A DNA stretch of 63,309 nt, the filler included, from Phoronis australis (lineage: Eukaryota; Animalia; Phoronida), in assembly GCA_002633005.1 (NCBI GenBank). It is 6 parts of 6 records of this genome, joined end to end, with 100 filler letters (N's around TTAATTAATTAA, not from the genome) between each part and the next. Parts side by side here need not be neighbours in the genome. Positions count along the whole stretch, not along the records: positions 13,147 to 40,261 come from NMRA01000695.1; 5 more parts are not named here. The stretch is one strand, 5' to 3'. Each line of letters begins with the position of its first letter. The first letter of the stretch is position 1. Below the pieces are notes generated by a model. It searched no databases, was not told the DNA's origin, and saw only the letters and a list, made by a program, of their open reading frames with translations. Both the position numbers and the translations under genes were made by a program. Below, in pieces: positions 1 to 63,309 of this stretch.

Positions 1-86
1 CATCCATCCATCCATACATCCATCCTTGCATCCATCCTTGCATCCATCCATCCATCCATCCATCCATCCTTGCATCCAACCATCCA
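1..86. repeat. (CATC)n microsatellite
   Basis: Tandem CATC units with occasional CTTG interruptions. Confidence 0.95.
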
Positions 87-3000
87 GTTATCTATCATCG
101 TCATACAGAGAAAATAGACGAAGATTCTGGAAGATTCTCTGATCTCGGCCGAGGTGCAGTTGTGTTAAAAAAGGCTTTTAGTTTTGGTAACATTACAGCA
201 CGTTACATATTAAGCAATTGATAAGAGTTTCAAATGCTTGCATTAGGGTTTTCCTGGAGATAAGGACTTTAAGGTTTAGTATGACTGCTGACCTTGTGGT
301 GCACTTCATAAAAACATGGCTGATCTTGAAAATTGCCTAATTTTTGTTGACACCATCGGCATTTGTTTAAAAACAATATTAAAATACGATCCAAAATTGA
401 GCATATGTAGTTTTAAGGCAAAGGAAAAACGAATATTTGACAATCACGAATACTTGGAATGCAGGCCCGTAGGAAGGAGAAATTATTGGGGCGGGGAGGG
501 CACAAACCAATTTGACATCGCCAAAATACCCCGTTGCTATCGTCACCCCCGCCCGTTCTCTGGATGTCACTTTATTTGTACCGAACCCCACCCCCCACGT
601 CTGCCATAGGTGGGAGTAATACCGGGGATGCAGTCATCAGGATTTGAGTAACCGTGAACCAAGAAAGATTCACGGAGAGTAAGAATGGGTCTAGGCCCTG
701 AGCACACTGACGATTAGCTGAGAGCTGCCTGAAGTAACTATAGCTGGGTCGAAGGTCAAGTTTCGGGAAAACTTCATTTTATTATGCCCATTCTTTGAAG
801 TAATTTTTGGAAAGGTGAGGTCCCGAGGTGCCTGGTATGAGTGCCTTTGTGGCCGTTTCAGAATCCCTTGCTGAAACACACCAGGTAGTCCAGTTTCTGG
901 TTACTGGGTAAAATTGATACAGAGTGTGTCCCAAAAATGTTCACACTTCAACGTCAGGAATCAAATTCAGTTCCCGTGGGTAACTGAGATTCTATGCAGG
1001 CCTATTGCATGGTTACATCTTATTTTTAACGTGGGTGTGCCTGTCATGACGTGCTAGATAGACAAAAATCGTTTAGTGTACTTTTATATTTGGGGATCTG
1101 ATGATAGATCGAATTTTTCCAATCGGTCGGCCTGCAATTAAGTTCATTGAAGTATTGTCATTTCTTACAAGATTGGCTTCTAATTGTCAAAAAAATCATC
1201 TCTCAATCACTCCACTTTCGTAGATACATAAACATGTAAATCAGAAACCAACAAATTCATGAGCAATGCGTTTACCTTGATTTATTGACTTAATTCCTTT
1301 TTAATCCCCTGTTAGTGACTTTAAACAGCAAATCTTGTACCGAAGTAAAAAAGCAATCCATTTATTTTCATTTAAATTGTAATTTTTTGGAAGTGTCCAC
1401 ACTTCATCAATGTTTCTGAGAGTTATTTTAGATAGGCAAAAAGCGCCCAAGTGCACTTTACTATTTGGAGATCGGATTATAGTTTTTTCCATATTCAGGC
1501 TTCAACTAAATTCCCTGAATCATCATAATTTCCTTAAAAGATTAGCTTCTAATTGCCAAAAATCACCTGTTTTAAAAACCAACAGGTTAAAACCTGTCGG
1601 TTTTCGTAGATACATAAACATGTAAATCAGAAACCAACGAATTTGTTGATCAAAGCGGAATGTTATATTAAGCAATTTCCGCAGACATGCCAGTAGATTT
1701 TTAACGGGTAACCCGGGGAAATGAGAGATTTATAATAAGGTTTATTTTTGCTCTTTCCGAGATACCTATAACGGTTTAACTTGGTCTCAAAAACTGCTGA
1801 AATATTTGTTGAATTTGTTTATTATTGCGAGTGTTTGGGTACACTCATTCGACATGTACACGGTCACCCCAATGTTAGCCTCGACAGCAGTGTTTTCCAC
1901 ATGTAGGAATTCCTTATATACAACTCAATAACCATCTTCAAAAGAGATACTATTCTTGTGATAATATGGGAAACAGTAACATTATTTTATGACTAACCAT
2001 CGGAAATAGTCCTTTTGTGTAATTAACAAACAGCGGTCTTCACGTTCTTTAAAATTCCTGACTCCATTTCGAAAGCGGTCAATCCTATTCAAATTGTATC
2101 TTTTCACATTTTTTGGTTGTTTGGGTCGAATGTTTTGATACTGCTGTGCTGTGCTCTAATGCTTTGGTTTTTTTGATGAATTTCGAATCACAATTTCCCT
2201 CGTGAATACTTGGCAGTGTTGGATTTACATGTATGGAGGGACAAAGGGACAAATCTCCGAATTGCTCCGCCGAGAGAGGGTCCCGTCTGAAATGGGACAT
2301 CTTAATTATGAAAAGCTAAATATCATTAAGCTTGGAAAAGAGTAATAGTTCATTCCATCGACGTGTGGTCAGACGACGGTGCAGGAAGTGACCTTCTTCA
2401 ACATGAAAGTTGGTTGCACAATTTCACAAAAAAAAACAGGAAAATAGACGTAATAGAGTCCAACATTGGGTCCTCTCTCCGTGAGCTTACCCTTAAGAAT
2501 TTGTCAATAGAAACATAAAAACTGTGGCCACTTGAATGTCACCAATTGCCTTCATCAGACGTAGGGCCCCTCTATGTGAAAATATCTATATTTTAAAAAA
2601 TCAAGAAATGTCATCAAATTTTCTCAAGTGATATACAATTCGAGAAAAAAGCGACAGTTGTCTCCGGAAAATGTGGTTTTGCAATCGTAAAATTGACTTA
2701 CTGAAATAAAAAATCCAGTAAATTAAAAAGGTTCGCTTTACCAATTTTGTCGATTTTTCTTAATATATGCGTGAATCATTACGTTTTCAAATGCGTTTGG
2801 ACGAGTTGTGCTGCGAAAGCGGAGACCCCAACAATAATGTCCTGGCCATGGTTGTCAAAAGGTAAACCATGCACTGATACAGAGTTGTTAAATATTCTCT
2901 TGTTTTCTCTCTTTTCCGCATTTAGCAGTCTTTCTTTTCTCGACTGTCCCCGCTCCACGCGTATGTCGGTTGCCAAGATTTAACCCTGGCGCCTGAAATT

Positions 3001-3331
3001 TTTTTAATGGGGGAGGGGGCACGGCCCCCCCGCTACCTACGGCTCTGGAAAAGTATAACTGCAGTCGGTTGGCAATCTAGTCGATCTCTTTCGAAAAATG
3101 TTGATTTCCCACTCACAAGGGAAACGCACGTGAACATTTAATTCTTATTGTGCTCATATTCAAAATTGTCATGCAAAAGGACTGGTGTATAGCGAGTGTC
3201 AAATTGGTCTATCGTAAGCTCCGCCCTGCTGCGAAAAGTCACGTAGCACCCGACAAACAAGCAAGATGTCGGAGGCAAATGCTCTGTCGCTGAACGACGT
3301 ACCTAATACAATCAATGAATGTTTTTTGGAC

Positions 3332-3506
3332 GATCTGAAAGCCCTTCTTAACAGACAACAGGCGATGATCTGAAAGCCCTTCTTAACAGACAACAGGCGA
3401 TGATCTGAAAGCCCTTCTTAACAGACAACAGGCGATGATCTGAAAGCCCTTCTTAACAGACAACAGGCGATGATCTGAAAGCCCTTCTTAACAGACAACA
3501 GGCGAT
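3332..3506. repeat. 35-bp minisatellite, 5 perfect copies
   Basis: GATCTGAAAGCCCTTCTTAACAGACAACAGGCGAT starts at 3332, 3367, 3402, 3437 and 3472. Confidence 0.95.
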
Positions 3507-6500
3507 GCTTTTCAGCAGAGAATAGGACGCTCATGATGTGAGAATGTGTAAAGGTGTTGAAAAAATAATTGTTCGAAGAAAAGTATTTTGGAAAATCCGA
3601 AAACCCCCGCACGGTTCACCTCCACCTGACAATGACACCGATGCGATATGTTGAAGTAAAGCTGGGCATTTACCTTAAAGTCGTAATTATTTGTACGACG
3701 CTATCAATTTCATAACAATTTGAAAACAAAATCAGTGAAGATTCTCTGATTTTTTTTATTCTGCTATCTCCTAAATTCCGCCAATACGAAAAGTAGGTCA
3801 CAAGGTGGGATTCCCCGAGTAAAGTAAATCGAGTCCGCAATAGCACTGTTTATGGTTTTCTAATCTTCAAGCGAAATATTTTGATTGAAAAATCAGGTTC
3901 ATAGCTCAGGTACGTGTACAAATTTATCGTGTTCTAGGAAAGCAGTTAGCTTGGGTTGATCTAGGGCTGTGTCCAAGTCAAATTAATGCATGGAACGGGC
4001 GGTAATTGCACCATTAAGACATTTAAGTTTACCCTACCTTCTGATGAAGATAGTTTTCAGTTAATTTTAAACAAAGCATGACCACTACACCATGACCACT
4101 GGTTACGAAAGATGACAAATCTGGTGTAGTTGCAAAAATGGTTATTTTAAGTACAAAAATAACTCATTCTTTTTTAAAGCTTAATAACCCATGTATCATG
4201 TTTAAGCAACTACAAATTAATGAGCTCTCTCTCTCTCTAACACTACAGGCGAAATGTAAGCTAGAGGCTTTCAACAAAAAGAAATTCAACGGTTTATTTT
4301 TTGTGACAACAGTTCAGTAATCCAGTGCCGATCAATTTTGGAGTGAAGTTTAGTTTAGCGCCAGCCTACGGGTAATATAAATAACAAAAATGTTCCTTTC
4401 TTTTGCTATGAAACCAACCGATTTCCATTTGGACGAAATATATGTAAATTTTATAAAAATGTTCTTAAAAACAACAATTTCCAGGGACTACCGGTAGTGC
4501 TGGGTCCAACAGGTGCCGAGACCACGGCCCGGCCAGACGAGTGAAACTCTGGAGTCAAAATCAGATAGGCCTACACTGTATCTGAGAAGAACGTTTCATG
4601 GAACAAATACATTTGTATTTAACCTTCGAGTAATCCAGCAACATTGCCCAAGTTCAGCTGCTCGTCTGGCCTTCCACACATTTTAAAACATCGTTTACAC
4701 CTTTCGACATCACTTTTCGGCCTAGGGAATGCCCAAAAAGTGACGGAATATCATTCGCGAGTTGCATAACGGCTGTCGCCATAGCAACACCATTTGACCA
4801 GTCTTATGGCATAGTTTCTTGAGCAATTGACTGAACTATGCTTCACACAACAACGTAATGTTTGTCAAGTAAAATGGCGGTTTGGGAACACAGACGAAGG
4901 CTTGTCGAGAATGCTGCCTCACTCCAAATTTTGGTTTATAGAGCAACTTGCTCGTCGCTAGCGAGCATTCTTACCTCCATTGACTAGAGAAACGTGGAGA
5001 CAAATCATAATCTGTACCAGGCACACGGCTGAAACAAGATGTGAAGCAAGGTTTATTATAACAAGCAGGGCTGTAGTGAAGAGCACGCTGGGGCATGTTC
5101 TACCCTCAACGTTTTTAGTTTCAGGGAAGGCCCTCTCGCAGCAAAATCCTATTTTCTGACAGGGTTTTAATATTTAAGCGATAAGTAAATTTCACGTATG
5201 TCATTACTTTGACAAAAAGATAACTTGTATATACATACTGTAGCAGTCCAGTGTTTTGACATAAGCGCTTGTTGCCACAGTATCTATGTATTAGATTTTT
5301 TACGTTTAGTGCTGTGTCAGATAGCCAGCCAGCTCAGCTGTATGAAGATAGTATCGTCAAAATACAGCTAACTAAGTTACACTGTGTGTTCAGCGCTGAC
5401 AGATTTCGGAATTGTACACAGCCAGGGTAGTTCTGCTCGTCACCTCGCCGTGGAACTTTTATCAACAGGTAGAGCTAAAGACCGGACGGGGTGCATGCAA
5501 AATCTGTGAATCAACCGACACTCACCTTGTCCGTTACAGCCGTTTAAGTGAAAAACAATCTAATCAACTTCATTTTCTTGTGTAATTCTTCGCCTTTTGC
5601 AACAAAGAAAAGTATTTCGTGGATTTGAAACGCGTCTTGCTGGTTCCGTGCGTACAAACAAGCAAGCGTGGCTGATGGAGAAAGTGTAAATGTTGTATGT
5701 TGTACAGACAAATCGCTGCTTAATTCAAGTTCAAGAAATTGAATCCTAGAAAATTGTGGTTGCGCCTTTTCAGAGTGCATCTTTCTGCTGTCACGCGACT
5801 GAAAAAAGATACCGAACCCGGTTTTAAAACGACTTTCCCATCCAATTCTCTAAAAAAATCCTCTGTAACTCATGAGAACCTCAAAAGTTTGGAGCAAAAA
5901 TTGAGAACTGCTGTCAAAGCCTCCTAAACTGACAAGCCTGACCTTCGCTTTAGGCGAGTTACACAATTGCAGGGAAAGACTATCCACTAAGCCGAACAAT
6001 AATATCCTGACATTGGCCAAAATCACGCGTTCTCGTTGACAATACACGGCAATATCTCACGTATTACCGCGAAATCTTGCTTTTTAGCGAGGCCCTAGCT
6101 TTACTGAACGGCAGGCTAATTTTATCATTCACGTTTTGAAAAAGACACTGACTAAAGTTACGACAAAGTCAAGTCAGACTTATAACGTCAAGGATGGTCG
6201 TATTGGTGAACGAATTTCAAAGCGTAATTCACTGCTTTCTATTCCCTACCTTTGATGTAAAATGAGTACATTGCACTGTTTCAGAATGCACGCCGGTCTT
6301 GATAAAAATTTGGGCTACTCGTCTGAGACGCTGTTGGTTTTTTAGAAATTGCACGTGGTCATACACCCACTACCCGACATTTACAGCTGTCACATTTTTT
6401 ATATTTTCTATTTCCCTGTAAAAAGTTTATTGAATGTAATAACATTTTCAATAAAAAAGAGCAACGCACACAAGTAGATGCAAGCGCGCATACAGACATA

Positions 6501-8256
6501 CCAGAGATCTACAAATATTGAAAAAATTAGTCTACCAAAAACATGAATCGTAGGGGTCCACCTTTTAACAAATAATTGCGTATTGACGTTTATCACAGTA
6601 AATTATTTTTTAAAATTCGTGATATTTGAAATTTTTTTTGAGAAGCTGCAAGCAAGAGACACTGGAATTTAATCGTGCCTTATAAATTTCAAACATATGA
6701 CCAAATTGACAACATATTCTGCCTTTAGTTTGCAAAACAATACCTCGCGTAGGTTTAGTTCAATGGATTTATTTACCAGTTGCCAATAAACTATAATTAT
6801 TTACAGTTACCTAAAAATTCTGAATCGTTGTTCAAAACCAATACCAGTCAACAAGAATCTCATACTCATTACAAAATGTACACAATTTTTATTAATAAAA
6901 ACTATTAGTACCACTAAGTCTGTGAATAATTCTTATTTGAAACCACATCAGTTTTGTATCTTTGTTAAAATTATCCATGATAGCAAGTAGCAGCATGTGT
7001 CGATAAAAGCAACGATTTAAAAATCACATCAACGTGGTCGGAAAATAACTAGGAAAGAAATAGTAGACAATACAACTATTCGCTATGTAGAACTTGTCAC
7101 AGTCAAAATTTAGGAGTCTCTGTTGATCAGTCATGAAAAATCTGTGCTGAATGAGCAGCTCACATGTGTTTACCTCACGCTGGCTCTGCTCTGTTAGACT
7201 TGTGGGTTTTCTGCCGTGTGTAACAATCACACTCTGCTTGTATGCCCTTGTACCTGCCTCGCTTTCAGTAACACCAGTACCCCACTAAAAAGGAAGACGT
7301 CGCGAGATAACGTAAGACATACATCTTATTCACGCAGTTGCCATTTTGAAAGTGTGCCTCTTTTTAGGTCTTAAAAACAATGTATTATGCGCTTAATCAC
7401 AGCGCAAAGCGTTATTGTTTTATAGTTAAAAGCCTGGACATAATGGTTCCCTTTCTGGGATAAATATTTGTATTTTAATGTATTGTCATTTGTTTGTGTA
7501 GTAATAAAAATAAAAATAAAAATTAAAAATAAATCTAGATGAAGTTGTTTTCACTTATAACGCTCTTGCTTTTGAGTTATTTAAGTGCACATAGTGAAAT
7601 TGTGTAGCATTGCAATTTACCTATAGAAGAAAGTGTAATTGATTATTATGGACCCTCGAAAAATGTGCAAGTTTGGCTTACTTCGAAATATCACAGCTCA
7701 GATGTAGACTTGTTGATCGGTTTGTCACTCCTGCTTCATACATTGATTCACAATGCAGTTTGGAATTGTTTTTGGAACGATCCACTTTTGTAAGAAATTT
7801 GACTTGGTGCAAAATTGTATTAATGCAGTAATGTGGTTATAAACAAAGGCCAAATAAAATCCGAGACGAAATCAATGTCAATGAAAATTACAGACTAAAT
7901 TCTTTTAAGTAAACTCAATTAGTTACGGGTGCTAAAAACACCGGTGTACCGTTATTTTGCCGATAGGTTTGAGGAGCGACAATATGCGCGCACCCAGCCT
8001 AAAATATAGGGGGGCTCGAATCTCTCCTTATGCGAACCTTTTACGCAAGAAAATCTATGAGGACTAAAAAAAGGCCTACGACTTCTGCATGTGCGCCCAA
8101 ATCCTGTGGACCTTGTCTCGTTTGCTCAGACTTTTGTTTCACTGAGGCAGAACTTTTTACCCAATTCGCCAAATTGGGGGGCTCGTTCGAAAAAAAATAT
8201 ATGCAAACCTGATACTGAACCTACTTGTAATGTCACATTTTGAAAACTATTCAAAA

Positions 8257-8354
8257 CACAGGCGTCCTCAGCTTCTGATCGTCCCCAATACACTACATAT
8301 ACATACTACTTCATATAGTATATTGGGAACGATCAGAAGCTGAGGACGCCTGTG
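8257..8354. mobile_element. 98-bp palindromic MITE with 8-bp TSD (P- or hAT-type)
   Basis: TIRs CACAGGCGTCCTCAGCTTCTGATCGT / ACGATCAGAAGCTGAGGACGCCTGTG, flanked on both sides by ATTCAAAA (8249-8256, 8355-8362). The same left end recurs near 54129. Confidence 0.85.
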
Positions 8355-9971
8355 ATTCAAAATAGGTCTTTCCACCATCTTATTTTATGAACTAATAAAA
8401 ACATGATCCCAGTGACCGATTTTGAAATTTTTCGAGGTTTTCAGACGTCGGTACCCACCCATGTTTTCCACGCCAGGATAATCACCCCCTTTCACTAACT
8501 TTGCAGTTTCCTCCACTGAATAAGGGGTATCGAACTGGTTCTCAAAATACAGTATGTTACATCCAACTATTGCCCCTACTTGTATTGCATACATCAAAAC
8601 CGCCGCTACACCTGTCCTTTGGTCACATCTACAATCTAACCATGCACTGCCACCTAAAGTTTAGGGTTGTACACTCGTGAAAATGGCGATAATTGTGAAA
8701 GGTTTCTCAGTGACTTGTGTTTCTTCGTGCGTGATAACTGTTGAAGGTGCAGCTTTCCGTTATTCCTTCATGTCACGATCAAGTGAAATGCGAAAGATCA
8801 CGAGTTAAATGTGAAACATCATGAGTTGCAACACCGTCTCATAGTGCTTTGGAAAACCAAGTTGAATCTCACTCAAAGAAAACAGTTTAACAGCGAAACA
8901 GTATATTCAACAACGTGAACCAGAAATTGGTAAAACCCAGCCTCCTAATACAATAAATCACACATAACACTAAAACAAAACCAACAAGAGAATAACACAA
9001 AAATATGGGCATAAACGAGCCAATGCACGATATGAAAACTTGCCCAAATCCATGTAATACTAATATAACACTAACGGCTTAGTATATTTAAATAATAAGA
9101 GTTCAATGACGGTTGTAACCTTGAAAAATTGATTACCAGCTTGCAACACTTTACCAACATGCATCAATACACAGAAATGTTGAAGGCAACACTTTATGCA
9201 CAGTTTAGAACAGGTTGCTCATTGCTCAACATAACAATCAGAAGGTACTAATTTGAGGAGTCACAACTATCAAAGTAACAATTCAAACTGTTGCGATTCA
9301 AGAAAAAAAAAATTGTGACATATGTCACTACCTAATGAATAGAAATAGGTTTTTGACTAAAAATTATTAAGAATTTGAAATTAAAGAATTGTGCAGCTTA
9401 TCCACATTTTGAAAAGCTTGAGTTTTGCATGTCTTTGGAAGACTATTCTTCAAAAAAGGACGTCTTCCAAAAATGCATGGCCTATAAATGAATTAGAGAC
9501 ATTTTTAGAAAAAATTTGAATGGGACCAACAATTAACCCCCTCAAAGGATACATTTTGGACTCTTCTAAAAGAGTTGACAATTGTAGACCACACTTAGCC
9601 TGGCACTTTGTTCAGTTACAATAATACAATGATCTGCTGAATCACGTACTGTGAACATGCAAGTAGCACACACGTGAATTTCATAAAAATAACTTTTGAT
9701 TATGGTTTAGACCAAGTACCATATCAAAACTGACTGGTCTCACTGTGTTATTTGCTCAGGTATGATGGGAAAGAACTTTCAGTTCCCTATTGCCTGATAC
9801 CAGGCTGAATAAGATGGCTTGACATGCTAAGTCATTTCATAAGCAACATGGGTGGTCAAATAGGCTAGCTCCAAGACAAGACGCTAGATAGAGTACTAGC
9901 TGGTACACTGGTCATAATCCTTACAGTATATAAAATGACTTGAACTGCCGAGTGAACTTATTTTATTGTTG

Positions 9972-10463
9972 CTAATATGTTTTCTCCCTAACCTCTTTCT
10001 CAGAAACCTTCAGACGAGACTTGAAGACAGACCAGACCATCACCAACCCGACGATCACGCAAACATTGTCACACGCCAGACGAGCATGCAACCAAAAGTC
10101 CACACCGCGACGCTTTGTCCAGTACCTGAAGTTCATGTCGTTGAAAGCGGTTACTACTGACAGAACAACCGCTAACACAATAGAAATATCCTTAACAAAA
10201 TAGCTACTAAGATAACACATTCCAATGCCTCCCATAAAAGAAGCAGCTATAAACAGCGTCATCTGGCCACCAGGCAGAAGTTGTACAAACGCCAGCTTGT
10301 CTTCTGGACTGTTCAGAAGAGCGTATGTGTAACATATGGCATAGGCACCCAACACCGCCTCCCCAGCCTTCCTGAGTTGTCCAGAACCTTTCTTGGTGCT
10401 CATTATATGGGCGTAGAGCAGACATATACCTATGACTCCACACTCTTTAATTATCATACGCAT
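9972..10463 (-). CDS. TMEM101: TMEM101-like, last exon
   Basis: Acceptor TTTTATTTTCAG|ATGCGT; open frame to TAG at 9972; several hydrophobic segments. Confidence 0.88.
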   Translation of the reverse strand: MRMIIKECGVIGICLLYAHIMSTKKGSGQLRKAGEAVLGAYAICYTYALLNSPEDKLAFVQLLPGGQMTLFIAASFMGGIGMCYLSSYFVKDISIVLAVVLSVVTAFNDMNFRYWTKRRGVDFWLHARLACDNVCVIVGLVMVWSVFKSRLKVSEKEVREKTY

Positions 10464-13211
10464 CTGAAAATAAAAGTTGTACTTTACTTGAATAATAACA
10501 ATAAACCCTTTTATCCAATAATAATAAAACCTGTTATCCAATAATAATAAAACCTGTTATCCAATAATAATAAAACCTGTTATCCAATAAAAATAAACCC
10601 TGTTATCCAATAATAATAAACCCTGTTATCCAATAATAATAAACCCTGTTATCCAATAAAAATAAACCCTGTTATCAAATAATAATAAACCCTGTTATCC
10701 ANCAATAATAATAAACCCTGTTATCCAATAATAATAAACCCTGTCATCCAATTTTGACATTTTTCTAGCGGAACTTGTAACCTTTACTCTCAATTATTCA
10801 AAGAAATGAAATCATGAGCTTTTTGGTTGAAACTTGCGAGAAATTTATCTTGTTTTAGACCACTAAGCTTGATGAAACTGGCCTCATCTTGTTTGTGACT
10901 TGTATAACCAATGATACTAGAGGTTTGTTTTATGAAAAGTCTAGAGACAAAAACTTGATCAAACGCTCCCACTCCACAAATATTCAGTAAAGATTTACCT
11001 GTCAATCATTAACAAATGACATTTACCTGTCTAATCATTAGCAAATCACATTCACCTGTCTAATCATTAGCAAATCACGTTCCAGAAAAAAAGTTATACA
11101 AATGTCTCAGAAACTAGAAGTGGCGGGCATATTCTCAGTGACCTTGTATTTTTACTAAAGTGAGATTAAATTGTTTTTCCTAAATAGTTGTGTGGAGTTT
11201 AAGACCAGATCTCTGACCTCAGTCTCACTTCATGAAACAGTCCCCTGGGTTACTCAAGAACGGACAGTTTGTTATTATCTTTCTGGAGACCAGTATCAAG
11301 AAGTAGTGGCTAGACACCATGGATCATTCTTCATTTCAAGCGTTATCTCCAGGAAAAAACCTTTGCCAGATATTTCCAGGAGCATGAATCAATTCTAAAC
11401 AAAGTAAAAGCAGGATGAGGCCATTTTATTGTTATGTAACTCAAATCAAGAAGTAAATACCAAGAACTGGAAAAGCCCTTAAACCTAAACTACATGGGAT
11501 GTTGTATGGCAAGCGTATCTCACAAAATGTTATTAATTTAGTCACATGTTTGGTGAAAAATCTTGTTTAAAAGGTGCCATTTAACTCGGGAGTTCCTTGT
11601 TGGGACTTGGAGCTACTAAAATATGAAAATTTTCAAATATCAAGAACTTGAAATTGTGAATTATTTGTTAAAAGGTGGACCCTATGATTTAGACTTGATT
11701 CAACACCGAATGCACCCCCTGTTGTTGAAGAATAAAATGATAAAAACAGTACACGTTTTTGAGTAGACTAATCTTTTCAATATTTGTTGATCTTGGGTTT
11801 GACTGTGCATTTGTGCGTCTACATGTGTGCAGCTGGTATTGTATTGTAAAATGTGATTATATTCAATAAACTTCTTACAAGGAAAAAATAAAGGGATAAT
11901 GAAACTGTGCCTTCCACCGAAAAACTAACTTTGGATTTAGGCCACTTACTGTTTGCTAGTGAGATTAGAAATATCTCCTCGGTCCCAGAAGACCTGGGGG
12001 GTGGTCGTAATTGCCATTAGAATTCAAAATGATTTTACAACCAATGCCAATTTAAAAATAAAAAGATTAGGAACACATTGACTTTACTAATACACAAGTG
12101 ACAAATTTGATGTTTTTAACACCAGAACATGATTAATAGTGACTTTAACTATCATAAAGTTCCTTACTACTGCAATACCTTGAGCGAGTCGTTGTATCGT
12201 AGACCTGCATTGTTGTAGGTGGTGACAAGAAAATAACCAATCTGTCCACAGTAGACAAGTGCTGCTTCTTTCCTAAACTTGTCAATAGACATCAGAACAC
12301 CACAAACGAAAGCCATACCAACTTGGATGTACACAGCTTTGGTATCAAATGTGACATGCCTGAAAATAAAGCACTGCTCAAACCACAAGATGTAAGAACA
12401 CACAATTTCTTGAAGAAAAAAATTGCCAAAATATTGACCAAATGAGAATGAAACTGAAAACAGGATTGATCCGGATTCATGCTTAGGATGCTTAAATTGA
12501 AAAACTAAAAAATAAGGGGTTGGGCATTTGTTGATAGTCACTTACAGTTACAGTCTACAGAGGTCCCGCATTTTGAGTTTTCTCCACTGAATAACAGGCA
12601 TCAATCTGGTTCTCAAAATGTAGGACCTGTGTAAGTGAGTATTTAAAAGCAAAGATTTAAAAATTAACCTCCTCGACCGACTTTAGCGTGTGATTGTGAA
12701 GTACATAAGAGGTGGAGGGATTTGGCGTTTCCTGGTCAAAGTGGAACTACACTTGTCTGGGTGGGAAGCCATAAGCCACTTGTCCTCCCACAGAGCAAGA
12801 CTATCTAAATATTTGCTGCATAGTCTCTCTGTCAGAGGCTGAGTTGACAATTTTGAGTTATTTATGAGGTCTGGTCAACCAGCTAAGTTCTAACTTGAAA
12901 TGGAACTCGATGTAAGAATAGTCGAAGCCGAAGGAAGCCGATACTAAAGACTGAAACAATAGTGGGTTTGCAACGTAAATTAAACTGATCCAATGTCTGT
13001 ATGGAATCAAGTACATACTTGTTTATGTCTGCCTTTTCTGCAACCANNNNNNNNNNNNNNNNNNNNNNNNNNNNNNNNNNNNNNNNNNNNTTAATTAATT
13101 AANNNNNNNNNNNNNNNNNNNNNNNNNNNNNNNNNNNNNNNNNNNNTATGCAAACGAATCACGATATATTACTAATAAAACAAAATAATGAAGACTTTTC
13201 GAGCAAGCCAT
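9972..13211 (-). CDS. TMEM101: TMEM101-like transmembrane protein, 3 coding exons (13211-13019, 12359-12179, 10463-9972)
   Basis: The spliced peptide (VAEKADINK..VYIQVGMAFVCGVLMS..YNDSLK|MRM..EDKLAFVQLLPGG..YWTKRRGVDFW) parallels recalled TMEM101 (YAERAE..LYFDMG..YGDWLKVRM..EDRLAYLNHLPGG..YWHNTRRVEFW). GT-AG sites have matching phases (2, 0). Confidence 0.82.
10494..10750. repeat. 23-bp minisatellite, about 11 copies
   Basis: Unit AATAATAATAAACCCTGTTATCC; contains a single N at 10702. Confidence 0.92.
10992..11078. repeat. About 29-bp tandem repeat, 3 copies
   Basis: ATTTACCTGTCTAATCATTAGCAAATCAC-like units. Confidence 0.8.
12179..12359 (-). CDS. TMEM101: TMEM101-like, exon 2
   Basis: Acceptor TTTATTTTCAG|GCAT, donor AAG|GTATTG; encodes HVTFDTKAVYIQVGMAFVCGVLMSIDKFRKEAALVYCGQIGYFLVTTYNNAGLRYNDSLK. 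Confidence 0.85.
13019..13211 (-). CDS. TMEM101: TMEM101-like, exon 1 (interrupted by gap linker 13047-13146)
   Basis: ATG at 13211 gives MACSKSLHYFVLLVIYRDSFA. After the gap the frame reads VAEKADIN followed by AA|GTATGT, a phase-2 donor matching exon 2. Confidence 0.65.
13047..13146. other. Assembly gap linker
   Basis: 44 N + TTAATTAATTAA (stops in all six frames) + 44 N. Confidence 0.97.
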
Positions 13212-13596
13212 AGCACATTCAGTTACAAGGAAAAAATGGCGGCGTTCAGGACAAGTTCCTGAACTGATGAGCCGGAAATGTGGGTACGGAAATAATCGAT
13301 GACAACCGGTAATCATACGCTCAGAGAGAAGGGTCAAATGCTGTTAAAAAATCGCTTTTGGCAGGAAAGGCGAAAAGAATATAAAGAAAGGGTGTCGAAA
13401 ATAAGAATTTATGTAGTAAGTATTTTCGGATACTAGAACCACATGGGCAGTTTGCAACAAGGACTTTAAGATACTTAACTAAACTTCATTCTGTGACTTG
13501 ATTTTTGAAAACAGCACGAGCAAGCGAAATGTGAAGTTGCACGTGCAATATGGCGAACATGTGAAGGAAGATTTTTTATCTCTCTGAAAAAAAGAT
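13212..13596. promoter_or_regulatory. Putative bidirectional promoter between TMEM101-like and the GH18-like gene
   Basis: Divergent ATGs at 13211 (-) and 13597 (+). YY1-like AAAATGGCGGC near 13233 and ETS-like CCGGAAAT near 13272. Confidence 0.5.
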
Positions 13597-13609
13597 ATGT
13601 TCTGGCACA
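13597..13609 (+). CDS. GH18-like exon 1 (MFWH)
   Basis: ATGTTCTGGCACA|GTAAGT; consensus donor, phase 1. Confidence 0.5.
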
Positions 13610-16600
13610 GTAAGTAATTTTTCGTGTCATGTTGCGCTTTCAATTTGAGATGTGCTTTTTACCAATTGAGTAAAACTTATTCTCAAAAATTGTAACTTTC
13701 AACATGAGAGCATATTAAAATGTTTATCATTTTGAAGATGGATTTCGCCTAAAGTATGTCTAGCCAGCTGCATGGCTGACAAAGCATGACTAAACGTAAA
13801 AACACAACTAGTAAAGGATGTGGGTAATATACTGTAAGCAATTTAAGCGAAGCTCCGAGTTTTCAGTTCGCCACAACTCTGTTAGTTGCGGCCCTCTCGC
13901 CACGAAACGTATAGCAAAATACAACACGTCCAACAGTTCGTAAGTTTCTGAAAATACGAAATTCATTAAATTACAATAGTTTCCTTCGCGAGATACTCAC
14001 AACAGGGCCCAGTTGCATAAAAGTTATACGCCGTATAGCAACAATGACGTAGCATTATCACGTGTCACGTTGACTTGAACAATGCACCTGACGTCATGCA
14101 ACAATCAAACTTTAAAAGCTTTATGCAACTCAGCCCGGGTGTCTATGTGTTCATGGTGTCTCAAATGTTTGCGATTAGTTTTGAACATCATACAGTTCTC
14201 ATCAAGACTGATTTTTATATACTTCCATCATTCGACAATACTTTAGCTTTGCGAGTCTTCGTGGCATGTTGTTTACAACCAATTGAAAGAAGTTTCAATC
14301 GATATGTTTTCCCTAGGCTTCTTAGACACAACCTGGTGAGTCCTAATTCGATAGATTGGAGGAATTAGCCGGCCGGCTTGGAGGCAATGCCCATTTGCGT
14401 TACGCTTTAAGTGACCTCGACAAAGCTTTAATTTGCCCGTTTTTATTTGTTTTCAAATTTTGCTGTTTTGTATTTACATGTACATGTAGGTCTTGTACCT
14501 GCTCCTTATTTGTAAAACAAAATAGGGTCACCGCATTACTTTTACCGGTGTTGTAGCCGCCTTAACAGAGAGGCCTCTGACAAAAAAGTTGAGTTTGCAT
14601 GATTACTGAAAAGTCATTCTAATTAAACCATGAATAAATCATTGAAATCCGTTTGAAAACGAGATAAAGTCGTTGCACGATGTCAGTTTTAGCGACTTCA
14701 ATTGTTTCTGCGCAAAAGCAAACCAATTCAAACCACATGTCATTCATTCCAAGATATAAAGGTTCTGGTGAAATTTGAAAGTTTTATATTTGAGGCATGT
14801 CTAGTGAAATTACAAGGCTTTGAAAAGGAAAGTCTCATTTACCTGACTTGAAATGAATCTATTTTCACAGAAGCCATGACGCTTTTGTTATCTGTCGCTT
14901 CTCCGGTCCACGGCAACCTGATGTTCGGTAGGTAGACTAAACCTGATTAAGTTCAATCGTAATTTTTAAAGGGTAATTGGAAACGATGCCATGGTCGTGC
15001 CATTTAGTTACAGATACGATACCTAAACCCCAGCCAACACCAAATCAGCGTTTCAAATTCCATACCAGCTGCTCCGGTGCCAGAACTCTGGCACCCGCGG
15101 GTCAAATTCCTCACCCTGACCTCAGGAACCACTGGTTCCTAGCCCTGACCCATGCTTAATAGCGGTGAGGAGTTCGCTGCCCGGGTCAGATGTGTGGCCT
15201 CAGAATATGCATGTGAACTATTTTCGGCAAGTGTGCGGAGTTTTTGGCCATGCTATGCAAGTGAGCTGTAATCTTGATGCCAACGCTTTCAGAAATTACA
15301 TGGGAATGAAATTTGTTTCACATGAATGCCACCCCAAACTTTCACTGGTTGTTGCTCACCATTCATGTGAATAGATCAATTTACTAGTGATTAAAATAGT
15401 CAAAAATAAATTTTCATAATATCATTTATTGTACATCGTAGGCTTTGTCCACTCGTAAATAAATACATAAATTCAAATGTATATTCAGAGTATTTACACG
15501 GACAGCAGTTCTTCTCCTAAAGCCACAGCCTTCCGATGCAAGGCGCTGGATACTGTCATGGTTTTTCTGGTGGAATAACCTAACAAGAGAATAGTTAACA
15601 TTCATAATCTCTGGTAGAAGATTTCTTCTAATGTCTCCAAGAACAGGGCATGGACTCATGAAATGAGGCTCATCTTCAATTTCACCCAGACAGCATATGC
15701 CGCATATTTTCTCACTTCTAGGAATACCCATATGTCTCCCTTTCTCTATATCAAGTGAGTGACCTGAACATCGATATTGCGCAAGTATTCTACTCGAATA
15801 AGAGCTTAAAATTCACAAATATTGCTCGCTAACAACATTACGTTTAATAAGACTATAAAATTCATACTTATTTGAGCTACCTAATTCTAGTTGCTATTCC
15901 TGTACGCCACAATCCAGTAATCTCTGCTTGAATACCATAATAAGTTCAGCACCATTGCCTGGCCAAATAACCAAACTTCTCCATAACCGTACCTATACAA
16001 AATTTCTTTGACACGGAGTTACAATTACCGTTTTCACCTTGTTCCCTAAGCATACTATAGCACTTCAGTGGGTACCTATGTTCTTCCATATCAAGTAATT
16101 TTGACCAATACATATATTTTGTAATTAACAATTGTCTCCCACATTCACCACGAGCCATACCATTTGGCACTTTGATACTCAATCTCAGAACATATTTACA
16201 GAAATCATTACCAACTTTTTCAATAGATTCACACATTGATGGTCCCCATATTTCTGCACCATATGTTAATATGGGCATTATCACTGATAGAGTCAAAGAG
16301 TTTAAAATGCACTCCATGGGAAATACAGTTAAATTTTGACAGAGTGGCTTTAATAACACTCATTGCTTTTCGAGCTTGGCTTGCAAGTTCTCTATAACAC
16401 TCTGCTCATTTAAGTCTGCAGGAAAATGTGACTCCGAGGTACGTATAGAACGATTTGGTATCTACTTTCTTGTCGCAAAAAACACGTTTCAGTATTTGAA
16501 AGTATGTCCCCTCGCTTAAATACCACAACATTCGTTTTCTCCAAATTAACTTGCAAGTTGCAATCCCGACAAAACTTTTCGAGGACATTGAGCTTCATCT

Positions 16601-19600
16601 GTAGCCCAGCAACAGTATTCGACATCAGCACTAAATCATCAGCAAAAAACAGAGGACCTATGTCACAACTCGGAGAGACACGTATACCTCTGCCAACATT
16701 TTCTCTAATATCAGACACTAGTGTGCTAACAAACACCGAAAACAGCCATGGACTTAAAATACATCCTTGCCGGACACCAACTGTACAGTTAAAATAGGGC
16801 GTGGTCTGTGACTGTACCATAACACACGATTGCATAAAGTCGTACATACTGCGCAAAATGTTTAAAAAATTTCCATGCAGATCTTTGGTTAAAAGGGAAT
16901 ATAATAAACGGGAAATATCTACACTATCAAATGCCTTACTATAATCAACGAATGCTCAATATACTTTCCCCTTCCGTTTAGTGACATGTTTCTGGATAAT
17001 ACTGCGTAGGTTAAAAATGTTATCGATTGTAGAGTACCCAGTCTTAAAGCCTGCTTGTTCTTCCGGGACACATCCCGTGTTATTCGACCATTCAACTATA
17101 CGAGAATAACGAATTTGGTTTAAAAATTTTATTAATTCTACCTATAACGGAGATCCCTGTATAATTATTTGGACTAAATCTGTCTCCCTTTTTGTAATAC
17201 GGTACAATAATACTTTTTGACCATTGGAATGGGTAATGCCCGGTATTGAAAGTTCTATTAAAAAGTTTGTGGAGAAGTTCTACTATAGGGCCTCAGGAAA
17301 GCACTTATAGAATTCAACCGGTATGCCGTCTTCTCCGGGAGATTTATTATTCTTTTCTTTCTTATTGGCCCTTACTATTTCATCTGCGCTAATACCGGCA
17401 TTTAGTTCATCCATGTCAAAGGCACTGGTTACGTCACGCTCACTCTGTGGGTGACTACTACAAAGCTCACACTGTGCGTCATGCTCTTCAAGAGTCTGTC
17501 TAACTAGGTCATCAAAAGTTTCACTGCGACCCTGGGGGTTATAGCCCCTCCTGCCCCCTATGGTGCGCCGCCCGTGCAGTTTTTCCCAAGGTCTTCCCAG
17601 TGTCACTCAATAAGCATATGCTGTGCTCTCCGACAGGACATCACGATATGAGATCGATCTCTCCAAAAGCGTAGCCGAATTGACTCGGAACTATTTAGGA
17701 GATCGCATCTGGAATTTAGAGAGGAGCTGCCATGGAATCGTTTCCAACATCTGTATATGGTGTCCTTTTCTCCATCGACGTCATCGTAATACTTGTATCA
17801 ACATCACCACTACAACCATCATGACAACCACAACCATAACCACATCGTTTCCGATCGTGATCATCGTCCCATCACCATTGTCAACTGTAGCCACCGACAA
17901 CTTCCTCGTCAGTTTCGTCATCTTCATCCTTATTGCCGTCTGTTTCATCTTGGTCAACCAATGCCTCTATCGACCCGCATTACCATAACTCTTATCTCCA
18001 TCGCGAGATTCATCACCATAACCACTGGCATGATCATGATTATCGATACCGTCATTTTTTGCCATCAATTTATCATTTCATCTTCTTGATCTCTTCTGGA
18101 CACAAAACAATTATACCTGTACTTTACAGCAATGTGTGTTTTGCATACTGTGTAGTGCAATAACTTATTGGTCTATCTATCTGATGGTGGCACGTGTTAT
18201 TTATCGTTTTCTAAGTTTTACAAAGTGTGAAAACATTCTTTCAATTAATGAATAAAGGAAAGTTATATATATATTTCTAATTAAACCGTTGTTTTCTTGA
18301 AATTACTAGGCAACTGGCGACTGAAACTAGGAGTCGGAAAATATCCATTTCAGTCACAACACTATGCCATTCTCGTGGTCACGTGACCGTGTTTTTACCC
18401 AAAATGTCGTTTCTTGAAATGTGTATTATTTTTTGAAACTTGGTTTTTCATAGGTGTGAAATAGGATTGCACTTAACATTTACGGCGAATCCATAAATCA
18501 AGTATAACGGAATCAAGTTCATCTGGCTCCATGACTTATTGTATTTCAGAGGTAAATCGTGTGTGCTATGTGCAGATTGCTGCTAGTGTTCTAGCGCAGC
18601 CAGACACATTCGGAGCGGAACAGATAAAGCACGTGGACCCGTATTTATGTACTCACCTCGTCTTCCACAAGTCTCGATTTGGGGAGCATTTGCAAGACGC
18701 GACCTATTTCTGTAAGTGAAACTACGTGACGAACTACCGCGCCCACTGGCGAAACTAGTAGTTTTTAGTTTGAGTGGGGGTCAAACATAATTTGCCCAAC
18801 TTATTAAATATGCTCTTATGGTTTGGTTTTATGAATGAATATTAATTTTTGAAGACCTTTTGGTCAGTTTCGCATATTTTACTTACTTGAAATTTTACCT
18901 CGAACCCTTTTAGTTGCTTTCTGTGAAAATGAAATAAAAGAAGTGCCCTATACCGGAAGTGGTGACGCTCCCCGCGAATGCGCTCAGGACAAAAGCATTT
19001 TCCCTCGCGTTTCACATTTTTCGACACCAGATCAGTCAGAAGTGTCCGCAATATCAAAATAATAGCACTCGGACAAACATTTCCATATAGACCTGTCATT
19101 TCGACTGCACAGCGATAACTAATTCGCAACGTCGTTGCATCGCAATTTTGCAAACCTGCTGGAAATTTATCTTTCTAGTTACAAGAGTATAAAGCTGCTG
19201 AGCTCATTGCAACATCATTGACTCGAACTTTATGCCTTACTTTATTTTCTTTTTGATCTAAAAACATCAGTTACGGTTTCATAGATTATGTCATGGTATC
19301 AGCAAAATGTTTCAAAATCCATGTATGTAGTAATTTTATACGTGTAACTCACTGGCCATTGTCGAGCAGAGGCAAGGACCTGAGTCGTGACAAGGAATAC
19401 ATGTAGCTTTCATTGAAATCTAGATCTGTTTAGCTGTCGTTTTGATCTGTTGTATGCAAAGCTTCCCTGTATGCAAACGGATTCAACAAACTAGAGGCTA
19501 GCATTTTCACAGATATTCAATTCTAGTGTGACCAATGAAAAAGTTCGTTATTTATTTTGTCATGGTGACAGTGATCAAGACATTCATGTTTTTCTGTTGT

Positions 19601-22600
19601 TCTGAAGTGACTGAGAAATATAATTTTTCATGGCCACGCGCATGAACATTACACCAAAATAAAGTCTAATTTCACCTTCTCTTTCGTTAGTAAAGTTTCT
19701 CTTATTTGACTTGCGCCGGTACAAAAGTAAATTATGGCTCACTCAATTCATTTACCTCTAATGCGAAATTAAACAGTAGCGTTCACCACAAAATATATTG
19801 CAACACTGTCATTCACTGGTTTGAACTTGATGGATTAGAATTTGAATTAATTTTTACTCTTTCATTGACATTTGTTTCACAAACGTTAGTGAATAACTGT
19901 AGAATCCTGAAGCAAATTACATATAGTGACAAGGCTCCGACTGTAATGGCCGTGAAACGTTCTTGCTGAGTACTTAGCCAGGCTTTCTTTTACTTTCATA
20001 CAAACCAGAAAACACCATTTCCCATGCCAAATGGATTTCGCAAGCTACTGTTTAACTTCCAAGATCCACGCGACGGGCGTAAGCGCGTCGCATAAGGTTA
20101 TCGCTTGTGGAACGCTATCATTGTTTTCCTTTGTTGCGTCTTTGTTGGATATAACAATACCGGTCGCACGGACATCGTACCTTGGGCGCTCATCAGCCGG
20201 TTACCAATAATTGCTTATTTTTAATCTCAGTCCCGGTTTTGTGCTATCACCAACTGCATTATAAACTCTGACTGCAGATGATATTAGGCCATCTGTTCGC
20301 CTTCTAAAGAACGAAAACCCTGAGCTCAGGTTCCTTTGGTCCATGGACATTTCGTCTGACCACAACTTCAGCCAAACACACGAACTGGACACGACTCACT
20401 TGAATGGGCTTCTTGACATTCTGCAAAGGAATGATTTGTCTGGTCTCGTGTTTGTCGCAAATCGGTCGAATGAAGAACGTTTAACCAATCTAATAATGGT
20501 AAGGCCACGGTAAGGGTGCCTTACTGTATTTAGACAATGTGATTCACCGGCGAGACTATAAGCAGTTCCAAATTTCAGTTATAGCATTTTCAGTTGTCAC
20601 GTTGAAAAGCGCCTGGTTAACATAAGTGACATTTTCTTCTTGAGAAACAGTTATTGTTTTGGATCTCATTAAGACGCCAGTACATGTCGTCAGAAAAAGA
20701 TGCGGGATGTGCGTTACGTAGACACGAGACTGACTTCTTGGCGAAAATGCAAGATTACGCGAGACATCACGAGATATCGCCATATAATATAAGCAAAACA
20801 TGCAATCACATTAGCTTCCTTCGCGGAGTTCACGTGTCTACGTATATGACTGAGCCTGTCGAAGCCATATTGTTGTGCCTACTTATCCCTTATGGACTCA
20901 ATTCACACACCTAGACAGGAAGCGCGTTCCAAAACGAGGCTAACTACATAGCTCGGTTGATGGCTTATCGGCATAGTTGTGTTCTGCGTTGCCATACGCC
21001 GCGACGAAGGAAAATATTTCCGTGTAAAATTTATGAATGCTTTCGAAAAGTTTGATCATATTTTGTCGCATCTCGGTTGCCGAGCATCATAGCAATGACC
21101 GGTGAACCTTCGGCCAGTCAGATTGTGTTTTCATGACTACCGGTTGAAACATGGTGCATTTGTTTTCAAAAAGGACAGAACCCTCAATCCCTCGATTGTG
21201 GGACCGCATATCGGTCTTATTCTTCTCTAAAAAATATTGAAAAATCGCGCGAAATTCCCCTCACGATTCCTAAAAATTCCCCTAAAATGATTGAAACTTG
21301 TAACCACACAGGTGACAATTTGAAAGAGCACAAAATACAAAAGGCTACTTGAGACTGCCTATGAGAGCTTGCAACAGTTAGGGCGGGTGTGCTATTGCAT
21401 ATGCACTAAAAAAAGTTGGGGGGCTACAGCCGCCCCAGCCCCCTATGGTGTGCCGCCTACGTACTGATGGTGATCTGGAAGTAAATTTCCTCCTCACTCG
21501 ACGAAAAATCCCCCTCTCAGAAGGCACGGGCACCTTTCCCCTCGGATGAACGCGGCCTTGAAGGAACATGATAACTACTCTTGTTCTGCCCAGTTAACAG
21601 AAATTAAGCTCTGAAACGAGATGAGTTAATTTTTCAGTTTATGCTTTAAGCGAACAGACTAGGTGTTTTATTTTGAAATTCAACTTGGTCCAGATTGATA
21701 TTAGAAACCTAACAGATGAACATGTAAAATTTATTAAAACCAAGACAGCAGAATTGATGGTTAAATAGTTTTTAGCTTCAGTCAGCAGCCTGTTTTTTTA
21801 TTTTAATAAAAATAATTTTAATAAAATCAATCCTTCTTAAAGGTTAATGACAAATTAAGAGTTAGTCCAGGTATTCCCTAACTTGTTCACTACCAGCACC
21901 TGCTGTGCTTGATGTCAATATTCTTGATTAACAAATTAAACCAGATGTGACTTGCACATGAAAGCAAAATGCGATGAGCCACCACTGTCAAATATACCCC
22001 CGCATTCAGCATACATAATCCGTAACACGGTTGCCGCAATTTGGTCATTTATTTTTCATGTTTCGAAACTAGTTTCCGAAAAAAACTTGTACCCTTTCGT
22101 CGGACAACTCTTTGGTTCATTGACTTGTTCTCTAATGTATCGGTGTTTTTTTTTTCGTCTTTGTATTTAATTGTCTACAAAATATTTAGGGTTTAATATG
22201 GAGGTTGGACTAGAAAGACCAGCCATTTAACTCATGCAATGTCAACTTCCGCTTTGTTTATCGCACTGAGCCTCGCTTTGGGTTTTAATGTTCCCCGCGT
22301 TAATTAGGATTTTGGAGCGAAAGGGATCAAACAACACACGTGAGCGTATGCTTTACAACATCGCAGCATGTCGATCACGTTTTCCCGCCGAATCGTTTTC
22401 TCGCAAGTGGACTAACTGCATGGGTTATTCTTTGGTTCAACCTTGTGTGGGTGTTTTTTTTTTCTGTAGCCAGATTCTAATCTATCTGGTTTTCATCTAG
22501 GAAACAAAGGCTATATTTGACGACTATGCAAAGCTGATGGGTACAAGGTTCACCTTGGCAGCTCAAGTAATGCCCTCTATGAACCTTTACAAAATACAAT

Positions 22601-25600
22601 TAGTTATACGGTAAGTCCAATTANATATAAGCAAAACATGCAATCACATTAGCTTCCTTCGCGGAGTTCACGTGTCTACGTATATGACTGAGCCTGTCGA
22701 AGCCATATTGTTGTGCCTAGTTATCCCTTATGGACTCAATTCACACAGCTAGACAGGAAGCGCGTTCCAAAACGAGGCTAACTACATAGCTCGGTTGATG
22801 GCTTATCGGCATAGTTGTGTTCTGCGTTGCTCGATCTTAAAAGTCGTTGCCATACGCTGCGACGAAGGAAAATATTTCCGTGTAAAATTTATGAATGCTT
22901 TCGAAAAGTTTGATCATATTTTGTCGCATCTCGGTTGCCGAGCATCATAGCAATGACCCCGGTGAACCTTCGGCCAGTCAGATTGTGTTTTCATGACTAC
23001 CGGTTGAAACATGGTGAATTTGTTTTCAAAAAGGACAGAGCCCTCAATCCCTCGATTGTGGGACCGCATATCGGTCTTATTCCTCTCTAAAAATATTGAA
23101 AAATCGCGCGAAATTCCCCTCACGATTCCTAAAAATTCCCCTAAAGTGATTGAAACTTGTAACCACACAGGTGACGATTTGAAAGAGCACAAAATACAAA
23201 ATGCTACTTGAGACTGCCTATGAGAGCTTGCAACAGTTAGGGCAGGTGTGCTATTGCATATGCAACGCAGCACTAAAAAAAAGTTGGGGGGGCTACAGCC
23301 GCCCCAGCCCCCTATGGTGTGCCGCCTACGTACTGATGGTGATCTGGAAGTAAATTTCCTCCTCACTCGACGAAAAATCCCCCTCTCAGAAGACACGGGC
23401 ACCTTTCCCCTCGGATGAACGCGGCCTTGAAGGAACATGATAACTACTCTTGTTCTGCCCAGTTAACTGAAATTAAGCTCTGAAACGAGATGAGTTAAAT
23501 TTTCAGTTTATGCTTTAAGTGAACAGACTAGGTGTTTTATGTTGAAATTCAACTTGGTCCAGATTGATATTAGAAACCTAACAGATGAACATGTAAAATT
23601 TATTAAAACCAAGACAGCAGAATTGATGGTTAAATAGTTTTTAGCTTCAGTCACCAGCCTGTTTTTTATTTTAATAAAAATAATTTTAATAAAATCAATC
23701 CTTCTTAAAGGTTAATGACAAATTAAGAGTTAGTCCAGGTAGTCCCTAACTTGTTCACTACCAGGACCTGCTGTGCTTGATGTCAATATTCTTGATTAAC
23801 AAATTAAACCAGATGTGACTTGCACATGAAAGCAAAATGCGATGAGCCACCACTGTCAAATATACCCCCGCATTCAGCATACCTAATCCGTAACACGGTT
23901 GCCGCAATTTGGTCATTTATTTTTCATGTTTCGAAACTAGTTTCCGAAAAAAACTTGTACCCTTTCGTCGGACAACTCTTTGGTTCATTGACTTGTTCTC
24001 TAATGTATAGGTGTTTTTTTTTTCGTCTTTGTATTTAATTGTCTACAAAATATTTAGGGTTTAATATGGAGGTTGGACTAGAAAGACCAGCCATTTAACT
24101 CATGCAATGTCAACTTCCGCTTTGTTTATCGCACTGAGCCTCGCTTTGGGTTTTAATGTTCCCCGCGTTAATTAGGATTTTGGAGCGAAAGGGATCAAAC
24201 AACACACGTGAGCGTATGCTTTACAACATCGCAGCATGTCGATCACGTTTTCCCGCCGAATCGTTTTCTCGCAAGTGGACTAACTGCATGGGTTATTCTT
24301 TGGTTCAACCTTGTGTGGGTGTTTTTTTTTTCTGTAGCCAGATTCTAATCTATCTGGTTTTCATCTAGGAAACAAAGGCTATATTTGACGACTATGCAAA
24401 GCTGATGGGTACAAGGTTCACCTTGGCAGCTCAAGTAATGCCCTCTATGAACCTTTACAAAATACAATTAGTTATACGGTAAGTCCAATTACTCCTTTGG
24501 GAACGAGATTAAAGAACTTTCGCCAAACGTTGATTTTTGTGTGTGATATGTTAGTTTTTTGCCTTACGTTCTCATGCAATAAATCTGACAGTTTGTTATT
24601 ATCGATTCTATATTAATTATGACTTTGTATAATGTAGGCCCACAAGACCATTTCCTATTAGGCCCAGTTCGGTAGAGTCACAAACATTTTCATTTTAGAC
24701 ACATTGAATTTGTGGTATTGGAAACGGTGAAAGTTCGCCAGTTTGAATCTGAATCCATCACTCCTGTTTCTGGCAGCGACAAAGATTACAGTATTGTGAG
24801 TATAGCAACGAATGCTTTTTCAGTCTATGGTCACTGCACGATTTCCTTCTAGTACGTGTAGGTCTATATGTGTGGCTGAGAAGCTGCAAACTTGACTGTA
24901 CCAAACAGTACACGACACGCATGCGCGCTCCTTTGATGATTTTTACTTCCGGCGGGCTAATTAAGCAAGTAACCCCACCTATGGACTGAGAATCAGCAGA
25001 TAATTACGGTCACCCAGCATAGTGAGAACACAGCGAATCAAATAACTTAGACAATGCACGATTGATTACCAATCATCTCAGCTGATAACGGAGAAACTAG
25101 AGAAAAATTATACCTGGAAGTTTGCGCTACGTTTCATTGCCTTGATAAGATGGTCTGGATGGTTTCTATGAAAACGCAACCCTCTGAAACTTGGCTAATC
25201 TCTGCAGTGTGTTTAATACTCGGAATCGGTTAATTGAAGCACACAGCGGTGACAGCTTGGACAGAAGTTGTACCCCCTTACAAACTCGTTGTGACTGTCC
25301 CATTGTATGGAACCAAGTACCACATAGGAGACCGAGACGTCTTTGGTGGACTCGTGTCTATGCGCCAGGTAAGGTACACTATGCAAATGCCACTATTTGA
25401 AAATATGTGTGTCACGTTTAAAAAAGTAAAGATTTTTTAGCAATTTTGTGAGTTGTGCCAGGTGACTAACATCAATTCAAAAATTTGCCTTAGGTTTGCA
25501 TTTTAATGTGAAAAAATGGCGTGACTTAATACAACCCATGGAGATATTATTTGTAGTCTTATTGGTATCTAATTTCATTGTTTTTAAATATGTTCTATTT

Positions 25601-28600
25601 TATGTCCAAGTGCCGAGATTAGCTAAACTTAAGTCAAATTTCATGACAATGTTCAAGTTTGAAATAGGCGAGTTTTCACTTTTTATAAAATACAATGGTT
25701 TGTGATATCAAAAAATGTCGATGGAAGTAAAATTTCTCCCGCCTCAAAGTGGTCACTGAAGTAGTTTTTAAGTCTCCTGTGGCTTACGGCCTATTAGCAT
25801 GGCGACCACTTTCCTCGAAGTACAAGTACTTGGCACTTTCCAAAAATATGTGAAGAACGCAAGTGTTAAATGTTCAAAGTCTCTTGATATGAATGTCATG
25901 TTTTACAGTTTGTGCACGTTCATGTCGACATAATCTATCAGACTGTGAAAAGGGGTTACTGCATAGGCAACATTTGCATATGCTGACATACACCGTACAC
26001 ATGTACGCTACACGGCAATGTGCAAGCGGGATTCATTTTCGATATGAGTCAATGCAACGCTTTTCATTCACCAGGAATACACGAGCAAAATGTGAACAAC
26101 TAGAGAATTATTTGTCCTCAAGATAAAATATTCATTCAACCTTTGCCAGTTTGCGTTTTTTTTCAAATCTGCGAGAGCTGCAACATTTTTGCGGCTGCAC
26201 GTATTGGTATGCTGTTGAATTTTGCAGCTATGCAACATCAGTGACACCTGGGACCACTCGTGGGACAGTGATCGCTCAGTGGAAGCGTTATCGTGGAACG
26301 AGACAATTATATTTTTCGAGGGCCGCTTGAGTATTAGCGCCAAGGTAGGATATCCTCGCCATCGCTATGATTTGTTGTTAAGGCCAGCTCGCTCGCAATC
26401 ACTGGCGACCAAAAAGTGTTTGATGTTTAGCGCTTTGCGGTATTTGGGCAGGTTTGCATGTAAAACACGAAAAGGGTGCTCATTGGAAAGTGCTCTGACG
26501 GACGACACTTGACAATTGCCGACTGAAAAGGGAAGTATGAAGACGAAGGTAGCGGCACCTTAGACAGCAACAACTGTGACACTTGCAGACGATATAATAT
26601 TTAGCAATTTAAAATTGAGACAGAACTGTCATATAACAAACAGTCCTGTTCCAGGTGTTACGATTAGGACCTGATTGCATGTTGAGTGTTATTTACATTG
26701 GTGCAACTGTATAATTACTTTAAACTATTTTCGGAAATTTTGATGATCGAACCGGCCAACGATGTCGAGTCGACATTGACCTACCTTGAGCTTTCAATGT
26801 CAGATGTCACTGTTGAAGTAGTGCGGAAGGTGAATACGGAAAACAGTATGTATTACACGGCCGTATTGCACTCGACTGATTCAACGTCTATGGGATACTT
26901 TACCCTATTGCTTGAGGGAATGATAGAAAGGTCAAAAGCCCACGTTCTTCTTGAACCCTAACACGGCCACTACACTGAAGCCTTCGAAACGCACCAGCGT
27001 CATACCTTAGTCATTATAATAGCTCGAGAACAAAAATCGAAGGGAGAAATGAATTGTGCATTTAAGTTGCCCATTACTCTAGACCTATTCACAAAGCAGG
27101 TTTCAGGAAGACCCGACAAAGGACGCAGGAGCAATGCTATTCATTACAGACAGAGCTTGGCTAGATCTGGCAACATGCCAAATTTCAACAAAAAATACTT
27201 CAAAGGACAGTGGAGCCAATCAAACATTCCAAAAATGGCCATCGCAGCGCTATCTTGAGTCTCTTTTCGATTAAAAACAACCGGCCAGGAGAAGCATGTT
27301 GAGTGGACAGACGGTGAAGTGCGAAAGAGCAAGTAAACAAACAAGCAAATGTTTTTCACGACTGAGCAACAAAACCGGCAAATTTCATTTCACATGTAAT
27401 AAATATCACTTGACGTAAAAACAGCATCAAATACCTTATTTTTGCACGAAAAAACTTGCATTTTTCTCAGGTGACACCTGCTCCCCATAACCTACAATAT
27501 AGCCAACTGTACACAAAAACAAATTCTCCTGATATTATGCTGCAGGCTCGCTATGTCGTAGACAACAACTTGGGTGGAATTGCGTTTTGGTTTCTCGATA
27601 TGGGAGACTTCAAAGCCTGCTCTACAGCAAGGCCCTATGCCAACCTCATCCGTGTAAAAGACGTTGTCGTGCCTGGTGAGTTATCGCCACGAGAATTTAT
27701 TAAAAACATCCATCGCTCAGCGCTAATTAGGTCAAGTCTAATTATATAATTAGAATAAATACTACTAGTGATGAATGTTTGTTTTCGGAACAACCAATGG
27801 TTTTAGCATGAGTAAATAAGAACACTTACTCGTGATATCATAAAAAGAAACAAACCTGTACATCCCAAAACATGTTTTTCCATAAAAGGCTTTTTAATTG
27901 AAAACTGGCTCGCTAGTGGCAGCTTACAAAGCAAGGCGACATTTTTCTGTCCGATTGCATTTGTCAAATCAAGTTCACACCTAGCCAAATTAAGTCAAGA
28001 TTATAGGTGCCAGTTTTCCTGCTTTGCACGCGCGCCATCGGATTATGGAGATTGAACAACACGTAGTTCGCAGTTAAAGAAAACCTTGTTGCTAGATAAA
28101 ATTTAATTTTGCCTTACATAAGGAAATGCCTCGTTTTTCGATCCTCCGTGAATTCGACGACATTTGTAAGTAATCTATCGTTTTCAACTTTTCTCAGATA
28201 GTTGCATCCTCACGTTTGAGCACAAAACGCGCCTGGCAGTTTTCAAAAGGATTATGGGTGGACGTAGGCCGTTACACAGTTCTTCCGACAGCCGTACGTT
28301 ATACAACTTAAGAGAACATGACGTCATCGAAATCTCTTGCGTGGAGGGCTATATTCCGTCATGCGCGGTCTACGGAGATTGCAAATTCACGTGCGACAGG
28401 GAAAATATTGATGTCACTCGTGTTTATTGTAAAGGTGTGCAAATGTGAAGTTACCAAAATAACTACCCTGTACATGTTATGAAGGGGGTTAACAGACGAA
28501 TAATAGAAACAATTTTATAACCTGAATAGCCAGTTGACTCACTCTATTGATTTGCTGGTTTTCCGGGATGCAGGTAGCGCCACCTTTCTATCCCACTGCG

Positions 28601-31600
28601 GGTACAATTGAAAATATGAGCAGTGTATTGGGCGAAAAACTTCAAAAACTTCTACAAACTTCAATGAAACTTGTTCTAGAGTGAATTCTTTGAGAGAATT
28701 TAGACTACAAAGTATTCCAGATTATAGGAATCTGGTAAAAGGTGGGTGTCTACCAGCCAAATTTCTTACAAATCTAATGTCTAAAGGCATCCTGAATTTC
28801 ATGCTTGTCAGAATAAATATTGATTAAGTAATTNCGCCGGGGAACCCTAGACCACCTTCTCAGTCTAAGCTTGTGCTGTGACTGTCATTTTGAGGAGTCC
28901 CGGAATTTGATAACCAGTTTGTTGCCCATTTTCATCATTGCACAAATCTGGATCTCACTATGCGAGACCCCTGTGAGCGACTGCTACCCCTTTATCTATA
29001 TCTAACTCGTAATAACGACAATAATTTCAGAAATCAAATGCAGAGTGCTGACTGGTCCCCACGTGAGCACCGTTGACGATGTCTTATCCAGATCAGTTAC
29101 GTACGGCGGAACGGTACTCTATCGGTGCGACAGAGGATGGGCGAGAAACCGCGTTGTTGATTTCGCATTGCCGTGTGACGAATCTTTTTTAGAAATTGAT
29201 TCAGACAACTTTGGATGCTTGGAAGGTAAAGCCTCGCTGTGAATATGATAGTTAATAATTTAGAATTAAAGTTTTGAATAACTGCATCTTCAGTTTTAAA
29301 GATTCCTGTGAGAAATTTTATTATGAAAAGTTCCGTTACCTTCCGTTCTGAAGTCGACCAGCTAAGTCAATGAGTTGCGGTGCTCTATTTTTGTGGGAAT
29401 TACAATTCCCCGTACGTTTTTCAAATTCACCCCAGCAATCAGTTATCATCCTTACCAAAGGTTAAACCAAAGAACAAAAAGCAAATTGTGGACAAAGAAA
29501 TTTTCAAAGTCCTTCAATTAGTTAATTTATAAAATGTTCATTTTCTGGAACCACTGTTTTAATTCAGTTGTGTGACATTGTTTCTATTTTTTTCAAGAAA
29601 CATGCAGCCTTTCTCTAAATAGAAGTCATGGTCTGACAGCTTTTGCTCTTAGAAATGACAAGTGGCAACTCGTTGATTTTGACAAAAAGATGGAGTTGTT
29701 CGACGGCGAAAAGTTATTAGTACGGTGTGAGCCGTCCTATTCACTCGCCCAACCTTGTCCCACTACCAACAGCACAAGAGAATGTGCGGACACGTGCAGT
29801 GGAGGGTCATTGACGCTGGACTATAATAAAACTGTCTGCGAAGGTTTGTTTAATTCATTCCGTGTATTACACGTGCACTTTTTCTCACATTAATAATACA
29901 CGTGAAACCGCTTCGATACACAACACGAAACGAGCTCTGTCCGTTTCAGGCAGTTATAGAAGGCATAGTTGTTAGACGGTTAAGTCTCCCAATAATTGCC
30001 TACACTTTTGCCACGCCATGAATATGTTCTTGCTTTACCTTCACAATAGGCAACACTTTAACAATGATAGACTCCAATGCATACAGTATACGCACCTCGT
30101 GCAAACGTCAACAGTACTGTCTAGAATGCAGTTTATATCCAGCAAACTACATCCTGTCCGTTAATTTAAAAAAAAAATTGTATAACTGTATTTTAGTCTG
30201 GTGGTGTCAGCCGCGATTATAGGAAACCACATGCTGCAATTGGGGAGACGGAGCGACAGCAGGGGGTGCTGTGCAATAATTTTAATAACTCACCAGTCTG
30301 AAAATACTGTACTTACTTATAAACAGGTCACGTGTCTACCTTCTGGTGGGACTGTAATTCATCCATTTTTTCTGTTATACACTTTGTTCGTAAAACAGAA
30401 ATCCCTAACGGACTACATGTCTACATTTTATTGTGACTGTAGAGTGTGGTCAAAGATTCCTTCAAACGCATTGTGTGAAGTTTCAGCTACATGCGTCTTA
30501 GTGATGAAAAAGCAGCGACGTTTACATTTCCTGGAGTTCCCCTGAATCGCTGTTGTTGGACATGTCAAATGTACCGTTTCAACCCTCTAGGATTGCTCTG
30601 TGTCCTAACGGGCGGTGAGAATGCCTTTCCTTCAACCCGAGCTGTAGGCGACCACATTCGAGTGAAGGAAACTGTCGAGTATGCTTGCAGTCATCGATGG
30701 TCCCGCAAGGGTGAAAGGTTCTTCACAGTCACGTGTGTTTACTTGGACAATAATCGCACAAGTTTATATCCGAACGACATAGAATGCCGAGACGGTACTA
30801 CCATTTTCAGTGATATTTTGTTTTAATTTGAGCCGACGTTTAAATTCAACAATTACATCCTAAAATACCGCAGCGCACTCCTTGATTCTGTAGTATAATC
30901 ACACAAGTCTGTGCGTATGTAGGGTACATGCACCACGTTATTTGTCTACTTCACAAATTGCAACTTTACGATTTCTGGGTCAGTTTTGAAGCTTAAAAAA
31001 ACGAACAGTGGCTATTTGTTGTACAATAAATACGAATTCACCCAATGGTAACACAAAAACGGGTAGAACGAGCGTTTCAGTGAAGCCAGGCAAGGTTAAT
31101 TTGTTACACGAGACAACCAAAGCAAGAGAGGAAGTCCACGCTCAGCATGCTGTTGTATTGCAAGTTCGCAGCAGAAAATGTGTACAGTTGAGGTGTTCAC
31201 AAGCTCAACTAAACCAGGGTAGCTGCGTTCATCGGGTGGGTCTCCAAAGTTCGCGATATTCACCTATCATAGAATCCGTTTCAGTTCTGGCCAAATCTTT
31301 GCAAAATCTCAACAGGCGTTACACTATACATGTCGAAATCGCGACAATTACAGCGTAGGTCCATCCATAAGTAAATAACAACAAGGCGCCATAACGTCCA
31401 TTAACTTTTTTAACAGAACGCTATACCATTGCGACAAAAGATCAACTCAAGTGCCAAATAACTCTAACATTAACAGGCCTGTTATCCAAGTTTGGCAGAG
31501 TTCTGCAGAAGTATGCCTAATTTATTTTTAAAAACTACTGTGCTTTGTCGTCTTGTACTAGAAAATCATTCATTCTAGATTTTTTTGTAGAATCATCCCT

Positions 31601-33820
31601 CTCCGAATGCGAGGTCTCCATTCGCAAACAACCGGGATTGCAAGTGTTCCAAGGCTTCATGGGGCAGTGGACTGAACTGTCATTAAGTTCTACCGTAAAG
31701 TATTCTATTGTCGTGCACCGGGTGCAACAGTTTGATGACATCATGTTTAAATGCCAACCTGGTTATAAAAATATCATTCCGTGCATGTCGACCAAAGATC
31801 ACCAGCCATTCTGCACGTTGGGATGCATTGGAACCGAGATTAACTTGGACATCGACATTTGTAGAGGTAAAGTAACACCCATCATGTTATGGGATGAGGT
31901 TATCATCGCATCTGCAAATACAACCTCACAAAGTTATCATGTTGTTTTTCGACGTTTAGAATCTTGGAAGGAGTGATATAGTGAAAAGTGCATTGTCCAT
32001 CGTTATAATCAGCGGCAACATTAATTATTTTATTTCAAATGGTTGTTTAGCATATTTTATGCAAGTCCAGATAGAGCGCGCAGGTATCCTTATCGATTTC
32101 TCTGACACCTCATTTCGAAACTGGTGTGTTTTAATGATTCCTAAACCAGTTCGTGTACACATTCTTCCTGAAAGTTTCGACTTTAATTTAAGCTTAGTGT
32201 ATCTCTGTCAGATCAGCCTCCCGTTCAGTAACGCTAGGACCTCGCTAAAAAGCAAGACTTCGCGATATTACGTGAGATATTGCCGTGCTTTTAAAATAAG
32301 AACACGTGACTTTGCCTAGGTTTGAGCTAGGTCCTAGCGTAGGTCCTAGCGTCTACTGAACGCACGCCTGGTATGCTCTTTCGCAGCGACCACGTGTGGG
32401 GTGGTACCTCTTATCCACCCAAGGTATGATGCATAGAGCAATTCATTGAATGTGCTTGTATGAAAATTGGCAATACAGTTCCAATGTCTACTGATTAAGT
32501 TCGACATTTTAGTCAGCCACTGTCTGGTAAAAGTTCAGAGTGGTGCACGTTACAAATGGGTGGCGAGAAGCTCCGCCAACGAGACTGTTCCATTAGACGC
32601 GGAAGTCACGTGGACTTGTAACGTGGGATATGTGTGGCCTGACCACGTGGTGCAGAAAACAACTACCTGTAGTTCAGATGGCTTACTCCATCCGCAGCCC
32701 TGCCAACCGTTACCAGGTAATTTTTCAGCCTTTTGGTTGACCCTGTTGCACCAAAGTTAGGCAAAGTCAAGGATGATATGCATCCGGAGTGTAAATGTTC
32801 ACTGCTAATATATTTACATGTAGTAATATTATGTCATCATTTTTAACTGTCAAACCACAATAGCGTGACATTGAAAACTATACCATGAATTTTGATATAG
32901 TACTTCTACGAACAAACGAAACCTGATTGGTGCAGGAAAGCATCCCTAAGTGTCACTAAAGTTATCAGTTTTGATCCTAAGAAGAACTGTTGAAATGCAG
33001 TAGTTTGAAAGTATACTGGAAAACGTCGAAATTTGGCAAACTTTTGGCGCGCAAAATCGCGACTAAATACATATTCCTTTTCGAAAAGTTTTTCAATTCT
33101 GGCTAAATAGCAACGGATTTGATCCATGCACGTTGTGGAAATAGCGACAAAATAATGCTCCAATCTGTCCATTTGTAAACAACTATTAGCTACGCTCAAT
33201 ACACACGTTTACTTAACCTCCGACGAAAGTTCAACAAAAACGTTACTTTATCGTGAAAAAAAAGTTGGCTAAACCGCCAGATAAATCAGGAAAAAAGTTT
33301 CTCCAGGTTTGGTAGAGTCTTGCTGAGCTCTTTCGAAGTCTCTCTTGTTCATTTTAAAAACTATAATAGTATTTCACTCGTTATTGACGGCTTCACTGGA
33401 AGTCTTTATAGTTGCTCAACTACCCAAAAAGTGCGTCCAAGCTGGTTTTTGAACTGCATGGCCTATTATGACATTGTGGTCAGCAGTAGGTTTTCAAAGG
33501 AGCCCCACCTACCTCAGGTTATTAGTAAGGGAAGCAGGAGTACTCTGTAGGGGTCAGGTATGTTTAGAGTAGACCACGAGTAGACCATACAATTAACAGT
33601 TTCAGATGGACGCAAAACCACTAAGGTCACAGAGACAGTGACATCACCTTACCGAAGTAATTTAAATCATTCATCAGTCAACGTGGAAAAGGCTAAAGCG
33701 AAAGGCATCTCGTCCGCAACACCAGTTGCTAGCACTGCCACGGCTGTACTTCTTACCATCGTGACAAACATTGCTCTGTTGAGCCATTGGATGATCGTGC
33801 TACCATGTTATCCTGTATAA
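13597..33820 (+). CDS. Catalytically inactive GH18 chitinase-like protein with six Sushi/CCP-like modules and a GPI-like tail; 16 exons, about 870 aa
   Basis: Exons 13597-13609, 14871-14927, 18550-18711, 20278-20498, 22501-22610 (or duplicate 24369-24478), 24699-24795, 25240-25368, 26228-26344, 27546-27675, 28198-28434, 29031-29225, 29598-29843, 30591-30794, 31591-31866, 32513-32716, 33606-33820. All introns are GT-AG, phases are consistent, and the total is 2613 nt with no internal stop. GH18 landmarks appear in order: RVCY, DPYLCTHL, LKNENPELR, PPYKLVVTVPLYG, SISAK, NLGGIAFWFLD. Confidence 0.85.
14005..14136. mobile_element. Small MITE, possibly PIF/Harbinger-type
   Basis: Inverted ends GGGCCCAGTTGCATAAA / TTTATGCAACTCAGCCC. 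Confidence 0.55.
14871..14927 (+). CDS. GH18-like exon 2 (signal peptide)
   Basis: TTTTCACAG|AAGCC...TTCG|GTAGGT; encodes KAMTLLLSVASPVHGNLMF, phase 1-1. Confidence 0.62.
15426..17480 (-). mobile_element. Decayed, 5'-truncated non-LTR retrotransposon (CR1-group LINE, ORF2/RT) in intron 2 of the GH18-like gene
   Basis: Frameshifted fragments in order: NKSPGEDGIPVEFYK, GVRQGCILSPWLF, LFFADDL, LTYGAEIWG and C-terminal CGICC..EDEPHF..CP. Confidence 0.92.
17760..18090. repeat. Degenerate (CAT/CAC)n low-complexity tract
   Basis: Imperfect trinucleotide repeats that generate His/Ile/Thr-rich ORFs in all frames. Confidence 0.75.
18550..18711 (+). CDS. GH18-like exon 3
   Basis: TATTTCAG|AG...T|GTAAGT; EVNRVCYVQI...KHVDPYLCTHLVF matches the GH18 N-terminal VCY and DPxLCTH motifs. 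Confidence 0.88.
20278..20498 (+). CDS. GH18-like exon 4 (degenerate catalytic region)
   Basis: CTGCAG|AT...ATG|GTAAG; YDIRPSVRLLKNENPELRFLWSMD...LLDILQRNDLSGLVFVANRSNEERLTNLIM. Confidence 0.85.
22501..22610 (+). CDS. GH18-like exon 5, copy A
   Basis: TTTCATCTAG|GAA...CG|GTAAGT; ETKAIFDDYAKLMGTRFTLAAQV. Confidence 0.7.
24369..24478 (+). CDS. GH18-like exon 5, copy B
   Basis: Identical to 22501-22610. Confidence 0.75.
24699..24795 (+). CDS. GH18-like exon 6
   Basis: CATTTTAG|A...ATT|GTGAGT; HIEFVVLETVKV...DYSI, at the position of GH18 YLDFINLMTYD. Confidence 0.8.
25240..25368 (+). CDS. GH18-like exon 7
   Basis: HTAVTAWTEVVPPYKLVVTVPLYGTKY...RQ|GTAAG. The AAG acceptor is weak, so the start is less certain. 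Confidence 0.8.
26228..26344 (+). CDS. GH18-like exon 8
   Basis: TTTTGCAG|CTA...AAG|GTAGG; LCNISDTWDHSWD...FFEGRLSISAK. Confidence 0.85.
27546..27675 (+). CDS. GH18-like exon 9 (end of barrel)
   Basis: ARYVVDNNLGGIAFWFLDMGDFKAC...; CTGCAG acceptor, GTGAGT donor. Confidence 0.92.
28198..28434 (+). CDS. Exon 10: 6-Cys Sushi-like module 1
   Basis: Phase 1-1; DSCILTF...ISCVEGYIPSCAVYGDCKFTC...VYCK. Confidence 0.85.
29031..29225 (+). CDS. Exon 11: 4-Cys Sushi-like module 2
   Basis: Phase 1-1; IKC...YGGTVLYRCDRGW...LPC...GCLE. Confidence 0.87.
29598..29843 (+). CDS. Exon 12: 6-Cys Sushi-like module 3
   Basis: Phase 1-1; ETCSL...DGEKLLVRCEPSY..QPC...ECADTCSGG...VCE. Confidence 0.85.
30591..30794 (+). 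CDS. Exon 13: 4-Cys Sushi-like module 4
   Basis: Phase 1-1; LLC...ETVEYACSHRW...TVTC...IECRD. Confidence 0.85.
31591..31866 (+). CDS. Exon 14: 6-Cys Sushi-like module 5
   Basis: Phase 1-1; SECEV...IMFKCQPGY..IPC...FCTLGC...ICR. Confidence 0.85.
32222..32362. mobile_element. About 140-bp MITE family with 21-bp TIR
   Basis: TIR CGTTCAGTAACGCTAGGACCT / AGGTCCTAGCGTCTACTGAACG. Other copies at 36859-36987 and 63166-63305; partial or degenerate copies near 6040-6110, 7260-7320, 20730-20780 and 50750-50865. Confidence 0.85.
32513..32716 (+). CDS. Exon 15: 4-Cys Sushi-like module 6
   Basis: Phase 1-1; SHC...DAEVTWTCNVGYVW...TTTCSSDG..PQPCQP. Confidence 0.88.
33606..33820 (+). CDS. Exon 16: Ser/Thr-rich linker and hydrophobic C-terminus
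   Basis: TTTTCAG|AT; DGRKTTKVTETVTS...GISSATPVASTATAVLLTIVTNIALLSHWMIVLPCYPV followed by a stop. Confidence 0.75.
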
Positions 33821-36800
33821 CACAGAAGATCAAAGTGAAGTGTTACGTGAACTACTTCATTCGAAGATTCTTTCTATTCCATCTTTGATAATGTTATCAC
33901 GCAAGTAATTGCACTCCCATACGTGACCAAAATTGATTTGAAACGTAGCACTTGCTCGGTTATTGAAACGGAAGATAGTCAGTTACAAGATATTAAATTC
34001 ATTAATTCCCGTTTGTCACATACCAGCCTTTCTGGTTCTACCTCTAAAATTTCGACAGTTACATTCGTAATGAGTCATCTGCTCAAATGTATAACATCTT
34101 TCCAAGCACCATAGTCCTTTCCTCAGTCATTTATGAATGTGGTCAACAATGGCCACCACAGCACCATCTTGCGTCCGATGTCAACCAAAACAGGAGGTTT
34201 TGAGTCATTTACAAAGCGCATATTATGCGCAAATTTTATGGATACTGCGTGAAAACAGAAAATTAGGACAAAGCAATAAAAGTGGAGAAATTTCGTTTCT
34301 TCTTGCAATAATAGCGCTGAAGACGACGATGCCGGATCCAACAGTGTTTTAAACGTGGATCGTAAAAGATGAAGTCAAAGTTGCATATACTGACAACGCC
34401 ACTGGCGTGAAACCACCGCCAAAACTGATAATGCGACAAACGGCGACAATCTTGTAACAAAATGCTTTCCACTCCGACTAGGCCAAGGACAATGCTATCG
34501 CAAACACCAAAGACAACACTGGAAACCTGAGGAATGATCAATCCATAAAAGAAAGGTAGTCAGAGATCTCGAATGACCCCAAAATGGTCAGTCGCAGTGA
34601 AGAATTAACAACTTAAATTAAACATTGAAAAATGGCCATCAGGTTGCCACCTTCAGTCCAATTCCAATCAACTGAAACTATTCCCGGGATAATGAGAGTT
34701 CATATGTTGCGAGCAAATTCAAGTCAGTCGAACGAAAAATATCGTACGTACCATGCAAATGATAGAACAGCCTAGAACTCTTGTTCGTCTACTCTGAGAC
34801 AACTACTGCATGCTTGCAACGTACGAGTGTTGGTCGTTAGTCACTGTGAAAATCTCCAGATGGTAAAGTCATAGATGGAAACGGATGCCACGTCTTGTAG
34901 CTTTCGATGAGAACTTTCCAGAAACCAAGTTTCAGAAGGACACAAGAGCTGTGGCACGAAACATCGATCAATAAAAGATGAGCCGTCATAAAATCACAAA
35001 TAATTCCAGAACAATAAGTCGCAGTGAGGAAAAGATGACACACTCCCACAAAGATCTCTCTACACAAAATTCAAACCAATCCCTAAAAAAAATCTGCAAA
35101 GCGAATCGAAGAACTGCCGTCAAAGCGACTCATTTAGTGTTCGCCGTGTTTCGACCAAAGGCAAAAGGCCTCAAACTATTAATGAGTCGCATGGTGTTTG
35201 AAATTTCTATGTCGATCGGTCAGTATTGCAAATAACAGGAAATCTATAGAACCCGTGACGTTCTTGACTTCTGAGACCAACGGTAAGTCGGGGCAAGAAA
35301 CTTGTTTTACACTTTTGTAGCACTTCAGGAGGTCTACTAACTTCAGAAAGATTTGTCAAAGAACGTCAGCGCTTTGGCATGAAAAGTCAATCAAAGAAAA
35401 TAGCAGTCTGGCATTGGAAAATAATGAATAACTCAACAACGGCAGGTCGTAGCGAGAAACGTATAATACAAACCATGAACTGTTGTTAAATCTTTTTATT
35501 CGCCACATAACTGGAAATCCTTTGTGGTTCGTTCTATTCTAATTTTGTACAAACTCAAGATAAGCCTTTGTCTATTACTCTGTTCGAGTACATATTGGAT
35601 TACGGAATTTCCTACTGTTTGGAACGTGCTATCCAACGTAATGTACATGTATCTCGCGAGAGCACAGCGGAACGTTCAGCTCTTGAAAAACCTGAAAATG
35701 TGAAGAGTATAATGGGCCAAAGACATCAAAAACCTTACACAAAGTTTATTGAAACAGATTCCAACGTCAATTTTCCACCTTTTACGACTACCGGAAGTGC
35801 AGCAGGCTACTTGATAAACTGTCAAATCAGCAGATTTTACTCCAAAGCCACTATTTTCATGCGATTACCAACAACTGAGTGACAGTGCATTCAGACTGAC
35901 AACACTTCCCAGATTCCAGAAATCAGTTGAAAAGTGTTTGTCGACCAGCCAGATTTTTCACAAATCCAAAGAGTTTGAAGGATACCTGAAGTTCCTTCGA
36001 AATTTCGACTTCCCGCTTCAAGTAGTAAAGATAAGGAACCTAATATTATCACTTTCTCACGTGATCACTTGTGGGCACCTAGGACGGAGGGGCATTTGGT
36101 GAAGTGGGCAAAAAGGTCCGCTTCAGAGAAACACAAACTCCGAAAAAGTAGAAAACGAGACAAAAAACAGGAACTACCTAAATTCGGCGAATGCACAAAT
36201 CATGGCTCTGAACGTACCCCGTGAAAGGTCCACATTTTCAAAAATTCGAGCCCCCATTTCCCCCGTTTTTAGGCTGGGTGCGCTCATAGGTCACACTAGC
36301 TTCCTTCGCGACATTCTTGCTCTCTACGGAACTTAGTCCATGTGTGCGTTTCGTGGAAACTGCGAAAATACAAGACTTCGAGAAATATCGCCATGTTTTA
36401 AAACCGAAGCGGGTGATTGCACTCGCTCCCTTTGCGAGATTCTTGCGTTTGAAGAACTCATCCCAGCAAGGTGACTGCTCATAGATTATGTTTGATCTTC
36501 TGGCGTACAAATTGCATGAAAATATTTCAGTAAGACCCTTGCACACTTGGAAATTACCGGCAATTCTTTGTTTGTTCATTAAAATATAATAAGTAGGGAA
36601 ACGGACCAGGTTTCAAACTGCACTTGAAATCGCACAGAACTCGGAAAACTAGAGCTCTCGTGCACGGGTGCTGTTGTGACATCCGTGATTGCACATTGCT
36701 TAATCCTACGTCAGTCGCCAATCGCCATTCACTCACTGATAGGGGTCCATTTATCTATCTAAGGTCACTTAATTGACCTCGCAAAAGGTTGAAGGCGTAT

Positions 36801-36858
36801 CCCAGTTATTTATATAAAAGTTCACCCGGCTCTGGATCATAGAAGGAATGCGGACGTG

Positions 36859-36987
36859 CGTTCAGTAACGCTAGAACCTAGCAAAAATCTAGCCAAATAA
36901 CACTTGTTCTCATTTGAAATACACGGCAGTATCTCACGTAACTCTCGCGAAGTCTTGCTTTTTAGTGAGGTCCTAGCGTTATTGAAG
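36859..36987. mobile_element. Copy of the 140-bp MITE family
   Basis: CGTTCAGTAACGCTAG...GAGGTCCTAGCGTTATTGAAG. Confidence 0.8.
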
Positions 36988-38029
36988 GGGAGGCGGATGT
37001 GTAAATTTTTGTCTGATTTGAAAAAAAATCTTCAAATCATAATTGCAACAAGGCCGGGAGATTACCCGAAAGGGCGCAGTTTTCCTTAGATTGTCCTCAG
37101 CACACGCCAGTATTTTGGATGGACGTAGTACTAAAATTAACAGCGTACACAAATTTCAGTTATACGCGAAAACTTCATTAATTTTGCGTTTAAGATTTTC
37201 AAAGATTAAGATACAGCAGACCAGTCTAGTTCGATAGCAGCCTTTCATTAACAAAACTTTATTAAAGACGTCACTCTGTTTTGTGTTGGATAGCTTCATA
37301 TGTAAAGCAATGACTCATTTCGGTTGAAGATTTTGAATGCTCTGTTGGTGAGTAAAGAAAAACCTGTGCTGAATGAGTAGTTCATAGGAGTTTACGGCAC
37401 GCTCGCGCTATTTTACTATGCGCCTGGTGATGAAACACTTGGTCTCGAAATATAGCTGCTATTTAAGTGATATGTTTATTAGGTCTATTGGCAATTTACT
37501 TCATAACTGTACACCTGATGCTCGAAAACTGTGCGGTAGACACGACCGGGTGTTTGTGAAGCTCTCCAACAAAAAATACAACCGTGCTTTTAATGAAGAC
37601 TGTGAACCTCTAAAGTTTATTGGAAAGATGCCAACCTATCAGCAGTCTTTCGTAACGTCGGCCATGCTGTTACAATTCCATCTACAGGCGGGATTCAAGC
37701 CGGGAACCATCCAGCTGGCTGGGATGATATATCTAATCAGTAACATTAGATAACAGTATCATACTGTGTGCACGTGCACAGGATTCTGATTCGCACTCTG
37801 CTCATATTATTCTTTCCATTTAGCCCCTTCCTCTTCTAACAAGGACATGTTTCTAAACACTTAGCACTAGGCAATGATCCATTCTCGATTTCTTATCTTT
37901 TTACGAACAATCAATGGCAACCTTGTATGGCTGTAGTTTTGTAGCTTTCATTTTCAAACATGTTCTTTAAAACAGTGCTAATTGTTTCACACTTTTATGT
38001 CACTTCAGACGATCAATCCTCGTTTCCCT

Positions 38030-39120
38030 AAAAAATTTAAAGCTTTAAAACCTTCACACTATGGTCAGAAATGCTTGAACTCGGTTACCAAAAATTTTGG
38101 TATGATATTTTAAATATTTCGTCTTCACGTTGTGTACTGTTTTTCAAGAAATTACGCACAAATTGAAAAAATGAAAATTTTGTGTGACGTTATCAGTGGT
38201 GCTCCGGTCGGCCCGCATTGTGTCGTTCTACACCAGCCGTGAGTCGGAGTAGTCTCGAAGTAAATCGAATACTGGTTGAGACGAGTATTATTAAAAGGTG
38301 CGTGCTCGGAGGATGCAGTAACAGCAATCGGACAGGCACCATTTCAATTTTTTGTTGCCAAAAGACCGTAAAATCGCCCAGAAATAGTACAGAATCGTGC
38401 GTTAGACACAGGTATGGCAGTACACGGTGGAGCAAGCGATAAGTTCAGGGGCCACACTATACTTTCCCCATTTTGAAAAATCTTGCTTCGACCTGTCACA
38501 GAAAGATTGATTTCACGAAGACTTCTCCAACCTTAGGTGGATTCGATCAGTATTGATAGCAAAAATAATGTATCGTGTTGTACCATTGGTGGGAAAGTGG
38601 TTGTCAGGTACATATTCAGTGACCTAGTTTCAGTCGGTTATAGATTTACAATTCGAGGCATATGTGCGTAATACAAAATTTATTCATGATTCAATAAAAT
38701 GTTATAATTTCCACCCTGTAATGTCAGCTCAGAAATCAGTTCTGTCCGCAAACTGATTAGGCTCGGCGACTCGGCTTCACTCGTTGAAGGGTACTGTTGC
38801 GGAAGGGTCTAATTCGTATGGTCCCAAACACACAAAGTCTGCTGAAATGGCGAGATCGAACTCATTCTCTGTTTCACCTATGGCCTGATTGCCGTCTTCA
38901 CCTCCATCTCAATACCTGTCTTCATAATACTTTCAAGTTGGCTCTCTAAGTTTTCAAAACTTACAAAATCATTGCTATACCCCGCTGCATAATGCTATCG
39001 ACTGATCAAAGTCTTCCACTGATGACATCACATAGCGGGAAACACAAAAATCATTAGATTTACTTTAAAATTCAAAACTACTCAAGTATAAGTGTTTCAT
39101 TGGTTAGATTTTATGTTGTA
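38030..39120 (+). mobile_element. Possible decayed DNA transposon with THAP-like relic
   Basis: KRCVLGGCSNSNRTGTISIF near 38293 resembles a THAP start. Inverted motif TGTGACGTTATCAGTGG (~38183) / CCACTGATGACATCACA (~39016). Boundaries are approximate. Confidence 0.35.
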
Positions 39121-40261
39121 AATTTATTGTACAGCTATTGTAGAAACACTTCAAGCAACTTGAAAACGACACTTAACCAAGCTTTGTCAAGTTTTACTTT
39201 GATTGGCTGTTGTTGACAAATTATGAAAGGCAAATTGTGCAAACATACAAACCATCATGAGGATAGATTCCTGCTTGTCAACGTAGTAAACAGTAACCTC
39301 CGTTGGATGAAGCAAAAGAAATTGAGATTTTGCGACTTTTGAATGTATGCTTAACTTTTGAAGACACTCGTTCGACAAAAAAGATATCACTCTATGATTT
39401 ATGTAATGAATTTGAAATAGGAATCATAAGACGTGCGAAATTAGTTTAGCAGTATTGGCCTAAATAGACTTTTAGCATTTTAGTGCTTATTAGTGTTGTT
39501 TTTGAACGACATAGATTGCATACTGCTGCACGCATTTTTGGCATAAGTGTTACTTAAATAAACCAAGATGGTTACTGAAAATGCAGCGTGAGTAAAAAAT
39601 TTTTAGCCATCTCCTCGTCACGCTCAAAACTTTCGGATTTTGCCAAAGTTATGGGATTGGAAATCTACCTTTGATGTTGGTAGATTCAGAAGTTCACAGA
39701 AATAGAGTGCATTTTGTGTATGGGTCGTACTGCAGTTGAGGCTCGCCTTTTATTTCAGCCTAAATTTGTTTGTCAACGAAGACAGGTTATACGTGTAGTA
39801 TTAACTACATATACATACTTACAAACTTTAATGTAACTTTTTCCCAAATGGATAATTGGTAGAAACTAGCATTTATCGTACCTGATAACTTATAACATAT
39901 CTATTTCAAGCCAATTTGAAAGACTGCCAATGGCGTATTCACCAGTTATTTAAAGTTAAATTTCTATATATTTTGATTTGTATATCCACATAGTGCCGGG
40001 TTATTTTATGTGAAATTGTAAATGTTACTGTTATATTGTAGAGAATGCCACTTTGATAAAAAATATATCCTAAAAGCACGCAATGCACACATGGCCCCAA
40101 TGGAAAGTAGTGTGAACTGATGGGGCTACCCTCATTGTAACTATTCCATTAACAAATAAATACACTTGGAAACGTTATTGTATCATGCGCGTACCCAGGT
40201 GACTCGGAGTGCTCGAAAAGTAGAAAACGAGACAAAAGTCCACTAAAAAGGAAGAAACTGC

Positions 40262-40361
40262 NNNNNNNNNNNNNNNNNNNNNNNNNNNNNNNNNNNNNNN
40301 NNNNNTTAATTAATTAANNNNNNNNNNNNNNNNNNNNNNNNNNNNNNNNNNNNNNNNNNNN
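40262..40361. other. Assembly gap linker
   Basis: 44 N + TTAATTAATTAA + 44 N. Confidence 0.97.
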
Positions 40362-40407
40362 TGCTGGTCATAGGACACATTGGAGAAGACCACTTGCTTG
40401 TCCCAGT
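40362..40407 (-). CDS. TRAPPC8: TRAPPC8 exon, truncated by the gap
   Basis: TCTTGCAG|AC; DWDKQVVFSNVSYDQ, comparable to vertebrate YTFADIIFGNEQ. Confidence 0.65.
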
Positions 40408-43400
40408 CTGCAAGACAAGTGAACATTTGCTAACACACAGCAATTCAATTCTTAACAAACGAGTGTGGTTAAAAGGGTACTCAAGGAAGTTGCGCAATAA
40501 CGAAAATGAACACTTTACAACACTACAAAACAAACTTTAATATTTTACCTTATGGGCTAACTGAAAAAGGAAATCCTACTAAAGAAAAAGATCTGAATCT
40601 ATGGAATGCATCATGTTTCTCAAAACTATAGATCTAATGGTAATTATTTACTAGGATACCTGCACTTACCATTTAAATTCCTCTTACACTTTGTACCTTT
40701 AAGGCAGAGTAACATGGATTCACCATCGTTGATTTTGATGTCTGCAAAAAAACAGAATGGCCAGATAACAGAATTAAGGGGCTCTGAACAGATAGATTAT
40801 CAATTAATGGATTATTCATCAACCTTTCTCCTTGTTCTCTCTGAATTTAAGTATAAAGTCGAATATTTACAAAACTATAAAATTTAAGTCTGTAAAAGTG
40901 TGTATTTTCTGAAAGCAGAAAACGCATAGAATTTGAATTTTGACTAAATGTTAATACTCCATAGGGTGATGTGACCATGCCTTTTTAAATAAACTTAGCA
41001 CGAAATAAGAGTACCTTTAAATGTGAGTTTTTATCCACCCATGGAAGTTCATAATCAAAGGAAAATGAAATTAAATTTGACTAACAAGACTATGTTACTA
41101 AAACTCCTTCAGGGCTTCGTGGCATCCTGCTCCTTTCTTGAGGAATGGTGGAATGACAGGGACATGTGGAGCCTCCTGGTGTGCTCTCGCGAGATATGAT
41201 GAATTCTAGGGTTTCAAGCAGTAGACAGAGCAAACCTGCCACCTCTGTGTCTATTGAGTGACAGATTCAATGTCTTAATAAAGATAGTCTGCTTGATGTC
41301 TCATTCAAACCAGTTCTTGTACCTGCTCACAAATTCAACACTGTCATTACTGAACTAGTGATCATTCACGTGCAAGTATCCATGCATCGGCCGGAATGCA
41401 GAAGAAGGTGTTTCAACAGCGATGCATAGACACTTGCATGTAAATGGTCACCTAGTTTGGTAATGACAATAATTATATTGTAATTAGGGACAAGAATAGG
41501 TTTGAAAGAGTCATCGAGGAGGCCATCTTTCTTAAGGCATTGAATACGTCACTCAAAAGACACGGAGGTGACAGATATGCTCTGTCTACTGTTTGGAACA
41601 CTAGTATTGATCAAATCTCGCAAAAAGTTTCACCTGCCTCATCTTTCTAATCATTCCACAATTCCTCAATAATGGAGTGCGACGCTCCTGAGGGCTTAAG
41701 GAATGTTGGTAAGTACTGTAGTTCAGCTGAACAGACTTAATTTCATTTCTCTTTCATTATAATTACAAAAGGAACATTCATAGCAAAATAATGGTATCAA
41801 TAAAATCACCAAATTTCATTTAAAAAAATCAAAATGAAATCTACAAAATGCTGTTAGCTTTATAAAATATTATTTTATTTTTTATTTTATGCAACCGTTG
41901 ATTTTTTCACAAAAATAATAAAAATCCTATTCTTGATAGCTCATCCTGGAACAATGGATTATTTTAAAGACAATTCCTAAAAGCACTGCAGAGAACACTG
42001 CATAAACAATGATTTCTGAAAGTGACCTGCTCATATTCTGCATTTACCATAGTCAAATTTGGCCATTTTCCTTGGGTCCCACATAACTTTATTGCTAATC
42101 TTAATGCTAACACTACCCAATACTGCCGTTAAACCCCCTCTACCCCTCCGCAACCCAGCACTACCTACCAGTTTCACGGCTAGTACTGAGATGATCAATA
42201 CACCACTGTCTACTGGCGGCGGACATCTGTAATATACTAAACTCAGTGATGCTGGAGTTGTGCAGCTGGTCCAGACTGTGCACCTCCAGGGCCAGCACCA
42301 CGCTGCTGGGCTCACCTCGCCCTGACCTCTCAATCACACCCTGGTCACAGACCAGGTAGGCCGTGGCTTTCAGCTCCAGCGAGTTGGTAGTGATGATCTT
42401 ACTACGGTGCCGCAACACTCGGTGCCTGCAGTAGTTGAATATAAGTCACATTTTTATCAATTTTGCATACAATCCTCACACTCATAACTGCAACATGACA
42501 CTGTAATTCTCCACTTCTGTCATATAAAAATAATTACAAAATTCCTATTTTCCCATTTTTCACAGGCTGATTACGTTACAGCAATTAATTGAATTTTACC
42601 AAAAGTTGTTTTAAGACATCTACACAGTACAAACCATGATGCTAGTAATAGAGAAAAATTTTCCTAATCTTTATGTTGCGGAGAAATTTGACAACATAGA
42701 ACTTCACTTGTCAGCCATATTGTATGCTAAATAAGTGAAGAAATACTGTGCAGGAAGAACACTTTGAAAGTCATTGTGTTTTGAAACGATGACTTGCATA
42801 TTAGGTAATTGACAGTTTGACACAACCAATAGACCTTATTCACGCAGTCGCCATTTTAAGAAAACCTCTTTTTAGGTTAAAAAAACATGCATTTGAGACA
42901 TAAATACAATGAGGCATGTGGAAAATTGTTTTGTGATTAGGGACAGAATCCATTGTTTTTTAAAACCTGAAAGGAGGCTCTTCGTAATATGGCGACTGCT
43001 TGACCAACTGCAAATATGCAAAAAAGTGTTGACATTATGTTCTCTTAAGTTGTTTGATATTCTCACTACTTACCTGTTGTGTAACATAACAAATGTGTTT
43101 GTGTATGACTTGTCATAATGTGCCTAGTTTATATGACTCGTCATAATGTGTCTAGTTTAGGAAATACAAATCACCTTACGCTTTAGTAGCACAGTGACAT
43201 CTCACCAACTTCGAACAAAAATCAATTGCAAAAAAATTGCCAGAATAGCCCTGTAAGTTGTGAATAACAGTCCGATGATAGCTATGGTTCACAACTTGAA
43301 AATGATAAAGCATTACTTGATGCTACCTTTTCCTTAATGTAAAATAAAACTAAAATTTCACTTGTCCTCCATATCGTGTCCTAAATCAGTGAGATTATAC

Positions 43401-46400
43401 CACATGTTGATGTACTGACAATTCTGTACCCTTATTTCACCTTGAACTGTCAAAATTCAAGACATTGATTACACAGGTCTACTCCAGGTTTTTTTCAATC
43501 CAGTTAGTAGATCTGGCTTATCCACACAGAGCAGTACTTTGCGGTTAGAACAACATAATCAGAGGTCATTAAGCGCAAATGAAACATGATTTGCAACGCA
43601 AACGACATAAAACTAAAAACGCGGTGGAAGTTCGGCTACCTTAATCCTGGCTTTGGCTCCGTAGACTCATAGTAGAACAAAAAGTTTATATCATGCAAAC
43701 CGGGAGTTGCATCCCCTCGCAACCACATAGGCACCGACGCACTCTGTCCAGGCTGTAACTGTCCGTTAGGTACTGGCACTAGGCACACCGAGGACACCTT
43801 GTGGTCAGGTATCACATACTCGTTTGAGTCACTCTCGGGTATTGTCACATAAGTTAGAGAATTGTCTGTGGGTTTGTTCGAAGCACCAAATGTGAACAGT
43901 GAGGAGCTGGAGGAGGCGACCTTCAACTGGGTCAACGGCACTGGGCCGTGATTGGTTAGTTCCACGGTGACCTTCTGGACCTCACCGCAGAGCAGTGCTT
44001 GGGGAAAGTCGTAGAAATTTACCTGTGGACAATCAAGTAAGCAATTAGTAAACACCCCAGCTCAGTAACAATGGGACTCGATGTAAGTGCATGGAAATCG
44101 CAACAACAAAAAACATTTTGATTAATTTTAGTTGTGTACAAATGAGTGATCTTCTCGTATACAGTTAAAAACAAAGACCATTTCACTGAATGACACCAAC
44201 AGTGTCATACAGTGTCACAAGTGGTGATTTAATACTAACGGCAACTGCCTGCATTCAGGATACAAAATTTCAGTTTTGAATAAAACAATTTAAGGTTGTG
44301 TAGGACACCATTAACAAATCGGTGTATTTACACAAATATCTACAAAACTATAAAATTTAAATTGGCAAAGGTGTATATTTTCTAAAAGTAGAAACCACGT
44401 AGAAAATGAACTTGGACTTTGTATCAATCTGCCATTAATTAGGTCACGTGATCGTGTGTTTTAATAAAAATTTAGTACACATTCATAGAATAACAATGGT
44501 ATCAAGAACATACATATTAAATTTCGCAAGATAAAAACTCAAAAACATCTGTTAGAATTTTCTAAAATATTTTACTTTTTACAAAAAATCATGTCATACA
44601 TACAACAGATAACTCCTCATGTACAACTGGAACAGTTTAAACAATTCCTAAAAGCATTTTGGAGAACAGTGCATAAAGCATGGTCTACGAAAGTTTCATG
44701 AAGAATTCCATCACTTGTTTACCAAATATGATTTTCCTTATTAGCCAAATCTTGGATATTTCTCGGAACTTGCATAACCTTAAAAGTACAATAAAATAGC
44801 AGAAGCACGTCTTTCCTGAGCAAATAAATGGCATGGATTCATATAAAGAAGTTATACCTCGAGCCGGGGCATGCTAGGTACAATCACAAAGTCGAGGCGG
44901 CGGTCGAGCCCATAAAACCGGCTCGACTTCTCAGTTTTGTTGCTATTCAGTCGCGGTCCCTGCACCTCCAAGTTCTGTTTGCCTCTCACGTAGATAGCAC
45001 TGACATAGCCCGGCTTGCGCATGACGTCTGCTGCTGTTGTACCCACTGGGTAAGGCTGGGTGTGTGATGTCGTACCCAGGTTGTAGGCCACGCCCACCAC
45101 ATGCAGCTCTCCCGTGTGGCGCGGTGTCAGTGTCAGGTTGACCTGAAGTAAAAGACACGACACTGTAATTGAATATGCATCACATCAATTTGAATGGTAA
45201 TGAGCACCAGATAAGTAAATCACTAGTTTGGATGTTGGTTATTAGCAAGGATAGTTGATACACCTGAGGCCAGCTTATCACATAGACTTCAACTGCCTGT
45301 CTAAACAGACGTCTCACCCATGGAGTTGACGAGATGCTTGAAATAACGAATATCAGAACACCTCGGGTAGTTTGTAAGCAAAAGTTAAGTCAATGTGATG
45401 TAACTGTGTTAACTAACACTTCAGTCCTTCACACCATGGCAATGAGACAAAATCCCACAATGGATTTGATAAATAGTGCGAGTCTTGTGTGATATTTCGA
45501 AATTTGAAGTATCCAACTTTGACCTTGATACCAGTAACAAAAAAAAACTGGATATAATGCTAATTTAAAAGCTTCGATGTGACTACATTCTTAATACACA
45601 TAGACTCTAATCCTTCAAATATTTAGCACAGTATATAGAGGACAAGGGATTTTTTTCTGACAAAAATGAAGACTACAAAATAATAGTCTGTTAAGAGCTT
45701 TGTTTGTATTGTGGAGATGTCAAGAAGCATTTGGTCAAATTTACATTATTTGCATTTGGGTGCCCAGACTTTGACAATAGAAAAATGACAATTTTGCAAT
45801 TATTTTTGTGCAAATTAAGTGAAGAATTAANAATGTATGTCAACTGCTACTTACAGCAAGTACAATGAATGTCAACTGCAACTTACAGCACGTACAATGA
45901 ATGTCAACTGCAACTTACAGCACGTACAATGTATGGCAACTGCAACTTACAGCACGTACAAATCACGAAACAGTTTTTTTTAATGTCACGCTTATTTCAG
46001 AGATGAAAATTGTGCTACTTTACGTAAATGCAACACATCCATGAAGCACATGTGGCAAGAAATCTTCGCTCACGTAATGGAAGCGACAACTTACATCCCA
46101 AAATTCCAAACTCACCGACCAGGGTACTTGCAGAACACTCACTTGTCGCTCACGCGATTTTACATAACCTTGCATGATCTTGCAAACAAAACATGATCCC
46201 AACAAGAAACACGATAATTGTACAGTACGCTATACAGTACCTCACACATTGTTGTCCACAGAGAATAAATACCTCTTTGGGAATTGAGCCTTTAAATGGG
46301 CCCCAAATGGATGCTAAATAGTTTATTAAGTATAAAGTTTGATTGTGTATACCAGCTCACAGCATTTACAATCAAGATAATTATGAGTAAGTAAATCTTG

Positions 46401-46849
46401 AACTGCCATGGAAATATAGATCACATTTTACAAGTCTGGTCTGCACGCCACCTGTTGGCCACATCATACTTATGTTCATTAGGTCATGTGACGTGGTCAA
46501 CAGGTGGCGTACAGACCAGACTTTTAAGTGTTTGTGATAAAGATGTTTCCTAAAAATCTATGCACGACCACACAAGAATAACCAAAAGCAAAAAAATGCA
46601 TTCGTCTAAAAATATTGACTATTCACAAAACAAATAAATACACTTAGTATCTTGCAGTACTATCTAAAACAGCCCAGTAAGTAAGTTAAGAAAAGTTACT
46701 CACCTTTATAGTATCCACTTCGTTAGTAACTGGGTACCCGGGCTTGTCACCAGTGGTCTCCGCACAGTACGTCCATAGCAGATGGACCTCGGTCAGCACC
46801 AGAGGTATCTTCAATGGGTTGACCAGGGCAATCTGTACAGTGACTGGCT
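40362..46849 (-). CDS. TRAPPC8: Trafficking protein particle complex subunit 8, internal exons only
   Basis: Exons 46849-46704, 45142-44858, 44022-43640, 42425-42169, 40741-40670 and 40407-40362. Motifs NPLKIPLVL, GELHVVGVAYNLG, VRGKQNLEVQGPRLN, DRRLD, LLCGEV, PMWLRG, FLFYYES and HRVLRH match TRAPPC8. Confidence 0.95.
40670..40741 (-). CDS. TRAPPC8: TRAPPC8 exon
   Basis: TTTTTGCAG|AC...G|GTAAGT; DIKINDGESMLLCLKGTKCKRNLN. Confidence 0.78.
41052..41762. mobile_element. Penelope-like element remnant with an inverted duplicated 3' end
   Basis: The + strand 41382-41600 translates to AMHRHLHVNGH...RFERVIEEAIFLKALNTSLKRHGGDRYALSTVW, the GIY-YIG C-terminus of Penelope elements. 41052-41311 is a diverged reverse-complement copy of 41499-41762. 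Confidence 0.75.
42169..42425 (-). CDS. TRAPPC8: TRAPPC8 exon
   Basis: CTGCAG|GCAC; HRVLRHRSKIITTNSLELKATA...EFSILQMSAASRQW. Confidence 0.9.
43640..44022 (-). CDS. TRAPPC8: TRAPPC8 exon
   Basis: VNFYDFPQALLCGEVQK...PMWLRG...FLFYYES. Confidence 0.95.
44858..45142 (-). CDS. TRAPPC8: TRAPPC8 exon
   Basis: VNLTLTPRHTGELHVVGVAYNLG...GPRLN...DRRLDFVIVPSMPRLE. Confidence 0.95.
45832..45959. repeat. 32-bp tandem repeat, 4 copies
   Basis: AATGAATGTCAACTGCAACTTACAGCACGTAC units starting directly after the N at 45831. Confidence 0.9.
46432..46523. repeat. 92-bp hairpin / palindromic MITE
   Basis: AAGTCTGGTCTGCACGCCACCTGTTGGCCAC / GTGGTCAACAGGTGGCGTACAGACCAGACTT. Confidence 0.8.
46704..46849 (-). CDS. 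TRAPPC8: TRAPPC8 exon
   Basis: TTTCTAG|AG...AAG|GTGAGT; EPVTVQIALVNPLKIPLVLTEVHLLW. Confidence 0.92.
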
Positions 46850-47579
46850 CTAGAAACAGTAACAGTAACAGAACATAATGTCCGTCATGCGTTTTCAATT
46901 CGTAATTCATGTACTAGATGAGTCTAAACTGTTCTGTTACATTCTGCCAGAGTTTGTGTAGGATTAACAGGTGTTGGGCCAATAGGTGTCACTGGAATTT
47001 CGTTTGGCCTGTCTATGTATCATGCTTTCATTGCTATTTCAGATGTGTCACTTATTAGAACATTTCAGAGGCAGAGACCCAAATGTTGGCAGTGCTCTCA
47101 GTCGTAACTGGGATAATTAGATTTTCACATTTCGACGTCAGCAGCAAACTTTTCATTAGGGAGAGCATTTCTAAAGGCAAAAAGCATTTCCGAAATTACA
47201 GACAGCATTGACTTGCACTCTCTAAGCAATCACATATTATAGTATGTTTTAAAATCACAAACACAACCAAAATTTCAAAGAAAATAACCACAAATTTTCA
47301 ACATTTTAAATTCAACTAACTGCTTCATTTAAACATGCGACTCCAATACTTCAAGGCACATATCCTAGTAATTGCGTATGACTAGATACCTAGGCACACA
47401 ACCTAGTAATCAAAAACTCAAGTCACCAGGTGATGCCACTGAACTAAGGGAGCTTCCAACAGAAATGCCTGCATTCAGGCAAATCACATGGGTCCTTTAT
47501 CACATGAAATGCCCCCTGTTGATGAACTGCTTTCTGCTCTCAATCTATTCGAAGTCAAAAAAGGAAATTTATTTGTTAG

Positions 47580-47679
47580 NNNNNNNNNNNNNNNNNNNNN
47601 NNNNNNNNNNNNNNNNNNNNNNNTTAATTAATTAANNNNNNNNNNNNNNNNNNNNNNNNNNNNNNNNNNNNNNNNNNNN
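47580..47679. other. Assembly gap linker
   Basis: 44 N + TTAATTAATTAA + 44 N. Confidence 0.97.
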
Positions 47680-48280
47680 TTCCGAGCCATTCACTGACCG
47701 GGATAACGAGTCAATCCGGCCGGCCGCGACGGGCCTGATCGGGCTCCGAGCCACTGGCCAGGATAACAAGCGTTTTGTGTTTAGAGCTCAAAAAACCACA
47801 AGTCTAAACAACACAGATCTAGGTTCTCCTGTCTGTATCTCACGGAAAATACTTGAAAATTATCTCCGAACAGACCCCAAACTCCTGCTACGAACCTTAT
47901 TGGCCTGCCGAACTTTGTAGGCTACGGTGTGTCCATATACCAATAAATCCGTAAGAGCGAAATAAAAAACACATTTTTGTAAGAGCTCAGTGTATTTTTA
48001 AGGGTTTTACATCGAAGTTTGATGATTCATTGGTGTTAAACGATGACTTCAAGCGATAAGCTGACACCAGTAACCCGTGTTGTGAACTGCTGAGCAGACT
48101 GCGCGTGAAACCGATGACGTCATTGGATAATTTCAACACCTCCGTCTGCCGTCAGGTGTCAGGTAACGCAACCATACGTGTCGTTATGGAGTAGAACTAC
48201 TCGATCTAAATTGATACAAATTATGTTGCTTTTTGGGTGGCATGCTCCTTTAAATTGCTTCTGGCGCTGATAGTACTAAT

Positions 48281-50700
48281 CATAGACATCTTCATACTAT
48301 AGACCGGGCGCACGCGCTACTGCAGCTGACAACTTATTGCCATATTGGAGAGTGCTACTAGTCACGTGACACGGCTAATTGCCATGTAAACAAACGGGGC
48401 AAATTGCTCTTTTCAAAGCGCAATATCTAACAAATAAAGAGGTGGAAGAGTGTGATTTTTTTCCAAAAAATATAAAAATGTGATGTCGCACTTACATGCG
48501 TTTTATAAGTGTCAACCAATCGATAGGGAAAATATCAAACTAATAGAAGATCGCATTGGGCCCAATCAGTAAATCTAAGTGACTAGTGTATTCTCAGTAT
48601 TGAAATATATACTGCTTTAAAAACTCATTTCTTAATATGTATTCCAAAATCAGATTTTTCTGTTGTATCAAAACAAACAAATCCCTGCAAAATCTGTACT
48701 GATGTCGAAGTTGATATCGGAAATTTTGTAGATTTGCACTGCTTGCTTACGAGCTCTCTGTTTTGTGACGAACCTTGCGCAAAAAAGTAAAGTGCATAGT
48801 AACCAAAATATCAAACCTGTACGACTGAATTGCGTATACAACCTTTACCCAAAATACAAGATTTCCCACTCGAAACCGAATAGAAATATACCCAACCGAG
48901 CTGATGTAGCATTAGTTATGACCCCGTGAAAAATGACTCCGGTTAGATTTTTCACAGGGTCTAAATTTACTGTGAAGAATTTTCAGCCCATAAAAAATGA
49001 CCCCACGTCCGTGAAAATCTGTCCTGTCTTTATTCAACGGTTTCCCCGCAAATGGGGGTTCGGATAAGCAGACAACGTGTGTGAGAGAAGGATTTATTTT
49101 AAATTTCTCGGCTGAGTGTCGCGCAGTACGTATATCAGATTAAGGGCGGGTATGCATACGGGAACCGAACTAATGGATGGGAACCTGGCTGATCTCTTTG
49201 TGAACACACAATTACACGGTGTGGGGATACTACAAAACGCCATCAAGTGCCTGGTGCTTGATCGGGGTGACTTCAGATACGTGAGCGAGGAATACCGTGC
49301 GTGAGAGAAGAATATTTGTACGTTGGCAATTCCGAGCGAAGCACACGAAAGAACTGAGTGTGTGTTCTTTGCTTTTTACATTACGGTGTTCTCCCGTTGA
49401 GTCTAACTTTTTAAGTTGTATATCACAATTTGGGTGGATGACCGCTTTAGCCAATATCTTAGAATGACGACTGATTAAGTCCATTCTGGCAATTAGGGTT
49501 GGAGGTTCATCGCTCTTTGGTTCGATAATTGGTCTAATCTCCGATAAAATCGTATCTTATATCCTCATTGGGCTGTGGTGTTATAAACAAGCTAAGTTAT
49601 AAAATGTTTGAGCATAAACCAATGACATTTCTGAATTGCCCTTCAAATACTGATCAAGCTTATAGTTTTTGAATCACCAAAATCGCCCAACTACAGTCAA
49701 AGTTAAGACAATCTATTCTGTCCGAACGTACCAACGTACTGGGTTTGACTGTGTTCACATGTGATCGGTTATAAGCCTGGTAGATAATTTATCTGGATGT
49801 TGTCCTACCAGACAAAAGACTATGCTCGGCAGTTAACAAAGGAGCGAGATGGTATCACACGCTCACAACCACTGTACTGAACGGGAGAACACCCTAAATA
49901 ACTTTAAAAACCTGCCAATTATTTATATGACCCCAATGAGGTCATTATTCACTGTAGTTCACATTAAATTTTGACCCAATTGAAAGGGCCGACCCGGGTC
50001 ATATTTTAATTTTACAAAGTTACCCGGGGTCATTGTTCAACACTTAGTGAAAAACCTTATTGGGGCACCACGAAAGTACTAGTGAGCGGCACGTCTGCAG
50101 GATATAATATATTTACATCGAGGGATAAGGATTAAATGATATATTTGCGCGATCCTAGTGGTTTCTCTTGAAAAACAAAAATAAATAACTCTCGCAGTGG
50201 ATTGACGGGCGTGCAGCCGCTCAGGCCACTCGAGAATCTGCCACTGGTTGCGATCTTCTAATAGTTTGATATTTTCCCTATCGACTGATTAACTCTTAAA
50301 AACGCATGTAAGTGCTACATCACATATTTTTGTACGTTTCTGGAAAAATCACATTCTTCGGCCTCTTTATTTGTTAGATATCGCGCTTTGAAAAGGGCAA
50401 TTTACCCCGTTTGTTTACTCGGCAATTGACCTATCGCAAGCTCTGCCCCCTTGCGCAATGTCGACTAACAAACAATAAGTTGTACGCGGCAACGTATTGT
50501 TTGTCGGGTAAAATGGCGGCTTGGAAACGAAGGTGAATCAGTAATGAGGCGTTCTGAATGGTCAGTTAAACCGTCACTCAAAATCCTGGCGATAGGTCAA
50601 TTAGCCGTGCCACGTGACTAGTAGGACTCTCCAGTATGGCGTCACTGAAGTTGTCAGCTGCCAGCTCGTGCTCCCGGTCTATACTATTAAGATGTCTATG
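48281..50700. mobile_element. 2.4-kb non-autonomous DNA transposon with long TIRs and 8-bp TSD (P-superfamily-like)
   Basis: Termini CATAGACATCTT / AAGATGTCTATG; GTACTAAT on both flanks (48273-48280, 50701-50708). Inverted similarity extends over about 48281-48550 versus 50270-50700. Confidence 0.85.
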
Positions 50701-51849
50701 GTACTAATCCTTAGGACATAGACACGTGCAGCACGTGCGATCTGGGTTGCCTCACGACTAGAAAAATCTAACCAAAATTACGTGTCCATATTTTGAAATA
50801 CACAGCAACATCTCACGTAATCTCGTGAAGTCTTGCCTTTTAACAAGGCCTTGGCATTACTGAACTCTGCTCTGTTGAAGAATAGAACAAAACGATGAAC
50901 TGCAGCCATTCACAAGTGATAAGTATAAACGGACCAATTCACTTAGCCACTTTTACCTTTTGTCCAATCCATTCATTTTCAGCGTCGTTTAACGGTGTAG
51001 CCAAGTGACCTCCAAATATTTGGCAATGCTGCTGTGCTGTGGCGTAATCGACCCCTGGACTGTCTTTAAACACATACTGGAATTCATTGTGATCCAGGAT
51101 ACGGGCTGCAAATATTCAATTTTGGTTTAAGCAGGTCTCGATTTCTCACCGGCCATTTTTCACCTTCTGCTATCGGAGTGTGTATACAGATCGACTTGTC
51201 GAGTTAAACAGTGGAATACGACTTCTCCATTGGTTAATTAAAACAGGTCAGGTTTCATTCAGATTTTCGAGAAACCAAGGAGACTGATGGCCTACTATTG
51301 GCCGTTATTAGGACACCTAGTAATGAAATGATGTGAATGGATTACACGACCGACAAACAGCACCCTCACAGGGTGACCCGTGAATTCCCTAATTCAGCAT
51401 CGCCACACCGCTCCCGGAATAGCATCACTTCTTCACGATGAGTGTGTACAGCTCGACTTTTCGAGCTAAACCGCCTTATACGACTTGTCCATTGATTAAA
51501 TAGAATAGGTTACATTTCATTCGTATTTTCGAGAGATTAAGGAGGCAGCTGGCTTAGCGGGAAAAGTCTCCGTTTCATTTGCTCAAGGGCGTGGGGTTGA
51601 GTCTCACTTAGGCACACTGCTAGACCCTAGAGTCAGGTATACAGCTCCTCATCTCGGCTTAACTATAAATTAATAAAGCATAAAAATGGTTCCAAGTGAT
51701 CAGTGCAGTGAACCCACCTGCGCGGCCTGAGAAACGTGTACCACACCGCCTATTTTTTAATGAAATGGTGTGGATGGATAACATGACCAATCACAAGTAC
51801 CCGCATAGGAGCGACCCGAGAATTCTATCAATCAGCAACGCCACAGCAC

Positions 51850-52325
51850 TGTGAATAGTTGTCCAAAGGTCGTATACGGTAAATCGAAATTTGTAAATAG
51901 TGTTCAAAAGTCGTATACATACACGATTTATCAAAATATGTAGATAGCGGTCCAAAAGTCATGGTGGTCCAAAAGTCATAAGTTATTTATTAAAATCTGT
52001 GAATAGCGGTAAAAAGTCGTGTACAATCAATCAAAATATGTAGATTGTGGTCCAAATGTCGTATACGATTAATCATAATATGCAGATAGCGGTTCTAACG
52101 TCGTGCGCGATTAATCAAAATATGTAGATAGTGGTCCAAGTCTTATACGATTTATTAAAATCCGTAAATAGTGGTCCTAAAGACGTAAAAGATAAATTAA
52201 AATCTGTAGATTGTGGTCCCAAGGTCGTACGCGATTTTTCAAAATATGTAGACAGCGATTCAAAAGTTGTATACTATTTATAAAAACATGTAGATACAGT
52301 GTAGTAGTATGCGATTAATCAAAAC
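51850..52325. repeat. Diverged satellite of about 40-bp units, about 12 copies
   Basis: Units resembling ATGTAGATAGCGGTCCAAAAGTCGTATACGATTAATCAAAAT; ends at the N at 52326. Confidence 0.85.
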
Positions 52326-53572
52326 NCCATATATTTTACAAAACCTGGTCAGTCATTACAGGTTTTTTCCTATCATTTTGAATATTGGGTTTCATGAATT
52401 ATAATGTCATTCTCGGTGACAAAGGTAGTCAGTTACCAATGCCGGAGTAAGCAATTGCAGCACCTGTAGCATAAGTCAAAGCGTAGGGTCCCTACTGAAA
52501 TGCTCATACAACGGTTATCTCAACGCAAAAACAAAATGGGCGTAATTTTCACTTTTGAGAAGGAAAACTTTTGATGAGACAGTTTGTCCACTGGGGAACA
52601 CTAGCTTTCTGTAAAATTGGACGATTTCAGAATAATTCACACGCCGCTAATCGGAGGCCCCGCGATTGTGCCAAAAATGCTACCTTTGTCAGATATACTC
52701 ATTTTATGAGTCTACACTTTTTGGGGTCTGTAGTTTTTTATGTGCAAGCTTTGAAGCTTAAGAGGCATTATCTGAGAAAACCTGCAAAATTGCAAAATGG
52801 CGAAGGCACTTTCATCAATTAAGTTGATACTTTGCACACCAAGTTGTACTCACATATGAATAATTAAACCACGTCTGTTTTTTTATCTGGAGTCACTCTA
52901 TATAAAAAATAATAAATACCTTCCGTCGTGTTTTTTTCACACACAGGACAAGAATGTCCAAAAAGACAAAAAGAATGCCAACACTCATAGAGCTGGAAGC
53001 CAGTTTGTGACTTTGAATGATCATAATTAGTGGAATTGAAGCCATTGCTGTGCTTGAGAATTGATTCCGTTGAGCATCTGTGCGAATTTGTATTTCATCT
53101 CGACTTTTTGTTTACGCACTAAAATTGACCGAACGTCACTTCAGTTAGGCCTTGGTTAGGCTTAGTAAATCCTGAACTTTTCCGATAGTAGAAGTCCGAT
53201 TATAAAAAGGTGGTTCCAAATTATATTTAAAAAATGGTGTCTTAGTACAGAAAAAACTTTATTACTCACCGTAATACTATTTGAACTTTGCTATAATTAA
53301 TCCTTTTTTGACAATCCGACTTTATTCGGAGGCACTTTCGCATAATTGCCTTGGCAATTATCAGCGAAGGTCGATGTCACGTGACATACCGAAACTCATC
53401 AAATTGCGTATTTTAACAGAAATAGAGCATAAAATCACAATTTGTCTCTGTATCATTCCTCATAATGAATTATTTGTAGAATAAAGTTATATTTGAATAA
53501 AATACAAAGAGTTTAACTGAACTTACAACAAGAATTCTAGTTTTGAGAGTACAAGGGAAGGAAGACACAAGA

Positions 53573-55270
53573 ATGGCGACCCTTGTGGGCACGCGTTGTT
53601 TATTCTCTACAAAATCCACTGTAAATTGTTCTGAAGTCGGAGGTGAAAAGAATCTGACGATTGTTATGAGCTGTGACAGAGATGTTTCCAAATATCTGCG
53701 GTACATAAACATATCGGAGGACGTAACGGAGTGGAAACTTCTGTTGAACAGAGCCGGATTTGACGAAGGCTCGACTGATGAACTGACTGTGTGTCCCCTT
53801 CATAGGAACAAGTTTGGTGTAGAGTTCTTCCCATCTAAACTCTGTGCTTACCCAGATCATTGAGGGAAGAAGAAGAGGCGTCCTAAAGCTCCACGAGATT
53901 GACGCACAATGAATTTAGCTATGTTGGAGGAGATAAGAACTGAGAGAAATGTGATCATGCCCATTGGATCAGGTATGCATTGTTTAATTCTGCCTTCTAA
54001 ATTAACATGATAACCAATTACTGCTGAACAACAAGCATCATTTTTGGTAGTCACTAGTTTGCATTTATTTTTTGTTAAGGCAAGTGTCTTTTCTTATAGT
54101 ACATTTAAGAAAAGGACCTGTGTATTACCACAGGCGACCTCAGCTTCTGATGGTCCCCAATACACTACATATAATACTGCAAGGTATGACACTCGGGACT
54201 AGAAATTTCTCGGGTGCTTCGATTCAGCCATCCATATAAAACACATAACTCAATAAATTTACACAAAACCGGGGTTCAACAAACCATGAGCAATCGTTCT
54301 TTCTTACAGTAACATTCACGGTGTCTTGCTATACAGCAAGTTCGCTAGAAATCCGCAGTCAAAGCAGAAAATGTTCCTAAAAAGTCCAAACACACGTCAA
54401 ACTTTGACAGTTTGAGAAATTGCCGGTTTGTCGCGTTAAGTCACGATGTACAATTAGTCGTCCATCCGTAACTCATCGATAATTTCGTTTTCATGGATGC
54501 ACCTAAAGTCAATGTCAGGACTTCAGAGCGCAGATATGAAACCTGGTTCCTGATACTGAACTTAGGTAATCACGAATGGAGCATCTGCAGTGCGTGTGTG
54601 TAGTTGAGAAATCAAGTGCAAGAAAGTTTTCTAAATGTCAATTCATACCACCGGATGAACCGTAATCTCCCTCCTGTTGTGGTGTTTTACCCCAATTTTT
54701 TCAGATGATTACAAGCAAATGGCTGAGGAAGTATTTGGATTTTCAACATTAGAGGAAGGTTGGGCATTGAAATCGGTCACAAAAGCCCCAAGAATGTCCG
54801 AAGGTGTGAGGGATTTCCTTACAAATATGTTTAACGATGGCGAGAAAAGTGGCCAAAAAGTAGACCCAGGGCAGTGTGTTCAGTTCATCAGATCGAAGTT
54901 TCCTTCCAATGAGTGGCGTACAGCCAAACAGAAATCTAACTTTTTTTCACGACTTGCACTTCAAATAAAACGCAAAGCAGTTTTTGAAGATGAAGACGAA
55001 GATGATGTTGCAAATGGTAGACTTATCTGAGAGGAGGAAATTAGGAACGCAGTATTTCGTGAAGTCGGGGTAATGCACCCCATTATGTATGGAGGAGAAA
55101 ACTTGTGTGAGATGGTGAGGGACAAAAAGTTGAGCAATCTGAAAGTTGTGAATTTGAAAGAAATATCTAAGCTGCTGAACATAGACATTAAGCTATGTAA
55201 GCGTAAATCTGAATTTTTGAATACTGTTACAGGTTACTTAAATATGTGCGCTTGCCATGATGATGTCTAG
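53573..55270 (+). pseudogene. Internally deleted DNA-transposase pseudogene (Sola3-like, tentative)
   Basis: N-terminal block 53573-53972 (EWKLLLNRAG, VCPLHRNKFG, CAYPDH, MPIGSG) and C-terminal block 54705-55270 (GWALK, GEKSGQKVDP, NFFSRL, HPIMY..NLCE, CAC). Three in-frame TGA stops; no catalytic core visible. Confidence 0.6.
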
Positions 55271-55891
55271 AATGGATTTTTTAAAGGATATATGTGTTCA
55301 CCCCTTCATCAGCAGGTGCTAACCGAGGTTGGGGGTGTGAGTAGGCATTGTGATGTTTGTAGGAATGGGAAATTGGTGGTCACCTATGCCATTGTATTTC
55401 CAAGCTACTTGATTAGGACTCAAACCTATTGAAATATATTCCAGTTGCAATGCTTAGTCTCATCACATTGGCTTACTTCTGTTATTGAAACCTTGAAAGA
55501 GTCGATGTCTTTCTGAGAGTTTTATGGTTTTCTATAAATGCCGAAAGGTGTAAACTGCTGGTGATACGAGTGGAGTGATTTTACATGATTTAGGGTGTGC
55601 CACTCTTGAACGCTTCCAGTCGGTGGAACCAGTATTGGTGCATTTTCTACCTACTTTACCATTGCCTTGAAAAGTCTTGTTGCATAATATTAGTCTCGTT
55701 TATTCTTTACTGTTGGATTACACAAGATAAGGTTATTTTATGGAGTTTTGATTGATTTACATAGACTTCTGTGCGCCTTTCGTTTAGACTTCCTGTGTGT
55801 TGGAAATGATTTGCTTTAGTTTGTTTTTTGGATTTTGATCCAAATTTTGTTTCACACAGTACATATAGTTTTCTATGTAACATTGAGCAGA

Positions 55892-55991
55892 NNNNNNNNN
55901 NNNNNNNNNNNNNNNNNNNNNNNNNNNNNNNNNNNTTAATTAATTAANNNNNNNNNNNNNNNNNNNNNNNNNNNNNNNNNNNNNNNNNNNN
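55892..55991. other. Assembly gap linker
   Basis: 44 N + TTAATTAATTAA + 44 N. Confidence 0.97.
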
Positions 55992-57977
55992 TGAAAAACA
56001 TTAGTCTTTCTCCAGTATGCTTGAGCCATTCAGAATATTTGAGCCTGCACGGTGGTTGGTATGAAAATATGAAAATCTTTTGACATCAACTTATTAGCGA
56101 TGTTGAATTTGGACCAAATTTTAGTTGTGAAAGATTGCATGGAAGGAAAATTTGACGTGTAATTATTTTAGAGAATTATTGAAGATAAAAGTTTCAGTAC
56201 TCCATCAACAGGGGGCGTAGTGGTAGATCATAAGCAGCCTCAATTAGATTGATTTATTGATTCACTAAAATACATTAAATACACTAACAGTACAATTCAA
56301 CGCAAAACGACACAAAAATACCCACAGGATCATCTCTTTGTGCTTGAACTTATTTAGTGCCATTTTCCGTTCTATTTTTGTGTCAACTCCAGGTAGTTGT
56401 CATTTATTCTGTTCATGAGTATTGTTTGCACTCGGTTACCTCGGCATTAGAGGTTTAGGCTCAAAATCTCTAATTTTTCCTCAAAAACTTGATTCTAAAG
56501 GTCATCAACTGCAAACTTGAACCTAATACTCGACTGTACTATACTTGAGCACAGAATAATTAGTAACCATCTTGGGATATGGAAAAAAGTAGAACGGAAA
56601 TGACAAAAAGTATAATTTTGAGTGCAAAGGTCAGACTCCAAGCCCAGAAAGCCAAAAAGATAAAGAGAAAGCTAAAAGGACAATAAAAATTTACTGGTGA
56701 ATTAAAGACGAACTTACAACAGGATTTACTTTAATCTTGGTGAGTCTGTGCACAGTAAATTCAGCACCATCACGTTTCCCCCTGGATAGTTGGGTGTTGT
56801 CACTGACAGTCCACTTACTGTCACTGCCAGAATGAATATTTCACAGTCAGTTTCAGAAATTGTCCGACTATATCTTCTTGACTAACTCGCTCACCATTTC
56901 GGAGCCTTGATAGCTTAATGACTCGTTGATTGACGTTCACTCACTCATGTCATGGTTTCAAGTTTTGCCCATTCGTGAATATATTGCAACCTTCTGTAAT
57001 CTACCCAATCATTCTGTCATGGGGTTGTACACATTTAGAATATTCCAGGCTTCTGGAATCTTCCAGGCTGCTAAAATGCTCCATATCGTAATTCTATGAG
57101 TCACTAACTAGAATTTTCTTTAGGCATGCAGGACCGTATCCACAATTCTATGTATTAAGCTCACCATCTGCAAAGTATACTTGGTTTTGCAAATCGGTGA
57201 AAGTATATATAAAATGAAAGAAGATAGCTTGCAAAATAGGATTTGTCACTATACTGATATGCCATTAATTAGATCACATGACTATTACTTAGTATTCACA
57301 AAAACAGAAAAGGCTCGTTCACAGCAAAACAACGGTATCTATAACATGATGAAATTCTCCTAAATATAAACTTCGCAGACGAAATCTCAAAAATGATGTT
57401 ACATTTTTCTAAGTTATTATTTAGTTTTCATTTCATGCATCGTTTGAGTTCTTCATAAAAATCCTAAAATTTATATTTTTTATAGCCTCTCATGCAAAAG
57501 TGGAAAATTTGTAAAACAACTCCTAAAGCTTTTTGTACAACAATTATGAAGCATGCATGGTATGTAAAAATTTCATATCAATCCAATCAGCCATTTCTGA
57601 GATATGACATACCAAAGTTAGTCAATTTAATAGATTTTCAAGAGTCCTAGATGACTTGAATTACTCCAATATGTTCTATTATAGACATTTCATAAGCACC
57701 GGCCTAGTTGAGTTGTGTCAGTTTTCTGGTACATGTACTTGTAAAACAAGCAAATCAAACTTAACTAGTTCTACTGTCAGTCTACTCTCCTGACAAATAC
57801 CTAAAATATTTAAGCAATAAACAGATAAATAAATGCGTGAATACATGAACAAACAATTTTAAAACAGGTACATCTACAAAACCGCATTACAGTAACATTA
57901 TAGAGTTTAGTCATTCATTAGTCTGGTGAATTCTACAGTGCAGTTCTATCAAACGGTATTGTCAAGTAATGACAAGC

Positions 57978-58880
57978 TCATGCCTGGCCTTGGTCAACGT
58001 TTTGTGGTTCTGGATGGACTTGACGCTGCCTCCAAAAACACAACACCTTTATGTAACCTGTTTTGAACTCTTCACATCGCAACCCATAGATAAAACTGTT
58101 CAGGCACGAGTTTCCGAGTCCAAGCCATTTAACTGTGACGGAAATAAGGCGTGAATGAGGAGCAATTAACTTTGTAACAAAAAACGGGAACCAGCAAACA
58201 AAGAATACTGATGTCAACAAAGCAAGTGTATTGATGGCTTTCTTTTTGTTGTGGTTGAGTCCGGTGTTTGATGTTCTGATTTTAAGGTATATTTTCATGT
58301 AACAGAAAGAGATCAATAACAGAGGAATTACAAATCCAATGAGAAACAAAACGATAGTTCCAATTCCACTAAATTTGTTTTTCCCTAAAAGACATTTATT
58401 TCGTTTCCCAAGCTGTAAAGTAATTAGAATTATTAAAATGCAAATTGCTACAACCAATACCATGCCGACAACTTTTGTTTTTGTGAAGATGGCTTTGTAT
58501 CGATGGCTTAGGCACACTTTGATGAAGCGGTTTATGGCAATCAACACCATGTCGTAGACGGACAGTCCGCAACAGAACCAGTTTATGACAGTTAGAAGAG
58601 TACAGATGCTGGGCTGATCGCTGAATAGGGTAGTATTCCCCAGCCAGGCGTTAACCATATACATCGGCATGACCCACACCACAACCAACAGATCGGCAAG
58701 AGCAAGAACTACGATGAAAATGTTTCCCGGGTTGTGCTTCACATGTTGCTGACTCAGTATGACACTGATTATGAGGATGTTGCCTACAAGTCCTGGAAGT
58801 ATAAAAAATGGGGGCACATACTTTTCGAGCGTTATTGACAACTCAAATGCAAATGAGTGTTCATCAGCTGTTGTATTCAT
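57978..58880 (-). CDS. Intronless class A (rhodopsin-like) GPCR, melatonin-receptor-like
   Basis: 300-aa ORF with 7 hydrophobic segments. Motifs: TM1 GN, TM2 LALADL, TM3 AINRF, TM5 IP..CY, TM6 CWFP, TM7 NSCLNSFIYG. Confidence 0.93.
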   Translation of the reverse strand: MNTTADEHSFAFELSITLEKYVPPFFILPGLVGNILIISVILSQQHVKHNPGNIFIVVLALADLLVVVWVMPMYMVNAWLGNTTLFSDQPSICTLLTVINWFCCGLSVYDMVLIAINRFIKVCLSHRYKAIFTKTKVVGMVLVVAICILIILITLQLGKRNKCLLGKNKFSGIGTIVLFLIGFVIPLLLISFCYMKIYLKIRTSNTGLNHNKKKAINTLALLTSVFFVCWFPFFVTKLIAPHSRLISVTVKWLGLGNSCLNSFIYGLRCEEFKTGYIKVLCFWRQRQVHPEPQNVDQGQA

Positions 58881-60217
58881 CCCTTCTTATCTTGAAGTAC
58901 AGTTGAGTAATGTCCGCCGATCACAACTTTACGAACGCTCAAAGTGAAAATCACAACTCATCTGAAGCTGCTAAGCATGCTGGAACTAAAACTCCACATC
59001 CAGTTTGGTCATGACTTGAGTATACCTGGTTCCCAGTGTTTGATATGGTCATTGACATGTAGAAATTGTATGACCACGAATGCATTGACTTGACAGAGAA
59101 TCACTGTCAGACGTCTTGCCTCTGGTCTGATCAAGTCTTCTTTTCTTGATGACTTATGATTCAAAGCATAAATATGACTACAATTAAGTCATTACATCTC
59201 AAGTTGTTTTTGCTGCTAATTCTTGACCATTATTGGTCCTTCATGGCATGTTGTTTTTAATCTAGCGGTCATTGCCGTTATGGTATTGTCCAATCCTAGC
59301 TGTACATTATTACTGATCAACTTAGAAGTTGCGGAGGCGCCACACAAGAAAATGCGACAAAATTTACTACTCTTAAAAAATTTAACGACAAAGTTTAAAA
59401 AATATCTGCAAACACACCCTACCCAGAATAAACTTTTTTGTCAACCTGAATAGCGTTTCATCTAAACACTTCAGCCTAAATGTTACAGCAATCCTTTTTA
59501 CTAATTAAAACAGATAACTAAAATGCTCTTCACTTTAGCGCAGTATGGCCAACAAGTGAAATTTTATTTTGTCAAGTGCTCAGCAAAAGCTAGCATGAAG
59601 AGAAATGAACAACATTACTAGCATTGATTGCACCGTACAGTTGCCAATTTAAGACATAGAAAATTTTTTTTCACCCTTAATACTGTAGTTCAGCCTTTGA
59701 AAATAGAGGAATGGTTATTTTGGCAATAGTTTTTGTGTGAAATTGGAAAGCGTCTTATTTACCGTAGAGCAAAATTTCTTTTGATGCTTCCTGTTTTAGA
59801 TAGCACATAATTGGAAGAGTAAAAATTTTCAAACAAAAAATTCTCCAATTTGAGAATCTCCAAAATGACACTAAAATCTGAGCAACATTTGAATTTTCAA
59901 GATAATGAATTACAGATGCAATATTTGCATTTTTATATTTCTCAAATTCCAAACGCAGATCATGTTTTTACATAAAAAGGTCAGAAAATAGGCTTGGAAG
60001 TTCATAAAGAGCAGAGCTGATCACTCACATGTACGTAGGTAAAAACTACAGCCAGTATCTTTAAGATTGGGATGGTTAATACAGTAAATTTATCAAGCAA
60101 ACTAATTCTTTTTTCTCTGTCCTAAACTAAAGATTTTTTACCACAAATAATGTTTTTTTTCGAATTAAGAATAGGTAGGCCTATTTACAAGTGAATGTTT
60201 GGAAATGGGATAGCTTT

Positions 60218-60649
60218 TCAAATTTGCTTTTGTTTGTGATGGACTTTAATTTTTGCCAAATGAGATTGTGGTGACAACACATATGCATTTCTTTGAGCAC
60301 TGTTAAATGGAACTGACAGTGACAATCTCCTTAATTTTCTAGTAGGTTCAACATCATTTCCTTCATCAGCTTGGTCTTTTTCTTTTTTAATAGCTGTTTT
60401 AATATTTGATACATCCATTAAGTGTCTCTAATACTGATTGTGACAGAATAGCTCTGTTTTTTCACGAAAACTTAAAAACTGCTCAGCAATAATACTTTTC
60501 TTGCCCTCAATGTTGATCCATTTGTTTGCCTTAGACCACATAATAACTGAAAATTCCTGGATCTCAGAATTTTGAGCAGAATCTGAGACGTGAATGCAAC
60601 AAGGACCAAACATCTTGCCAGTCTCTTGTGAAGTCGCACACTCATTCAA
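60218..60649 (-). pseudogene. Possible decayed transposon ORF N-terminus
   Basis: Two in-frame ORFs separated by one TAG. The pattern CCIH...W..A.KW....IA...CH..Y resembles N-termini of large invertebrate DNA-transposon proteins (recalled, unverified). Confidence 0.3.
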
Positions 60650-61377
60650 TAATTCACGGTTTCAGCTGGCCCAAAACTGCTGTTTGTGGAAGCACAAAAT
60701 GATTCATGAACATGCCAAGAATTGTATGTATGTCAGTATGAAGACACTTGCCACTTGACTTGGTTTTCCTCAATTCCAATTTGCTGCCTGCTGGTTTATG
60801 AACCTTGACCCTTGCGAATTGCCAACTAATTGCACGCCCATCCAAGAATTAAGGCTTTTCAATGTAGATAGTAGCCAGTCATCATATATTGATCTGGTCT
60901 TTTGTACCTGGCCTCCCCGGTGTCTTGATTAATGATCATGCAGATTACCTCGCTGGCTCATGCACCACCAACCAACCTCTCTACTTATATTCGGCTGATG
61001 TTAAGCTGCTGGCCCACAAACGCACCCTCGAGCAGACTTCGTCCTAACTGGCTGAGTTCTATGATGGTAGCCGACTGCTCGAAGCCGGTATTATTTATGG
61101 CCATGCTGCTAAGAGTTACAAGAAGAGCCGTGCCCGAGTGTTGTCAAATCAGATGCTTACAGGCAACGTCAGCCCTGGAGTTCTGTTCCTTCTGCTGTCA
61201 CGGGGATGGTATGGGGAGGGGATTAATGCACCAGCATATCCCCAGTGATCCTGTACGTGACAGGTATTACAGGTATTATATATAGACAGTAGCTGTAAAC
61301 AAGTTTGCCAAGCCAACAGGATAACATCACTAAAAAATTATCAGTTGGCTGTTCTCTGATGAATGCTTTCATGATGC

Positions 61378-61600
61378 CATAGACTATAGTACGTCATGAA
61401 CCGCCATGCCGGTATACTTTTAATGGACGAAATCTGTGCTGTTTCGCACAAGCTGTTACATCATTACTCACTAGCATCACCTGGCCAAATTATCTGGTGT
61501 TGTTTCCAGCAAGTACGTCGTCTGCTAATCATGGTCGGTTGCTGTGTGGCTGGCTGTTCGGCCACACAGACGAAATGCAAAGGCATTCAAACGAACGTTA
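61378..61600 (+). mobile_element. Possible P-like element left end with THAP relic
   Basis: CATAGACT terminus-like sequence at 61378; MVGCCVAGCSA starting at 61531. Confidence 0.3.
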
Positions 61601-61865
61601 ATGACAAAATCAAAATTCTTCAACTGGTTTTGTTAAGTCCTATACCACTTTTAGGGTACATGATGAACCAATCTTACTCGTAATGTAACAAAAGGGTCCC
61701 CTTCGTAAAGGATACTAAGTATAATTGTCCTTCTGAAATATTATGTGAAATGTCAAATCAGATCAATTAGTGATTTGGAAGTCCAGTTTTCCATGATAGC
61801 AAGTAACAGCATATGTTCACGAAAACAACAACGGTTTTAAAACTTGACATGTTTCGGTGTCATTT

Positions 61866-61965
61866 NNNNNNNNNNNNNNNNNNNNNNNNNNNNNNNNNNN
61901 NNNNNNNNNTTAATTAATTAANNNNNNNNNNNNNNNNNNNNNNNNNNNNNNNNNNNNNNNNNNNN
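61866..61965. other. Assembly gap linker
   Basis: 44 N + TTAATTAATTAA + 44 N. Confidence 0.97.
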
Positions 61966-62023
61966 GGATATGGTGGTGAACCCGCCTCAGCCTCAGGAGC
62001 CCTCCTATAATGAGTTCACTAAC
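61966..62023 (+). CDS. GPT: Alanine aminotransferase exon (5' end lies in the gap)
   Basis: DMVVNPPQPQEPSYNEFTN|GTAAGT. Confidence 0.9.
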
Positions 62024-62412
62024 GTAAGTCAGCTTCTGTTGAATGACTGGTGGATAGTTGGGTTGGGTGTGCTCTGGCCATATTTGGGCAAAAGCACTAT
62101 GGCGTCCTTATATAGGAAGTTCATACCTCACACTGTTCAAGATATTCAAATTGGACACTGAGAATCTTCTGACATGCATTCTGAATGATCCTGAACATGT
62201 TTGTAGATCGTGGACAGTGCGAGGACAGAATATAATAGACTTATAGTTAAACTTAAATAAATGTGGAAGTGCACCACCTTGGTCTCACATTGGTTTGAGG
62301 TTATTGTCTAGAATACAGGTTTATTTACCCTTGTGTTACTGACCTATCATGTCTCACACCTGCATGACCTTTTACTTGTGACCTTGAACCTTACATCATG
62401 CTGGTGCTTGTA

Positions 62413-62450
62413 CCTTTGAGAATGAGGACTGCACCTCGAAACATGTCAGG
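62413..62450 (+). ncRNA. Candidate minimal hammerhead ribozyme variant in a Penelope-like 3' end
   Basis: CCT-TTGAGAAT-GAGG-ACTGCA-CCTC-GAAA-CATG-TC-AGG. Confidence 0.45.
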
Positions 62451-62659
62451 AATATGAAGTTGTGTACTATTTGGCTACTTATTAAATGTTTGACTGTGAT
62501 TCTGCTGAACTGGTCTTTTGGAAATATTCCTTAGTGATTTGAGATTCACTTAGAGTCTATGCTGAACGAAACCTGTACGAGAATTTTTGAATGTAATTAT
62601 AGTGCTGGTCAATTTAAATACTGCAAGAAGTCATTGTGTATGTTCTCTGTTTATGTCAG

Positions 62660-62815
62660 GAAAAGAACTTCATCCTTGCTGAACTGAAGAAGAAGGCGAG
62701 CTTGGTTACCAAGACCTTTAACTCTATAGATGGCGTGACATGTAATGAAGTACAAGGGGCCATGTATGCCTTCCCCAAGATTGATATACCAAAGAAGGCC
62801 ATAGAACATGCAGAG
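62660..62815 (+). CDS. GPT: Alanine aminotransferase exon
   Basis: TGTCAG|GAA...GAG|GTACT; EKNFILAELKKKA...CNEVQGAMYAFPKIDIPKKAIEHAE. Confidence 0.95.
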
Positions 62816-63165
62816 GTACTTGCTGGTGAAAAACCATTGAATGGCAAATTGACACAGATGGACAGTCACAAATTTGAAATATTTCAACGATGATAAAAAG
62901 TATGAAAGGGCTCCTGTCATGACGATTGATAGCAGGCGATTTTCACGGTCAAATGGACCTTCTGTAATGATTGAAAAATGGCTACGAAGTTCCCGAAAAG
63001 CCAGCAAAGTGAAAACACAATTTTATAGCCAGACATTTCTTGAAATAGAAAGTCTTTCACCCACCATTTTTGCTGTTAGGAAAAGAGGTACATGACATGG
63101 AAACGGAAGTTTTGTTTGACTACAAAGTAACGGTTTTAGGTGACAGGTCACGGAATACTGGCGTG

Positions 63166-63305
63166 CGTTCAGTAACGCTAGGACCTACGCTAGGATCTAG
63201 CTAAAATTTAGCCAAAGTCACCTGACTTTATTTAAAATACACGGCAATATCTCACGTAATCTCGCGAAGTCTTGCTTTTTAGCGAGGTCCTAGCGTTACT
63301 GAACG
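63166..63305. mobile_element. Copy of the 140-bp MITE family
   Basis: Perfect TIR CGTTCAGTAACGCTAGGACCT / AGGTCCTAGCGTTACTGAACG. Confidence 0.85.
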
Positions 63306-63309
63306 AGAG

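What the first reader, a model, noticed from the sequence alone, without database searches (positions are those of the whole stretch)
13597..33820. Hidden 16-exon gene: dead GH18 chitinase domain on a six-module Sushi-like stalk with a GPI-like tail
Seen: 16 phase-compatible GT-AG exons splice to an open frame of about 870 aa that the ORF track does not show. The order is signal peptide, GH18 barrel, six Cys modules, Ser/Thr linker, uncharged hydrophobic end, with 10 N-x-S/T sequons. Known: animal GH18 proteins usually carry CBM14 chitin-binding domains or no extra domain, and inactive members are mostly small secreted proteins. Inference: this is a cell-surface pseudo-chitinase held out on a CCP-like stalk. 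It could act as a glycan receptor, adhesion molecule or organiser of a chitinous matrix. I do not recognise this architecture.
Basis: partly seen in the sequence, partly recalled or inferred. Interest (0 to 1): 0.85.

Follow-up and report, generated by a model that had tools for sequence, protein, structure and literature searches.

The report
Dead chitinase on a Sushi stalk
An expressed 16-exon animal gene encodes a chitinase fold stripped of its catalytic residues, followed by six cysteine modules (three of them complement-type) and a likely membrane anchor, so it likely works as a cell-surface binding protein rather than an enzyme, in a layout I did not find described.

Summary
The gene is real. 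Sixteen GT-AG exons give one open frame of 872 aa. Stranded RNA reads show 14 of 15 junctions in two samples and no expression in a third. The exon 10-11 junction was not seen, and that intron holds an assembly break.

The head is a full GH18 barrel (HH probability 99%) with six introns shared with animal chitinases. It has no acidic residue in the catalytic strand, so it cannot be a canonical chitinase. It has also lost most chitin-contact residues that chi-lectins keep, so chitin binding is doubtful.

The stalk is not six like modules. It is three copies of a pair: a 6-Cys module (Sushi kinship unproven) plus a divergent 4-Cys Sushi module.

The tail is GPI-like in the assembly, but the RNA animals mostly carry a variant with a short basic extension, so GPI versus short-tailed transmembrane is open.

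No orthologue was found among 1.84 billion proteins, and no paper describing GH18 plus Sushi was found.

Verdict: a new, probably lineage-restricted architecture of the chitinase-like family, most likely a non-signalling surface docking or adhesion protein. The ligand is unknown. Interest 0.5.

The parts
13597..13609 (+). Exon 1 coding part (ATG, start of signal peptide); transcribed from about 13550
   Evidence: joint 13609-14871, 10+14 reads, up to 57-62 letters on the exon 1 side
14871..14927 (+). Exon 2: hydrophobic core and predicted cleavage region of the signal peptide; skipped in frame in a minor form
   Evidence: (skip 13609-18550 in 3 reads of X2)
18550..18711 (+). Exon 3: GH18 strands 1-2, Cys29 and Cys57
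   Evidence: (2 of 2 PDB hits are an insect GH18)
20278..20498 (+). Exon 4: GH18 strands 3-4; catalytic motif replaced, no acidic residue in 131-142; sequon at Asn139
24369..24478 (+). Exon 5 (GH18); identical second copy at 22501-22610
24699..24795 (+). Exon 6: GH18 strand 6, MxYD motif lost
25240..25368 (+). Exon 7: GH18 strand 7 (Tyr243 kept, Arg lost) and shortened insertion domain
26228..26344 (+). Exon 8: insertion domain, Cys265
27546..27675 (+). Exon 9: GH18 strand 8 (Trp317), Cys327; ends in phase 1
   Evidence: PF00704 E=0.11; 21 of 21 PDB hits are chitinases or chitinase-like proteins
28198..28434 (+). Exon 10: module A1 (6 Cys, phase 1-1)
29031..29225 (+). Exon 11: module B1 (4 Cys, divergent CCP, phase 1-1); junction from exon 10 not seen
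29598..29843 (+). Exon 12: module A2 (6 Cys)
30591..30794 (+). Exon 13: module B2 (4 Cys, divergent CCP)
31591..31866 (+). Exon 14: module A3 (6 Cys)
32513..32716 (+). Exon 15: module B3 (4 Cys, divergent CCP)
33600..33820 (+). Exon 16 coding part: short Ser/Thr linker, small-residue run, hydrophobic tail, stop (read through by six codons in most RNA reads)
33821..35500 (+). 3' UTR, covered by same-strand reads to at least 35500; poly(A)-type hexamers at 33992, 34275, 34617, 34970, 36578
20787..24491 (.). 1.87-kb direct duplication (97%) split by a single N at 22624; likely an assembly artefact that doubles exon 5
28834..28834 (.). Single-N contig join in intron 10; no overlap found on either side; may hide sequence

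Best explanation
This is an expressed gene whose chitinase barrel has lost its catalytic acids and most chitin-contact residues, and it likely encodes one membrane-tethered, non-signalling surface protein that holds the barrel out on a three-times-repeated pair of cysteine modules to bind a protein or non-chitin glycan partner. Shown: splicing, strand, expression in 2 of 3 raw-read samples, GH18 homology, motif loss, CCP kinship of the 4-Cys modules. Inferred origin: a duplicated animal chitinase gene kept its introns, took up phase 1-1 module exons at the phase-1 intron behind the barrel (where chitinases carry linker and CBM14; recalled), and the A-B exon pair was then triplicated. Inferred working: the signal peptide sends it through the ER, it is N-glycosylated and anchored by the C-terminal tail (GPI about 55%, short-tailed transmembrane about 35%, released about 10%). 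With no real cytoplasmic domain it would act as an adhesion, docking or barrier protein, or as a co-receptor, like CD55/CD46-type CCP stalks. The stalk would reach about 20-25 nm if each module is CCP-sized (recalled dimensions).
For: Junction reads for 14 of 15 introns, all on the strand expected for a + transcript. GH18: a profile of 10 animal chitinase domains scores the spliced protein at 50.7 bits over residues 26-330, against 1.2 for the best of 501 shuffled or reversed controls; hhalign probability 99.2, E=1.8e-19, 318 columns. All six introns inside the barrel recur at the same place (within 2 codons) and phase in unnamed animal-type chitinase genes: 16 of 22 hand-picked exon pairs, 4 unresolved, 2 elsewhere. 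The four barrel cysteines are kept (two conserved disulfides per PMC11190707 passages). No acid in residues 131-142, whereas the DxxDxDxE Glu is the proton donor (PMC4373397 passages). W31 and F58 equivalents are Ala34 and Lys64; GGW, MxYD and the beta-7 Arg are lost; only Tyr30, Tyr243 and Trp317 are kept; 25 of 64 invariant columns are kept. W31, F58 and W352 are the YKL-40 contacts named. B modules: 0 of 1000 shuffles reach the score of each against a Sushi profile; the B profile hits CR1, Crry, CR2 and CD55 at E 1e-6 to 1e-4, summed over repeats; the first 26 VIA rows for the B3 model are CCP-bearing proteins. A modules are paralogous (Z 5.4 and 11.4 for two of three pairs). Tail: best 19-residue hydropathy 2.05; no D/E/K/R in the last 30 residues of the assembly allele.
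Against: The e10-e11 junction was not seen and exon 10 has the lowest coding depth (about 12 and 6, against 20-30 for exon 11), so the count of modules and the direct head-to-anchor link are not closed. No ligand evidence of any kind. Loss of canonical residues does not rule out chitin binding by other residues; no model of the barrel was made. The signal peptide core is short (about 9 residues) and no predictor was run. No Pfam Sushi hit for any module at E up to 5, and the GH18 hit is far below cut-off (exon by exon). All six modules lack the canonical CCP Trp. The B3 model has pLDDT 61 and best Z 5.0. With no orthologue there is no conservation evidence. Of 8 near-fixed coding differences shown between reads and assembly, 5 change the amino acid, and the stop is read through (partial tables), which shows no clear purifying selection.
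Confidence: 0.55

Rival explanations
1. It is a surface chi-lectin. The dead barrel still binds chitin or GlcNAc-rich glycans and tethers cells to a chitinous matrix or senses chitin-bearing microbes.
For: Tyr30, Tyr243 and Trp317 on the cleft floor are kept. YKL-40 binds chitin without catalysis (passages). C. elegans chil genes protect by modifying the cuticle (PMC10523662 passages).
Against: The W31, F58, GGW, MxYD and Arg equivalents are lost and strand 4 is wholly hydrophobic. In the ungapped register the catalytic Glu position is an Asn in a sequon. The three kept aromatics may be structural.
Confidence: 0.22
2. It is a fast-evolving recognition protein for self/non-self, gamete or immune (complement-regulator-like) function, in which the CCP stalk rather than the barrel does the binding and alleles differ in sequence, anchor and perhaps module number.
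For: No orthologue among 1.84 billion representatives. The stalk's best matches are complement regulators. CD55 is GPI-anchored. 5 of 8 shown coding differences are non-synonymous and the tail differs between alleles. On in two samples, off in one. OVGP1 is a precedent for a dead GH18 in fertilisation (passages).
Against: All CCPs match complement regulators because these dominate the PDB. The variant counts are tiny and come from truncated tables. The tissues of the samples are not known.
Confidence: 0.15
3. The locus is a recently decaying or weakly constrained paralogue, or two transcription units that the model joins across the assembly break in intron 10.
For: Junction e10-e11 not seen; N at 28834. 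About 20-23% identity to chitinases. No excess of synonymous differences.
Against: 872 open codons over 16 exons with all module cysteines in register. Both halves are on in X1 and X2 and off in X3, on the same strand. Exon 10 depth ends at its donor, with no read-through into the intron. Exons 11-16 have no signal peptide of their own in the model.
Confidence: 0.08

Closest known systems
Animal chitinase/chitinase-like group of GH18 (CHIT1, CHIA; inactive YKL-40, YKL-39, Ym1, OVGP1)
   Same: Full barrel with insertion domain, four conserved cysteines, six shared intron positions and phases, signal peptide; catalytic motif lost as in CLPs.
   Different: Only 20-23% identical. Lacks most cleft residues that YKL-40 keeps. 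Carries a six-module stalk and a membrane anchor in place of CBM14 or nothing. OVGP1's mucin tail is secreted (recalled).
CD55 (DAF), CD46, CR1/Crry: CCP stalk, Ser/Thr region, membrane anchor
   Same: The 4-Cys modules match these by profile and by weak fold search; one module per phase 1-1 exon; the same order of modules, linker and anchor (linker recalled; GPI of CD55).
   Different: GH18 head; modules lack the conserved Trp; every second module is longer with six Cys; no evidence of complement binding.
Tobacco CHRK1 (GH18 ectodomain receptor kinase)
   Same: GH18 domain displayed at the cell surface (PMC5485988 passages).
   Different: Plant protein with a cytoplasmic kinase; no CCP stalk. 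The review read treats its ectodomain as enzymatic, while I recall it as inactive.
C. elegans CHIL chitinase-like proteins
   Same: Lineage-specific chitinase-like genes acting at an outer barrier (PMC10523662 passages); inactive and membrane-linked (recalled).
   Different: An expanded family induced by oomycetes; no CCP stalk known to me (recalled). This gene has no second copy in the window.
P0001, unnamed 1056-aa protein with 16 Sushi repeats
   Same: The only hit of the A-module profile in 1.84 billion proteins (E=1.2e-4).
   Different: The match covers 16 profile positions per repeat; canonical Sushi; no GH18. Not an orthologue.

Membership tests
GH18, chitinase/CLP group | Full-length GH18 barrel homology | tested here: met
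   50.7 bits against 1.2 for the best of 501 controls; hhalign 99.2, E=1.8e-19, 318 columns; a bacterial profile of 73 sequences gives 29.7 bits against 2.8
GH18, chitinase/CLP group | Four cysteines of the two conserved disulfides | tested here: met
   C29, C57, C265, C327 fall on invariant columns; the bonds themselves are inferred
GH18, chitinase/CLP group | Intron positions of animal chitinases | tested here: met
   6 of 6 internal introns recur in place and phase; 16 of 22 hand-picked exon pairs from 10 loci
GH18, chitinase/CLP group | Pfam PF00704 above gathering score on the whole spliced protein | not tested
   Only single exons were scanned: exon 9 gives 12.6 bits, E=0.11, cut-off 29.6
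Active GH18 chitinase | DxxDxDxE motif with catalytic Glu | tested here: not met
   No acidic residue in 131-142 in either alignment register
Chi-lectin (YKL-40 type) | Retained cleft residues W31, F58, W352 and the beta-6 Tyr-Asp | tested here: not met
   W31 is Ala34, F58 is Lys64, Tyr-Asp is Val198-Lys199; only the W352 equivalent (Trp317) is kept (W31, F58, W352; Tyr-Asp role recalled)
Chi-lectin (YKL-40 type) | Measured binding to chitin or chito-oligomers | not testable with these tools
   Needs protein
CCP/Sushi: B modules (exons 11, 13, 15) | Four Cys in CCP spacing and a profile match | tested here: met
   0 of 1000 shuffles each; hhalign probability 83, E=9e-6; PDB profile hits
CCP/Sushi: B modules (exons 11, 13, 15) | Conserved Trp before the last Cys; Pfam PF00084 hit | tested here: not met
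   No such Trp; no Sushi hit at E up to 5
CCP/Sushi: B modules (exons 11, 13, 15) | CCP fold | tested here: inconclusive
   B3 model pLDDT 61; best Z 5.0, rmsd 3.8, 58 aligned (C1s CCP); first 26 rows CCP-bearing; Foldseek best E=0.16
CCP/Sushi: A modules (exons 10, 12, 14) | Profile or fold match to CCP | tested here: inconclusive
   68, 233 and 7 of 1000 shuffles reach the score; hhalign probability 13; 0 PDB hits; the sole library hit is a Sushi protein; model pLDDT 51
GPI-anchored protein | Small-residue attachment site, polar spacer, hydrophobic C-terminal tail without a charged end | tested here: inconclusive
   Met by inspection in the assembly allele (small residues 838-846, no charge in the last 30). 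In the reads Leu867 is Arg (6 of 6, 9 of 9) and the stop is read through (4 of 7, 8 of 9), adding six residues, three of them Arg/Lys. No predictor was run
GPI-anchored protein | Cleavable N-terminal signal peptide | tested here: inconclusive
   By inspection: basic n-region, 9-residue core with hydropathy 2.18, small residues at -3/-1 before residue 20; SignalP not available
GPI-anchored protein | Release from cells by PI-PLC | not testable with these tools
   Needs expression in cells

The most novel reading that the evidence does not exclude
A chitinase barrel has been turned into a ligand-binding head that no longer reads chitin, possibly with an N-glycan at the old catalytic position (Asn139) plugging its own cleft. 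It is mounted on a complement-regulator-like stalk that includes an undescribed 6-Cys module, and it varies between individuals in sequence, anchor type and perhaps module number, as a self/non-self or gamete recognition receptor would.
Probability: 0.15. Interest if true: 0.8.

Novelty: new variant of a known kind. Interest (0 to 1): 0.5.

Why it matters
Known inactive animal GH18 proteins are mostly small secreted lectins. This one adds a cell-surface form built by exon shuffling with CCP-type modules, and its intron record shows how it was put together. It is a clean test case for what a GH18 barrel does once both catalysis and the usual chitin contacts are gone. It also shows a class of expressed genes that per-exon domain scans miss entirely. 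Its weight is limited: lineage-specific domain shuffles are common in marine invertebrates (own knowledge), there is no orthologue yet, and the ligand is unknown.

Tried and rejected
No whole genome is held for this window, so paralogues elsewhere in the genome and relatives could not be searched.

Word-based homologue searches with exons 14, 9 and 3 against longer proteins found nothing: 0 of 72, 0 of 4 and 0 of 3 candidates. This is weak evidence. The Atlas gave no answer. tblastn of exon 9 against plasmids gave 3 chance-level hits.

The A3 model was too poor (pLDDT 51) for its fold searches to mean anything: best Z 4.9, generic beta sandwiches; Foldseek best E=0.13. The Pfam hits ADGRF3_N (exon 15, E=0.0024) and DUF3623 (exon 16, E=0.0023) are below cut-off and were not used. 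No RNA holder was listed in the index; the contig run X4 shows only repeats here.

A first exon model with a wrong exon 6 donor (24799) shifted the frame of exon 7 and was dropped. A longer exon 9 from 27471 was rejected by reads. Use of both exon 5 copies in one mRNA was rejected: it would shift the frame and no such joint is listed. No further A, B or GH18 copies lie in the window.

Three of 12 full-length reference chitinases (L001, L048, L072) were left out of the profile because the script did not find their domain end. No tree was built: about 20% identity to unnamed references.

Literature: nine full-text searches gave no paper describing GH18 plus Sushi/CCP. Searches returned 0; one search returned 3, of which I read passages of one (PMC6359903: sushi named only in a general domain list). 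In one search, none of the 25 listed of 104 holds 'sushi'. The GH18 architecture review (PMID 21750098) is not held. Figures and supplements of PMC7560691, which draw molluscan GH18 architectures, were not seen and could bear on novelty.
Full report
Scope. No whole genome is held. The host is an animal by gene structure and neighbours: TMEM101 head-to-head upstream, TRAPPC8 and a rhodopsin-type GPCR downstream.

Gene model. Sixteen GT-AG exons between 13597 and 33820 are phase-compatible and give one open frame. With the acceptor that reads use for the last exon (33600) the protein is 872 aa with 10 sequons. Raw reads of three RNA runs and one contig run were laid on 24300-35500, and two of the four runs on 13147-22623. 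In X1 and X2 14 of 15 junctions are joined by 10 to 53 reads in total, all with the first mate on the minus strand, as a stranded library gives for a plus-strand RNA. X3 has no depth on any exon of 24300-35500, so expression depends on tissue, stage or individual. Three reads in X2 skip exon 2 in frame, which removes the signal-peptide core.

Two assembly issues. A 1.87-kb block is present twice at 97% identity around a single N at 22624 and doubles exon 5 exactly; it is likely two haplotypes left unmerged. A second single N lies at 28834 in intron 10, with no overlap on its sides. The exon 10-11 joint is not among the 15 of 16 rows shown, although rows with 4 reads are shown. Exon 10 is the thinnest coding exon (about 12 and 6 deep), and its depth stops at its donor. 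The hidden row may be this joint, or further exons may lie in unassembled DNA; one more B-A pair would keep both frame and pattern. The tool warns that dips in depth can come from its filter.

The head is GH18. Single exons barely register: PF00704 E=0.11 for exon 9, but 21 of 21 PDB hits for exon 9 and 2 of 2 for exon 3 are chitinases or chitinase-like proteins. I fetched references by motif. A profile of 10 animal-type chitinase domains from 9 of 12 full-length loci scores the spliced protein at 50.7 bits over residues 26-330; the best of 501 controls scores 1.2. hhalign gives probability 99.2, E=1.8e-19 over 318 columns. Identity is 20-23%. The four cysteines of the two conserved disulfides are in place (PMC11190707, passages). 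All six introns inside the barrel recur in other chitinase genes at the same position (within 2 codons) and phase: 16 of 22 exon pairs from 10 loci, 4 unresolved, 2 elsewhere. I picked those pairs by hand, mostly near the expected places, so the phases are the real test. The gene is therefore a duplicated animal chitinase, not a transfer or a chance frame.

The head is dead, and more than dead. The catalytic strand has no Asp or Glu between residues 131 and 142; the Glu of DxxDxDxE is the proton donor (PMC4373397, passages). In the ungapped register the Glu position is Asn139, which begins a sequon; both aligners instead put a short gap there, so the glycan-plug idea is only a possibility. Of the cleft residues, the W31 and F58 equivalents are Ala34 and Lys64, the GGW motif, the MxYD motif and the beta-7 Arg are gone, and Tyr30, Tyr243 and Trp317 remain; 25 of 64 invariant columns are kept. 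YKL-40 binds chitin through W31, F58, W69 and W352. This protein is thus more degenerate than a chi-lectin, which lowers the odds of chitin binding without excluding it.

The stalk is (A-B) times three. Exons 10-15 are all phase 1-1. B modules (exons 11, 13, 15; 4 Cys) each beat 1000 of 1000 shuffles against a Sushi profile built from 8 repeats of P0001. Their own profile finds CR1, Crry, CR2 and CD55 at E 1e-6 to 1e-4, summed over repeats. A modest model of B3 (pLDDT 61) ranks CCP-bearing proteins in the first 26 rows, best Z 5.0. They lack the canonical Trp and get no Pfam Sushi hit. A modules (exons 10, 12, 14; 6 Cys, 79-92 aa) are related to each other (Z 5.4 and 11.4 for two of three pairs) but not clearly to Sushi: 68, 233 and 7 of 1000 shuffles score as well, the PDB gives no hit, and the model is unusable. 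Their profile's only hit among 1.84 billion proteins is a 16-Sushi protein at E=1.2e-4. By eye their second half has CCP spacing with one extra Cys pair, and their first half has a long insertion. They are likely elaborated CCPs, but this is unproven.

The anchor. After a 36-residue linker with 10 Ser/Thr come small residues at 838-846 and a hydrophobic end with no charged residue in the last 30 (best 19-residue hydropathy 2.05). That fits a GPI signal by inspection. In the reads, however, Leu867 is Arg (6 of 6 and 9 of 9) and the stop codon is a sense codon in 4 of 7 and 8 of 9 reads, adding six residues, three of them Arg or Lys. That ending looks like a short positive-inside tail behind a marginal transmembrane helix. 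Only 40 of 155 difference rows were shown, so more changes may exist there. Either way there is no signalling domain.

Relatives and literature. No orthologue was found, nor any look-alike in this scan's notes. Nine paper searches gave no description of GH18 plus Sushi/CCP (listings seen, passages read for seven papers). A survey of seven molluscan genomes names only CBMs as GH18 partners in the passages read and reports the catalytic residues as well kept (PMC7560691); its figures were not seen. Among nematode genomes 51 of 76 chitinase-like sequences lack catalytic residues (PMC5297725, passages), so dead GH18s as such are common. Surface GH18s have precedents: tobacco CHRK1 and an unreviewed note on a feather-star GH18 receptor kinase.

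Mechanism and verdict. The most likely reading (0.55) is a membrane-tethered, non-signalling docking or adhesion protein whose barrel, held out on the module stalk, binds a protein or a glycan other than chitin. Rivals are a surface chi-lectin (0.22), a polymorphic recognition or complement-regulator-like protein (0.15), and a decaying or split locus (0.08). Of 8 near-fixed coding differences shown between reads and assembly, 5 are non-synonymous; this is too few, from partial tables, to call selection either way. The finding is a real and apparently undescribed architecture within a known family: a new variant of a known kind, interest 0.5.

Noticed in passing
window 9975-12541, minus strand: TMEM101 exons (PF15111 E=1e-26) lie head-to-head with this gene, across an assembly gap at 13047-13146 and a repeat at about 13147-13469 that is read on both strands.
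   Followed up: no
window 15429-17606, minus strand (intron 2): Broken LINE-type retrotransposon; reverse transcriptase piece at 16413-16955 (PF00078 E=6e-21).
   Followed up: no
window 13550-13564: Four-codon upstream ORF at about the 5' end reached by reads; it may or may not be in the mRNA.
   Followed up: no
window 13609-18550: Minor in-frame skipping of exon 2 (3 reads in X2, against 14 and 17 for the normal joints) would remove the signal-peptide core.
   Followed up: partly
window 33650-35500: Reads differ from the assembly far more often in the end of exon 16 and the 3' UTR than in upstream coding exons, and depth falls there; the RNA animals carry a divergent haplotype.
   Followed up: partly
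window 32212-32372: Short high-copy repeat in intron 14, with copies at 6016-6120, 36868-36998, 50758-50865 and 63160-63309; heavily read on both strands in all runs.
   Followed up: no
window 43639-49556 minus; 57981-58886 minus; 62618-62890 plus: Downstream neighbours: TRAPPC8 exons (PF24544 E=1e-23), a long single-ORF rhodopsin-type GPCR (PF00001 E=9e-37), and an exon that looks like an alanine aminotransferase (recalled; no Pfam hit).
   Followed up: no
L031 520-549 and L074 860-889: Unnamed chitinase-like exons whose first strand also lacks the usual Trp-Ser-Gln-Tyr-Arg loop; possibly other degenerate GH18s.
   Followed up: no
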